Assembly: GCF_036588685.1 (NCBI RefSeq) | Contig: NC_086385.1 | Coordinates: 62,643,216 to 62,707,215 of the forward strand | Length of the DNA stretch: 64,000 nt | Reading direction: 5' to 3' | Source of the DNA: Mytilus trossulus | Taxonomy: Eukaryota | Shown here: piece by piece, positions 1-64,000 of the stretch | Position numbering within the stretch: the first letter of the stretch is position 1 | Layout of the letters: each line of letters starts with the position of its first letter | The notes under the pieces: model-generated | The model's database searches: none | Told to the model about the DNA's origin: nothing | Seen by the model: the letters and a program-made list of their open reading frames with translations, nothing else | Translations under genes and position numbers: made by a program

Positions 1-952
1 CTTTGTAAGCAGAAAAATCTAATTCTAAAACTGTCGGGTGTAATTTTCAGTATGTATATTCCATAAACAACCGTCGATTAACATGCACGACAAATGCTTC
101 CATGCTAATACCACAGCCTTCTCGTATATAATCACAAATATTCCTTTTCCAACCATGCTTGCGTATTGTTATGCATTTACTTTTCTACATTGGCTAGAGG
201 TATAGGGGGAGGGTTGAGATCTCATAAACATGTTTGACCCCGCCGCATTTTTGCGCCTGTCCCAAGTCAGAAGCCTCTGGCCTTGTTAGTCTTGTATTTT
301 TTTAAATTTTAGTTTCTTGTGTACAATTTGGAAATTAGTATGGCGTCCTTTATCACTGAACTAGTTTATATTTGTTTAGTGGCCAGCTGAAGGACGCCTC
401 CGGGTGTGGGAATTTCTCGCTACATTGAAGACCTGTTGGTGACCTTCTGCTGTTGTTTTTTTATATGGTCGGGTTGTTGTCTCTTTGAAACATTCCCCAT
501 TTCCATTCTCAATTTCATTATCAGGGGTTGGTGAAACACTTTCATTCGTGGGTTCTAAACCTACGGAGAAAAAAGGCTCTGTCATCATCTGACAGTAGCA
601 GAAACGCCCTACATCTCCATTCATTACTCCAACATATCCCCCACAACATGAGTGTAACGTTGTTATCATTTATTAAATTAATATTATAAGATAATAAGGC
701 TCTATAAATTTGTGAAATCACAGTTCCTTTCTGATCTTTTCCTGCTTCCGTAAATATACTTTCTTGGTATTTTATGGTTAATCTTATTTCTATAACCAAA
801 AGCGATTCATTTCAAAGGTCCCGGGTACTCTCAGACCACTCCGTCTTCCTACACCTAAAAAACAAAAGACATGATATACCCAGTAGTGTTAAAATTTACA
901 TTAAACAAACTGCATGAAAATAAATCTAATTTTATGCATTGCATTTTCAGTA

Positions 953-2616
953 ATGACAGATACCGAGATTTGTGCCGGTTGTCTCAGAGTTAATGAAAGA
1001 GAGATTGCTGTCTCGTGGTGTAATGATTGTGGGGAACCAGTTTGTCGAACTTGTGATAAAGCCCATAGGAGATTTGCTGTACCTCATGACGTCATTGGTA
1101 TAAAAGATATATCCAACGTTAGCAAAGCCATAACCAAGGTTTGCAGAGAACATACTGGGCAGAAATTAATCTTTTTTTGCGTCATTCACGATAAAATTGT
1201 TTGTCATGTCTGTATATCTGAATCACACAAAGAGTGTGATATTTACCATATAGAGAAAGCTGCCAAGGGAATCAAGGATAGCTCAGCAATACATGATCTG
1301 AAACAACGAATATACAACCAGAAATATACCATAGAAAAGGTGAAGGAGAAATACCATGAGTTGTCCAGCAAGATAGACCAGGATAAGGAGCAGCAACAAG
1401 AACGTTTAGCCATTGAAGACCGTTTGAATCGACTGGAGAAAAATATAGATGACCATTACAACCAAGGCGGTGAAAAAGTATCAAGCAGCACAGAACATTT
1501 GAAGTCCCTAGCACAAACAGCCAATACTCACCTGCAAGATATTGAAAAAGCAGAAACAGAAGAGAGCGAAGAAAACTTATTCCATCTCGTGAAACTGCTC
1601 GATACCAGTCAGTTGTCCAATGAGGAAAATCTTCAGCTTTTAGAGAATGATATTAGCAATATGTCGTTACAGTTTATTCCTGAGAATTTCATTGAAAACA
1701 TTGACGCAATGTTGACAGAATTGTGGAAGGATTCTCAAACGACGTCGTTAAAAAGCCAACATAGTGTGAATAAGACCAGGCAGTCACAGTTACGCGTGGA
1801 TTTAGAGGAACAACAAAGTCTTGAAAAAACAGGAATTTATCATGCAGGAAAGTCCTCGAAATTTTATGCATGCTGCTTCAGCGAAGACAACAAGGTTGGA
1901 ATAATCGAAAAACAATCCGTTCGTGACGAGCATCCTAGTCCTTTTACTACTACAACTATATACTTGCGAATCATTAACCTGAAGGATTGCAAGTCACACG
2001 CTTTCCAACTTGACTGTAAATATAATTCTATATGTAAAGATACTATTTGCTGGTTCGATCGAAACAACATACTGATTGTTCAAAATGATAGTGTTCATAT
2101 TATTGACCTTGAATTAGAGGATATTTATCGTACAATTAACGTAATTAGGTATCACTATGGCCAGTATCCTGCAAATGGATAACTTGTATCGAAAGTCAGA
2201 TTCTGGTATTTTGTGATGATAAATGGATTACTTGGATAGATTGCAATGGGAAAAGTGTAAAAACGGTTGAATTTGAAGAGTATGTTAATGATCTAGATGT
2301 ATTTGATAATAAAATATACTGCACGTTCAAGCACTTACACGAAATCAAATACACAACGTTCACTAATGCTACTCAAACATGCTACACTAGCTTAGATCTG
2401 AGAAAAAGCTGTAGAATTGCAGCAGGAGATAATTTGATATTCCTCATGGAGAAGGAAAGAAACCCCATCTTTAGAATAGATCTGACGACCAAAAAACGTT
2501 CTACGTTCCATAAAGACGAGATCACTAACCCAACACATATACATTTTAATAATAAGACTAAAGAACTAGCAGTGACATTTGATAAAGGGAGCAGTTTCAA
2601 AATCTTTAGTGTATGA
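953..2616 (+). pseudogene. B-box/coiled-coil/beta-propeller (RING-less TRIM-like) gene, copy 1, frameshifted
   Basis: ORF 914-2182 has two B-boxes (CAGC..WCNDCGEPVCRTCDKAH; CREH..FFCVIHDKIVCHVC..H) and a coiled coil. Relative to the paralogue at 11577 there is a 13-nt deletion near 2150; the original frame continues open to TGA at 2616. The true start is probably ATG 953, just after the acceptor-like ttttcag (944-950). Confidence 0.85.
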
Positions 2617-3445
2617 AGTTATATGGAAATAACACAACTGATGCAGACAAAGTGTTGAAGTTGATTTTAAAATTTCACCGTTGGTTTTAGAAATTTTATT
2701 TTAGCGATTTTTTACAATTATTGTTGTGGAATGTAGACTGGTGTAATTCTTGAATCCGTCATTAACTAAATACTATATGTGCATTATAAATGTCTATATA
2801 TGCTTAAAAGATGACAGGCAGAAAGAGGACCAATTAAGAATTAATATTGATAATACGAAAGGTCAAATACAACACATATAAAATGTATTTATGAATGCTG
2901 TTTACAAAAATGGGGTTTGGAAATGAATTAATGATTTTTTGGGATATTTAAAAATAGTTTTAGTGATATGGAATATTTAAAACAAAAATTCTATTGGGAT
3001 ATTAAATGTAGAAATTATAGGGATATGAGATATTGGAACAAAAACATTAATGGGATATTAGATATTGATACCCCCTTAACAAATCTCTTAAGTCAATTTT
3101 AGCCGCATAACCATGTATAAGGTTTTGGTTGTACTGCAACACTGGCATTTCTTGTAACAGGAAATGCTACCCTTTTATACCTAGTTTGTTAGGTCTCCGA
3201 GAAATTAAATACGGAACACCACTGATACTTTAAGGAAAATGCATTACGAATAATCTCGTTCTTGTATCCTCTATTCCCATTCTACTCAAAGAGGAGTAAC
3301 TCTGTATATAATTACATGTATTTGTCTGTGTAAATCTTGTCAAAGTGGCTTGATTAAACAACGTTTCGTTCCCGAGGGGTATCACTAGCCCAGTAGTCAA
3401 CACTTCGGTGTTGTCATGAATATTAATTATGTGGTAATTTTTATG

Positions 3446-3999
3446 AAGGAGTAGTTCCAGTAAGACCCCTTTTTGGCTCCAAAATATACAGTTTTACAAA
3501 ATTGTTAAAATGTAAACTTTTAGTTATTATTGGACAGAAGAATGTTTCTGCTACATAAATATGGGCTATTTTTGACAATACAACGCACATATATCAGGTA
3601 TTAGCACCATTAAGTTATGCTAAATTACTGAAATCTTCACAATTTTAGCATTTTAGTTTAATTTTGGCCGCATTCGTGTTCATCCTTAATATTGAAAGGT
3701 AAGTTGTATTTGATGATAATACATAACATATATAAAGGTTGAGGATGAACAGGGATGCGGCCACTTTCAGTTTTGACAAAAAGCATCTGAAAAGTGACAT
3801 TTTTCTGCATATGTGGTAGATTTTTCATATTTTAGCTTGAATCAGATCGTTTTTAATGACTAATTCAGTTAAAATCTGTCACATAAACTAATTGAATCAA
3901 ATGAAATAGACACTTAAGTGTTTAAAAAGTGGTCTAAATCTTTCGTCAGATGAACCTGAAATTTGAGGCCAAAATCGATCCTTACCGGACCTTCTCCTT
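3446..3999. mobile_element. MITE (non-autonomous TIR element)
   Basis: Imperfect TIRs AAGGAGTAGTTCCAGTAAG / CTTACCGGACCTTCTCCTT. It splits a retrozyme unit. A truncated inverted copy lies at about 33458-33650. Confidence 0.7.
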
Positions 4000-4474
4000 T
4001 CCTATTATAAAATTTTCAAAAAACTAATGATTTTCTTATCCCAGGAATAGATTACCTTATCCATATTTGGCACAAATTTTTAGAAATTTAGGTCCTTAAT
4101 GCTCTTCAACCTTGTTTTGCTTTATACCTTTTTGTGCAGAGCGTTACTGATGAGTCTTATGTAGACGGAACCGCTGTTTGGCGCATAAATTATAATCCTG
4201 GTACCTTTGATAACTATCCACAACACTGGGTCGATGCCACTGCTGGTAGACGTATCGTCCCCGATGGTATCACCAGCTTAGTAGTCAGCACTTCGGTGTT
4301 GACGTGAATATCAATTATATGGTTATTTTTTTTTATAAATTTCCTGTTACAAAAGGATTTTCGTATCGCTGGAAACGATTATCTTATCCGTATTTCGCAC
4401 AACCTTTTAGAATTTTGGGTCCTCAATGCTCCTCAACTTTGTACTTGTTTGACTTTATCACTATTTAGATCTGA

Positions 4475-4518
4475 GGGTAACTGATGAGTCTTATTTAGAC
4501 GAAACGCGCGTCTGGCGT
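4475..4518 (+). ncRNA. Type I hammerhead ribozyme (core intact, stem I degenerate)
   Basis: CUGAUGA (4481) - GUCU/uauuu/AGAC stem II - GAAA - palindromic CGCGCG stem III - GUC cleavage triplet - UGGCGU. The 5' arm of stem I is gggtaa rather than the gcgtca seen at 13820. Confidence 0.8.
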
Positions 4519-7179
4519 ATTAAATTGTAATCCTGGTACCTTTGATTACCATTATCACCCTTTAACAATATAGTCCCTGGTACGACGGTGTATTACAGAC
4601 AAGTATTATTCATACGCTATCCCGATTTATTTTTTTATGTTTTGTGCCTCCAATAGTAAATAGGCAAATGAAATTGCACAGTAAAAAAAGGTCATGAATG
4701 TATGGGAAATGTAAGGGTTTGGTCCTGTTAAAAAGATAAAAAAATAAATAAATGTCACTTTCAAAGGAAAGACCACCTTCGACCTCAAAATGATTTATAT
4801 TTAGCGTTATAACTGATGGATTTTCTATCACTTTGATATAATTTGTCCAGAAAGTAGTTCACCAGACTGTAAAATTTTGTTGAGAAAAAATCTGTATAGG
4901 CTTTCTGATGGGACCTCGGGTAGGTACAAAAATACAGTACATTATACACATACAATATCTATATACCAGCTTTGATAGTGTTTGGTATAACAATATATAT
5001 GTTGTGATCTTACACTATTGTTTCAGATAATGGTGAAAGTTTGGTACCATGCATTTAAACGTTTAAACTTGCTGCAGTTGTTTGCACCTGTCCTAAGTCC
5101 GGAATCTGATGTTCAGTATTTATCGTTTGTTTTATGTGGTTCTTACGTGTTTCTCGTTTCTCTTTTTTATATAGATAAGACCGCTGGTTATCCCGTTTGA
5201 ATGGTTTTACACAAGTATTTTTTGGGATACATTATAGCTTGCTGTTTGGTGTGAGCAAAGACTCCGTGTTGAAGACCGTACTTTAACCTATAATGGTTTA
5301 CTTCTATGAATTGTAACTTGGATTGAGAGTTGTCTCATTGAAACTCAAACTATTTCTTCTTATATCTATATACAAGTCTTTCTTACATATTAACAAACTA
5401 ATTTATCATATAAGCCATTATAAGCATATTACCACTAATGCTATTTACCGAGAAAGTAATTATTAATTAAACTCAATTTTCATTTTGATTTCAACTTAAC
5501 GAATGTTATGTTTAGGAACGAAGACTATATATCAAGTTGTATGCCATTTAAAAAAAAGAGGGGTCTATGTACTTAAACATTGTACCAATAATCCGTTCAC
5601 ATAAAACTTATATGACCTCAACCTATTGTTTTTATAATTTGCAATTTCATAGTTTTCACATAACTTTCGTATCTAGCTATATATGATGGATAATAGCCTT
5701 AAACTACATGTACCAATCATCATTGTGTTAATTTTTAATGTTAAGATCAACCTACTGTTCTTACAATTTGTTTTAATGTTCACGTGTATGTTGGTATTTA
5801 GGTCCTCCGTAACCCCTCTAATGCTCATTCTGGCATATATCAATTATTTGTATACTCCCGTTTACGGAACGTATTATGATATACCGTTGTCCATCCGTCG
5901 GACAATAACTCAAAAATGCTTTAACCAATTTGCATAAAACAATAATGAACTGTTTATATCTATTGACGTGAGGTCCTTTTCGTTGTTTTTTGTTATGAAT
6001 TTTCTATTTTACGTTTCCAAGTTATGGGGTTTAATTCATTTTCACTTTCTTGTTTTCGGATAATAACTTAAAAATGCTTCCAACAATTTGCAAGAAACTT
6101 TGTGGAATTGCTTATATCTATTGACATGAGCTCCCTTTCGATTTTTACAAATTTTAAATTTTACATTTCCGAATTATGGGGTTTTAACCATTAAATCAAA
6201 GTACTTAAGTACTGAACATTGAATGACTGCAAGTTTTTGAGGATGTTCACAAGCACTTGTCTCAGAAAAAAAAATCGATTCTTGACCTGAAAGTGAGGTT
6301 AATGTAAAGATATATTTTTGTTTCTGATATTTTTCTGATTTTTATTCTGAAATACCAATATTGATAAAAGAAAAAAGGATAAATGAAACGTCACATATAG
6401 GCGTGAACATTTTTTACATTTAACTTAAAGTACTTACTAAGGGTTATTGATTGCAATGTATATCATGTTTATGATGTAGATTTATATATATTCTGGCGCA
6501 TGGTCAATAAACACTAAACAGAATGGGTTATATGTGTGCGTCTTTAATAAATTCAATTCATATTTCATATTATGACTTTGTTTGTGTTTATAATATATCT
6601 TTTAATTGCTAAATTTTAAAATCACTACACTATTATGCCCATAAATAGTTATCTATATTATATAAATGTTATTAATCAAATATTTTACCTAATTTGAAGT
6701 CAAATAAAACAATAGTATGTTTGTACTGGTTGTCTATGGCAACTTAGATCAAGTAGCAAGGTAAGCTTTTATTTTGTCTGTTGTCAATATTAAGATACCC
6801 CATTTACAATCATACTACTTCTCATTTTTACTATAATAGCAAGATCAACAAATTACTCATCATGACCGAAATGGTCAGTCGACTCATTATAGAACTGTTT
6901 ACTCAAATAAGATGATTGTTATCAACTCCTTGCGTTTTCTCAATCCTCAAACAAATAGACAGGAACTTTATGAAAAATGTTCCACTCATTTGCTCATTTG
7001 CTCATTTACAAAAAAAACAACCTTACAAAGAAAGCCTAGAATTCTATGTAAACAACAAAAATGACCATAAATATTTACAAGAGAGGAGACATATACCACA
7101 GTGACATTTTAAATCGAAAATAAACTGACAATGTAATGGCTAAAAAAAAGATCAACAGAAACAAAAAACACAACATATA

Positions 7180-8206
7180 CCGGTTGACTTTAGAAACGCA
7201 ACAATCATTTTGTAGATGTTATTTTCACCAAATCATGTTTGATCCGAATACAACTACTATACATGCTTATCATAATTCTTTCTCTTTCGAAAAAATCAAC
7301 ATCTGACTTACCTTTGGTTATTAAACATACCGAATCATTGAGATCGCACGAATTTCAGAAAGCAAAATTTCGAGCTAATAACAGATTTTTTTCATTTTGT
7401 TTTCTTTGTGAAACAGTTCTTTCAATCCTTGGCCACACTGAAATCAGTTAAAAAAATGTTGCATCCCCATATTGCAAATACTGAGTAATAAAAAACTGAA
7501 TCAACCCATTAGAATACTGCAAACCGGAAAACGTGAACGTGCTGCAACCAGAAAATTTGAAGTCAGAAACTCATCTTACTGTACTTTCGACAATGATACC
7601 GGTAGAAGATATTTGATGAAGACCATTAGTGACCAGATCAACATGTAGTGACAATGCAACGTCAATAGAATTTGAATACGCAACGTCATTTGCGAGACAG
7701 ACCTACGGCCGTGACGTCAACTGCTAATCAAATTACCGAATGCCATTTTGCACAGATTTATGCCTTAAATGTTTCCTATTAACTGAACTACCAAAGGATC
7801 GACTGCAGAAAAAAACATTCAAAGCCTTAAAGTTTCAACCGCATAATTGCCAAACCCATTGTAATGGATGGAACAACGGTAAATCAGAAAGTGAAAAACT
7901 GAACCCAAAACGTGCCGAACATTATTGGTTGATCTCTCTGATAATCATTTTGGCGTTTGTCACAGGCAGTTATTGCTTCTGACGGTTGCACGTTCATTGG
8001 TAAGGGTAAAACCATAGTTTCAGTGTATAGCACAATATTTGAACGTTAAAAATGACAAAATTAATTCAATTGTTGACCTGGCATTTTTGTTAAACATTGA
8101 AGTAATGAAAAAACTTTCTGTTCATAAGTTTGTTTACAAACAATTTAATATTTGAAAATGGGAACTACAAAGAATAATCTAGTGTTGCGTTTCTAAAGCC
8201 GGTCAG
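7180..8206. mobile_element. Tc1/mariner-type non-autonomous element
   Basis: Imperfect ~23-bp TIRs (..CTTTAGAAACGCAAC / GTTGCGTTTCTAAAG..) flanked by TA on both sides. Confidence 0.65.
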
Positions 8207-9915
8207 TATATATTAATTGCAAATTGATCAATAGAGCCAAAATTGTCAATCGACTCCTTATAAGAGTTATTGACATTAAACAACGATGTTTAGTAGTAGT
8301 ATCCAATACTGTATCATAAACATTTGAAAACTGTAAACTAAAATGAATTATGGGCAGTCAAATTAAAAAAAAAAAGCAAAAATGCTTAAATGTGCCAAGA
8401 TCTACAAATAAGTTAACAGACATGATCGGTTAACTCCCTACGGTTGTTATATCCACAAAGGACGATTATTTACCTTATTAACGTATTGGTCTTAAATCTA
8501 TAACAGAAAGAGAGAACTGTAAACAAAAAACAAATGACCATAAATACCTCAACAAACCATATAATGTAAGTCCACTTATTGGTCGACACCATTACTTTTG
8601 GAACTTATTTCCAGAAATTATAAAGCTCAGTTGTGAGTCCTGTTATCAATTGATTTTGTATCAGTTCATTTGTTTTGTCATTCTGTTGTTATCCTCCTAT
8701 AAATGATGTATATCCCGCGGTGTTGGTTTATCACCCAGATTTATTTTTGCTTAATCGATTTTTGACTATTGAAAAGTGGTATACTACTGTTGTTCTTAAA
8801 TATAACAAATGTTTCTATTTCTTAAATTTAACATTGATAGTTTAAGATACCGTTTTTTATTTTTTATTTGCCTTTAAGTGAGGGTTGAACAGTGGTGATC
8901 ATACTTTTGAGGGATGCATTCATATCTTTGATTTCCTGAAAATGTTTGATTATTTATTGTATTTTTAATGTAAATCTTTATCTTGATTGACGTGGTCTTC
9001 ATTTGGTTATTGAATAGAGTGGAATTTCGACGTTTGTTAATATTGAATTTGGATAATGCTGGATACGTATGTGAAGCGTGTAATGTTCTTTGAATATATT
9101 ATAAGTTGCAGTAGAATGTTGGCTTGCTAAGGATATAGGCTTTATTTTATTTAGGCCAGGTCGCATTATCCAAGCCAGATGTATAACTGTATGTTTCCTA
9201 ATTCTTTTATTTTGTGTTTGATGTTTCTCTCAAGCCTGTGAAGGGATTTTTTACATATCAACGAACTGTGTTTTCTGGATGTAAATGAAGATGTTTCCAG
9301 AAATCCCGTGCGTTACACCCAGTGGTCAAAATCCATTGGTCTTCGTAACAATAGATTTATTCAATTTACAGTTGTTTTAGAAATAGAAACTATAAAGTAA
9401 AACAATAGAACTGGGGTGTTAATTCCATTCTTCACAATTTCAGAAAAATGACAACATTTGCTGCGCTGTTTTGTTTTGCCACTTGCATATCTTATTCGCT
9501 GAAAATTAAACCTTTTCAATTAAAACGAAATCAAATCATTGACGATTGACTTTGTGGAGTCATTTAAAATCATTTCAATAAAATCTGCATATGATTCATA
9601 TACACATATCGACGTGTTATGTACCTTACCTGTAGTGAGGTTCTTTAATCGATATTTGTATTGTTGGTTAATGAACAAGGTAAGATGTTTAAACCTAAGC
9701 AAATTGATTGTTTAATATATTTATGATAAATATTAAAAGCTCGAATGTAAGATCACAACACTTTAAGCGGCGCTGTTCCTTTGCTGTTTATGTTTTCTGC
9801 TGTGCATACACTGACTTTTTGTCTTGAATAGTACCATTTATATTGTCTTTTCTACTTAACCAAATTAAATATGTACATGTCTTATGTCTATCTCTAGATG
9901 CACCTTCCGTCTTAA

Positions 9916-10475
9916 GGAGGCTCGCGGGTATAAAATTTTCAGAAAAAAATCAAACGTTTATTTTTTATTACAAATTTTATTTATTACCTTAAGAAGTTGT
10001 TACTTTATCATATGGTACAAAAATTATTCCAAAAAATCAATACGTGTTGGCCCCAGGTGACTTTTAAAATGTAGATATCATTGAAAAAGCTTCAAATTAT
10101 CTTCCCTTTACAAAAATGCCATTTTTTGGCATTAAAATTTAAATTTCTTTTTTAACTCATCGGTGACCTATATTTTTTATTGTTATTTTCGAAAGTGCTG
10201 TACATAAACTAAATAGTTGTAAAATTTTAGCCATTTCTGTAATTTAGTTCTTTTTTAATTTCTATATTACCGCTTTTTCTCCTATTAGTTCAACAGAAAA
10301 AAAGGACATTAGCAAAAATGTATGCTTTTTTCGAATGCAGATTGTGAGCGTAAATGAACGCTGACCCCCATTTTTTATTTAATTTTTCCATTAGGTATCA
10401 GATAAAGTCAATTTATAGAAAAATATAGCGAAATCTTATATTAAATAAAAAATTGATTTAGACCCGCGAGCCCCC
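9916..10475. mobile_element. MITE with TTAA-type target (Kolobok/piggyBac-like)
   Basis: TTAA-GGAGGCTCGCGGGT ... ACCCGCGAGCCCCC-GTAA. Confidence 0.7.
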
Positions 10476-10518
10476 GTAAGGTAACACTAGTAAGACTAAA
10501 GACATTATATTTTTATTA

Positions 10519-10650
10519 AGCGGATGTGGTCGAGTGGTATAGAGCGCTGGTCAGGAGGCTATGCGACTGATGCTGTTGTGTATTAAGATAAGAGATCAAA
10601 ATCCCCCTGAGGGATGGACAAAACTTTGTCAGCAGAAAAATCTAATTCTA
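10519..10650 (+). mobile_element. tRNA-derived SINE-like head
   Basis: A-box-like TGGTCGAGTGG and a degenerate B-box (gatcaaaatcc). No full cloverleaf. Confidence 0.5.
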
Positions 10651-13420
10651 AAACTGTTGGGTGTAATTTTCAGTATGTATATTCCATAAACAACCGTCGA
10701 TTAACATGCACGACAAATGCCTCCATGCTAATACCACAGCCTTCTCGTATATAATCACAAATATTCCTTTTCCAACCATGATTGCATATTGGTATGCATT
10801 TACTTTTCTACATTGGCTAGAGGTATAGGGGGAGGGTTGATATCTCATAAACATGTTTAACCCCGCCGCATTTTTGCGCCTGTCCCAAGTCAGAAGCCTC
10901 TGGCCTTGTTAGTCTTGTATTTTTTTTAATTTTAGTTTCTTGTGTACAATTTGGAAATTAGAATGGCGTCCATTATCACTGAACTAGTTTATATTTGTTT
11001 AGTGGCCAGCTGAAGGACGCCTCCGGGTGTGGGAATTTCTCGCTACAGTGAAGACCTGTTGGTGACCTTCTGTTGTTTTTTTTTTTATATGGTCGGGTTG
11101 TTGTCTCTTTGAAACATTCTCCATTTCAATTCTCAATTTCATTATCAGGGGTTAATGAAACACTTTCATTCGTGGGTTCTAAACCTACGGAGAAAAAAGG
11201 CTCAGTCATCATCTGACAGTAGCAGAAACGCCCTACATCTCCATCCATTACTCCAACATATCCCCCACAACATGAGTGTAACGTTGTTATCATTTATTAA
11301 ATTAATATTATAAGATAATAAGGCTCTATAAATTTGTGAAATCACAGTTCCTTTCTGATCTTTTCCTGCTTCCGTAAATATACTTTCTTGGTATTTTATG
11401 GTTAATCTTATTTCTATAACCAAAAGCGATTCATTTCAAAGGTCCCGGGTACTCTCAGACCACTCCGTCTTCCTACACCTAAAACACAAAAGACATGATA
11501 TACCCAGTAGTGTTAAAATTTACATTAAACAAACTGCATGAAAATAAATCTAATTTTATGCACTGCATTTTCAGTAATGACAGATACCGAGATTTGTGCC
11601 GGTTGTCTCAGAGTTAATGAAAGAGAGATTGCTGTCTCGTGGTGTAATGATTGTGGGGAACCAGTTTGTCGACCTTGTGATAAAGCCCATAGGAGATTTG
11701 CTGTACCTCATGACGTCATTGATATAAAAGATATATCCAACGTTAGCAAAACCATAACCAAGATTTGCAGAGAACATACTGGACAGACATTAATCTTTTT
11801 TTGCATCATTCACGATAAAATTGTTTGTCATGTCTGTATATCCGAATCACATAAAGAGTGTGATATCAACCATATAGAGAAAGCTGCCAAGGGAATTAAG
11901 GACAGCTCAGCAATACATGATCTGAAACAACGAATACACAACCAGAAAGATACCATAGAAAAGTTGAAGGAGGAATACCATGAGCTGTCTAGCAAGATAG
12001 GCCAAGACAAGGAGCAGCAACAAGAAAGACTAAAACAATTACATTCAGCCATTGGAGACCATTTGAATCGATTGGAGAAAAATATAGATACCCATTATAA
12101 CCAAGGCGTTGAAAAAATATCAAGCAACACAGAACAATTAAAGTCTCTAGCACAAACAACACAAGCCAACCTGCAAGACATTGAAAAGGCAGAAATAGAA
12201 GAGAGCCAAGTCAACTTATTCCATATCGTAAAACATCTCGATACCAGTCAACTGTCAGATGAGGAAAATCTTCAGCTTTTAGAGAATGATATTAGCAATA
12301 TACCGTTACAGTTTATTCCTGAGACTTTCATTGGCAAAGTAGATGCAATGTTTAATGAGTTTGATCATGATGCTCAAACGACGTCGTTAAAAATCCAAAA
12401 TAGTAGGAGTAAGACCAGGCAGTCACAATTACGCGTGGATTTAGATGAACAACAAAGTCTTAAAAAAACGGGAATTTATCATGCAGGAAAGTCTTCGAAA
12501 TTTTATGCATGCTGCTTCAGCGAAGACAACAAGGTTGGAATAATCGAAGAACAATCACTTCGTGAGGAGCATCCTAGTCCTTTTACTACTGTAACTATAT
12601 ACTTGCGAATCATTAACCTGAAGGATTGCAAGTCACACGCTTTCCAACTTGACCATACATACAATAATATATGTAAAGATACTATTTGCTGGTTCGATCG
12701 AAACAACATATTAATTGTTCAAGATGATAGTGTTCACGTTATTGACCTGAAATTAGAGAATATTTATCGTACACTTAAAGTAATCAAGTATACTGGTTGT
12801 TCATCACCATGGCCAGTATCCTGCAACTGGATAACTTGTATCGAAAGTCAGATTCTGGTATTTTGTAATTATACTTGGGTTTCTTGGATGGATTACAATG
12901 GAAAAAGTGTGAAAAGGGTTGAATTTGAAGAGAATGTTTATGATCTAGATGTATTTGATAATAAGATATACTGTACGTTAAGTAACTTACACGAAATCAA
13001 ATGCACAACGTTTGCTAATTCTACTCAAACATGCTACACCAGCTTAGATCTGAGAAAAAGCTGTAGAATTGCAGCAGGAGATAATTTGATATTCCTCATG
13101 GAGAAGGAAAGAAACACCATCTTTAGAATAGATCTCACGACCAAACAACGTTCTACGTTCCATAAGGATGAGATCACCAACCCAACACATATCAATTTCA
13201 ATGATAAGACTAAAGAACTAGCAGTGACATTTGACGAAGGGAACAGTTTGAAAATCTTTAGTGTATAGATGTAATATGGAAATAACGTAACTGATGCAGA
13301 CAATTGTGGGAGTTGGTTGTAACATTGTTGTGTTTAGAAATGTCGTGGATTTAAAACACAAACCGTTGTGGAATATAAGCTTTTTTTATTCTTGAAACCG
13401 TCATAAAACTTTACTTCTAT
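10624..13420 (+). repeat. Duplicate of 1-~2790 (TRIM-like gene plus upstream flank)
   Basis: Near-identical sequence at an offset of about 10.62 kb. Similarity decays about 150 bp after the stop codon. Confidence 0.9.
11577..13268 (+). CDS. B-box/coiled-coil/beta-propeller (RING-less TRIM-like) protein, single coding exon, 563 aa
   Basis: Intact ORF (track 11538-13268) with two B-boxes, a coiled coil and a C-terminal beta-rich NHL-like region. ATG 11577 follows the acceptor-like ttttcag ending at 11574. Confidence 0.88.
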   Translation: MTDTEICAGCLRVNEREIAVSWCNDCGEPVCRPCDKAHRRFAVPHDVIDIKDISNVSKTITKICREHTGQTLIFFCIIHDKIVCHVCISESHKECDINHIEKAAKGIKDSSAIHDLKQRIHNQKDTIEKLKEEYHELSSKIGQDKEQQQERLKQLHSAIGDHLNRLEKNIDTHYNQGVEKISSNTEQLKSLAQTTQANLQDIEKAEIEESQVNLFHIVKHLDTSQLSDEENLQLLENDISNIPLQFIPETFIGKVDAMFNEFDHDAQTTSLKIQNSRSKTRQSQLRVDLDEQQSLKKTGIYHAGKSSKFYACCFSEDNKVGIIEEQSLREEHPSPFTTVTIYLRIINLKDCKSHAFQLDHTYNNICKDTICWFDRNNILIVQDDSVHVIDLKLENIYRTLKVIKYTGCSSPWPVSCNWITCIESQILVFCNYTWVSWMDYNGKSVKRVEFEENVYDLDVFDNKIYCTLSNLHEIKCTTFANSTQTCYTSLDLRKSCRIAAGDNLIFLMEKERNTIFRIDLTTKQRSTFHKDEITNPTHINFNDKTKELAVTFDEGNSLKIFSV

Positions 13421-13574
13421 ATGTAAGATTGAGAATTGAAATGGGGAAAATATCAAAGAGACAACAATCCGACAAAAGAGCAGCCAACAGCAAAAGGTCA
13501 CCAAATGCACACGGAAGTGGTCCCCATGATCATCTGGCCCCTAAAAAAATGTGTTTGAATTCAATTAAAATGGA

Positions 13575-13852
13575 CGTCTCCGAAGGTATCACCAGCCTAG
13601 TAGTCAACACCTCGGTGTTGATATGAATATCAATAAAGTTGTAATTTCTATAAATTTTCTGTTTACAAAACGTTGAATTTTTCGAAAAACTAAGGATATT
13701 CTTATCCCAGGCATATATTGCCTTAGACGTATTTCATTTGGCACAACTTTTTGGATTTTTTGTATCCTCAATGCTCTTCAACTTTGTACTTGTTTGGCTT
13801 TATACATAATTTGATATAAGCGTCACTGATTTGTCTTATGTAGACGAAACGT
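13575..13852 (+). mobile_element. Retrozyme-family repeat, truncated within the hammerhead
   Basis: Same unit as 4210-4550. It ends at cgtcactgatttgtcttatgtagacgaaacg, where the core is mutated. Confidence 0.7.
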
Positions 13853-15728
13853 GATGTGTACGGATTAACAATTTAGTCTTAGATGCATGATTCTTTTATT
13901 AGTTGTTAGTGGCTTTGAACTGGCTGTCAGATAACTGCGAGTACTCTTATATCTGTTTGTTGTATCTTTTTGTGTCGGGATGTATAAATACCCGGCCACG
14001 TTCACTTGTATTTTTGTCCATCTGATGAGGTAAGCCTTTTTCAACAGATTTTTATAGTTCGTTCTTATGTTGTACTGTTATACCACTGTCTCAGGTTATG
14101 GGGAGGGTTGGGATCCCGCTAACATGTTTAACACCGCCACATTATTTATGTATTTGCCTGTTCCAAGTCAGGAGCCTGTTTTTCAGTGGTTGTCGTTTGT
14201 TCATGTTACATATATGTTTTTTTCGTTCATTTTTTTTAAATACATATGGAAAAAAGTATTGCAACACCTTGATTTTTTAATACTTGAAAAATCAGTCTCT
14301 TATTTTGGATGGAATATGATAAAATATGTGTAAAATAATATTAAAACGTAGTTAATGATAACATTGGCTTTATAACGATCAAAAAATGTATGAAAAAAAA
14401 AGTTTTATCTAACCAAATATTTTATAACAAAATGATGTGTTTTTTGTCCAAAGAAAATGCATTTTAAAACTTTTACTGTAGTCAAACTTTATAATGTCAG
14501 ACATTTCAAAATTAATCTTTAGATGATTGTTCACATCATGGTTGATCGTTATACGCCAAAGAATTAGTACTTTGTGCGCAGTCTCCTTTAAAACTTATAA
14601 CCGCATGTTAACGTCTTCTGATTCCTGCCATAAGTCGACTAATTTGTTGCTAAGCTAGGAGAAACCGATCTTGACGCAGGCTATTATTTATTTCATGATT
14701 TGTTTGAACTGGGGTGTCCTTTCATGCACTTGATGCCCAAAAGCGTCCGAAATATGCTCGATATGGTTCAAATTCGGGCTACGATTGGGCCAAGGAAGAT
14801 GAACCGAATTTCATTGGAACACTAGTTCTTCCTCCACGACGCTAATTTACAACTTTGGCCAGCTCTGCACTATATTGGATACGGGTATCTGTGTGTCTGT
14901 TCGTAGTCAAAGGTCCCTAAAATGGTTTTATCGCGCGATAACCAGTAGCGATGAGCCGATCTCGAACAGTTCTTGTTTAAAGGCTCCTGTATGGTCATCA
15001 TTCTCTTTTTAGGATTGTTATGTTTGCAATAGGTTTCCTTCTGACCAACCTTCATCATGCTTTATTTTCCCTAGAAAAGTTATAGGGGGTCTTTTGGACC
15101 TCGGAAGGTCTTTAACATCGTTTCATGCCTGATTTTTATTCTCAAAACGACTAATAGTGGAATGGTGATGACCAAAAATACGTGCAATTATCACAGCGTC
15201 ATACCTGCTTCCCTCATGCTGGATATCTGCCATCTTGCTGCAGTTATGAGTTGTGGATGACCAATTGCAAGGTGTCAATAACATAAATTAATAAACTTGG
15301 TTATTTTAAGTGTTGAAAACAAGGAGGATGAAAACATCTGTTTAAGTGTTTACGAGTACAGTAGCTGCATGTGCAGATAAAAACTGATAGAGTCGATATT
15401 TATTGATTAAACGCATGTGATATTTAAATAATGTTTAACTAGTTCTATTTCAACAAATTATTTAACAATTTTTTTTATTTTTTTTTAATTTGAATTTGAA
15501 TTTGGTGTTGCAATTCTTTTTTCCATGTGTATATTAATAAGGCCGTTAGTTTTCTTGTTTGAATTGTTTAACATTGTCTTATCGGGACCTTTTATAGCTG
15601 ACTATTCTGTATGGAATTTGCTCATTGTTGAAGGCCGTACAGTGACCTATAGTTGTTAATATCTGTGTCATTTTGGTATCTTGTGGACAGTTGTCTCATT
15701 GGCAATCATACCACATTTTCTTTTGTAT
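13853..15728 (-). repeat. Abundant interspersed repeat (aagaagatgtggtatgattgccaatgagac family), split by a Tc1 element
   Basis: The halves 13853-14240 and 15532-15728 join to give the reverse complement of the copy at 62568-63250. Other fragments lie at about 24635, 32320, 33993, 46700, 51166, 53587, 54812 and 56200. Confidence 0.75.
14243..15529 (-). mobile_element. Internally deleted, decayed Tc1-like transposon
   Basis: TA TSD and 26-bp TIRs (CA[T/C]ATGGAAAAAAG[T/A]ATTGCAACACC). Minus-strand remnants DVKDLPRSKRP (~15100) and WPNRSPNLNHIEHI (~14770) match the Tc1 GRPR and WPxxSPDLNPIE motifs. Confidence 0.85.
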
Positions 15729-15729
15729 A

Positions 15730-16122
15730 AGTTATAATCCTGGTACCTTTGATAACTATTTACACCACTGGGTCAATGAGACTGCTGGTGGACGTTCCGT
15801 CTGAAGGGGTATCACCAGCCCAGTAGTCAACACCTCGGTGTTGACATGAATATCAATAATGTGGTATTTTTTTTTTTTATAAATTTCCTGTTTATAAAAC
15901 TTTGAATTTTTCGAAAAAATAAGGATATTCTTATCCCAGGTATAGATTACCTTAGACGTATTTTGCACAACTTTTTGGATTTCTGGATCATCAATGCTTT
16001 TCATCTTTGTACTTGATTGGCTTTATAAATACCTTGTTTTTTCAACCGTCACTGATGAGTCGTATGTAGATGAAGCGCGCTTCTGGCGTACTAAATTATT
16101 ATCCAGGTACCTTTGATAACTA
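15730..16122 (+). mobile_element. Retrozyme-family repeat, one full unit with mutated hammerhead
   Basis: Direct terminal redundancy atcc[t/a]ggtacctttgataacta. Core ctgatgagtcgtatgtagatgaagcgcgc carries GAAA>GAAG. Confidence 0.75.
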
Positions 16123-16780
16123 TAAATACCAAAACATATGACTGAGCTCAAATTTAAAAAAAACCCGCAAGACTAACAAAGGCAAGAGGCTCCTGACTTG
16201 CGACAAACGCAAAAAATGCGGCGGGGTTAAACATGTTTTGTGAGATCTCAACCCTCTCCTATACCTCTAATCAATGCAGAATAATGATACATATAGCAAT
16301 ATGCCTAAGGGTACGGTGAGGAAATCCACGGACCACTACAGATTGCCACGAATGTCGCCGCATCGTATCCGTATCTAATCCGACGTCAATCCGCAAATGT
16401 TTGACCTAATGCATCAGCAACTATTCATCAAAGCAGTATACTATTCAAGTTTCCTACTTCCTGTTTCCAGACCTCATTTTGTTTTCGTACATACATTCAT
16501 ACATGAAGTGTTTGTGGCAGAAATCTAATAGTAAGTAACAAGCTTCATAGATGTTGTACCTGTCAGTTCATTTTGTTTTCGTACATACATGAAGTGTGTG
16601 TGGCAGAAATCTAACTGAACAAAGTAAAATAACAAAAATATTCCAAACTCAAAGTGAAAATAAAAAAATCGTTTATAAAATTAAAAGCACAAACAAATGA
16701 TATCGGTTTAATTTGGTCTCTTCTGGATAGTTATCTCATTGGCATACCACATCTCCCTATTTTTATATTTTTTTTTATAT

Positions 16781-17499
16781 TATTCTGCCTCAGTGCATAC
16801 TAGTATAACCATAAGCCACAGTAATGTATATCATTTATTTCGAAAACCATGAAATAACAAGTTCTACATATGTGTGCTGTGATGTTGGTAAAAAGATTGT
16901 GAGTTGGCGTAGTTAACGATACTTTTAAATGCCTGTGACCACGTTCATGCTTTCAATTTAGGAAACAAAAAAGTAAGGGGGACAGTAACGAACTTCAAAG
17001 TACAAAAATATAGCAATAAAAAATAGTCCGGGAAAACTTTCGAAAAAATAAGGATATTCTTATCCCAGGTATAGATTACCTTAGACGTATTTTGCACAAC
17101 TTTTTGGATTTTTGGATCATCAATGCTTTTCATCTTTGTACTTGATTGGCTTTATAAATACCTTGTTTTTTCAACCGTCACTGATGAGTCGTATGTAGAT
17201 GAAGCGCGCTTCTGGCGTACTAAATTATAATCCAGGTACCTTTGATAACCATGAAATAACAAGTTCTACATATGTGTGCTGTGATGTTGGTAAAAAGATT
17301 GTGAGTTGGCGTAGTTTACGATACTTTTAAATGCCTGTGACCACGTTCATGCTTTCAATTTAGGAAACAAAAAAGTAAGGGGGACAGTAACGAACTTCAA
17401 AGTACAAAAATATAGCAATAAAAAATAGTCCGGGAAAACTTATGAAAAATCGATAGAATTTCTGTTAAACAATAAAAAATCAACACTGGTAACAGTACA
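16781..17499 (-). repeat. 3' LTR, expanded by partial duplication and a captured 211-bp host repeat
   Basis: LTR part (16781-17038) + copy of 15910-16120 (17039-17249) + LTR part (~17247-17499). Confidence 0.9.
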
Positions 17500-17705
17500 C
17501 TCCCCGTCTATTATCATTCCCATGATAATATTTTACAACAAATTTATGCAAATATACCAAATGTAAAAATAAGTCACAATTTTGACTATTACGAAAAATC
17601 AATGCTATCGAAGAACATTCCTTCAGCATAAAAAACACACTAAAAATACAAACAACAGTTCACTGAAACCATTTATAAATTGTTCAATATTGTCAATATT
17701 CACGA

Positions 17706-20700
17706 TCAGTCTACCAATAAAACCATCTCACTAATCGGTCTAGTATATGTAACAGCTTTTCCTTCCTTGTAAATGCGGAGGCGAGCCTTGCGTACTTTTC
17801 CATCATCACTTTTGAAAACTTCCTCCACAATGCCTAGTGGCCACTCTCCTCGGTAAATAGATTTGTCTCTCATAAGAATTATATCACCAACTTTGATATC
17901 GTCTTTGTCAACGTGCCATTTACGTCTCTGTTGCAAACATTGTAAATAATCTGACCTCCAATGCTTCCAGAATATATCTGATAGAACTTGCACATGTTTC
18001 CATTGTGCACGATACATATCCTTGAGATTGTATGTGTCCGTTATCACAGGTAAGTAGTCTTGTTTTCCAGTTAAGAGCATTGATGGGCTTAGAATCAAAG
18101 GCATTTCTGGATCTGATGATATCTGTGCAATGGGTCTTGCGTTAATAATAGCGGTCACTTCAGCTAAGAATGTTGTTAAACTTTCATGAGTCAAACTTTT
18201 ACTACTAGAAGTTAAGATAACAGCGTCTAATATTCTTCGTGTGACACCTATCATCCTTTCCCACACTCCTCCCATGTGGGAAGAGTGGGGAGGGTTAAAT
18301 TTTCATACTGAACCAGATTCACATAGAAAGTTTTTAACTGTCAAATCTTCAACATTTATAGCTTCAATATTTGAATCATCTGTGGCACCTATGAAATTTG
18401 TCCCACGGTCAGATCGATACACTTTGGCTTGTCCGCGTAATGACTGGAACCTACGAAGTGAATTTATAAAACAGGAACTGCTTAATGATTCTATCACTTC
18501 TATATAAACTGCTCTCGTAGTCATACATGTAAATAAAATAGCCCACCTTTTACTTTTTGCTGAACCTCCACGTGTCTTACGAGTTAATACTTGCCAAGGT
18601 CCGAAGGTATCCAAACCTACAAATGTGAACGGAGGCCCTGGTGTTAGTCTATCAGAAGGCAAGTCCGCCATTTTTTGTTCCTGGAACTTTCCTCGAAGTT
18701 TCCTGCATATTACACACTTTTGTATAAATGAAGAAATTAATCGTTTAGCTCCAATTAGCCAGTATCCTGCACTCCTTAACGCACCTTCAGTTAAATGTCT
18801 ACCCTGATGTTTCACTGAATTGTGATAGCGGTCTATAAGAAGCTTACTAATGTAACTATTTTTCGGAATGATAATTGGGTTAATTTCTCCTGTCGGAAGC
18901 CAAGACTTTGCCTTTTCCAAACGTCATCCTACACGAATCAAACCTTGTGAATCCAAAAATGGCGAAAGAGAGATTAAAGATGATTGTTTTGAAATGTTTG
19001 TGCCTCTAGCCAAACATTCTATCTCTTGCGAATATACTTCCTTCTGACATTCCTTCAAGATAAATAATTCCGCTTTTTGGTAACTATCAACTGACATGAC
19101 ATTTTGACAAAAATGCCAACCTTGGCACGACTTATCCTTTAAACTGAATGACTGAGCCACATGTTGCAAAAATGATATAGCTTTCACAAGCCGTCTCCAA
19201 CTAGAGAATTTTTCAAAACGCCCCACTATTGGCGCAAGCGCATCTATTGACGTTTTCGATGCACTTATCTCTTTTCTAATCTCTTTATCATTATCTGGAC
19301 TAACTAACGGATATAATATTTTGACATCACATTGAGCTTCTTCGTCAGAGTTCTTCATCCACTTCGGCCGAAGAAGCCATGGATTGTTTTCCATATCAAC
19401 AGATATTGAGTAACGTGTACCGCAATCTGATGGGTTTAAATGTGTTGGGACAAACTGCCACTGATTTGACGACGATACACTCAGAATGCGTTCAATTCTG
19501 TTTGACACGTAGGTGTGAAAACGTCGGGTCTGATTAGTGATATATCCTAACACAATTTTGCTATCAGAATAATACTTGATAGAGTCCAACGGAACATCTA
19601 AATTTTCAGATATTGTTTTTCCAATTTCGGTTGCCAAGACAGCCCCACATAACTCTAATCTTGGTATCGTGTTTCCGCTAAGAGGTGCTAGTTTCGATTT
19701 TCCCATAATAAATCCGACGGTACTGGTCCCATATGTGTCGATAGCTCTTAAATATGCCGAAGCCGCAACTGCCTTCTCTGAAGCGTCTGAAAATACATGT
19801 ACTTCTAAGTTGTCCATAACACTGATTGACATAGGTATATACATACGCGGTATACTAAGTTCTCGAAGTGACAAAACAGAGATCCTCCATTCATTCCATT
19901 TCTCTTGAAAACTTTGTGATAAAACATTCATCCCAATCAGTACCCGGTGGTGATGCATCTCGCAACAAATTCTTTCCGCTAATTGTGAGTGGTGACAAGA
20001 ATCCAATCGGATCAAAAATACTATTCAATGACGAAAGAATACCTCTACGGGTGCAGGGTTTATCATCTTGTAATGGGGTAAATATAAAGCTATCGGTGTT
20101 TAAGTCCCAAGCGAGGCCAAGGCTGTGTTGTACCGGAAAATAGTCTTCACACAAGTTTAAATTCTTGAGATCCTTTCCAATATCATCGGTAGGGAAAGCC
20201 TTCATTACGTCGCTACTATTTGATGTAATCTTGTGTAACCTAATGTTACCTTCTGTTTTTAGCGCCATCTGTGTTCTTGTTATAAGATCAATTACTTGTT
20301 CACATTCAGGCAAGGAAATGAGCCCATCGTCTACGTAAAAATCCCTGTTAACGAAAGTCTTAACATCTGAGCCGAACGTTTCATTAGAGTTTTCAACTGT
20401 CTTGCGTAATCCGTACGTTGCCACTGCAGGAGAAGCGCTATTGCCAAAAACATTGACACACATCCGATGTTCTATAAGCGGATTATCTGGGTTATTGTCC
20501 TTGTACCAAAAGAACCTCAAAAAGTTTCTATCTTCTTCTCTCACGTAGAATTGATAAAACATTTGTTCTATATCAGCAGTGGCCGCAAACTGGTCACTGC
20601 GAAAACGCAACAAAATACCAAGTAGGTTGTTAGTGAGATCTGGTCCTGACATCATAACGCTATTGAGAGATACTCCTTCGAAAGATGCTGAGGAATCAAA

Positions 20701-23700
20701 TACGCCTCTTATCTGGTTAGGCTTGTTCTGGTGGTAAACAACAAAAAGGGGGAGATACCAACACTCCTCATCTGTGATTATGGGAGCTACCTCCGCTGCT
20801 CCGCTAACTAATACTTTTTGCATAAATTCTACAACATGAGTCTTTTTTGTAAAATTTTGTTGGAAAGATTTATCGAGTATTTGAGCCCTTTTCCATGCTT
20901 GACTCCTATTGTTCGGCAATCGTTGTCTATTGGTTTAAAAGGGAGGGGTGCAGTCCAGTGCCCATTTGAATCTTTCTTAAATTTAGAATCCATGAGATTA
21001 AGGAACAAGCGGTCTTGGACTGATGTGCCAATCTTGTCGTCATCTTTGGTTTTAATAAACAATGGGTCATTGTTACATCTTTGTGAATTAACATTATCTC
21101 TGATATGAGCCAATTCAGTGTTTTCCTTTACATACAAAGTGTTAGTACAAGGTTCAAATATAGTTCCTCTACCATTGTTCATTACATTAGTCATTGTTAT
21201 TGACATTGACAAAATTTGGTTTGTGTACTTTGCCTAAGCAAACAACGCCTATAATTACCCAACCGAAAAAGAGCTCCTGGGCAAATGGCGTGCCCTTCGG
21301 TCCTGTCAACTGTCTAAACACGTGGTGCGCTTCTGGGACATCTCTTCCAATCAAAAGTTGAATGTCTATATTTGGATTCAAATCTAACATTTGATGAGCT
21401 ATCTCCCGTAAATGGGGATAGGATTTAGCAATATCCGGAGTCGGAATTTCTGATTTTTTGTCTGGGATTGCACTGCACTCTATTACTGAATGTATTTCAA
21501 GTTCTCCATTACCAGACAATGACTCAACTATCAGACTTTCTGCACATCTACCATTCATGATAGTGCGTCCAGCACAAGACGACATAGTATACTGAATGGC
21601 CGATGTATTTATACCTAATTGATCAAACAGCTCAGTCTTAGCAAGAGTTCTGTTACTTTGGTCGTCTAGTATAGCGTACACATTAACGGCTTTATCTGGG
21701 AAGTTCTTCGGGTACACACGGACCTGAACGGTTTTTCCACATGATTTACCACTAAATCCACATAAAAACGTGCACTTGGATGACACTGTTTGATCATTAG
21801 CATTTTGCGTTGTATCAGATGATTTCTCTCCGCCGTCAGGACAACTAGATTTTGCAGTTACATGCATAGCGGTTATATGATAATTACTTCCACAATGATC
21901 GCATTTTACAGTTACAGTGCAATTTCGTGACATATGAGTTGTCGAATGGCAGCATTTGAAACAAATATTATTGTCCTTCAGATACTTTCTGCGTTCTTCA
22001 TAAGTCATTGCTTTAAAGGCTCGACAAGTATTCAAATGATGATTGGCTTTATGAATAGGACAACGTACTGTCTCTTTCTCTTCCTTCTGTTTAATATTAA
22101 CATCTGTTTTTCGGTTAAACACTGACGTTGCACCATGGTTAACTTTCCGTGTTTCATTTTTCCTAGAATACGACGTTTCAGTATTACTATAAATAAACGC
22201 GGGATCATTTTTGACAGCACTAACCTCTCTGATAAATTGCACCAAGTACGAAAAAGGTGGAAATGGTACGTTGTTCCTCAGTTTGTATTGCGATGCACGT
22301 GTTGTCCACTTCTCTTGTATATTATATGGTAACTTGTCCACAATTGGTAAAACACCAGAAGAAGAGTCGAAATATGACAATAAATTTGAAAATGTCTCAT
22401 TCTCTTTCGAAGATTCTATTTGTGTGAGAATATCTAATAGCTCATAAAGTCGACTATGATCCTTGTTTGTTAACTTTGGAAACTTCTGTAGTTTTGTTTT
22501 AATTGCAGCTTCTACCATCTCAGGTCTACCATAGCGTTCGTCAAGACGCTCCCATATACGACGAAGACCAGCATTTGGATCGTTCACATTTGACGCACGA
22601 ATATTTTGCGAAAACTTTGAAGATTCACGGCCGAGCCATTTAACAAATAAGTCCATTTCTTCGAAAGCCGTAACTGAGAGTTCTTCAGTAATACTTTTAA
22701 AGGTAGCTTTCCATGAAGCATAAGTTTCGGGACAGTCATCGAAATTCTGAAATCTAGAAAGTAATAAATCTTTCTTCAACAAAAACTTTGTCAAGTCAGA
22801 CACTACAGACTGATCATGATTTGGTGGCAGTGGTGGTTGAGTTAATTCAAAATCAGCTGCATAAGGATTTAATGTTTGTTTTTGCCGAATTTCTGGTTTG
22901 ATATCTTCAACAGTCGATCGATCCAAATCGTCGACTTGAAATTTTGGCAAATTCCTTGGCGTAGGAATTATGTTTAACTGGTTCCAAGGTGCCGGAGTAT
23001 GTGAACTAAATTTGTCTTGATTGTTCGAAATATCTTGCGGAACATTATTATTCTTGTCTTGTTGTTCCACTTCATTAAATTGTTCATTTACATACTTTTA
23101 TGTTAGTGTCATTTTCACTTTTTGTAAAGACTCTTTGTCTTCTCGTAACGACAAGGATCTTCTATCGCTCTCGGCTTCTTCTAAAACTTTGACCTCGACC
23201 TCTGCGACAGCGGCTTCTGTCTGTTGTTTAAGCAGTGCTAAATCTGCATCAACTTCAGCTTTTTCACGGTCCTTTAAAGCTTTAGACTGTGTTTCTAATT
23301 CACTTAATCTTGCCTTTTGCTTCATTAATTTTGTTTGTTGTTCCGCATATTGTAACTTTGTTCGTTGAACTTCAGCATTTACACGCTTCCTAGCCATAGC
23401 TGAACTCGAAATTGAGCCGCTTTTACCACTATTGTTTGAACGGACAGACTCTACAGGAACTACTGACATAGTTTCAGCTGCGGTTAATTTCAATGTCTTA
23501 ATTTGTTGTAATGTATTGTCAATGATTTCAGTGCACTTTTTAAACTCAGTCTTGAAGGTGGGTAATGCTTCATTACTGTCTTCATTATTCTTGCGTGTCA
23601 AAAACTCAATATATTGATTTGAGTTTTCACAGTATTTTTCACAAGACTTCAAAATGTTTTTCTCTAGTTTGCGTAGAGGTTTCAGCTCCTTCGAGCACTC

Positions 23701-23857
23701 TGAGAATTCTTCGAGTAAATTTTCTAGTTTCCCACGAACCGTAAATTTGTTTAAGGTATTTTATCTTATGTGAATGATAAAGTTCTTTACCTTTCTCTGT
23801 CATTTTATGTTCATGTGTTACTGTTGTTTCAGGCGGAAGTGGTTGTGATTGAGCCAT
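17706..23857 (-). pseudogene. BEL/Pao gag-pol polyprotein with about 3 in-frame stops and about 4 frameshifts
   Basis: Triple zinc knuckles (CPIH..HHLNTC, CFKCC..H..C, CDHC..H..H), protease AILDDQS, RT FYVDD, RNase H HVFSDAS, integrase HHCC, GLDTFGP, SDRGTNF and GGVWER, spread over eight ORF pieces. Confidence 0.93.
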
Positions 23858-23915
23858 TTCATAAAATTGTTTGTAGGAACTACTGCATGTTATTCTGTAT
23901 CGAACTGTGTCTTTG

Positions 23916-23927
23916 CAATCTTTTTAC
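23916..23927 (-). promoter_or_regulatory. Non-tRNA primer-binding site, complementary to LTR 24035-24046 (putative self-priming)
   Basis: Sense GTAAAAAGATTG lies immediately after the 5' LTR and is the perfect reverse complement of sense CAATCTTTTTAC inside the LTR. Confidence 0.7.
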
Positions 23928-24244
23928 TATTCTGCCTCAGTGCATACTAGTATAACCATAAGCCACAGTAATGTATATCATTTATTTCGAAAACCATGAA
24001 ATAACAAGTTCTACATATGTGTGCTGTGATGTTGGTAAAAAGATTGTGAGTTGGCGTAGTTTACGATACTTTTAAATGCCTGTGACCACGTTCATGCTTT
24101 CAATTTAGGAAACAAAAAGGTAAGGGGGACAGTAACGAACTTCAAAGTACAAAAATCTAGCAATAAAAAATAGTCCGGGAAAACTTATGAAAAGTCGATA
24201 GAATTTCTGTTAAACAATAAAAAATCAACACTGGTAACAGTACA
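23928..24244 (-). repeat. 5' LTR (317 bp, TG...TA)
   Basis: About 99% identical to the 3' LTR segments. The sense strand has a TATA-like TTTAAAAG (~24076-24069), an Inr-like TCA (24049-24047) and AATAAA (23986-23981). Confidence 0.92.
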
Positions 24245-25026
24245 TATATTTTGTAAACTAGTTGCGATTATTTTGACAGAATGATGAGTTTGAAACCTGT
24301 AAATCTTCCGCAGTTGATATGTACATGTATACATATGCAAACATAATTAATTGAGTTGTGCATTGTTTTTGTTATTACATTTTTTGTAACTAAAGATCGA
24401 CAATACGGATGTCAAACACATCAATCCGATTAAATACAGATCCTCTGTGAAATACGTTTCGTTCTACGGTTTGTTGTAAAGTCCTGTCGGTATCCTCTAG
24501 TTTTGTCGGATTAATACACACCTGTAAAAATTTGAAGGCTAACATTGCATTGGCTGGTGTGATAATTACCAGAACAGAAAATAAAACGCAGTGTTTCAGA
24601 TCCTCGTAAGCAAAGCTTGCGCCACATTATTTATGTATGAGCCTGTCCCAAGTCAGGAGCCTGTAATTTAGTGGTTGTCGTTTGTTTATGTGTTACATAT
24701 TTGTTTTTCGTTCATTTTTTTTTCATAAATAAGGCCGTTAGTTTTCTCGTTAAAATTGTTTTACATTGTCTTATCGGGGCCTTTTATAGCTGACTATGCG
24801 GTATAGGCTTTGCTCATTGTTAAAGGTCGTACGGTGACCTTTAGTTGTTAATGTTTGTCATTTGGATCTTTTGTGAATAGTTGTCTCATTGGTAATCATG
24901 CCACATCTTCTTTTTTATAATTAAACTGTAAATGAGTCTGTATTTTAATCAGTTTGAAAATATATCCTCATCAATTCAAGAGAAGAGGGACGAAAGATAC
25001 CAAAGGGACAGTCAAACTCATTACAT

Positions 25027-28000
25027 ATGCGTATTCAACTGGTGCCGGATTACAAGTTATTTCAATTACAAATATTTTATAGTGTTGTATCTCCACATTT
25101 CCATTGGCGTATTCAAATGGTGCTGGATTACAAGTTAGTTCAATTAGAAATATTTTATAGTGTTGTATCTCCACATTTCCATTGGCGTATTCAAATGGTG
25201 CTGGATTACAAGTTAGTTCAATTACAAATATTTTATAGTGGTGTATCTACACATTTCCATTGGTGTATTCAACTGGTGCCGGATTACAAGTTAGTTCAGA
25301 TACAAATATTTTATAGAGTTGTATCTCCACATTTACATTGACCAGGCAAAAGCTAGCGAACAATAGCTAGCGAACAATAAGCCAGCGAACAATAAGGCGA
25401 TATATCGAGAAACCAAAAAACAGAATAAGACAACAACGGCCGTTAAATAAAAAAATATTCCAAAAGGCAGAAAATCAGTTAAAATATAGCAATTTTAACT
25501 CAATTTTGAAATGGTTTTCATCCAATCTATTGATTTAACAAGTCGCATAACTTGTTAGGCTACTATTCAGTACCACAATAACTCTGCATCTATCAACGGA
25601 TTATTTGTAGGTGTAGGGCCTCCTATGCACCCTCTTCAATTTAGAACGTATGTAAAAGTAGTCTTACCCTGTAAAATAAAGCACCTTTTATGTCATTGTT
25701 TAATCTAGAGCTCAAAATTTGAAAAAAATGTCAAAAATTAGGGGGGTCGGCCTATTCCAGGGCTTCTAGAGAAAAATAATGAGGGGTGTCACGGGGTACG
25801 ACTATAAAGGTCTTGTAGAGGAGAAACATGCGCTTCTTTTGCGCTAGGTATCGAAGGGCGCTATGTTCAAAAATCTGAAACTAGAGCTCAAAATTTGAAA
25901 AAAATGTCAAAAAATTAGGGGGGTCGGCCTATTCCAGGAGTTCTAGGGGAAAATAATGAGGGGTGTCACGGGGTATGACTATATAGGTCTTGTAGAGGAG
26001 AAACAGGCGCTTCTTTTGCACTAGGTATCGAAGGGCGCTATGTTCAAAAATCTGAAACTAGAGCTCAAAATTTGAAAAAAATGTTCAAAAAATGGGGGTA
26101 GGGTCGGCCTATTCTAGGAGTTCTAGGGAAAAATAATGAGGGGTGTCACGGGGTATGACTATGAAGGTCTTGTAAAAAAGAAACAGGCGCTTCTTTTGCG
26201 CTAGGTATCGAAGGGCGCTATGTTCGAGAATCTGAAACTAGAGCTCAAAATTCGAAAAAAATGTTTAAAAAATGGGGGTAGGGTCGGCCTATTCCAGGAG
26301 TTCTAGAGAAAAATAATATGGGGTGTCACGGGATATGACTATATAGGTCCTGTAGAGGAGAAACAGGCGCTTCTTTTGCGCTAGGTATCGAAGGGTGCTA
26401 TGTTCAAAAATCTGAAACTAGAGCTCAAAATTTGAAAAAAAATGTCCAAAAAATGGGGGTAGGGACCTATATAGTCATACCCCGTGACACCCCTCATTAT
26501 TTTTCTCTAGAAGCCCTGGAATAGGCCGACCCCCCTAATTTTTTGACATTTTTTTCAAAATTTGAGGTCTAGATTAAACAATGATATAAAAGGTGCTATA
26601 TTTTACAGGGTAGGACTACTTTTACATACGTTCTAAATTGAAGAGGGTGCATAGGTGGCCCTACACCTACAGATAATCCGTTGATAGATGCAGAGTTATT
26701 GTGGTACTGAATAGTAGCCTAACAAGTTATGCGACTTGTTAAATCAATAGATTGGATGAAAACCATTTCAAAATTGAGTTAAAATTGCTATAATTTAACT
26801 GATTTTCTGCCTTTTGGAATATTTTTTTATTTAACGGCCGTTGTTGTCTTATTCTGTTTTTTGGTTTCTCGATATATCGTCTTATTGTTCGCTGGCTTAT
26901 TGTTCGCTAGCTATTGTTCGCTAGCTTTTGTCTGGTTTTACATTGGCGTATTCAACTGGTGCTGGATTACAAGTTAGTTCAGATACAAATATTTAATAGT
27001 GGTGTATCTCCACATTTATATTGGCGTATTCACTCGGTGCCGGATTACAAGTTAGTTCAGATACAAATATTTTATAGTGGTGTATCTCCACATTTACATT
27101 GGCGTATTCAACTGGTGCTGGATTACAAGTTAGTTCAGATACAAATATTTTATAGTGGTGTATCTACACATTTCCATTGGTGTATTCACTCGGTGCCGGA
27201 TTACAAGTTAGTTCAGATACAAATATTTTATAGCGTTGTATCTACACATTTCCATTGGTGTATTCATCTGGTGCCGAATTACAAGTTCGTTCAATTACAA
27301 ATGTTTTATAGTGTTGTATCTCCACAATTCCATTGGTGTATCCACTCGGTGCCGGATTACAATGTTTTATAGTGTTGTATCTTCACATTTCCATTGGTTT
27401 ATTCACTCGGTGCCGGATTACAAGTTAGTTCAGATACAAATATTTCATAGTGGTGTATCTCCACATTTACATTGGCGTATTCATCTGGTGCCGAATTACA
27501 AGTTAGTTAAGATACCCATTTTTTATAGTGGTGTATCTCCACATGTCCATTGGCGTATTCAACTTGTGTCGGATTACAAGTTAGTTCAGATACAAATATT
27601 GTATAGTGTTGTATCCCCACATTTCCATTGGTGTATTCACCCAGTGCCGGATTACAAGTTAGTTCAGATACCCATATGTTATTGTGGTGTATCTCCACAT
27701 TTCCATTGACGTATTCAACTGGTGCCGGATTACAAGTTAGTTCAAATACCCATATTTTATAGTGGTGTATCTCCACATTTACATTGGCGTATTCAACTGG
27801 TGCCGGATTACAAGTTAGTTCAGATACAAATATTTTATAGTGTTGAATCTACACATTTACTTTGGCGTATTCAACTGGTGCCGGATTACAAGTTAGTTCA
27901 GATACCCATATTTTATAGTGGTGTATACGTATCTCCACATTTAAATTGGAGTATTCACCCGGTGCCGGATTACAAGTTAGTTCATATACAAATATTTTAT

Positions 28001-28645
28001 ATCGTTGTATCTGCACATTTCCATTGGTGTATTCACCCGGTGCCGGATCACAAGTTAGTTCAGATACAAATATTCTATAGCGTTGTATCTACACATTTCC
28101 ATTGGTGTATTCACTCGGTGCCGGATTACAAGTTAGTTCAGATTCAAATATTTTATAGCGTTGTATCTCCACATTTCCATTGGTGTATTCAACCGGTGCC
28201 GGATTACAAGTTAGTTAGGATACAAATATTTTATGGCGTTGTATCTACACATTTCCATCGGTGTATTCACTCGGTGCCGGATTACAAGTTAGTTCAGATA
28301 CAAATATTTTATAGTGGTGTATCTACACATTTCCATTGGCGTATTCAACCGGTGCCGGATTACAAGTTAGTTCAGATACAAATGTTTTATAGCGTTGTAT
28401 CTCCACATTTCCATTGGTGTTTTCACCCGGTGCCGGATTACAAGTTAGTTCAGATACAAATATTTTCTAGAGTTGTATCTCCACATTTACATTGGCGTAT
28501 TCAAATAGCGCAGGATTACAAGTTAGTTCAGATACAAATATTGTATAGTGTTAAATCTCCACATTTTCATTGGTGTATTCACCTGGTGCCGGATTAAAAG
28601 TTAGTTCAGATACAAATATTTTATAGTGTTGTATTTCCACCATTT
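25027..28645. repeat. 78-bp minisatellite (~26 units), interrupted by a foldback element
   Basis: Unit attggcgtattcaactggtgccggattacaagttagttcagatacaaatattttatagtggtgtatctccacatttcc. It gives the 26-aa periodicity seen in spurious ORFs. Confidence 0.95.
25341..26936. mobile_element. Foldback / MULE-like non-autonomous transposon with internal ~178-bp tandem array
   Basis: ~470-bp TIRs (ACCAGGCAAAAGCTAGCG.. / ..CGCTAGCTTTTGTCTGGT) and a 9-bp TSD TTTACATTG. Internal units start at 25705, 25881, 26058, 26238 and 26418. Confidence 0.92.
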
Positions 28646-28829
28646 CTCGAGTACTTTTGTTGTAAAATAATTGTTATCAAATTGTTCTTAGTAGTACTAT
28701 ATATAAAATGTATAAGTCGAAGCGTTTTTCTAGATTTACCTTCAATAGGGACACGTGAACTAGAAACATTTTGGATTATAGCTCTTCATCTTTTATATAA
28801 GCTTTGGATTTCAAATATTTTGGCCACGA

Positions 28830-28873
28830 GCATCACTGAAGAGACATGTATTGTCGAAATGCGCATCTGGTGC
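28830..28873 (+). ncRNA. Type I hammerhead ribozyme, second family, apparently intact
   Basis: GCAUCA - CUGAAGA - GAC/auguauu/GUC - GAAA - palindrome UGCGCA - UC (AUC site) - UGGUGC. Stem I GCAUCA/UGGUGC pairs fully, with one GU. Confidence 0.82.
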
Positions 28874-30004
28874 CAGAAAATTGGTACAGTTAATTTTATT
28901 AAAATCCCTCGCACTCAAACCGAACCCGCTTACGCGAGATCGTAACCATTGAGGCGACCTCGTACCTTGAACTTTGAAACAAATACAGAAGATATTTAAA
29001 ATTAATATATATATATCTGAATTTCTTTATCTTGACGTAAATCATCTTGAAGACTGTTTCGACGGAATTATTTGTATTGTACATGTATTATATTGCTATG
29101 CGCAAAATAAAATCACGGCAGGAGACATTGGATTAGAAAATTGATCAAATAAACTCATTACATATAGGCCAGGATTCTGTACAATGTGGGTACGCCAGAA
29201 AAGCTGTTCGTTTTCGAGAGATTCACCAATGACGCTCAAGTACAAAAAATAATAAACAGGCCAAAAAAAGTACGAATAAGATATGAATAATTTTGAAGAG
29301 CATTTAGGACCAAAAATTGCGACAGGTTCTACCAAAAGATAATTAAAGTTATATATTCCTATCCATTCAAAGAGGGTAACTCTGTAAAATGTACAGATGA
29401 TTAACTTGAGGCTTGGTATTTTACCGTGTACATCGGGATGTAGCGGCTATGTAGTACTACGTAGATTTATGACGATCGAAAGAGTAGCTAGCCTTGCTGC
29501 TATCAATATCTATGTAAAAGCTAGGCTAGATACACGTTCAATAGAGATTTTGGTTTCCTGTGTTGAGTTCAATATCGTAGCGGCTACGTAGTGCTACGTA
29601 GATTTTGACTATTGAACGTGTAGCTATAGACTAGTTGTTACATATATATTATTGAACTCAACCTTTTAAATTCTTTTACACAAATAGTATTAATTTTTGG
29701 GCCCTTTATAACTTGCTATTCGTTGGGAGCTAAGGCTTCGTGTTTAATGCTGTACTTTGCTTGATTTGAGAATTGTCTCAATGACATGCATACCAAATCT
29801 TCATATTTATATATATTTTTATGTTTAAAAACTAATCTAATATATCATTAAACCATGTTAAGCATATTTCAACTAATGTTATTTACCGAAAGAAACTATT
29901 TATCAAATGTGTTGCTTTTGTTTTCAATTTCAATTCACAAAGAGTTTTGTTTTAGGAAAGAAATGGTGTCTCAAGAGGCATAAATCGAGAACGGTCAAAG
30001 TGAC

Positions 30005-30541
30005 CGGTGCTTTGCTTTTGCGCCAATTGGTATTTCATTTGCGCCAAAAAAATCTTTCATTTGCGCCACAAACAATATTTCATTTGCGCCAAAATAAAAC
30101 CTTTTATTTGCGCCAATATTACAGGTAAATAGGATAAAACATATATATTTAATATTACACACTTTTAAATTATTCTCCTGTTGTATGTCTAAATCGAAAA
30201 TGTCCATATTGACACCTCGAACATGTGAACACTTTATATATTTATAAACCTTAGTGACTCTCAGCTTCTGAAATGAGTGTGGCATTGAACTCACCCCAAT
30301 TATAAACTTAGTGACTCTCGGCTTCAGAAATGATTGTGGCATTGAACTCACCCCATTATCCAGAGAAATACTGTAGAGACAAACATTTTAGAGCAATGCA
30401 TATTTATCCACTATTGCTTACCTGAATTACCTGTAAAATGGTGCAAATGAAGTTTTTATTTTTTGGCGCAAATAAAATATTACCTTGTGGCGCAAATGAA
30501 AGATTATAATTTTCAAAAATCGGCGCAAATGAAATGCGCCC
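30005..30541. mobile_element. MITE with subterminal CATTTGCGCC repeats
   Basis: Imperfect TIRs, multiple inverted catttgcgcc/ggcgcaaatg motifs, and an 8-9-bp TSD (c)aaagtgac. Confidence 0.7.
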
Positions 30542-31846
30542 AAAGTGACTACATATTTTAACTTGGTCTGTGATTTGTGGTAATCAGCATGATGTGTACG
30601 TTTAATAACATTCTAACTTTGGTCTGTGATTTTTGGTAATAAGCATTATGTGTACGTTTAGTAACATTTGGTTGAGTGAAACTAAAGTTATAGAGAAAGG
30701 AAACCAATTTTAAGACATACGTACAGACGGACGGACAAAGGTAAATAACACTTAATCAATGTCGGGGCATACGCTACAGTATTGATCCCACGGTGGTTGA
30801 TTTTATAAAATTGTACATGCTAGCAATTATCAACTGGCTAATTCAAATGTGTAATAAAATATTAAGCTTCATATTTTTGTGGGATCGAAACACTTTTAAC
30901 ATTTATTGTTACACGGACATTTCTAGTTTTTGACAAGACGTTCATCTTTTTTGTATCAAAAGATAACCGCATGCGGATTATTTTAAAAGATTTGGAATAC
31001 ATGCAATTAATTTGTGTAAAAAATCGTTAATTTCCATGATTTTACAAAAAAACCCGTCACTTTTAATTTATATTTTTGTAGTTCAAATGAAAATCATAAG
31101 AGATGTCTTCATAAAAAGTGGATAAAAATATTCTGCATACAGTTTCAAATCGAATGTCATTAAAAAAGAGGGGTCAGTCAATGGGTACTCATGTACTCAA
31201 ACATTAAATATACCAATAATCCGTCTGAAAAATAAATATTTGATCTCAACCTATTGTTCTTATGATTTGTAATTTCATAGTTTTTACACAATCTTCGTAA
31301 AATTAAGGTGTATAGAATAAATATTTATTTAGACAATGGCCTAAAACAATATGTACCAGTAATCCGTATTTAGAATAAATGTTAATCTCCAGTAAATTGT
31401 AATTACATAATCTTTGTTAATTTAGGGTATATTGATAAGTATTTTAGACAATGGTCTAAACAATGCCCCAATGATCCGTAAGTAAAACTGTTATACTTTA
31501 TAGATAAGTAAAACTGTTATACTTTATAGATAAGTAAAACTGTTATACCTAGATAATATGAAGACAATCTCACTAATCTACGACACCGTCATCACGATAA
31601 CATACTGTCACCCTCGATAAAACATTGTCACCTTATGATAAAGTTGTCAAAGGGAAAGGCAACCACCTACGGCCGTCATTGATTTTATGTTCGTATATTT
31701 TCTACCTGTACACATTTGTCATACCTCACTTGTTGATGAACATTCGAAAAAAAAGATGGAGGAGCTTTGAAAAGTGTAAAACTTTAGAAAAGAAAGTTTA
31801 ATTCATTAAAAAAGGATAAAAAAGTGAAGAAGAAAAGTCGATAGCC

Positions 31847-31854
31847 ATGGGAGA
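31847..31854 (+). CDS. Innexin, putative 8-nt first coding exon (ATG GGA GA)
   Basis: gccATGGGAGA|GTAAGT gives a good Kozak context and a consensus donor. Its phase matches the acceptor at 42821, giving MGEIENFKKQGTRIFKVGITDDSSIHLLNRLY. Confidence 0.65.
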
Positions 31855-34791
31855 GTAAGTACTTAGTTGTTTATCAATAATTTTATATGAAAAAGTAAAA
31901 AATGGCAAAATGATGAATTTATAATATTACAAGGGAATTGTTTTTAAATGGGTGAGAATTTGATACTTGATGTGCTTGTTGACCATAAATATTTACTGTT
32001 TATGTTTACATATTACGTGTTACATGACTGACTGACTGTCTTTTGTTTGATGAAATATTATCATGGAAACATCTAGGGGATCTAGCACGGTGGTACACAA
32101 ATTATAGACGGTAAATGCATGTTTCAGTACAATGCTCATTTGTTTTCTTTATCCTCGATGGATCACACATAATACCCCCCCCCCCCCCCAAAAAAAAACA
32201 ACCAAAAAAAAAACCAACAAACAAACAAAACACAAAACACAAACACAAAAAAAAAACCACAACACAACACAACAAAAAAAACTTGCAAAATAAGACTGTG
32301 AATTACTTAGATTTAGATATAGGAAGATGTGGTGTGATTGCCAATGAGATAACTCTCCATCCAAATATTAAACAATTTAAAAAAAAGTAAACCATTATAG
32401 GTCTGAGTTCAAATACTGTCTTAATCATTGTTCACTCAAATGATGATTTTTTTACTTTCAATGCTAAATTTATTGTTACTGGCAGACTTTTTCAAAGTAT
32501 AAGATAACATATTAAGATTGAAAACTTTAAAAAAAAAAAACACGAAAAAAATCAGATTGGTGACGGTGAGGACTTGAATTTTGAAACTGATAAGATATAT
32601 GTGTCCTCCATTTGTGACACCTCCTTTAGTTTAATTTGATTTTTAAGTTTACATAATATTATACATTCTTGAGTCTTTGAAATAAAGAGAACTGAAAAAT
32701 ATTTCTTATTTTATTAATGTTTTGTTGCACGTAAAACACACCCATAACAGAGTATCTAACATTATTTATAATGTATTTAATTTAATAAATGTCAGACTAG
32801 ACTGAACACTCACGTACATGTATTTAACGTGACATAACCTATTTGTACTTCAGTAGAGTTGAATGTTCTCATTTTAACTCTAAATAAATCGAAATAACAA
32901 ATCATGGAATGTTAAAACAACATTATACATGTATTTAACCTAAAGCAATATGACAGTCATTTGTTACGTAACCTTATCATATATGACATATTTGTAACCA
33001 AACCATGGGATTTATACAATTTTGGTAAAATGTGTGTGGGAAGGGGCGTTCACGTTCAGTTTAACCTATTAGAATATTAAATGGGGTCTGAGAAGGGTTG
33101 TAAGAAAAGAGAATAATGGCCCTAAAAAAATTTGACGAAAGGGCTAAAACTAAAGAAATCCTGAGAATGACTGGGTTTTTAAATATATAGAAATTTATTA
33201 TAAGAGAATTAAAGCCCCCACCCAAGATCAAAAGTCATGAAAAATATTGAATCCATTAAATAAAGACTCCGGCCAGGTAAAAACTCTTTAAAACAGACCC
33301 TTGATTCGTGATAAATATTTAGAGATAAAATAATTCAAAAACAGAGTACCTGTCAACAAAGGAGATTACACAGAGAATTTCAATGGATAATGCATGTCAG
33401 AACTTATATTGTTTTTATGCAAATACTGGCTCATTTTATTGTTTCTATTAAACAAGTAAAGGAGTAGGTTCGGTAATGGCCGATTTTGACCTCCAACTTC
33501 AGGTTCATCTGTCAGATGAAAGATTTTAGACACTTTTTAAACACTTAAGTGTCTACATCAGTCGATTCAATTATTGTATGTGTAGGATTTCATTTGAATT
33601 GATTTAGTCATTAAAAACGCTCAAATTCAAGCTTATTAATAAATATATGCAAAATTTAATCAAAAATGCAATTTAGGCCTCAAAGGAGTCTTTATTGGCC
33701 TATTCCTTTCTTTAATACTATTTCAAAAAGCCTTCAATCGGTACTTAAATTCAAAGCATCACAGTCCAATGACTTGAAGGTTCTAATAATATTGTGATTT
33801 ATTTCTAAACACACCAGCAAATTAGTACCCTTAACTGCAACTTTGACATATTTTGCCAAATTCACAGTACACTGTATGTATCTCTTAAACATGTTAAATG
33901 TACAAAACTGTACAATAAGAACAATCAGTAATCAAATTATACCTTCCAAGAGGTAAGGCCAATTTCCCCTGAAATAATTCCTATCTAATATAAAAAAGAA
34001 GATGTGGTATGATTGCCAATGAGACAACTATGCACACAAGACAAAAATGACACTGAAATTAACAACTATAGGTCACCGTACGGTCTTCAACAATGAGCAA
34101 AGCCCATACCGCATAGTCAGCTGTAAAAGGCACTGTAAAACAATTCAAACAAGAAAACTAGCGGCCTTATTTATGTAAAAAAAAATTAGGCATTTTTAAA
34201 AAGCGTTCCATTCAATCACCAAAATTCATAGTATCATATCCAAGTGTGTGCAATATTGTAACAATAGTATGGCTTATTTCTTAACAGATCAGCAAATTAT
34301 ATAAACGCCTGATAGGTCGAACCACAAATTAAACATATTTGTGCAATTTAGTACAGTCATATTAGTATTTTTCGACATATCTAATGTTCATTTTATTATA
34401 AATTCGTCCAACCTCTCTGTCGACCTTCCCATTATCTCTGTGTTTAAAAGGTAAATGTCATACAAATCTCTTTTGGTTTTGTCGACCTGTCCATTATTTT
34501 TGTGTAAATTCGTCATATAACACCTTTAATATAGTCAACCTTTGTTTTTTGTTAAGACCTTTCTATAAGCTCTGTGTTAATTAGCCATACCCTCTTTAAA
34601 TTTGTCTACCTTTCCTTAAGCTCCACTGTGTTAATTTTCCCTACCGGGACATCCGGGGCTTGATTGCTAAGGCGGTTTTATGTCACGGCTCCCACAAAAA
34701 GTATGATTTAATGTGTATCAGATGTGGTTTGATAACTAATTTTTGATCAGACGAAGTTGTAATAGAAGTTGGAAACTTTTACAGTCGTAAG

Positions 34792-36033
34792 ATGTCAAAT
34801 TCAGCAAATAATACAAATACTACAGTTGAAAATTCAGAGGTAAACCAAACCAATGACAAAAACAATATGGCGGACACCATCGAGACTTACTCTTCTATAT
34901 TGCAAAAACAAAACACAAAAAACAATTATGATGTTGAGGATGTAAAACCAGTTTTCATATTAGAAACTGACTTGTTTGGCAACACTAAACCAAGCAGAGA
35001 CCAGTTTCTAACACACATAGAACTGTACAAAACCATTGACGCTACAATATGCCCAGCCAGTCATCTCAAAGGGTTGCAGCGTGTTCGAGGTTTGTGGAGA
35101 ATCTATTTTGATTCTGATATCGATAGAGAATCCCTCATTACGTCTGGCATAACAATTCGGAATAAATATATCCAGGTTTACAGTAGAAACCCAAGGATAA
35201 TTGTTAATGAAAGACCAACTTACCTGAAAGTACGTGTAAAAAATGTGCCCTGTTCCGCTGAGGACGGACAGATTGAACGAAGCTTAGAATACCACGGATG
35301 CGAGGTTATTAAAATGTACAGAGAACGATTGCGAGTAGATGGCCTGTTATCAAATTGCCAAACTGGAGACAGAATCGCAATGGTAGCTCCTTTAAGTAAA
35401 GCTCTACCGAGATCTGTCCTTATTGGTAAATACAGAGCAACAGTTATTCACCAAGGACAAGAAAATCACAATCAAGCTGAAATCTCATGCAATAAATGCC
35501 TAAAGAAAGGTCACAAATTTTCGCAGTGTCCAAATGACTGGGTTTGTCTTCATTGTAAGAAACAAGGACACAGACAAGCAGAGTGTAATTCGCATCTAAG
35601 TGAAAGTGACGACACAGAAGACGACAATTCAGATGAGGATAAGTCAGAAACAGAAGACTTGGTGCAGACATCACAATCAATACTGCAACCAATCCCCAAT
35701 GACAGTCAAACAGTATCAGCTATAGCTCCACTCAGTAATGATCAAACAGACACTTCTACCAACAAAAGTGCAGACAACGACAATACATACATGAACAATC
35801 ATGACTCAGGATTGGAAGCTATAAACACCAACACTCCAATAGATGGTTCGCACAAAAAAAAGAAGAAAAAAAAACTGACTAATAATCAAAAGAAAACACT
35901 AGGAGATATAAGCCAATATTTCCAAGGAACGAACCAAACTCCAAGAAATAAAACCGATAAGAGAAACGCAACAACCCCAACAGAAGAGTATCAAGAACGT
36001 ACAGGTCCTGCACAAAAGACATTTAAACCGTAG
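34792..36033 (+). CDS. LINE ORF1 (gag-like, two CCHC zinc knuckles)
   Basis: RRM-like region (LQRVRGLWRIY, KVRVKNVP), CNKCLKKGHKFSQC and CLHCKKQGHRQAEC, then an acidic and a basic tail. Confidence 0.9.
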   Translation: MSNSANNTNTTVENSEVNQTNDKNNMADTIETYSSILQKQNTKNNYDVEDVKPVFILETDLFGNTKPSRDQFLTHIELYKTIDATICPASHLKGLQRVRGLWRIYFDSDIDRESLITSGITIRNKYIQVYSRNPRIIVNERPTYLKVRVKNVPCSAEDGQIERSLEYHGCEVIKMYRERLRVDGLLSNCQTGDRIAMVAPLSKALPRSVLIGKYRATVIHQGQENHNQAEISCNKCLKKGHKFSQCPNDWVCLHCKKQGHRQAECNSHLSESDDTEDDNSDEDKSETEDLVQTSQSILQPIPNDSQTVSAIAPLSNDQTDTSTNKSADNDNTYMNNHDSGLEAINTNTPIDGSHKKKKKKKLTNNQKKTLGDISQYFQGTNQTPRNKTDKRNATTPTEEYQERTGPAQKTFKP

Positions 36034-36152
36034 GGCCAATAAAACATGGCTACATGTAACCATCAAACAGAATTTAATAGATCAATTCAAACAAAAATGG
36101 CTAGCAAGCCTACAGGAATCACCAAAAGCATTAAATTATCGCTTATTTAAAG

Positions 36153-36630
36153 ATACTTTGGAGTTTGAAAAATATTTTAATATTTTGGATGATAGGCAAA
36201 TATCCTTATTTTTTAAATTTCGAACTTTGAACATGAAATTTCCAATAGAAACTGGAAGATGGCAAAAAATAGAAAGAGAAAACAGAAAATGTGTATTATG
36301 TAATTCAGATGCCATTGGTGATGAATACCATTACATTTTTAATTGTTCAGCTTTTGATAACTGTAGAAAACAATGTATTGCATTTTACTATAGAAATAGT
36401 CCAAATACATTGAAGTTTTATGACTTAATGAATTCAAAAAAATGTTCAGAACTGAACGAACTATGTAAACTTATTAAGGAGATCAATAACAAATTGAATT
36501 TTTCTGGGTGAACAATTGTGAATGCCTCTATCTACTTTCGTACATTATTTATTTATGTAATTTTGAAATATGTATAATTATCTCTATACCTTTGTAATTT
36601 GGTTTGTGAGAATAAAGATATATATATATA
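36153..36630 (+). mobile_element. 5'-truncated 3' end of a second LINE (CR1/L2-group-like) nested in the Tx1 spacer
   Basis: ORF remnant KFRT..FPIETGRW..RENRKCVLC..IGDEYHYIFNC, then AATAAA and a (TA)n tail. Possible TSD taaag. Confidence 0.75.
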
Positions 36631-36687
36631 TAAAGTACAATATGTAAATCCATTACAATGCAATTGTTAAATAATTAAAACACTACA

Positions 36688-37383
36688 ATGCTCAAATATA
36701 AATATATGTTCATAGAATTTATTATTTTTATTTTATTAATTAAAAAAAAACAAAAAAATGATTGTGATGCAATGCAAGATTGCATACTTTCAAAAGATTA
36801 TGACTATTTGAATGTCAAATATATGTTTATCATAAAAAACGTTTATGTTTCAAACAATCACCTGTTAGTATGGTACGCTATAAATAGAACATTAGAATTT
36901 GAATGTATCTTTGGTAAAAACCACATCATTGATATTGAAATTGCAAGAAATACACATATCTATATCCAACTTTTTTTTCTCCATGTGAAAAAAAATCCAT
37001 CAGTCATTTATGCCACGTTTATAATCCAGAGTGGTAATATTCTTCACACTTGTTTTCAATGTATAGAAAAGGAAAATCCAAATCTATTTTTAGAACATGA
37101 CACTAAATGTATAGCCATCCACGTTTTTTTAACATTCACAGGTAAATCCAATAATGATACATTTCTATTCTGGCTAATATTTGGAATATGGTATATCACA
37201 AAACCATCACTGAAATTGTTTAACTTTTCTTTTAATAACATCTGGTGTTCAGACATACCACTTCAATTTGCTAATCAGAATCTGGGTCAGTGTCTGAGTA
37301 ATGTCAAGGCCATATGCGGTCTGAAAATAGACAATGAAATAAAAGTAAACAATGTAGTTATCATACTAGAAATGTTAAAATGA
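36688..37383 (+). CDS. Unknown 231-aa hydrophobic ORF between LINE ORF1 and ORF2
   Basis: Long ATG-initiated ORF in very AT-rich DNA, with hydrophobic segments near aa 7-18 and ~158-170. No recognisable family. Confidence 0.45.
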   Translation: MLKYKYMFIEFIIFILLIKKKQKNDCDAMQDCILSKDYDYLNVKYMFIIKNVYVSNNHLLVWYAINRTLEFECIFGKNHIIDIEIARNTHIYIQLFFLHVKKNPSVIYATFIIQSGNILHTCFQCIEKENPNLFLEHDTKCIAIHVFLTFTGKSNNDTFLFWLIFGIWYITKPSLKLFNFSFNNIWCSDIPLQFANQNLGQCLSNVKAICGLKIDNEIKVNNVVIILEMLK

Positions 37384-37538
37384 TTATTTGCAATATTATT
37401 GTAAGCACTATTGGCAATGTTATGTACAATGTGTATATTAATATTAATACTAGCTGTATATACCATGTTGTAAACAAATTATGGTTATATTATATATAAG
37501 AAACTTTACTTTTTTTAACTAGAAATCTATGGTAAACA

Positions 37539-40500
37539 ATGAGTGAAAAAATACATATATGTTCATTAAACTGCCAAGGTCTTGGTTCAAAAGATAAAAG
37601 ACAAAGGCTTCATATGTGGATGAAGTATCAGAATTGTAATATTTTATTTGTACAAGAGAGTCATTTTACCTCTACTTTAGAGGAAAAATTTAAAAATGAA
37701 TTCAAAGGTGATACATACCACAGTTATGGAAATTCTCAATCAAGAGGGGTATCTATTTTTATAAGTGATCACACTGATTATCAATTAATTGATAAATTTC
37801 AAGATGAGGAGGGGCGCATAATTTTGATTAACATAGAAATTTCAGAAAGTATATATACTCTAGTTAATATTTATGCACCAAATCTACCTAAAAATAGGAA
37901 TGTTTTCTTCAAAAAAGTAAATGACATGATACAGAAAAACAGTTTAGGTATGGTCATAGTAGGGGGAGATATGAATGATACATTATCTAATATTGACAAC
38001 AAAAAAAACAACAGAAATAATAAAAGAAAACAAAAACCAGTCAACAGTTTAAAGGGGTTAATCAAAACACACAAACTGATAGATATTTGGAGAGACATAC
38101 ATAGAAATAATATACAATTTACATGGAGACGGAAAAATAAGATAAACGAAGCTTCACGCATAGACTACTTTCTTGTTTGTCCAGAAATAAGGTCACATAT
38201 TTATTCAACAGATATAAGACCTGCACTTATTTCACATACAGATCACCAAGCTATATCTTTAAAGGTAAAAGGGAGATCACAATCAAAAGGGAAAGGTTAT
38301 TTTAAAATTAATAACAGTATCTTAGATAATACAGAGTATAAAAATATAATAAAAGGTCTTATCATGAAATATAAAAATAAAACAAAACTTACTGATAAAA
38401 TAGGCCATCAATGGGATCTGTTCAAAATTGAAGTTCGAGAATATACTGTTGCATACTGTAAAAGAAATGCAAATAAAAATAAAAGTGAAATACATATATT
38501 GGAAAATAAGATAAAAAAATTAAATGAAAATATAAACAGAAACTGTAAAGATGATGTTATTAAACATTATCAAGAAGAATTAACTTATAATGAATGTAAA
38601 CTAAGAAAAATTTATGAAATAAAAAGTAAAGGAGCTCAAATAAGGTCAAGGATTAAATGGGTAGAAGAAGGAGAGAAAAATACTAAATTTTTTTTGGGAC
38701 TAGAAAAAGCTAGACAGACCAGAAAGACTATAACTGCTTTAAAAGATGAAAAAGGAGATATACATACAGAGTCTTCTAAAATTTTACAAATAGAAAAAGA
38801 ATTCTATCAAAATATTTATAATAGCACATGTCCAAATGTAAAATCCATAGATAAATATATTAATGATATAAATATTGATCATAAATTAAATAAACAAGAG
38901 AGTGAGATAATGGAAGGTACGTTAACCATTGAAGAATGTACTAGTTCGTTATTCAAGATGAAACTTAATAAATCACCTGGAATTGATGGACTTAGTGTTG
39001 AGTTCTATAGGACTTTTTGGAATGATTTAAAAGAATTTGCTGTATCTACATTTAATTATTCATATAAAAAAGGGGAGTTAACAAGTTCTCAAAAACTAGG
39101 AGTTATTTCTCTAATACATAAAAAGAATGATCCACTTTGCTTAAATAATTATAGACCCATAACTTTATTAAATATTGATACAAAATTAATTGCATATTCA
39201 TTGGCTCAACGCATTAAAAATATACTTCCAAATATTATACATAAGGATCAAAATGGTTATGTTAAAAATAGATATATAGGTTATAATATTAGACAAATCC
39301 AAGATATAATTGATTATGCAGAAAGATTTAACATAGAGGGGGCACTACTTTTTTTAGATTTCTCTAAAGCATTTGACTCTCTAGAATGGGATTTTATGTT
39401 TTCAGCTTTAAAAAAATTTGGATTCCAAAACTCTATGCTTAAATGGATTAAAACTTTATATACAGATATAAAAAGCTCAGTAATAAATAATGGATGGATA
39501 TCTGAACCCATAAACATTCAACGCGGTATACGACAAGGGTGTCCGTGCAGTGCATTAATTTTTGTTATTGCAGTAGAGATATTAGCCTGTAACATAAGGC
39601 AAGACCATAACATTAAAGGCTTTGAAATTAAGATAGATGGGAAAACACATTCATTAAAAGTCAGCCAACTTGCAGACGATACAACACTTTTTCTAAAATC
39701 ACAAAAAGACATTTCAAAAGTTTTAAATATGATTGAAATCTTTGGCACATTATCAGGACTTAAATTAAACAGATCAAAAACAGAAGGCATATGGTTAGGA
39801 AAACACAAACATTGTAAAGAAAAATATGAAAACATTAACTTTACAAACAAACCAGTAAAATGTTTAGGAGTTTTTTTTGGTTGTAATAAAAATGATTGTC
39901 AAAAGCTCAATGCTGAAAAACAATTAGAAAAATCTGAGAAGATAATTAAAAACTGGGAGAAAAGAAATCTAACCTTATTGGGAAAAATAACAGTTATTAA
40001 ATCACTGATTCTACCCAATATTACTTTTTTAGCATCTGTTTCTCACATAGAAAAAGAATATATTGATAAATTTAAAAAAATTGTATTTCAATTCTTATGG
40101 AAAAGCAAAACAGAAAAAGTTAAACGTAATGTATTAAGCTATGAATTGCTAGATGGTGGTTTAAAAATGATTGACATAGATAAATACATAGAATCTCTAA
40201 AAATTGGGTGGATTAAAAGATTAATATATGGAGATTTTGCCAACTGGAAAGTAATACCATTATTTTATTTTAATAAATTTGGCAAGAATTTCCTTATTTT
40301 TCATATGAACATTGATGGTATTAACTCAATTCCTGGTTTAAATAAGCTGCCAGAATTTTATTTGAATATATTAAAAGCATGGGTAAAAAACAAAAAAATA
40401 GAGCAACCAGAAAACTTTAAAACTATTCGACAACAAGTAATCTGGGGAAATCAATTCATCAAGATTAAAAAAAAAAGCCTTATATTTCAAAACTGGATAA

Positions 40501-41354
40501 ATAGCAAAATCATATATGTAAATGACATTATAGATGAAAATGGTAACATATCAGAGAAATATATTTTACAAAAACTCAATATAAAATGTAATTGGTTGTC
40601 AGAATTTTCTCAATTGAAGAAAGCTTTACCAAAAGAATGGATAAACATTTTAAGACAAGAAAATTCAAAGAAAACTCAAGTAAAAACAGATTATGTTTTA
40701 TTTATTAAGAGAAATTGTAATTATACAGAAACATTAGACAAGTTAGAAACAAAAAAAATTTATAACACATTCATTCAGAATGAGATTCAAATTCCTGTTG
40801 GTTTTAACCGATGGAAAACAGTGTTAAATATTGAGTATATTAAGAGTTCAGTCTGTAATATATTGAAATTTGTTCACCATTATTTGAAAGAAAATAAGTA
40901 TAAAGTGTTTCGTTGGAAATTGTTACACTTTATTCTACCTTGTAAAACTTTATTAAAACAGTGGAATATCTGCAATACTTCAAATTGTAATTTTTGCAAT
41001 ACCACTGAAGATTATGATCACATGTTTCTGAAATGTCATTTTCTTGATGACTTCTTTAGTAAAATTAAAAATCTTTTTGGAAAACTGAATATTGATAATA
41101 ATATTCTAACATTGAAAAATCTAGTATTTGGTTATAAAATTAATGATGAACAATATTATGAAATAAATTATTTGATTACATTAATAATGTTTTGTATATA
41201 TAAAGCTTACTACATGTCTGAACAGAAAACAGAAGCTATAAATGTTTATGCTGTATTTAAAGCAGAATTTATGTATAGTTACAAATTACAGGCAAAATGT
41301 AAGACTACACATTGTAATTGTTTCCTAGAAAAAGCTTTCAAATTGTTGAAATAA
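37539..41354 (+). CDS. LINE ORF2: APE endonuclease, reverse transcriptase, C-terminal Cys motif (intact, 1271 aa)
   Basis: SLNCQGL, VQESH, NIYAPN, GGDMN, SRIDYFL, TDH; KSPGIDG, YRPITLL, LDFSKAFD, GIRQGCP, LADD; CNFC..EDYDHMFLKC. Confidence 0.97.
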   Translation: MSEKIHICSLNCQGLGSKDKRQRLHMWMKYQNCNILFVQESHFTSTLEEKFKNEFKGDTYHSYGNSQSRGVSIFISDHTDYQLIDKFQDEEGRIILINIEISESIYTLVNIYAPNLPKNRNVFFKKVNDMIQKNSLGMVIVGGDMNDTLSNIDNKKNNRNNKRKQKPVNSLKGLIKTHKLIDIWRDIHRNNIQFTWRRKNKINEASRIDYFLVCPEIRSHIYSTDIRPALISHTDHQAISLKVKGRSQSKGKGYFKINNSILDNTEYKNIIKGLIMKYKNKTKLTDKIGHQWDLFKIEVREYTVAYCKRNANKNKSEIHILENKIKKLNENINRNCKDDVIKHYQEELTYNECKLRKIYEIKSKGAQIRSRIKWVEEGEKNTKFFLGLEKARQTRKTITALKDEKGDIHTESSKILQIEKEFYQNIYNSTCPNVKSIDKYINDINIDHKLNKQESEIMEGTLTIEECTSSLFKMKLNKSPGIDGLSVEFYRTFWNDLKEFAVSTFNYSYKKGELTSSQKLGVISLIHKKNDPLCLNNYRPITLLNIDTKLIAYSLAQRIKNILPNIIHKDQNGYVKNRYIGYNIRQIQDIIDYAERFNIEGALLFLDFSKAFDSLEWDFMFSALKKFGFQNSMLKWIKTLYTDIKSSVINNGWISEPINIQRGIRQGCPCSALIFVIAVEILACNIRQDHNIKGFEIKIDGKTHSLKVSQLADDTTLFLKSQKDISKVLNMIEIFGTLSGLKLNRSKTEGIWLGKHKHCKEKYENINFTNKPVKCLGVFFGCNKNDCQKLNAEKQLEKSEKIIKNWEKRNLTLLGKITVIKSLILPNITFLASVSHIEKEYIDKFKKIVFQFLWKSKTEKVKRNVLSYELLDGGLKMIDIDKYIESLKIGWIKRLIYGDFANWKVIPLFYFNKFGKNFLIFHMNIDGINSIPGLNKLPEFYLNILKAWVKNKKIEQPENFKTIRQQVIWGNQFIKIKKKSLIFQNWINSKIIYVNDIIDENGNISEKYILQKLNIKCNWLSEFSQLKKALPKEWINILRQENSKKTQVKTDYVLFIKRNCNYTETLDKLETKKIYNTFIQNEIQIPVGFNRWKTVLNIEYIKSSVCNILKFVHHYLKENKYKVFRWKLLHFILPCKTLLKQWNICNTSNCNFCNTTEDYDHMFLKCHFLDDFFSKIKNLFGKLNIDNNILTLKNLVFGYKINDEQYYEINYLITLIMFCIYKAYYMSEQKTEAINVYAVFKAEFMYSYKLQAKCKTTHCNCFLEKAFKLLK

Positions 41355-42821
41355 TTTTTTGTTTGTTTGAGAAATATATGATCTAGCAAAAATAAATGAA
41401 AGAACTTAATTAAAGATATAAATTTTTAAAATTACGCATCAGGAACTGATGAAGTAATATAAATTTTACTGTTCACCGCCACATGTTAAGATTAATATCG
41501 AGGCTATTTATATCAATTTACCGTTACAAAAAGAAGATTTGAAAAAGAAACCAGTCTTACTCTTGATCTTCTTTACACTATTGATAAATTTTGATTTAGA
41601 CATACCTGTTATAATGCTATATCACATCTGTTTGTTCTATTTTTAAAGCCGCATAAACCGGTGTGACAATTTTGTTTCAAACCAGGAAGTTATTCGATAG
41701 AAAAACAATGCACACGTTAACGGAGAAAATATGGAAAGTTTCCGGAAACTATACTCAAAAATCATTTATATTGCTAGATGATATCCAAATAGTATTTTTT
41801 CCTATTTATATGTATAGGTAAACAAATAAATCTCGCTGATATTTACTTGTTTATTATTTCATTGCTGATTATTTTATAACTTAGCTGTTAGATTATAATA
41901 CTAATGTTGATTTAATATATTGATGCTTACCAGAAAACAACCCTGGATTTCTGGTATTAACAAACAGGGACTCTTCACTGGTATGCTGGACTGGTGAGGT
42001 ACATTGTTAACAGCAGAAAGTGCAATTTGTTGTTGAATAAAAATTAAAAAAAAAATTTTCCCTACCGCCTTTAAATTTGCCGTCTGACCTGTGTTGATTG
42101 CCTCCTTCTTTTTTTTATATTAAGTCTTTTCATAAGCTTGGTCAATATTTCACAAAAGTTATCATTTTTTTTTGAAAAATTTCTAAGCAGATAAAATTTG
42201 TTTTGCTTAAATTTGAACAACATTGTTTCATTACGATTGTCTCTTCCTTGATATACTTTTGATATCTTACAAAATGTAGAAGTATCTAAATAAAGTGTCG
42301 CAGCCCCTTACTGTGCTTTGATGACTGTACTTTACACAAACAATGGCGTTAAATTGAAAGACGGACAACTGTAATGAACTTTAAAGTGAGATAAAACATT
42401 TAACACCAAGATCAAAGAAGCTAGGTTGGACTTTTGATTTTGCCTTTTGATTTTTGATTTTCCTTTTTGAATTTACCTCGGAGTTCAGTATTTTTGTGTT
42501 TTTACTTTTTTTTTTTTGACAGATCCTATAGTGAAGAAGAGAGCATCAAATACAGAGCTCCTCCTTTAATCTTTGTGCAAAACAGAACACATTATGTATA
42601 AAAAGTTATTGTTAATAATGCATACGTGAAATGTGAATTTAACCACGTTCCCTTGAATTTTAGCGATATATATATATATATATATATATGAAATTTGTTT
42701 TTTTCTTTTTTCACTAAAATTCAAGCGACTGTGATTAACTTGACTTTTTCTGTTCGTTTGTATTTTCTCCGTCGAAATTTTTAGACGCTTATTTATAACC
42801 CCTTATTTACCTTTTTTTAAG

Positions 42822-44055
42822 GATAGAAAACTTCAAGAAACAGGGGACCAGGATATTTAAAGTTGGTATCACAGATGACTCCAGTATACATTTATTGAAT
42901 AGGTTATACTGTGTAGTATTCCTCATCATTCTAGCCATGCTGGTCAGTAGTAAACAATACGTCGGAAATCCTATACAATGTTGGTGTCCAGCCATGTTTA
43001 CGGGTGCGCATGTCAAATACACCAATAACTATTGCTGGGTGTCAAACACGTATTACGTAGACTTTGAGAGTAGTCTTCCGCTTGAAAAAGAAATCCGAGT
43101 TAATAAAGAGATTGAGTACTATCAGTGGGTACCCTTAATCCTAGTCTTCCAAGCGCTTTTATTCTATCTGCCAAGAATGTTTTGGAAGAGATTTGGAGGT
43201 TATACGTTATTGAATATTAAGAAGATGTTAAATATGGCCGCCAGTGCTGGATATCTGACAGGAGAAGAAAGAGACAAAGCATTGGACGACATTGTGGCCT
43301 ATCTTCACAAGTATATAAAGATCAGAAATACCATTTCATCGCCACATCATAAAATGGAAATTGCAAAAGAAAAAATGTCGCGACTTGGACTTCACTATGG
43401 TAACTACCTGGTATTTTTGTTTATGGTGACGTCATTCTTATACATAATGACGGCCGCAGTCCAGATTATAGTGGTGGATATATTTCTTGGAAACGATTTT
43501 AAAAATCTTGGATTTGAATTTTTATCGATGATTTTCAAGGGACAGAAATTTGAAGACTACGGCCGTTTTCCACGTGTTACTTTCTGTGATTTAGATGTTC
43601 GACAGATGACCAATGTCCAGACGTGGACAGTACAATGCTCCCTACCAATCAATCTCTTTAACGAGAAACTTTTCTTTTGTAACTGGTTGATGTTAGTCTC
43701 CATGGTCATTATAAATTCAGTAAATTTTTTGTACAATCTAATTTCCATATTTTTACCTTACCGGACTGATAATTACGTCACTAAGTTCATGGAAATGGAA
43801 GGCGTCCGCGCTGGTCGAATTAATGAGAAACAATCACCACGCTATGGAGAAGTTAAGAAAGAGTTTGTGCGGGAATATCTTCGCCATGATGGTGTGTTTC
43901 TTATTTGGTTTCTTAGCAACAAGACAAATCAAGTTATAGCATCAGAAATTGTCAGCAAACTTTGGCAGCGTTATACAAAGGAAGGACTTGTTGAGGCCAA
44001 GCTTCACGCCGATGATGACGAATATCTGAGTCCTACTGCTGCTTCAAATGCATGA
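42822..44055 (+). CDS. Innexin (gap junction protein), main coding exon
   Basis: QYVGNPIQCW, NNYCW, YYQWVP, FPRVTFCD and QCSLPINLFNEKLF motifs, four hydrophobic segments, acceptor cctttttttaag ending at 42821. Confidence 0.95.
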
Positions 44056-44084
44056 AATCCATAGAACTATTGTAGAGGGTGCTG

Positions 44085-44293
44085 CTTCCAATCCATAGAC
44101 ACCAACCATTCAACTTTTGTAGGGGGCGCTACTTCCATAGCCTCAAATCCATAGACACCGACCATTTAACTTTTGTAGGGGGCACTGTTTCCAAAGCTTC
44201 AAATCCATAGACAACAACCATTTAACTTTTGTAGGGGGCACTGTCTCCAAAGCCTCAAATCCATAGCACCCACCCTTTTACTTTTGTAAGGGG
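44085..44293. repeat. ~56-bp tandem repeat (~4 copies) in the innexin 3' UTR
   Basis: aaatccatagacacc..catttaacttttgtagggggc repeated. Confidence 0.8.
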
Positions 44294-47200
44294 TTGGTGT
44301 TGTTCAACGAGTTTAATGACTTTAAATTTCCTTTTTTGAAAATGTTTAAAAGTTAGAATTATACAAAAATAGTTAGTATCCTTTGATAATTTGGTAAAAC
44401 AAAATTTACCGACATTGAGTTGAACAAAACCAGCAGAATTTGTTCCTGTGTGTTTATTAAATAATTTAACCTTGGGTTTAACACGTCATCATCAACGTTT
44501 TTTTTCAGGATTTACTTTAAAAAAAAAATGGAATTTAGAATTAAATTGTAGTATTTTAGAATAGAATTTAGCTGGCGTTATCTAGGTTTTGAATAAATTC
44601 GAGAAAACAAATTTTGCCTCGAGAAAAACCTATGCCACCTACACAAGATAAATGGTTGGTATCTTTGTAAGGTAGTCTTGGTGATATGTAGGAGTGTCAA
44701 TACTTGTATCAAGTTAAGTTTTATTTAAACTTTTATGCATTGCACATTGTTTGTGCAGTATTATTTCATATGCTTTGTAGTTAAGTTCTATGCATATACC
44801 ATGTCAACGTATTTTGTATATATAGATACTAGTAGTTAGAACATGTGTAATTTAATTAAATATTTTATTAAGAAAAAGAAGAAGACGGCAGGTCGTCAAT
44901 GAACGATAGATTTATTTTACGAAACTCTTTTATTTTTATTAGCTAAACCACTACAGATATAAAATGTGGAGGTGTTTGAATTTAAGTTCTGTACAGCTTC
45001 ATTCTTACTGTGTATTAGATCTAAAGATATTTGTGGGTTCTACTTGATCACTTAGTTCTGTATAGAGCTTGTTATAATTGTTTGGTTTTGACGAAAAAAA
45101 GGCGGAATATTTTTTTTTTAGGCATTTTGTTTTTATGAAATTTCAGATGGTTTATGGATAAGTTGTTATTTCTTTTAACATAGTCTATTTTCAAATTCAA
45201 ATATTTTCATTTCATCAGGATCGAGAAACCATGTTTTCTGTGTTCGCTCTTTAGACCAAATAAATTCATAGCACACCAAACTTATTTTTTTTTAACTTAA
45301 TTTTACGATCGTCGTGAGGTTCTGAGGTGGATTAAGGGGAAAGGTGGCATGAATTACCCCTTATTAGGGAGCTACATATTTACCTTTTCTTCTCCTAACG
45401 TGGTCTAGTTTGGGGGCCCCTGGTTTCGAAATCCCGTATATGCTTCTGATGCTGTTTTGCTTTTACTGCATATTTAACATGTATCAAGTATTGTTTTATT
45501 GCTTTAATTTATATCATTTTCACAAGTGATCATTTTATTATTGTTTTAAAACATTCCCGTAACTATAATGTATAAAAAACATTTATTTACTCGGCATCAA
45601 TTGTGAATTGATGCCATGAGAATTATAGTGACGTTGTCCAATTAAAATGAACGTTATAAACAATGTTGCATTATAATGTATACTAAGTAGACATTTTACT
45701 TATTGTGTCTATGGTGCTTTTAAAAGACACAGTTGCTTACCAGTATATATTGTTAGAAGGTTTTTTTATTGGTTGACACACACTTATATAGGTCAAGAGG
45801 CAGATTTAGGGGGTGACAGGGGACTCACTCGGGCTACTCTTTTGAGGGAAAAATAGGGAATCACTGAATCATGACTGGAGCCCCTCTTTTAACATTTTTT
45901 GGATCCGCCACTGAGGTCGGGAAAGATCCATATAGATTTTGGTTGCCTTGTTATGGGAATACAGACATTTTGGAAATTATAAGGCTAAAACTTTCATTGG
46001 CATTTTATATTTGATCTGGTCTAATTATTTTTTTACACCGTCCAAATCATCCCGTGCAGATAATTGCTTTACCGAAAGGTCTAAATGAACATTTTTTTAC
46101 TGTTTGTATGTACATGTATTGTTATACATCAAAATATATCTTATAATTGTTAGTTAGCAAATTGTTTTATATAGATTGGCCTTGATGACATATTTTTCTT
46201 TAAAAAAATTAAAAGGTGCTAATAATATTTTGCTTTGTTTTTTAAGACCAGCCTCATTTTGTTTTCACTTTTTTGAAAGAGAAAGTCATGTTATGCATTG
46301 TCATTTGAATAACAATTGAAATCCTTTATTTCGTGTGATCATATTTTCGACAAAGGGGGGTCCATTTTCATATCTGTCATTTTTCCCTTTTAAAAAATTC
46401 TCTATCTTTTATAGTTTTTTGTCAGCACCCTGTTATTTTCTATTCTTTTTATTTTAGCACCCCATTGTTCTATTTCATTTTTTAGCACCACATTTTTCTT
46501 TCTTCCTTTTTTTGGTCTGTTTTTCTTTATAGTTTAATTTTTGAAATATTTGTCTCCATTATTTATCTGTTTGGTCTATTTTTTTGTAATACTTAGTCCA
46601 TTATTGTCTACCAAGATCATTATAACATAAAATGTTATCTTTCACCAGTAGGATTTGTGAGACGCTAATGTAACTAAAGTATTCAATCTACATATAAAAA
46701 AAGAAGATGTGGTACGATTGCCCATGAGATAACTGTCCACAAGAGACCAACATGACACAGACATTAACAACTATAGGTTACCGTACGGCTTTAACAATGA
46801 GCAAAGTCTATACCGTAAATATATATAGTACCGCATAGTCAGCTATAAAAAGGCCGCGATATGACAATGTTAAACAATTCAAACGAGAAAACTAACGGCC
46901 TTATTTATATATAAAAAAAAAATGAACGAAAACCAAATATTTACATGTCTATTTGTTAGTCCTTCTCTATACATTTTTGTGGTCAGTATATATACAGCCA
47001 ATCACTTAGGAAATAACAACATACACTTTGGTTAATTTCACCAACCATTATTAAAGGTAATCCTAAAGCAAAAACAAAAACATATTCCGGATATTTCACT
47101 AGTGCAGTTCTCAATGTTAGCGCTCACGCTGTTCAGTTTTACAATAAAAGGAGATTTTGTATGATTGCATAAATATTGTTTAAGACAATAATATAAGAGT

Positions 47201-48916
47201 CCAAATGACCAAAATGACATGGCTTTGAGTTACTATAGATCACAGTACTTCCTTCATTAATTAGCAAAATCCCGATGATTCTGCCTTTTACAGTCATAAA
47301 AGGACCCAAAAGCTACATTTTTTGGTATTTTGGTTATAACATGACATGCTGAATTTTTCTATTTTTTCTGAGAAGACTGTAGTGTTTTTAAACTATATGC
47401 AACAGACCTGTTTCGTCTGTTCATTTTTTGTAGTGCAAAGCGCTTCAAACATGTCATCATTTTGTTTAGTGCGAGAATTCCGTAACTTATTTAATCCTAG
47501 TGTTTAGTCAGCAGGGCATTCATTACGTATATATATATTATACTTATTATTGAATATAATTTTAATGCAGGGCATTCATATATTTAGATTTCTACCAGTA
47601 ACTGATGAATAGAATGTTACATAGTGAATCTAAAAACCTTTGGAGAAATAAATATTTTTACTGTTTCTGACTTCTTGTTTTATTTATTTATTTATAATGA
47701 GACCCGAGAGATACGAAGGTGTACATGTATATTTAAGCGTAGTAAGGTTCCTAATGTTTTCAAGTTTGATTTATTAACAGTATAAGGATTTGTTTTATTT
47801 CTTTTTGAAATTATCTGTTTAGATGAAACCAAAGTGACACGAAGATCTGGTTACAGTTTTACATTTCACGATTCGGGTCCCCATTGTTTCTGAGAACGAC
47901 TTTAGCAGGAATGAATATTTTAGATGTTTCTGACTTACTTATTTTCTTATTTCAAATAGACATTTATGAGACCTTATGAAGCGAATATCTGGTTGCAGTG
48001 TTGTTAGTTTCGCGAAGGGACTTCCAGGGGCGGATCCAGCAGCAAAAAAAGGAGGAGGGGATTTCAACCATATATCCCCATTTAAATGCATTGTCTGTTA
48101 ATAAAAAGGGGGTTTTAAAGCCCCGAAACAGCTCTATCGCAGATACTGACAACTATATAAGTTAAATGGTATCCTTGAATATGGTGTACATGTCCGTATG
48201 TCAGCTCTCTTCTGACCTTGACCTCATTGTCGTGGTTCCTTGGACACATTTAAAGATTATGTGAGTTGGTCTATTTCTCCGATATTATAAGCAATAGGTC
48301 AGCTATATTTGGTGTATGCAATGAATATAAGGTGTACATATAAACTAGAGGATGCAGTATGTTTACCAATGAGAAAACTCTGCATCCAAGTTAGAGTGAA
48401 TAAAAAGTTAACAATTATTAGTCCAAATGTGGCCTTCAACACGGAGCGTTGGTTCTCACCGAACAACAAGCTTTAAAGCGACCCAAAATGACTAGTATTA
48501 ACCAACACAAAAAAAACACGGTCCAATCCATATATACACATGTAAGAACGAGAAACATTAAATATTGTTGAACTACACTAACAAACGAAAATGACTGTAC
48601 AACATACTCCTGACTTATGACAGGTATTTAGATTTGCAGCGGATTTAAACGTTTTAACAAGCGCCAGCCTTCACCCCAACTTAAGACAGAAGTGAACATT
48701 ATAACACAAGGAAAACCTCTAAAATACAATTTGGAATGGCTGACTCGATCAAAAAGACATTTAAACAAAAATAAGTGAACATACACTGAACCCATAAGTT
48801 TGGTCTATGATAAAAAAAAATGTTGGAACAAATGTATTGACAACTCCAACCTGAGACATAGGTCGTTAAAAACCCAACATGCATACATATATTGACCTTT
48901 CACTCATTCTCATGGT

Positions 48917-49185
48917 CAAAAATAGTATTATAATTTATACTATTGATCTATGTTTTTGTTTTTCTTTCAATGCTACATGTTTGTAGTGTAACTGTTTATT
49001 GACTATCGTTTTGTAATTTTAATATGCCTGTTTGTTTGTTTTTTTGTTGTGTATTTTAGTAACAATCCTATTGTTTGGATTTCAAACTAATAAAATTCTT
49101 ATTCTTATTCTTATTCTTATTCTTATTCTTATTCTATTCTTATTCTTATTCTTATTCTTATTCTTATTCTTATTCTTATTCTTAT
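48917..49185 (+). mobile_element. Short LINE 3'-end insertion with (ATTCTT)n tail
   Basis: AATAAA then (ATTCTT)n, 7-bp TSD TCATGGT, absent from duplication copy B. Confidence 0.8.
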
Positions 49186-49789
49186 TCATGGTTAATTGGT
49201 CAACAATAAGTTTTCATAATTTTGTTAATATTTAAGTTACTTTTAAGCAACAGGTCAAATATATTTGGTGTATTGAATGTTGTAAGATGAACATGTCTGT
49301 CTAGCAGAGTTCTTTGACCTAACCTCCGTTTGGTGTGTTTTGTCCTTTGATATTGCCATGTGATTAGGGGCTTTCCGATTGAATTTTCCTCGGAGTTCAG
49401 TATTTTTGTGGCTTTACTTTTTTTCAGGTTTCATTGGTAAATGATAAGTTTTCACAATTTTGTTAGTATGACGGATACGTTATCGGTGTATGGCATGATA
49501 AGGTTGTAAGTTGCACATTTCTAGATTTATCTGACAGGGATCTTTGACCCTGATCTTATTTCTATAGTTCACTGGTCAATATTTATATTTGAAGTTTATT
49601 CTGTTTCGCAAACAATATTAATGATAGGATCACTATATTTTATGTATGGAATGATTGTAAGTTGTGTATGTCTGTCTTCATGGTCCATCTAAGTACTGTA
49701 GTGTAACCTCATTTACATAGAACATTGATAATGTAAGGTTTCTTTGATACTTGTCTCCTTCATAAAGCAGACTTTCAACATGATCTCAA

Positions 49790-52700
49790 TGACAATTGTG
49801 TTAGTTGAGTGCTGACTACAAGGGTGTAAGTAATGTGCTGATTATAATTGTGTTAGTTAAGTGCTGATTACAAGTGTGATAGTTGAGTGCCGATTACAAT
49901 TGTGTTAGTCAAGTGCTGATAACAAGTGTGACAGTTGAGTGCCGACTACAATTGTGTTAGTTAAGTGCTGATTACAAGTGTGACATTTGAGTGCCGATAA
50001 CAAGTATGTTAGTTAAGTGCTGATTACAAGTGTGTTAGTTAAGAGCTAATTACAAGTGTGTTAGTTAAGTGCTGATTACAAGTGTGTTAGTTCAGTGCTG
50101 ATAACCAGTGTGATAGTTGAGTGCCGATTACAAGTAGAAATGTTAAGTGTTGATAACAAGTGTGTTTGTTAAGAGCTGAAAAAAGTGTGTTATTTAAGTG
50201 CTGAATATAAGTGTGCAAGTTAAGTGCTGATTACAAGTGTGTTAGTTAAGACCAGATAACAAGAGTGGTAGTTAAGTGCTGATAACAAGTGTGTTCGTTA
50301 TGCACTGATTACAAGTGTGTAACTGAAGTGCCGATTACAATTGTGTTATTTGAGTACCGATTACAAGTGTGTTAGTTAAGTGCTGATCAAAATGTGTTAG
50401 TTGAGTTGTGATTACAAGTGTGTTAGTTGAAATGTGATTACAAGTGTGTTAGTTGAGTACTTATAACAAGTGCACAGGCTAAGTTTAGTTTAAACATATT
50501 TATTTTTAGTGGATTGGGAAGCAAGTTTTGCAACTTATATAAATCCCTTTCCACTTTGCGGGTGCGAGTGCTGCCTTGTAGCGGCATTAGCATTATGTGC
50601 CGATTACAAGTGTGTTAGTGTGTTAGTTAAATGCTGATGACAAGTGTGTAAGTAAAGTGCTGATTACAAGTGTGTTAGTGTGTAAGTTAAGTGCTGATGA
50701 CAAGTGTGTAAATAAAGGACTGATGACAAGTTTTGTTAGCCAAGTGCTGATTACAAGTGTGTTGGTTTAGTGCTGATGACAAATTTGTTAGTGAAGTGCT
50801 GATGACAAGTTTGATAGTTAATTGCTGATGACAAGTTTGCTTGTTAAGTACATGTTTGTTGTGTGTCGATTACAAATGTGTAAGTGTGTAAGTTAATTGC
50901 TGATGACAAGTTTGTTAGTTAGGTGCATGTTTGTTATGTGCCGATTACAAGTGTGTTAGTGTGTTAGTTAAGTGCTGATGACAAGTGTGTAAGTAAAGTG
51001 CTGATTACAAGTGTGTTAGTTAAGTGCTGATGACAAGTCTGTTAGTTAAGTGCTGATGACAAGTGTGTAAATAAAGGACTGATGACACGTTTGTTAGCCA
51101 AGTGCTGATTACAAGTGTGTTGGTTTAGTGCTGATGACAAGTTTGTTAGTTAAGTGCTGATGACAATAAAAAAAGAAGATGTGGTATGATTGCCAATGAG
51201 ACAACTATCCACAAAAGACCAAAATGACACAAACATTAACAATTATAGGTCACCGTACGGCCTTCGACAATGAGCAAAGCTCCTGACTTGGGACAGGCAC
51301 ATATATAAATAATGTGGCGGGGTTAAACATGTTAGCGGGATCCTAACCCGCCCCTAACCTGGCGAAGTGGTATAACAGTACAATATAAGAGCGAACTATA
51401 AGAATCAGTTGAAAAATGCTTAACTCATCAGATAGACAAAATACAAGTGACGTGGCCGGGTACTTATACATCCCGACACAAAAAATCACAATGAACAGAT
51501 CTGAGAGCACTCGCAGTTATCTGACAGCTAGTTCAAAGCCATTAACAACTAATAAAAAAATCATGCCTCTAAGACTAAGCAATCAATCCGTACACATCCA
51601 ACATACAACGGATTTAGTGTAAAGACGTCATAAACAGCCAGAGAAAAACATGACCTTTTGCAATGCCAAGTTACAGGTATCGACAGTTTGTAGATCCATG
51701 AAAATGTATATGTTGTTAGTGATGAGCATGTTTGTTGTGTGCCGATTACAAGTGTGTTAGTGTGTTAGTTAAGTGATGATTGCAAGTCTGTTAGTTAAGT
51801 GCTGATGACAAGTTTGTTAGTTAAGAGCATGTTTGTTATGTGCCGATTACAAGTGTGTTAGTGTGTTAGTTAAGTACTGATGACAAGTGTGTAAATAAAG
51901 GGCTGATGACAAGTTTGTTAGCCAAGTGCTGATTACAAGTGTGTGTTGGTTTAGTGCTGATGACAAGTTTGTTAGTGAAGTGCTGATGACAAGTTTGTTA
52001 GTTAAGAGCATGTTTGTTATGTGCAGATTACAAGTGTATTAGTGTGTAAGTTAAGTGCTGATGACATGTGTGTTAGTTTACTGCTGATTACAAGTGTGTT
52101 AGTTAAGTGATGATTAAAAGTGTGTAAGTTAAGTGCTGATGACAAGTTTGTTAGTTAAGTGCGATGACAAGTTTGATAGTTAACTGCTGATGACAAGTTT
52201 GTTAGTTAAGTACATGTTTGTTGTTTGCCGATTACAAATGTGTAAGTGTGTTAGTTAAGTGCTGATGACAAGTGTGGAAGTAAAGTGCTTATGACAAGTG
52301 TGTTAGTTAAGTGCTGATTACAAGTGTGTTAGTTAAGAGCTAATTACAAGTGTGTTAGTTAAGTGCTGATTGCAAGTGTGTTAGTTCAGTGCTGATAACC
52401 AGTGTGATAGTTGAGTGCCGATTACAAGTAGAAATGTTAAGTGTTGAAAAAGTGTGTTTGTTAAGAGCTGAAAAAAGTGTGTTATTTAAGTGCTGATTGC
52501 AAGTGTGTTAGTTCAGTGCTGATAACCAGTGTGATAGTTGAGTGCCGATTACAAGTAGAAATGTTAAGTGTTGATAACAAGTGTGTTTGTTAAGAGCTGA
52601 AAAAAGTGTGTTATTTAAGTGCTGAATATAAGTGTGCAAGTTAAGTGCTGATTACAAGTGTGTTAGTTAAGACCAGATAACAAGAGTGGTAGTTAAGTGC

Positions 52701-54810
52701 TGATAACAAGTGTGTTCGTTATGCACTGATTACAAGTGTGTAACTGAAGTGCCGATTACAATTGTGTTATTTGAGTACCGATTACAAGTGTGTTAGTTAA
52801 GTGCTGATCAAAATGTGTTAGTTGAGTTGTGATTACAAGTGTGTTAGTTGAAATGTGATTACAAGTGTGTTAGTTGAGTACTTATAACAAGTGCACAGGC
52901 TAAGTTTAGTTTAAACATATTTATTTTTAGTGGATTGGGAAGCAAGTTTTGCAACTTATATAAATCCCTTTCCACTTTGCGGGTGCGAGTGCTGCCTTGT
53001 AGCGGCATTAGCATTATGTGCCGATTACAAGTGTGTTAGTGTGTTAGTTAAATGCTGATGACAAGTGTGTAAGTAAAGTGCTGATTACAAGTGTGTTAGT
53101 GTGTAAGTTAAGTGCTGATGACAAGTGTGTAAATAAAGGACTGATGACAAGTTTTGTTAGCCAAGTGCTGATTACAAGTGTGTTGGTTTAGTGCTGATGA
53201 CAAATTTGTTAGTGAAGTGCTGATGACAAGTTTGATAGTTAATTGCTGATGACAAGTTTGCTTGTTAAGTACATGTTTGTTGTGTGTCGATTACAAATGT
53301 GTAAGTGTGTAAGTTAATTGCTGATGACAAGTTTGTTAGTTAGGTGCATGTTTGTTATGTGCCGATTACAAGTGTGTTAGTGTGTTAGTTAAGTGCTGAT
53401 GACAAGTGTGTAAGTAAAGTGCTGATTACAAGTGTGTTAGTTAAGTGCTGATGACAAGTCTGTTAGTTAAGTGCTGATGACAAGTGTGTAAATAAAGGAC
53501 TGATGACACGTTTGTTAGCCAAGTGCTGATTACAAGTGTGTTGGTTTAGTGCTGATGACAAGTTTGTTAGTTAAGTGCTGATGACAATAAAAAAAGAAGA
53601 TGTGGTATGATTGCCAATGAGACAACTATCCACAAAAGACCAAAATGACACAAACATTAACAATTATAGGTCACCGTACGGCCTTCGACAATGAGCAAAG
53701 CTCCTGACTTGGGACAGGCACATACATAAATAATGTGGCGGGGTTAAACATGTTAGCGGGATCCTAACCCGCCCCTTACCTGGCGAAGTGGTATAACAGT
53801 ACAATATAAGAGCGAACTATAAGAATCAGTTGAAAAATGCTTAACTCATCAGATAGACAAAATACAAGTGACGTGGCCGGGTACTTATACATCCCGACAC
53901 AAAAAATCACAATGAACAGATCTGAGAGCACTCGCAGTTATCTGACAGCTAGTTCAAAGCCATTAACAACTAATAAAAAAATCATGCCTCTAAGACTAAG
54001 CAATCAATCCGTACACATCCAACATAAAACGGATTTAGTGTAAAGACGTCATAAACAGCCAGAGAAAAACATGACCTTTTGCAATGCCAAGTTACAGGTA
54101 TCGACAGTTTGTAGATCCATGAAAATGTATATGTTGTTAGTGATGAGCATGTTTGTTGTGTGCCGATTACAAGTGTGTTAGTGTGTTAGTTAAGTGATGA
54201 TTGCAAGTCTGTTAGTTAAGTGCTGATGACAAGTTTGTTAGTTAAGAGCATGTTTGTTATGTGCCGATTACAAGTGTGTTAGTGTGTTAGTTAAGTACTG
54301 ATGACAAGTGTGTAAATAAAGGGCTGATGACAAGTTTGTTAGCCAAGTGCTGATTACAAGTGTGTGTTGGTTTAGTGCTGATGACAAGTTTGTTAGTGAA
54401 GTGCTGATGACAAGTTTGTTAGTTAAGAGCATGTTTGTTATGTGCAGATTACAAGTGTATTAGTGTGTAAGTTAAGTGCTGATGACATGTGTGTTAGTTT
54501 ACTGCTGATTACAAGTGTGTTAGTTAAGTGATGATTAAAAGTGTGTAAGTTAAGTGCTGATGACAAGTTTGTTAGTTAAGTGCGATGACAAGTTTGCTAG
54601 TTAACTGCTGATAACAAGTTTGTTAGTTAAGTACATGTTTGTTGTTTGCCGATTACAAATGTGTAAGTGTGTTAGTTAAGTGCTGATGACAAGTGTGGAA
54701 GTAAAGTGCTTATGACAAGTGTGTTAGTTAAGTGCTGATTACAAGTGTGTTAGTTAAGTGCTGATTAAAAGTGTGTTTGTTAAGTGCTGATGACTAGTTT
54801 GTAAGTTAAG
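49790..54810. repeat. ~26-bp satellite (gttagttaagtgctgat[t/g]acaagtgt) with interspersed-repeat insertions and an internal ~2.4-kb duplication
   Basis: Degenerate tandem units. Block ~50020-52315 is repeated at 52316-54740 (offset 2421 for most of its length). Confidence 0.9.
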
Positions 54811-57800
54811 TAGATATAGGAAGATGTGGTATGAGTGCCAATGAGACAACTCTCCATCCAAATAACAATTTAAAAATTAAACCATTATAGGTTAAAGTAC
54901 GGCCTTCAACACGGAGCCTTGGCTCACACCGAACAACAAGCTATAAAGGGACCCAAACTTACTAGTGTAAAACCATTCAAATGGGAAAACCAACGGTCTA
55001 ATCTATATAAACAAAACGAGAAACGAGAAACACGTATATATTACATAAACAAACGACAACTATAATCTATAATGTATGATAGACATTTATTTACTCGGCA
55101 TCAATTGTGAATTGATGCCATGAGAATTAGTGACGTTGTCCAATTAAAATGAACGTTATAAACAACGTTGCACTATAATGTATACTAAGTAGACATTTTA
55201 CTTATTGTCTCTATGGTGCTTTTAAAAGACACAGTTGCTTGCCAGTATATATTGTTAGAAGTTTTTTTTATTGGTTGACACACACTTATATAGGTCAAGA
55301 GGCAGATTTAGGGGGTGACAGGGGACTCACTCGGGCTACTCTTTTGAGGGAAAAATAGGGAATCACTGAATCATGACTGGAGCGGCCCCCCTCTTTTAAC
55401 ATTTTTTGGATCCGCCACTGAGGTCGGGAAATATCCATATAGATTTTGGTTGCAATACAGACATTTTGGAAATTATAAGGCTAAAACTTTCATTGGCATT
55501 TTATATTTGATCTGGTCTAATTATATTTTTTTACACCGTCCAAATCATCCCGTGCAGATAATTGCTTTACCGAAAGGTCTAAATGAACATTTTTTACTGT
55601 TTGTATGTACATGTATTGTTATACATCAAAATATATCTTATAATTAGTTAGTTAGCAAATTGTTTTATATAGATTGGCCTTGATGACATATTTTCTTTAA
55701 AAAAATTAAAAGGTGCTAATAATATTTTGCTTTGTTTTTTAAGACCAGCCTCATTTTGTTTTTACTTTTTTGAAAGAGAAAGTCATGTTATGCATTGTCA
55801 TTGGAATAACAATTGAAATCCTTTATTTCGTGTGATCATATTTTCGACAAAGGGGGGTCCTTTTTCATATCTGTCATTTTTCCTTTTAAAAAGTTCTCTA
55901 TCTTTTATAGTTTTTTGTCAGCACCCTGTTATTTTCTATTCTTTACATTTTAGCACCCCATTGTTCTATTTCATTTTTTAGCACCACATTTTTCTTTATT
56001 CTTTTTTTTGGTCTGTTTTTCTTTATAGTTTAATTTTTAAAATATTTGTCTCCATTATTTATCTGTTTAGTCTATTTTTTTGTAATACTTAGTCCATTAT
56101 TGTCTACCCAGATCATTATTATAACATAAAATGTTATCTTTCATCAGTAGGATTTGTGAGACGCTAATGTAACTAAAGTATTCAATCTACATATAAAAAA
56201 AAAGAAGATGTGGTACGATTGCCCATGAGATAACTGTCCACAAGAGACCAACATGACACAGACATTAACAACTATAGGTTACCGTACGGCTTTAACAATG
56301 AGCAAACTCTATACCGTATATTTATATATAGTACCGCATAGTCAGCTATATAAAGGCCGCGATATGACAATGTTAAACAATTCAAACAAGAAAACTAACA
56401 GCCTTATTTATATAAAAAAAAATGAACGAAAACCAAATATTTACATGTCTATTTGTTAGTCCTTCTCTATACATTTTTGTGGTCAGTATATATACAGCCA
56501 ATCACTTAGGAAATAACAACATACAATTTGGTTAATTTCACCAACCATTATTTAAGGTAATCCTAAAGCAAAAACAAAAACCTATTCCGGATATTTCACT
56601 AGTGCAGTTCTCAATGTAAGCGCTCACGCTGTTCAGTTTTACAATAAAAGGAGATTTTGTATGATTGCATAAATATTGTTTAAGACAATAATATAAGAGT
56701 CCAAATGACCAAAATGACATGGCTTTGAGTTACTATAATAGATCACAGTACTACCTTCATTAATGAGCAAAATCCCGATGATTCTGCATTTTACAGTCAT
56801 AAAAGGACCCAAAAGCTACATTTTTTGGTATTTTGGTTATAACATGACATGCTGAATTTTTCTGTTTTTTTCTGAGAAGACTGTAGTGTTTTTAAACTAT
56901 ATGCAACAGACCTGTTTCGTCTGTTCATTTTTTGTAGTGCAAAGCGCTTCAAACATGTTATCATTTTTTTAGTGCGAGAATTCCGTAACTTATTTAATCC
57001 TAGTGTTTAGTGCAGGGCATTCATTACGTATATATATATTTATATTATACTTATTATTGAATATAATTTTAATGCAGGGCATTCATATATTTAAATTTCT
57101 ACCAGAAACTGATGAAGAGAATGATACATAGTGAAGCTAAAAACCTTTGGAGAAATAAATATTTTTACTGTTTCAGAATTCTTGTTTTATTTATTCATTT
57201 ATAATGAGACCCGAGAGATACGAAGGTGTTCATGTATATTTAAGCGTAGTAAGGTTCCTAATGTTTTCAAGTTTGATTTATTAACAGTATAAGGATTTGT
57301 TTCATTTCTTTTTGAAATTATCTGTTTAGATGAAACCAAAGTGACACGAAGATCTGGTTACAGTTTTACATTTCACGTTTGGGGTCCCCATTGTTTCTGA
57401 GAACGACTATAGAAGGAATGAATATTTTAGATGTTTCTGACTTACTTATTTTCTTATTTCAAATAGACATTTATGAGACCTTATGAAGCGAATATCTGGT
57501 TGCAGTGTTGTTAGTTTCGCGAAGGGACTTCCAGGGGCGGATCCAGCAACAAAAAAAGGAGGAGGGGATTTTAACCATATGTTCCCATTTAAATGCATTG
57601 TCTGTTAACAAAAAGGGAGTGTTAAAGCCCCGAAACAGCTCTATCGCAGATACTGACAACTATATAAGTTAAATGGAATCCTTGAATATGGCGTACATGT
57701 CCGTATGTCCGTTTTCTTCTGACCTTGACCTCATTGTCGTGGTTCTTTGGACACATTTAAGATTATGTGAATTGGTCTATTTCTCCGATATTATAAGCAA

Positions 57801-58364
57801 TAGGTCAGCTATATTTGGTGTATGCAATGAATATAAGGTGTACATATAAACTAGAGGATGCAGTATGTTTACCAATGAGGAAACTCTCCATCCAAGTTAT
57901 AGTGAATATAAAGTTAACAATTATTAGTCCAAGTGTGGCCTTCAACACGGAGCGTTGGTTATCACCGAACAACAAGCTTTAAAGCGACCCAAAATGACAA
58001 GTATAAACCAAAAAAAAAAAAACACGGTCCAATCCATATATAAGAACGAGAAACATTTAATATTGTTGAACTACACTAACAAACGAAATTGACTGTACAG
58101 CATACTCCTGACTTATGACAGGTAACGTTTTAACAAGCGTCAGCCTTCACCCTAACTTAAGACAGAAGTGAACATTATAACACAAGGAAAACCTCTAAAA
58201 TATAATTTGGAATGGCTGACTCGATCAAAAAGACATTTAAACAAAAATAAGTGAACATAAACTGAACCCATAAGATTGGTCTATGATAAAAAAAAAATGT
58301 TGGAACAAATGTATTGACAACTCTAACCTGAGACATAGGGCGTTAAAACCCCAACGTGCATACA

Positions 58365-60596
58365 TATATTGACCTTTCACTCATTCTAATGGTTAATTGG
58401 TATATTGACCTTTCAGTCATTCTCATGTTTAATTGGTATATTGACCTTTCACTCATTCTAATGGTTAATTGGTGTATTGACCTTTCACTCATTCTAATGG
58501 TTAATTGGTATATTGACCTTTCACTCATTCTAATGGTTAATTTGTATATTGACCTTTCACTCATTCTAATGGTTAATTGGTATATTGACCTTTCACTCAT
58601 TCTCATGGTTAATTGGTATATTGACCTTTCACTCATTCTCATGGTTAATTGGTATATTGACCTTTCACTCATTCTATTGGTTAATTGGTATATTGACCTT
58701 TCACTCATTCTCATGGTTAATTGGTATATTGACCTTTCACTCATTCTCATGGTTAATTGGTATATTGACCTTTCACTCATTCTCATGGTTAATTGGTATA
58801 TTGACCTTTCACTCATTCTCATGGTTAATTGGTATATTGACCTTTCACTCATTCTCATGGTTAATTGGTATATTGACCTTTCACTCATTCTAATGGTTAA
58901 TTGGTATATTGACCTTTCACTCATTCTAATGGTTAATTGGTATATTGACCTTTCAGTCATTCTAATGGTTAATTGGTATATTGACCTTTCACTCATTCTC
59001 ATGGTTAATTGGTATATTGACCTTTCACTCAGTCTCATGGTTAATTGGTATATTGACCTTTCACTCAGTCTCATGGTTAATTGGTATATTGACCTTTCAC
59101 TCAGTCTCATGGTTAATTGGTATATTGACCTTTCACTCAGTCTCATGGTTAATTGGTATATTGACCTTTCACTCAGTCTCATGGTTAATTGGTATATTGA
59201 CCTTTCACTCAGTCTCATGGTTAATTGGTATATTGACCTTTCACTCAGTCTCATGGTTAATTGGTATATTGACCTTTCACTCAGTCTCATGGTTAATTGG
59301 TATATTGACCTTTCACTCATTCTCATGGTTAATTGGTATATTGACCTTTCACTCAGTCTCATGGTTAATTGGTATATTGACCTTTCACTCATTCTCATGG
59401 TTAATTGGTATATTGACCTTTCACTCATTCTCATGGTTAATTGGTATATTGACCTTTCACTCATTCTCATGGTTAATTGGTATATTGACCTTTCACTCAT
59501 TCTCATGGTTAATTGGTATATTGACCTTTCACTCATTCTCAAGGTTAATTGGTATATTGACCTTTCACTCAGTCTCATGGTTAATTGGTATATTGACCTT
59601 TCACTCATTCTCATGGTTAATTGGTATATTGACCTTTCACTCATTCTCATGGTTAATTGGTATATTGACCTTTCACTCATTCTCATGGTTAATTGGTATA
59701 TTGACCTTTCACTCATTCTCATGGTTAATTGGTATATTGACCTTTCACTCATTCTCATGGTTAATTGGTATATTGACCTTTCACTCATTCTCAAGGTTAA
59801 TTGGTATATTGACCTTTCACTCATTCTCATGGTTAATTGGTATATTGACCTTTCACTCATTCTCATGGTTAATTGGTATATTGACCTTTCACTCATTCTC
59901 ATGGTTAATTGGTATATTGACCTTTCACTCATTCTCATGGTTAATTGGTATATTGACCTTTCACTCATTCTCATGGTTAATTGGTATATTGACCTTTCAC
60001 TCAGTCTCAAGGTTAATTGGTATATTGACCTTTCACTCAGTCTCATGGTTAATTGGTATATTGACCTTTCACTCATTCTCATGGTTAATTGGTATATTGA
60101 CCTTTCACTCATTCTCAAGGTTAATTGGTATATTGACCTTTCACTCAGTCTCATGGTTAATTGGTATATTGACCTTTCACTCAGTCTCATGGTTAATTGG
60201 TATATTGACCTTTCACTCATTCTCATGGTTAATTGGTATATTGACCTTTCACTCATTCTCATGGTTAATTGGTATATTGACCTTTCACTCATTCTCATGG
60301 TTAATTGGTATATTGACCTTTCACTCATTCTCATGGTTAATTGGTATATTGACCTTTCACTCAGTCTCAAGGTTAATTGGTATATTGACCTTTCACTCAG
60401 TCTCATGGTTAATTGGTATATTGACCTTTCACTCATTCTCATGGTTAATTGGTATATTGACCTTTCACTCATTCTCAAGGTTAATTGGTATATTGACCTT
60501 TCACTCAGTCTCATGGTTAATTGGTATATTGACCTTTCACTCATTCTCATGGTTAATTGGTATATTGACCTTTCACTCAGTCTCATGGTTAATTGG
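58365..60596. repeat. 36-bp minisatellite, 62 units
   Basis: Unit tatattgacctttcactcattctcatggttaattgg. 2232 bp = 62 x 36, with only substitution variants. Confidence 0.97.
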
Positions 60597-61187
60597 TCAA
60601 CAATAAGTTGTCATAATTTTGTTAATATTTTAGTTACTTTAAAGCAACAGGTCAAATATATTTGGTGTATTGAATGTTGTAAGATGAACATGTCTGTCTA
60701 GCAGGATTCTTTGATCTAACCTCCGTTTGATGTGTTTTGTCCTTTGATATTGCCATGTTATTAGGGACTTTCCGATTGAATTTTCCTCGGAGTTCAGTAT
60801 TTTTGTGGCTTTACATTTTTTCAGGTTTCATTGGTAAATGATAAGTTTTCACAATTTTGTTAGTATGACGTACACATAATCGGTGTATGGCATGATATGG
60901 TACAAAGTTGCACATTTCTAGATTTATCTGACAGGGATCTTTGACCCTGATCTTATTTCTATAGTTCACTGGTCAATATTTATATTTGAAGTTTATTCTG
61001 TTTCGCAAGTAATATTAATGATAGGATCACTATATTTTGTGTATGGAATGATTGTTAGTTGTGTATGTCTGTCTTCATGGTTCATCTTAGTACTGTAACC
61101 TCATTTACATAGAACATTGATAATGATAGGTTCTTTGATACTTGTAGCTTAACCTTCATATCACAGACGTTCAACATGAACTCAATG

Positions 61188-64000
61188 ACAATTGTGTTAG
61201 TTGACTGCTGACTACAAGGGTGTAAGTAATGTGCTGATTACAATTGTGTTAGTTAAGTGCTGATTACAAGTGTGATAGTTGAGTGCCGATTACAAATGTG
61301 TTAGTTAAGTGCTGATAACAAGTGTGACAGTTGAGTGCCGTCTACAATTGTGTTAGTTAAGTGCTGATTACAAGTGTGACAGTTGAGTGCCGATAACAAG
61401 TATGTTAGTTAAGTGCTTATTACAAGTGTGTTAGTTAAGTGCTGATTGCAAGTGTATTAGTTAAGTGCTGATAACAAGTGTGATAGTTGAGTGCCGATTA
61501 CAAGTAAAAATGTTAAGTGTTGATAACAAGTGTGTTTGTTAAGAGCTGAAAAGAAGTGTGTTATTTAAGTGCTGAATATAAGTATGCAAGTTAAGTGCTG
61601 ATTACAAGTGTGTTAGTTAAGACCCGATAACAAGAGTGGTAGTTAAGTGCTGATAACAAGTGTGTTCTTTATGCACTGATTACAAGTGTGTAACTGAAGT
61701 GCCGATTACAATTGTGTTATTTAATACCGATTACACGTGTGTTAGATAAGTGCTGATCAAAATGTGTTAGTTGAGTGGTGATTACAAGTGTGTTAGTTGA
61801 AATGTGATAACAAGTGTGTTAGTTGAGTACTTATAACAAGTGCACAGGCTAAGTGCTGATTACAAAAGTGTTAGTTAAGTTCTGATGACAAGTGTGTTAG
61901 TTGAGTGCGTGTTAGTTATGTGCCGATTACAAGAGTGTTAGTGTGTATGCTATTTGCTGATGACAATTTTGCTAGTTTACTGCCGATGACAGGTGTGTTA
62001 GTGTGTTAGGTAAGTGCTGATTACAAGTGTGTTAGTTAAGTTCTGATGACAAGTGTGTTAGTTAAGTGCGTGTAAGTTATGTGCCGATTACAAGAGTGTT
62101 AGTGTGTATGTTATGTGCTGATGACAATTTTGTTAGTTAATTGCCGATTACAAGTGTGAAAGTGTGTTAGGTAAGTGCTAATGACAAATTTGTTAGTTAA
62201 GTGCTTGTTTTTTATATGCCGATAAAAAGTGTGTTACTGTGTAAGTTAAGTGCTGATTACAAGTGTGTAAGGTAAGTGCTGATCACATGTGTGTTAGTTA
62301 AGTGTTGATGACAAGTGTGTTAGTTAAGTGCTGGTGACAAGTTTGTTAGTAAAGTGCATGTTTGTTATGTGCCGATTACAACTGTGTTAGTGTGTTAGTT
62401 AAGTGCTGATGACAAGTGTGTTAGTTAAGTGCTGATGACAAGTCTGTTAGTTAAGTGCTGATGACAAGTTTGTTAGTTAAGCGCATGTTTATTATGTACC
62501 GACAACAAGTGTGTTAGTGTGTTAGTTAAGTGCTGATGACACGTTTGTTAGTTAAGTGCTGATGACAATAAAAAAAAGAAGATGTGGTATGATTTCCAAT
62601 GAGACAACTATCCACAAAAGATCAAAATGACACAAACATTAACAATTATAGGTCACCGTACGGCCTTCAACAATGAGCAAAGCCCATACCGCATATAGTC
62701 AGCTATAAAAGACCCTGATAAGACAATGTAAAACAATTCAAACGAGAAAACAAACGGCCTTATTTATGTAAAAAAATGAACGAAAAACAAATATATAACA
62801 CATAAACATACGACAACCACTGAATTACAGGCTCCTGACTTGGGACAGGCACATACATAAATAATGTGGCGGGGTTATACATGTTAGCGGGATCCCAACC
62901 CGCTCCTAACCTGGAAAAGTGGTATAACAGTACAATATAAGAACGAACTATAAGAATCAGTTGAAAAATGCTTAACTCATCAGATAGACAAAAAATACAA
63001 GTGGACGTGGCCGGGTACTTATACATCCCGACACAAAAAATCACAATGAACACGCAGTTATCTGACAGCTAGTTCAAAGTCATTAACAACTAATAAAAAA
63101 ATCATGCCTCTATTAGACTAAGCAATCAATCCGTACACATCCAACATACAACGGATTTAGTGTAAAGACGTCATAAACAGCCAGAGAAAAACATGACCTT
63201 TTGCAATGCCAAGTTACAGGTATCGACAGATTGTAGATCCATGAAAATGTATATGTTGTTAGTGATGAGCATGTTTGTTGTGTGCCGATTCCAAGTGTGT
63301 AAGTGTGTTAGTTAAGTGATGATTGCAAGTCTGTTAGTAAAGTGCTGATGACAAGTTTGTTAGTTAAGTGCATGTTTGTTATGTGCCGATTACAATTGTG
63401 TTAGTGTGTAAGTTAAGTGCTGATGACAAGTGTGAAAATAAAGGGCTGATGACAAGTTTGTTAGCCAAAAGCTGATAACAAGTGTGTTGGTTAAGTGCTG
63501 ATGACAAGTCTGTTAATTAAGTGCTGATGACAAGTGTGTAAATAAAGTGCTGATGACAAGTGTGTTAGTTAAGTGCTGATGACAAGTTTGTTAGTTAAGT
63601 ACATGTTTGTTATGTGCCGATTACCAGTATGTTAGTGTGTTAGTAAAGTGCTGATTGCAAGTGTGTTAGTTCAGTGCTGATGACAAGTTTGTTAGTTCAG
63701 TGCTGATGACAAGTCTGTTAGTTAAGTGTATGTTTGTTATGTGCCGTTTTCAATTGTGTTAGTGTGTAAGTTAAGTGCTGATGACAAGTGTGTAAATAAA
63801 GGGATGATGACAAGTTTGTTAGCCAAGTGCTGATTACAAGTGTGTTGGTTTAGTGCTGAAGACAAGTTTGTTAGTGAAGTGCTGATGACAAGTGTGTTAG
63901 TTAAGTGCTGATTACAAGTGTGTTAGTTCAGTGATGATTACAAGTGTGTAAGTTAAGTGCTGATGACAAGTTTGTTAGTAAAGTGCTGATGATAAGTTTG
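61188..64000. repeat. ~26-bp satellite, copy B, with interspersed repeat at 62568-63250
   Basis: Same unit and the same insertion site as in copy A. Confidence 0.9.

Follow-up and report, generated by a model that had tools for sequence, protein, structure and literature searches.

How does a BEL/Pao retrotransposon begin reverse transcription when the sequence that follows its 5′ LTR contains no TGG that could pair with the CCA end of a tRNA? This question is raised by an element on the minus strand of a 64,000-nt stretch of Mytilus trossulus DNA (GCF_036588685.1, NC_086385.1, positions 62,643,216 to 62,707,215; hereafter the window, numbered from its first letter). A first-pass annotation made from the sequence alone had noted that the 12 nt after the LTR are complementary to a segment within the LTR, and had inferred that this BEL lineage self-primes in the manner of Tf1, without a tRNA, from a transcript starting at about 24047. 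In following up this proposal, we found that the element and at least 13 related lineages seem to start reverse transcription with the 5′ end of their own RNA rather than with a host tRNA, and that in most of them the putative 11-13-nt primer is encoded in two pieces separated by a spliceosomal intron inside the LTR.

Complementarity between the LTR and the adjacent sequence

The element spans 24244-16781. Pfam searches of its ORFs identified DUF1759, Peptidase_A17, integrase H2C2 and DUF5641, as expected for BEL/Pao, while the reading frame is broken into at least seven pieces, indicating a degenerate copy. Its features, all on the minus strand, are as follows.

24245-24249, minus strand: 5′ target-site duplication (TSD) ATATA.
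23928-24244, minus strand: 5′ LTR, 317 nt, TGTACTG...GGCAGAATA, intron-less form.
24069-24076, minus strand: TATA-like TTTAAAAG, about 30 nt upstream of the primer segment, with a function inferred only.
24035-24046, minus strand: putative self-primer CAATCTTTTTAC, an exon-exon junction (CAAT|CTTTTTAC, between 24043 and 24042) preceded by an Inr-like TCA (A at 24047).
23981-23986, minus strand: AATAAA polyadenylation signal in the LTR.
23916-23927, minus strand: predicted primer-binding site (PBS) GTAAAAAGATTG, the first 12 nt after the LTR.
17500-23915, minus strand: internal region with leader, gag start ATG at 23857, degenerate gag-pol, and polypurine tract (PPT) AGACGGGGAG at 17509-17500.
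16781-17499, minus strand: rearranged 3′ LTR, comprising LTR positions 1-253 (17499-17247), a ~200-nt unrelated local repeat (17246-17047), and LTR positions 52-317 (17046-16781); both LTR pieces are intron-less and carry the 12-mer (17301-17290 and 16899-16888).
16776-16780, minus strand: 3′ target-site duplication ATATA.

The two pieces of the 3′ LTR overlap by ~200 nt. Near-identical copies of the sequence between them, which is probably a short interspersed repeat, lie at 15909-16126 (98%) and partly at 13645-13734. No stretch read as N or looked human. Just upstream of the element (24915-28758 and 25744-26460) are arrays of a 78-nt tandem repeat (25 or more copies in three blocks) and four copies of a 180-nt repeat.

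The observation made in the first-pass annotation was confirmed. GTAAAAAGATTG (23927-23916) and CAATCTTTTTAC (24046-24035) are exact reverse complements, and because the flanking bases do not pair the duplex is exactly 12 bp. The LTR boundary was established by alignment with the 3′ LTR, by the flanking 5-bp TSD, and by perfect 5-bp TSDs at the same LTR termini in four other insertions of the family (ACAAC, TTAAA, ATTTC and CCGAT). The pairing therefore starts at offset 0 from the LTR end. No TGG is present, and the TATA-like motif, the TCA and the AATAAA are located where the annotation had placed them. The composition-based expectation for an exact 12-mer complement anywhere in the LTR is 1.3e-4, and in 20,000 dinucleotide shuffles with offsets of 0-3 allowed, 6e-4 reached 12 nt; on these figures, together with the covariation and the scan controls described below, chance was rejected as an explanation. 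Both the minimum-free-energy and the centroid predicted folds of 24047-23900 contain the duplex, and no Rfam family matched the region.

A GT-AG segment within the complementary sequence of sister LTRs

A search of the whole genome with the LTR revealed a feature that had been missed. Every close relative splits the query exactly between 24043 and 24042. These relatives are two full copies on contigs that we designate C3 and C6, a third copy on C9, and solo LTRs on C8, C5 and C6, amounting to eight sister LTRs in six or more insertions. They carry 283 extra bases between ...CTCACAAT and CTTTTTACC..., beginning with GTAAGT and ending in a long T-rich tract followed by TAG (TTGTAG). The PBS is identical in the C3 and C6 copies. 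The sister copies are very young, with LTR pairs matching at 599/600 and 596/600 positions, and have long open frames. The 5′ LTR of the window copy aligned to the 600-nt 5′ LTR of the C3 copy with 315 matches, 2 mismatches and a single 283-nt gap (99.4% identity apart from the gap), whose boundaries are unambiguous, as no shared bases at the two ends would allow the gap to slide. All three LTR pieces of the window copy lack the segment. This is the signature of reverse transcription of an RNA from which a spliceosomal intron had been removed, and the window copy is therefore a retrocopy of a spliced RNA from an intron-bearing family. The 12-mer is an exon-exon junction, and in the unspliced LTR only 8 nt (CTTTTTAC) are contiguous.

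We considered whether the segment could be an ordinary insertion. This was rejected, as it has no TSD, its ends are GT...AG with full consensus, its position is the same in 10 other lineages (see below), and it occurs nowhere else in the genome outside LTRs. Intron-less forms arose or persisted more than once, since an older, 5′-truncated copy with internal insertions on contig C2 (24060939-24072000), 77% identical, has an intron-less 3′ LTR that still keeps CAATCTTTTTAC. A related copy on C5 has a degenerate upstream region. Other BEL families of this genome, which share 49% amino acid identity or less, are not included in the comparisons reported here.

Covariation in related lineages

To assess whether the complementarity is maintained in relatives, a test that the first-pass annotation had itself named, we searched a protein library with the intact gag N-terminus of a sister copy, aligned the full-length gag relatives, and scanned metagenome contigs with this alignment, which gave 44 loci. 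A scan of viral contigs found nothing. Where LTR pairs, or a PPT with an LTR start, could be defined, the same architecture recurred. In 13 related lineages (31-56% gag identity; the three that were checked by Pfam are BEL/Pao), the LTR ends ...CA or ...TA, and the next bases, at offset 0, pair over 11-13 nt with a segment of the element's own LTR. In 10 of these the pairing spans a GT-AG intron, in one it is contiguous, and in one the intron-like sequence is retained next to a contiguous primer. Introns are 101-696 nt long. The primer segment ends ...AC and the PBS starts GT in 14 of 14 lineages, including the window family. Examples are given below, with each locus label denoting one metagenome lineage.

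L073: exon-1 end AATGGA, exon-2 start ATCTAAC, PBS GTTAGATTCCATT.
L075: exon-1 end ATCGTC, exon-2 start TTTTTAC, PBS GTAAAAAGACGAT.
L093: exon-1 end AATGACT, exon-2 start TTTTAC, PBS GTGAAAAGTCATT, with one G.U pair.
L083: exon-1 end ATGGTT, exon-2 start TTTTAC, PBS GTAAAAAACCAT.
L089: exon-1 end ATGGCT, exon-2 start TTTCAC, PBS GTGAAAAGCCAT.
L077: contiguous GGATTTTTTAC, PBS GTAAAAAATCC, no intron.

GT...AG ends with an extended donor consensus and a pyrimidine tract, as seen in the window family, were also found in L073, L075, L076 (3′ site only), L079 (weaker donor), L093 and six more lineages. In the eight relatives whose gag ORF opens just downstream of the PBS, the PBS lies 23-41 nt upstream of the gag ATG.

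All 14 exon-1 parts differ in sequence and each is matched by its own PBS. Own pairs average 12.07 bp whereas cross pairs average 5.05 bp, and 0 of 100,000 permutations reached the observed total. Close relatives differ by single compensated changes, for example ATGGTT/AACCAT against ATGGCT/AGCCAT. The relatives were partly found with a scan that itself required complementarity and splice consensus, and their number is therefore not an unbiased frequency; about 12 of roughly 26 assessable contigs, mostly the most distant (23-29% identity) or degraded ones, showed nothing. When the same scan was applied to control sequences, 9 forward-strand hits carried the A|GT signature, compared with 0 on the reverse complement and 0 on reversed sequence. 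One control hit, an antisense GT-AG-spliced 12-nt complement (GGAAGCGG|TTCTCTG with CAGAGGACCGCT) shared by four related distant contigs (L109-L112), is probably chance inherited within one family.

This covariation, always anchored at the LTR boundary, supports Tf1-like self-priming and argues against a tRNA primer. Alternatively, the complementarity may be a structural RNA element involved in cyclisation, dimerisation or packaging, as with Ty1 CYC5/CYC3 or retroviral U5-leader stems, while an unidentified primer such as a tRNA fragment starts reverse transcription. Long-range pairings near the PBS occur in other retroelements, and no priming biochemistry is known for this clade. However, a purely structural pairing would not have to begin exactly at the LTR boundary, as it does in all 14 lineages, whereas a primer would, because its 3′ end must sit at this point. 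Furthermore, the 11-13 nt after the LTR differ between lineages, so no shared host RNA can pair there. A search of the genome with the Rfam tRNA model returned only one tandem array, on contig C10 (51257126-51302119), of at least 60 tRNA genes, which by ARAGORN alternate between tRNA-Lys(UUU) and tRNA-Met in blocks of both orientations with roughly 1.5-kb periodicity. Among these sampled tRNAs, the only two host types compared, no complement of 6 nt or more to the leader was found. A T5 run could not be used to exclude a nuclear tRNA, because tRNA-Lys(UUU) itself contains TTTT. An initial count of about 95,000 tRNA-like candidates in the genome suggests abundant tRNA-derived SINEs. We consider the structural alternative improbable.

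Inferred transcription start and splicing of the 5′ copy

Three raw RNA-seq runs and one contig set were compared with the intron-bearing C3 copy. Only a handful of reads fell on gag, with none on the LTR and no splice joints, which is too few to speak for or against the proposed start or splicing; the contig set contained the intron-bearing LTR as a collapsed LTR-plus-internal contig. The hints as to the start are therefore indirect. A CA dinucleotide, consistent with an initiator, lies 0-2 nt upstream of the complement in 12 of 14 lineages, and TATA-like motifs lie about 25-30 nt upstream in several lineages, including TTTAAAAG here. Two rearranged LTRs give a further hint, as in both the intron-like sequence is kept but its last 4-5 nt are replaced by the exon-1 nucleotides, so that the primer is contiguous behind an unspliceable "intron". 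On contig C40 of this genome (3308617-3308980), an intron-like sequence (88% identical) runs directly into CAAT-CTTTTTAC, with CAAT in place of the last four intron bases GTAG. In L085 (435-870), the upstream TCTCG|GTATGT is kept and the intron-like sequence ends in TCTCG-TTTCAC. These LTRs may be fossils of a strong-stop DNA copied to the very 5′ end of a spliced RNA, then transferred onto an unspliced 3′ R and extended from a mismatched end. If so, the RNA would begin at the first base of the complement and exon 1 would be only 4-7 nt; we regard this as a lead rather than a result.

In intron-bearing copies, a start at the complement implies a capped first exon of only 4-8 nt, which is unusually short for spliceosomal recognition, although very short 5′ splice-site RNAs can take part in both steps of splicing in extracts. 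The difficulty would be removed if the TSS were located well upstream in the LTR, giving a first exon of ordinary length, with the spliced leader pairing with the PBS from an internal position and being cut to give a longer self-primer. In favor of this possibility, several lineages lack a clear TATA at -30. However, the complement stops exactly where the conserved CA sits, only the 4-5 exon-1 nt belonging to the complement are duplicated next to exon 2 in the C40 and L085 LTRs, as expected if the RNA begins there, and a longer primer would give plus-strand strong-stop DNA a non-matching 3′ tail. We consider this possibility unlikely.

Self-priming could also occur without splicing of the 5′ copy. 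In this case the 4-7-nt 5′ end and the exon-2 start would pair side by side on the PBS in a three-way junction with the intron looped out, the cut after ...AC would give a long primer, and the GT-AG signals would serve only occasional splicing, for example of the 3′ copy. The covariation of both halves fits this model equally well, it avoids splicing of a 4-8-nt first exon, and the intron-less window copy would need splicing of only one LTR copy. However, four lineages (the window family, L073, L076 and L093) were identified without any splice-site requirement, by reading from the two halves of the PBS complement, and in all four the exon-2 half is preceded by a pyrimidine tract plus AG, while in the three where exon 1 is on the contig it is followed by GTAAGT. 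This is unexpected if splicing were irrelevant. A roughly 300-nt primer would also make plus-strand strong-stop DNA run on into intron sequence, leaving a 3′ end that does not match the PBS. This alternative appears unlikely, although it is the strongest of the three.

A model for priming by a split self-primer

Taken together, the interpretation in the first-pass annotation was partly supported. Its core inference of self-priming without a tRNA is well supported by comparative evidence, but the contiguous 12-mer is not the normal state of the family, the start at about 24047 has only indirect support, and cleavage and priming remain inferences. The explanation that we consider likely is that the element belongs to a BEL/Pao clade that primes minus-strand DNA synthesis with the 5′ end of its own RNA, as Tf1 does. 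Transcription would start at or 1-2 nt before the complementary segment, the first 11-13 nt of the mature RNA would fold back onto the sequence immediately 3′ of U5, RNase H would cut after the invariant ...AC, and the freed 3′-OH would be extended into U5, which is what would set the LTR boundary. In retroelements the plus-strand PBS is copied from the primer, which would keep the two sequences complementary automatically. In most members the primer would be encoded as a 4-7-nt first-exon end and a 6-8-nt second-exon start, separated by a 100-700-nt spliceosomal intron, and the contiguous primer would exist only after splicing of the cap-proximal copy. With such a cut, everything in the LTR upstream of it, including the intron, would be copied into progeny from the 3′ LTR copy of the RNA, as U3 is. 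The intron would then be inherited when the 3′ copy stays unspliced and lost when it is spliced, as in the window copy, and this would be why a contiguous 12-mer was seen there. Strong splice signals in the 3′ copy should favor frequent intron loss, yet intron-bearing LTRs predominate, and the model does not by itself explain how the 3′ copy stays unspliced. Our data demonstrate the complementarity, its anchoring at the LTR end, its covariation across lineages, the GT-AG segment and the precise absence of this segment from the window copy, whereas the TSS, splicing of the 5′ copy, cleavage, priming itself and the inheritance route, which follows from the standard strand-transfer scheme, are inferred.

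A further reading, which is possible but which we put forward only tentatively, is that this clade depends on the host spliceosome to assemble its reverse-transcription primer. A 4-8-nt capped first exon would be joined to exon 2 to form the self-primer, and because the cut lies downstream of the junction, the LTR intron would never be copied from the 5′ end and would be re-inherited from the unspliced 3′ LTR copy, letting a retroelement carry a 5′ leader intron without losing it on retrotransposition.

Comparison with described retroelements

Tf1 and Tf2 of Schizosaccharomyces pombe and the Tf1/sushi group also lack a tRNA-type PBS, and the sequence immediately 3′ of their 5′ LTR is complementary to about 11 nt at the inferred start of R, with the complementarity kept in relatives with different sequences. 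Self-priming is described or predicted for Tf1/sushi and Tcn1. However, these are Ty3/gypsy chromoviruses, whereas Pfam gave only BEL/Pao domains here, so that the element is proposed to work like Tf1 but is not a member of that clade; in addition, the primer is split by an intron in most members of the present clade, and RNase H cleavage and the TSS, reportedly demonstrated for Tf1 by Levin and co-workers, are only inferred here. Self-priming has also been predicted from sequence in the plant Ty1/copia lineages TAR, Houba and Osr-1, which belong to a different superfamily and for which no intron in the primer is reported. The element shares with Belpaoviridae as described by ICTV (Semotivirus; BEL, Pao, Tas, Cer, Sinbad and others) the gag-pol organization, Peptidase_A17 and DUF5641 domains, TGT...ACA-type LTR ends, a 5-bp TSD and a PPT ending GGGGAG. 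The ICTV profile describes the family as tRNA-primed, with an 18-nt PBS complementary to tRNA-Arg or tRNA-Gly; this clade has neither, judging from the absence of TGG here and from a PBS that differs between lineages and matches each element's own LTR, with only tRNA-Lys(UUU) and tRNA-Met of the host compared directly. Retroviruses with the major splice donor in R, such as deltaretroviruses and spumaviruses, and intron-bearing retroelements such as Ogre also carry spliceosomal signals within the LTR or the genomic RNA, but there the acceptor lies far downstream, for subgenomic mRNAs, or the intron is in coding sequence, while here both splice sites are inside the LTR and the exon junction forms the sequence that pairs with the PBS.

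The metazoan BEL/Pao survey and the Sinbad paper do not mention PBS, tRNA, primer or introns. Full-text searches combining BEL, Pao and self-priming returned only papers that mention them separately, and searches for self-priming together with an LTR intron found nothing relevant, although most subscription journals were outside these searches and an earlier report cannot be excluded. If our interpretation holds, self-priming has been found or predicted in all three LTR-retrotransposon superfamilies, and the official description of Belpaoviridae as tRNA-primed needs qualifying. PBS-based annotation pipelines that search only for tRNA complements would miss or mis-bound this clade. The intron-split primer, which is the more interesting part, would link retroelement replication to splicing and predicts spliceosomal use of an extremely short capped first exon. 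It would also offer a way for a retroelement to keep a leader intron, with the export and expression benefits that introns usually bring, despite replicating through RNA.

Follow-up and report, generated by a model that had tools for sequence, protein, structure and literature searches.

The locus

The window, i.e., the whole analysed stretch of 64,000 nucleotides of the Mytilus trossulus contig NC_086385.1, contains a young and intact non-LTR retrotransposon of the L1/Tx1 type with a third reading frame, here called ORF X, between its two standard ORFs. The following features were located:

34633..34646, + strand: left target-site duplication (TSD), 14 bp, same letters as 42054-42067
34647..42053, + strand: full-length L1/Tx1-type non-LTR retrotransposon, AATAAA followed by an A tail at its end, delimited by sister-copy alignments and the TSD
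34792..36033, + strand: ORF1, 413 aa, with two CCHC knuckles, an acidic/basic tail and a conserved T-P-T motif near the C-terminus
36039..36634, + strand: nested 596-bp insertion found in this copy only, the 3' end of another LINE, truncated on its 5' side and carrying a (TA)n tail
36046..36150, + strand: mini-ORF of 34 codons, an off-frame by-product within the insert and outside the L1 system
36688..37383, + strand: ORF X, 231 aa here and ~270 aa in sister copies, with an N-terminal hydrophobic segment, a lysine run and a C-D-x-x-x-D-x-I motif common to a subclade
37280..37315, no strand assigned: two putative nuclear-receptor-like half-sites in the spacer, from a motif match
37380..37499, + strand: remainder of the family's ORF X, 39 codons, its ATG overlapping the early stop of this copy (ATGA), joined to ORF X in sister copies
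37529..37546, + strand: mini-ORF of 5 codons, its stop overlapping the ORF2 start, equivalent to the final N-N-E-stop with which ORF X closes in neighbouring families
37539..41354, + strand: ORF2, 1271 aa, intact, with AP endonuclease, reverse transcriptase (RT) and zf-RVT
42054..42067, + strand: right TSD, copy of the left one

Pfam placed PF03372, PF00078 and PF13966 in ORF2, all over the cut-off, and the best PDB match of ORF2 was human LINE-1 ORF2p (E = 2.6e-100, versus 9e-19 for R2). Both CCHC knuckles of ORF1 were invariant among 12 aligned ORF1 sequences, and their profile matched nucleocapsid knuckles. The top homologue of ORF1, 99 % identical, was labelled Mytilus galloprovincialis, and the named relatives came from Mytilus species and Pinctada. 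In public Mytilus annotations many ORF1 proteins of this clade carry CNBP or host CCHC labels. The two-knuckle CCHC ORF1, the endonuclease-RT-zf-RVT order of ORF2, the short 5' UTR, the A tail and the 14-bp TSD are those of L1-Tx1 elements, which passages of PMC10294476 describe as widespread among molluscs. The element thus has the zinc-binding ORF2, CCHC ORF1, poly(A) tail and TSD of the L1 group, but departs from the rule of two ORFs only, with a third ORF in 16 families. This is a variant layout of the same enzyme class. The name "L1/Tx1-type" is used here for either the Tx1 or the L1 clade, the ORF2 tree being built from fetched loci only.

Elsewhere in the window, an intronless-looking innexin ORF of 418 codons lies ~750 bp downstream of the element (42799-44055, + strand; PF00876, E = 5.5e-85). 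A very homogeneous 36-bp tandem array (58365-60597, 62 copies, 97 % matches) is embedded in a larger 26-bp satellite region (49792-64000), and the segment 25029-28646 consists of 78-bp tandem arrays on either side of a 180-bp array.

ORF X in this copy

The initial annotation had noticed a stop-free run of 231 codons at 36688-37383 and considered it improbable by chance. The run is present, and the probability of its staying open by chance at its own base composition is 1.5e-9. As controls, none of 24 AT-rich 1-kb blocks of host DNA contained a six-frame ORF of at least 200 codons (maximum 155), and the longest ORF in element 3' UTRs had 77 codons (n = 13). An antisense ORF was considered as a cause; none longer than 68 aa exists here, and one antisense frame has fewer stops because the sense frame is open.

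The nested insertion had been given as 483 bp. Empty sites in four of four sister copies inspected set it at 596 bp (36039-36634). The frame 35912-36511, which encodes the C-terminus of a different LINE, gave a weak zf-RVT match (E = 0.54, Pfam); the 34-codon mini-ORF overlaps it in another frame and belongs to the insert, not to the L1. The same correction applies to the frame of ORF X, which had been described as that of ORF1 with or without the insert: the two are in frame solely through the insert, and at the empty site the ATG of ORF X is situated 58 nt past the ORF1 stop in frame +1. Because the insert parts ORF1 from ORF X, this copy may be disabled despite its three open frames. Other LINEs have repeatedly left truncated 3' ends, alike in their C-terminal coding frame, within or near these elements, often shortly past the ORF1 stop (window 36039-36634; spacers of L117 and L158; L013).

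The length of 231 aa is also private. A one-base indel near residue 220 separates this copy from its relatives: three of three close sisters and two of two database homologues run on past this residue in another frame and end at most ~40 nt before ORF2, so that the ORF X of the sisters is ~39 codons longer.

Distribution of ORF X across the clade

Relatives at 34-38 % identity were found by protein search of the genome. Families were gathered from the 150 best endonuclease matches in the genome, around which 80 further stretches were fetched. Sixteen divergent families each possessed a copy whose gap between ORF1 and ORF2 is filled by one ORF of 202-460 aa. In these representatives the frame of ORF X has 0 stops versus 18-57 in each other sense frame; the zero is a product of selecting intact copies, and the point is that intact copies exist in every branch. 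In a quick ORF2 tree of the fetched loci, no main branch was without one of these families, and their ORF2 identities to this element went down to 47 %. The third ORF proposed by the initial annotation is thus a fixed trait of the clade, far more general than assumed at the time, and the pattern named there as evidence against it, stops and frameshifts in sister families with ORF1 and ORF2 open, was not encountered across the families.

Single copies are often damaged. Among 60 copies with both the ORF1 end and the ORF2 start, one ORF covered at least 80 % of the gap in 33, and 27 were broken in ORF X by stops, frameshifts or nested inserts. We read the latter as probable damage after insertion. 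Three damaged copies of one family, L033, L034 and L036, all on one contig (C5), were ~80 % identical to the ORF X of L035; two had similar flanks, and the three are probably a segmental duplication.

Metagenome data provided 18 loci, six of them with enough spacer to test. L124 had ORF1, an ORF of 324 codons and an intact ORF2. In L134, ORFs of 162 and at least 363 codons were present at 37 % GC, and L133 had a 253-codon piece amid fragments. L130, L131 and L132 presented shorter pieces only (longest 77, 151 and 94 codons), one or two of their frames being poor in stops. A two-ORF sister group that would root the gain was not found; a genome search with a distant endonuclease gave largely the same clade.

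The clade-wide presence bears on a group of explanations. In these, ORF X would be an extension of ORF1, either read-through or decayed, or of the ORF2 N-terminus; it would be an intron; or it would have arisen by chance or capture in a single copy. In this copy ORF X does lie in frame with ORF1, which had suggested an extension to the initial annotation. Across 17 elements it is in frame with ORF1 in one and with ORF2 in two. These frame counts rule out an ORF1 read-through, and a splice fusion was rejected as well, since a conserved donor at the ORF1 stop was absent (none of 16 scoring at least 8 of 9). We regard this group of explanations as highly improbable. In RNA runs, 0.14-0.48 of the sampled words were found as contigs, a figure that says nothing on transcription, splicing or level.

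Selection on the frame and on the amino acids

A codon model on 3225 codons from 11 pairs of related copies yielded an omega of 0.9 for ORF X (grid interval 0.8-1.1), a pooled value near 1 that can mask conserved and positively selected sites together. The same model gave 0.8 and 1.1 for the off-frames of ORF X and 0.13 for ORF2. Per pair, NG86 ratios ranged from 0.37 to 2.1: two non-independent pairs had 1.8 and 2.1, and two close pairs ~0.4 with intervals below 1. Amino acid changes in ORF X were no more conservative than expected from the other frames (mean BLOSUM -0.31 versus -0.12 and -0.39 off-frame), and the base composition per codon position agrees to ~0.005 with that of random DNA from which stops are removed. 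Purifying selection, as expected for a conserved accessory or membrane protein, was thus not detected. Indels behaved differently from substitutions: 31 of 49 were multiples of 3 in ORF X versus 1 of 12 in the 3' UTRs (p = 8e-4), in a count that omits indels of at least 100 nt and three poorly aligning 3' UTR pairs and in which several partners are damaged copies. Judged from these comparisons of copies, the frame is under selection and the amino acids are largely free.

Positions of starts and stops

The distance from the ORF1 stop to the ORF X start was 19-118 nt. Relative to the ORF2 AUG, the ORF X stop was located between -39 and +38 nt in all 16 families from this genome, despite a 2.3-fold range in length, and at -90 in the metagenomic L124. 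It overlaps or passes the ORF2 AUG in 12 of the 16 families. Each spacer contains 18-41 AUGs. Only 6 of 17 elements have the AUG of ORF X as the first to follow the ORF1 stop; in the others it is preceded by short ORFs of 1-31 codons.

In L079/L138, L113 and L114 a common +1 frameshift splits ORF X into two overlapping ORFs, which still reach ORF2. The flanks of L113 and L114 differ, the three split copies resemble intact copies as much as they resemble one another, and the frameshift lies within an A run. An inherited and tolerated split is suggested, not proven. Runs of 7-14 A were observed in several families behind the hydrophobic segment, within the first 150 nt of ORF X, and are frequent frameshift sites among copies.

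Of a termination-reinitiation cassette, the upstream stop near the downstream AUG is present, but a tethering motif or structure was not found. UGGGA, the calicivirus-type motif, occurred in none of the 16 families, and nothing unusual was seen in the structure near the ORF2 start (mean folding z -0.06 and -0.19).

Protein-level features of ORF X

The hydrophobic run at the N-terminus followed by lysines, reported initially for this copy, was verified and has counterparts in the clade. In most of the 16 families the strongest 13-residue hydropathy peak fell within residues 1-52, with a combined p of 3e-9 against residue shuffles and of 8e-5 (calibration 0.18) against a null keeping the local base composition; the families share ancestry, and these combined values overstate the support. 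A net basic charge follows the segment in 13 of 16 families, and the C-D-x-x-x-D-x-I motif recurs in one subclade.

ORF X could encode a functional product that evolves fast and is anchored in a membrane. This could be an accessory protein with a role in trans, e.g., in countering host defence. It could also be a signal anchor that acts in cis while nascent, which would pull the element's own RNA to the endoplasmic reticulum (ER) and leave the remaining chain unconstrained. A precedent is the SRP-dependent ER targeting of Ty1 RNA (PMC3945221). Several results speak against such a product. In codons 2-26, T was counted 197 times at position 2 and 190 times at position 3; because T is equally raised at both positions, at least part and perhaps much of the hydrophobicity is plain T-richness. 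The omega of codons 1-50 was 0.8 (0.5-1.5). Beyond residue 55, windows resembling transmembrane (TM) segments were not enriched (27 versus 24 +/- 4). None of the 16 ORF X proteins, from this copy and 15 relatives, matched a Pfam family above the cut-off. A homologue search with ORF X retrieved two near-identical proteins only, and a profile of 10 N-termini gave four matches among 1.84 billion representatives, three of them of the same length as members of the input family. An AlphaFold model from an 8-row alignment had no confident fold, and its pLDDT of 33 is uninformative. Overall we consider a membrane-anchored product unlikely.

Other signs of a membrane protein listed in the initial annotation dissolved on comparison. 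The second hydrophobic stretch is below the 19-residue TM threshold, lacks conservation in the nearest family and has lost a part in P0003. N-x-S/T sequons numbered 69 versus 63 in shuffles, and Cys amounted to 4.5 % versus 3.8 % and 4.5 % in the two off-frames; both are background. The membrane-associated accessory protein had itself been made dependent on a dN/dS clearly different from 1, and with the observed 0.9 (0.8-1.1) the sole candidate for a feature at the protein level is the hydrophobic segment at the N-terminus.

Regulatory sequences in the spacer

Words resembling transcription factor sites exceeded the expectation of a second-order Markov model (AGGTCA 13 versus 3.6, GTAAACA 20 versus 7.7, CACGTG 7 versus 1.0), but three of the motifs were chosen after a k-mer scan, and ORF1 and host DNA have an equal density of AGGTCA per kb. 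Four spacers that otherwise do not align shared a nucleotide motif in which third positions are fixed. The assignment of such words and half-sites to named factors, e.g., of the nuclear-receptor type, is our presumption. A nucleotide motif with repeated TGACC/GGTCA half-sites was conserved ~260-410 nt before ORF2 in ORF X of L091, L094, L095 and L097 and in the spacer of L089, although these spacers do not align otherwise; it may represent sites for nuclear receptors or else form a small hairpin in the RNA.

These findings are consistent with a spacer that serves as cis-regulatory DNA or RNA and is kept translatable mainly against nonsense-mediated decay or for the clearing of bound factors. 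ORF2 would then be reached by an internal ribosome entry site (IRES) or from a shorter internal transcript with ORF X as upstream ORF. IRESs have been predicted for long vertebrate L1 spacers in passages of PMC5381506; in the mussel elements the folding upstream of ORF2 is ordinary. Protection from decay alone needs translation of ORF2 anyway, and a route to ORF2 is still required. We consider a primarily regulatory spacer improbable. Both this explanation and the membrane anchor are nevertheless live and may be combined with the one that follows.

Proposed translation of ORF X as a bridge to ORF2

With modest confidence, we favour the view that ORF X is a stop-free frame with neutral drift of its amino acids and likely a translated bridge that brings ribosomes to a restart at ORF2. 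Ribosomes that have finished ORF1 would cross the 19-118 nt gap and restart at the AUG of ORF X. Elongation would carry them through 0.6-1.4 kb, past 18-41 AUGs in which a scanning subunit would otherwise be caught. Termination at the ORF2 AUG, or a short way past it, would be followed by a new start at this AUG. As both restarts would be inefficient, ORF2p would also stay scarce. The selected thing, we infer, would be the act of translation, and termination-reinitiation at the ORF2 AUG would be its simplest route. The ORF X peptide would be mostly a by-product, although a role in cis is possible for the hydrophobic segment at its N-terminus. In favour of the bridge stand the selection on the frame, the neutral drift, the end of ORF X next to ORF2 and the common frameshift whose two ORFs still reach ORF2. 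Against it stand the missing tethering motif and structure, the small share of elements in which the AUG of ORF X comes first, the pooled omega that can mask selected sites, and the 27 broken copies.

Known systems provide parts of this mechanism. According to passages of PMC4072516, small spacer ORFs aid the retrotransposition of megabat L1, which decreased ~3.3-fold when all spacer AUGs were removed. Stop-start coupling in SART1 and reinitiation in LINE-1 are treated in passages of PMC5972666. A passage of PMC3894237, in contrast, argues that reinitiation following long ORFs is improbable; this doubt weighs against the bridge because it requires reinitiation twice. A pure bridge also fails to predict the N-terminal hydrophobic segment, or why the spacer was not just deleted. 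For the retention of the spacer, cis-regulatory DNA within it may be offered as a guess. As a tentative and rather doubtful extension, the elements may form a tricistronic LINE clade in which the middle ORF is selected only for being translated and its N-terminal anchor tethers its own RNA to the ER during the synthesis of ORF2p.

Comparison with other L1 elements

Active L1s have two ORFs and an intergenic region, as described in passages of PMC5203782, whereas in the mussel clade a third sense ORF fills the gap. The L1s of fish, frog, lizard, afrotherians and megabats resemble the mussel elements in an AT-rich, fast-diverging spacer of hundreds of bases to ~1 kb (passages of PMC5381506 and PMC4072516). 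By their description in the same passages, to which our comparison is confined, these vertebrate spacers differ in being regarded as non-coding sequence that holds small ORFs or predicted IRESs, and a continuous ORF under frame selection is not reported there. Primate ORF0 and mammalian antisense ORFs, in the relevant passages of PMC5203782, are also additional L1 ORFs but lie antisense; ORF0 comprises 71 aa and is located upstream of ORF1. The geometry, with an ORF1-ORF X gap of 19-118 nt and a stop/start overlap of ORF X and ORF2, resembles that of SART1 (UAAUG) and of human LINE-1 (63-nt spacer) in passages of PMC5972666. There the upstream ORF is a functional ORF1; in the mussel clade ORF X is unconstrained and the coupling would occur twice.

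In full-text searches of openly accessible articles, no report of a sense ORF filling an L1/Tx1 spacer was found. Passages of PMC7140322, PMC11203168 and PMC4494074 make no mention of a middle ORF.

The translation of ORF2 across a long LINE spacer is described as an open question in passages of PMC5381506 and PMC3894237. The mussel clade offers an evolutionary readout of this process, with frame and end-point selected and amino acids free, and makes the reinitiation model directly testable. An ORF with a chance probability below 1e-8 and a membrane-like look that is probably no conventional protein gene is of consequence for annotation and for the study of de novo genes. If the tricistronic reading with its RNA-tethering anchor is true, natural long ORFs are kept open without sequence constraint and could readily give rise to de novo membrane proteins, and long L1 spacers elsewhere that pass for "non-coding" may work alike.
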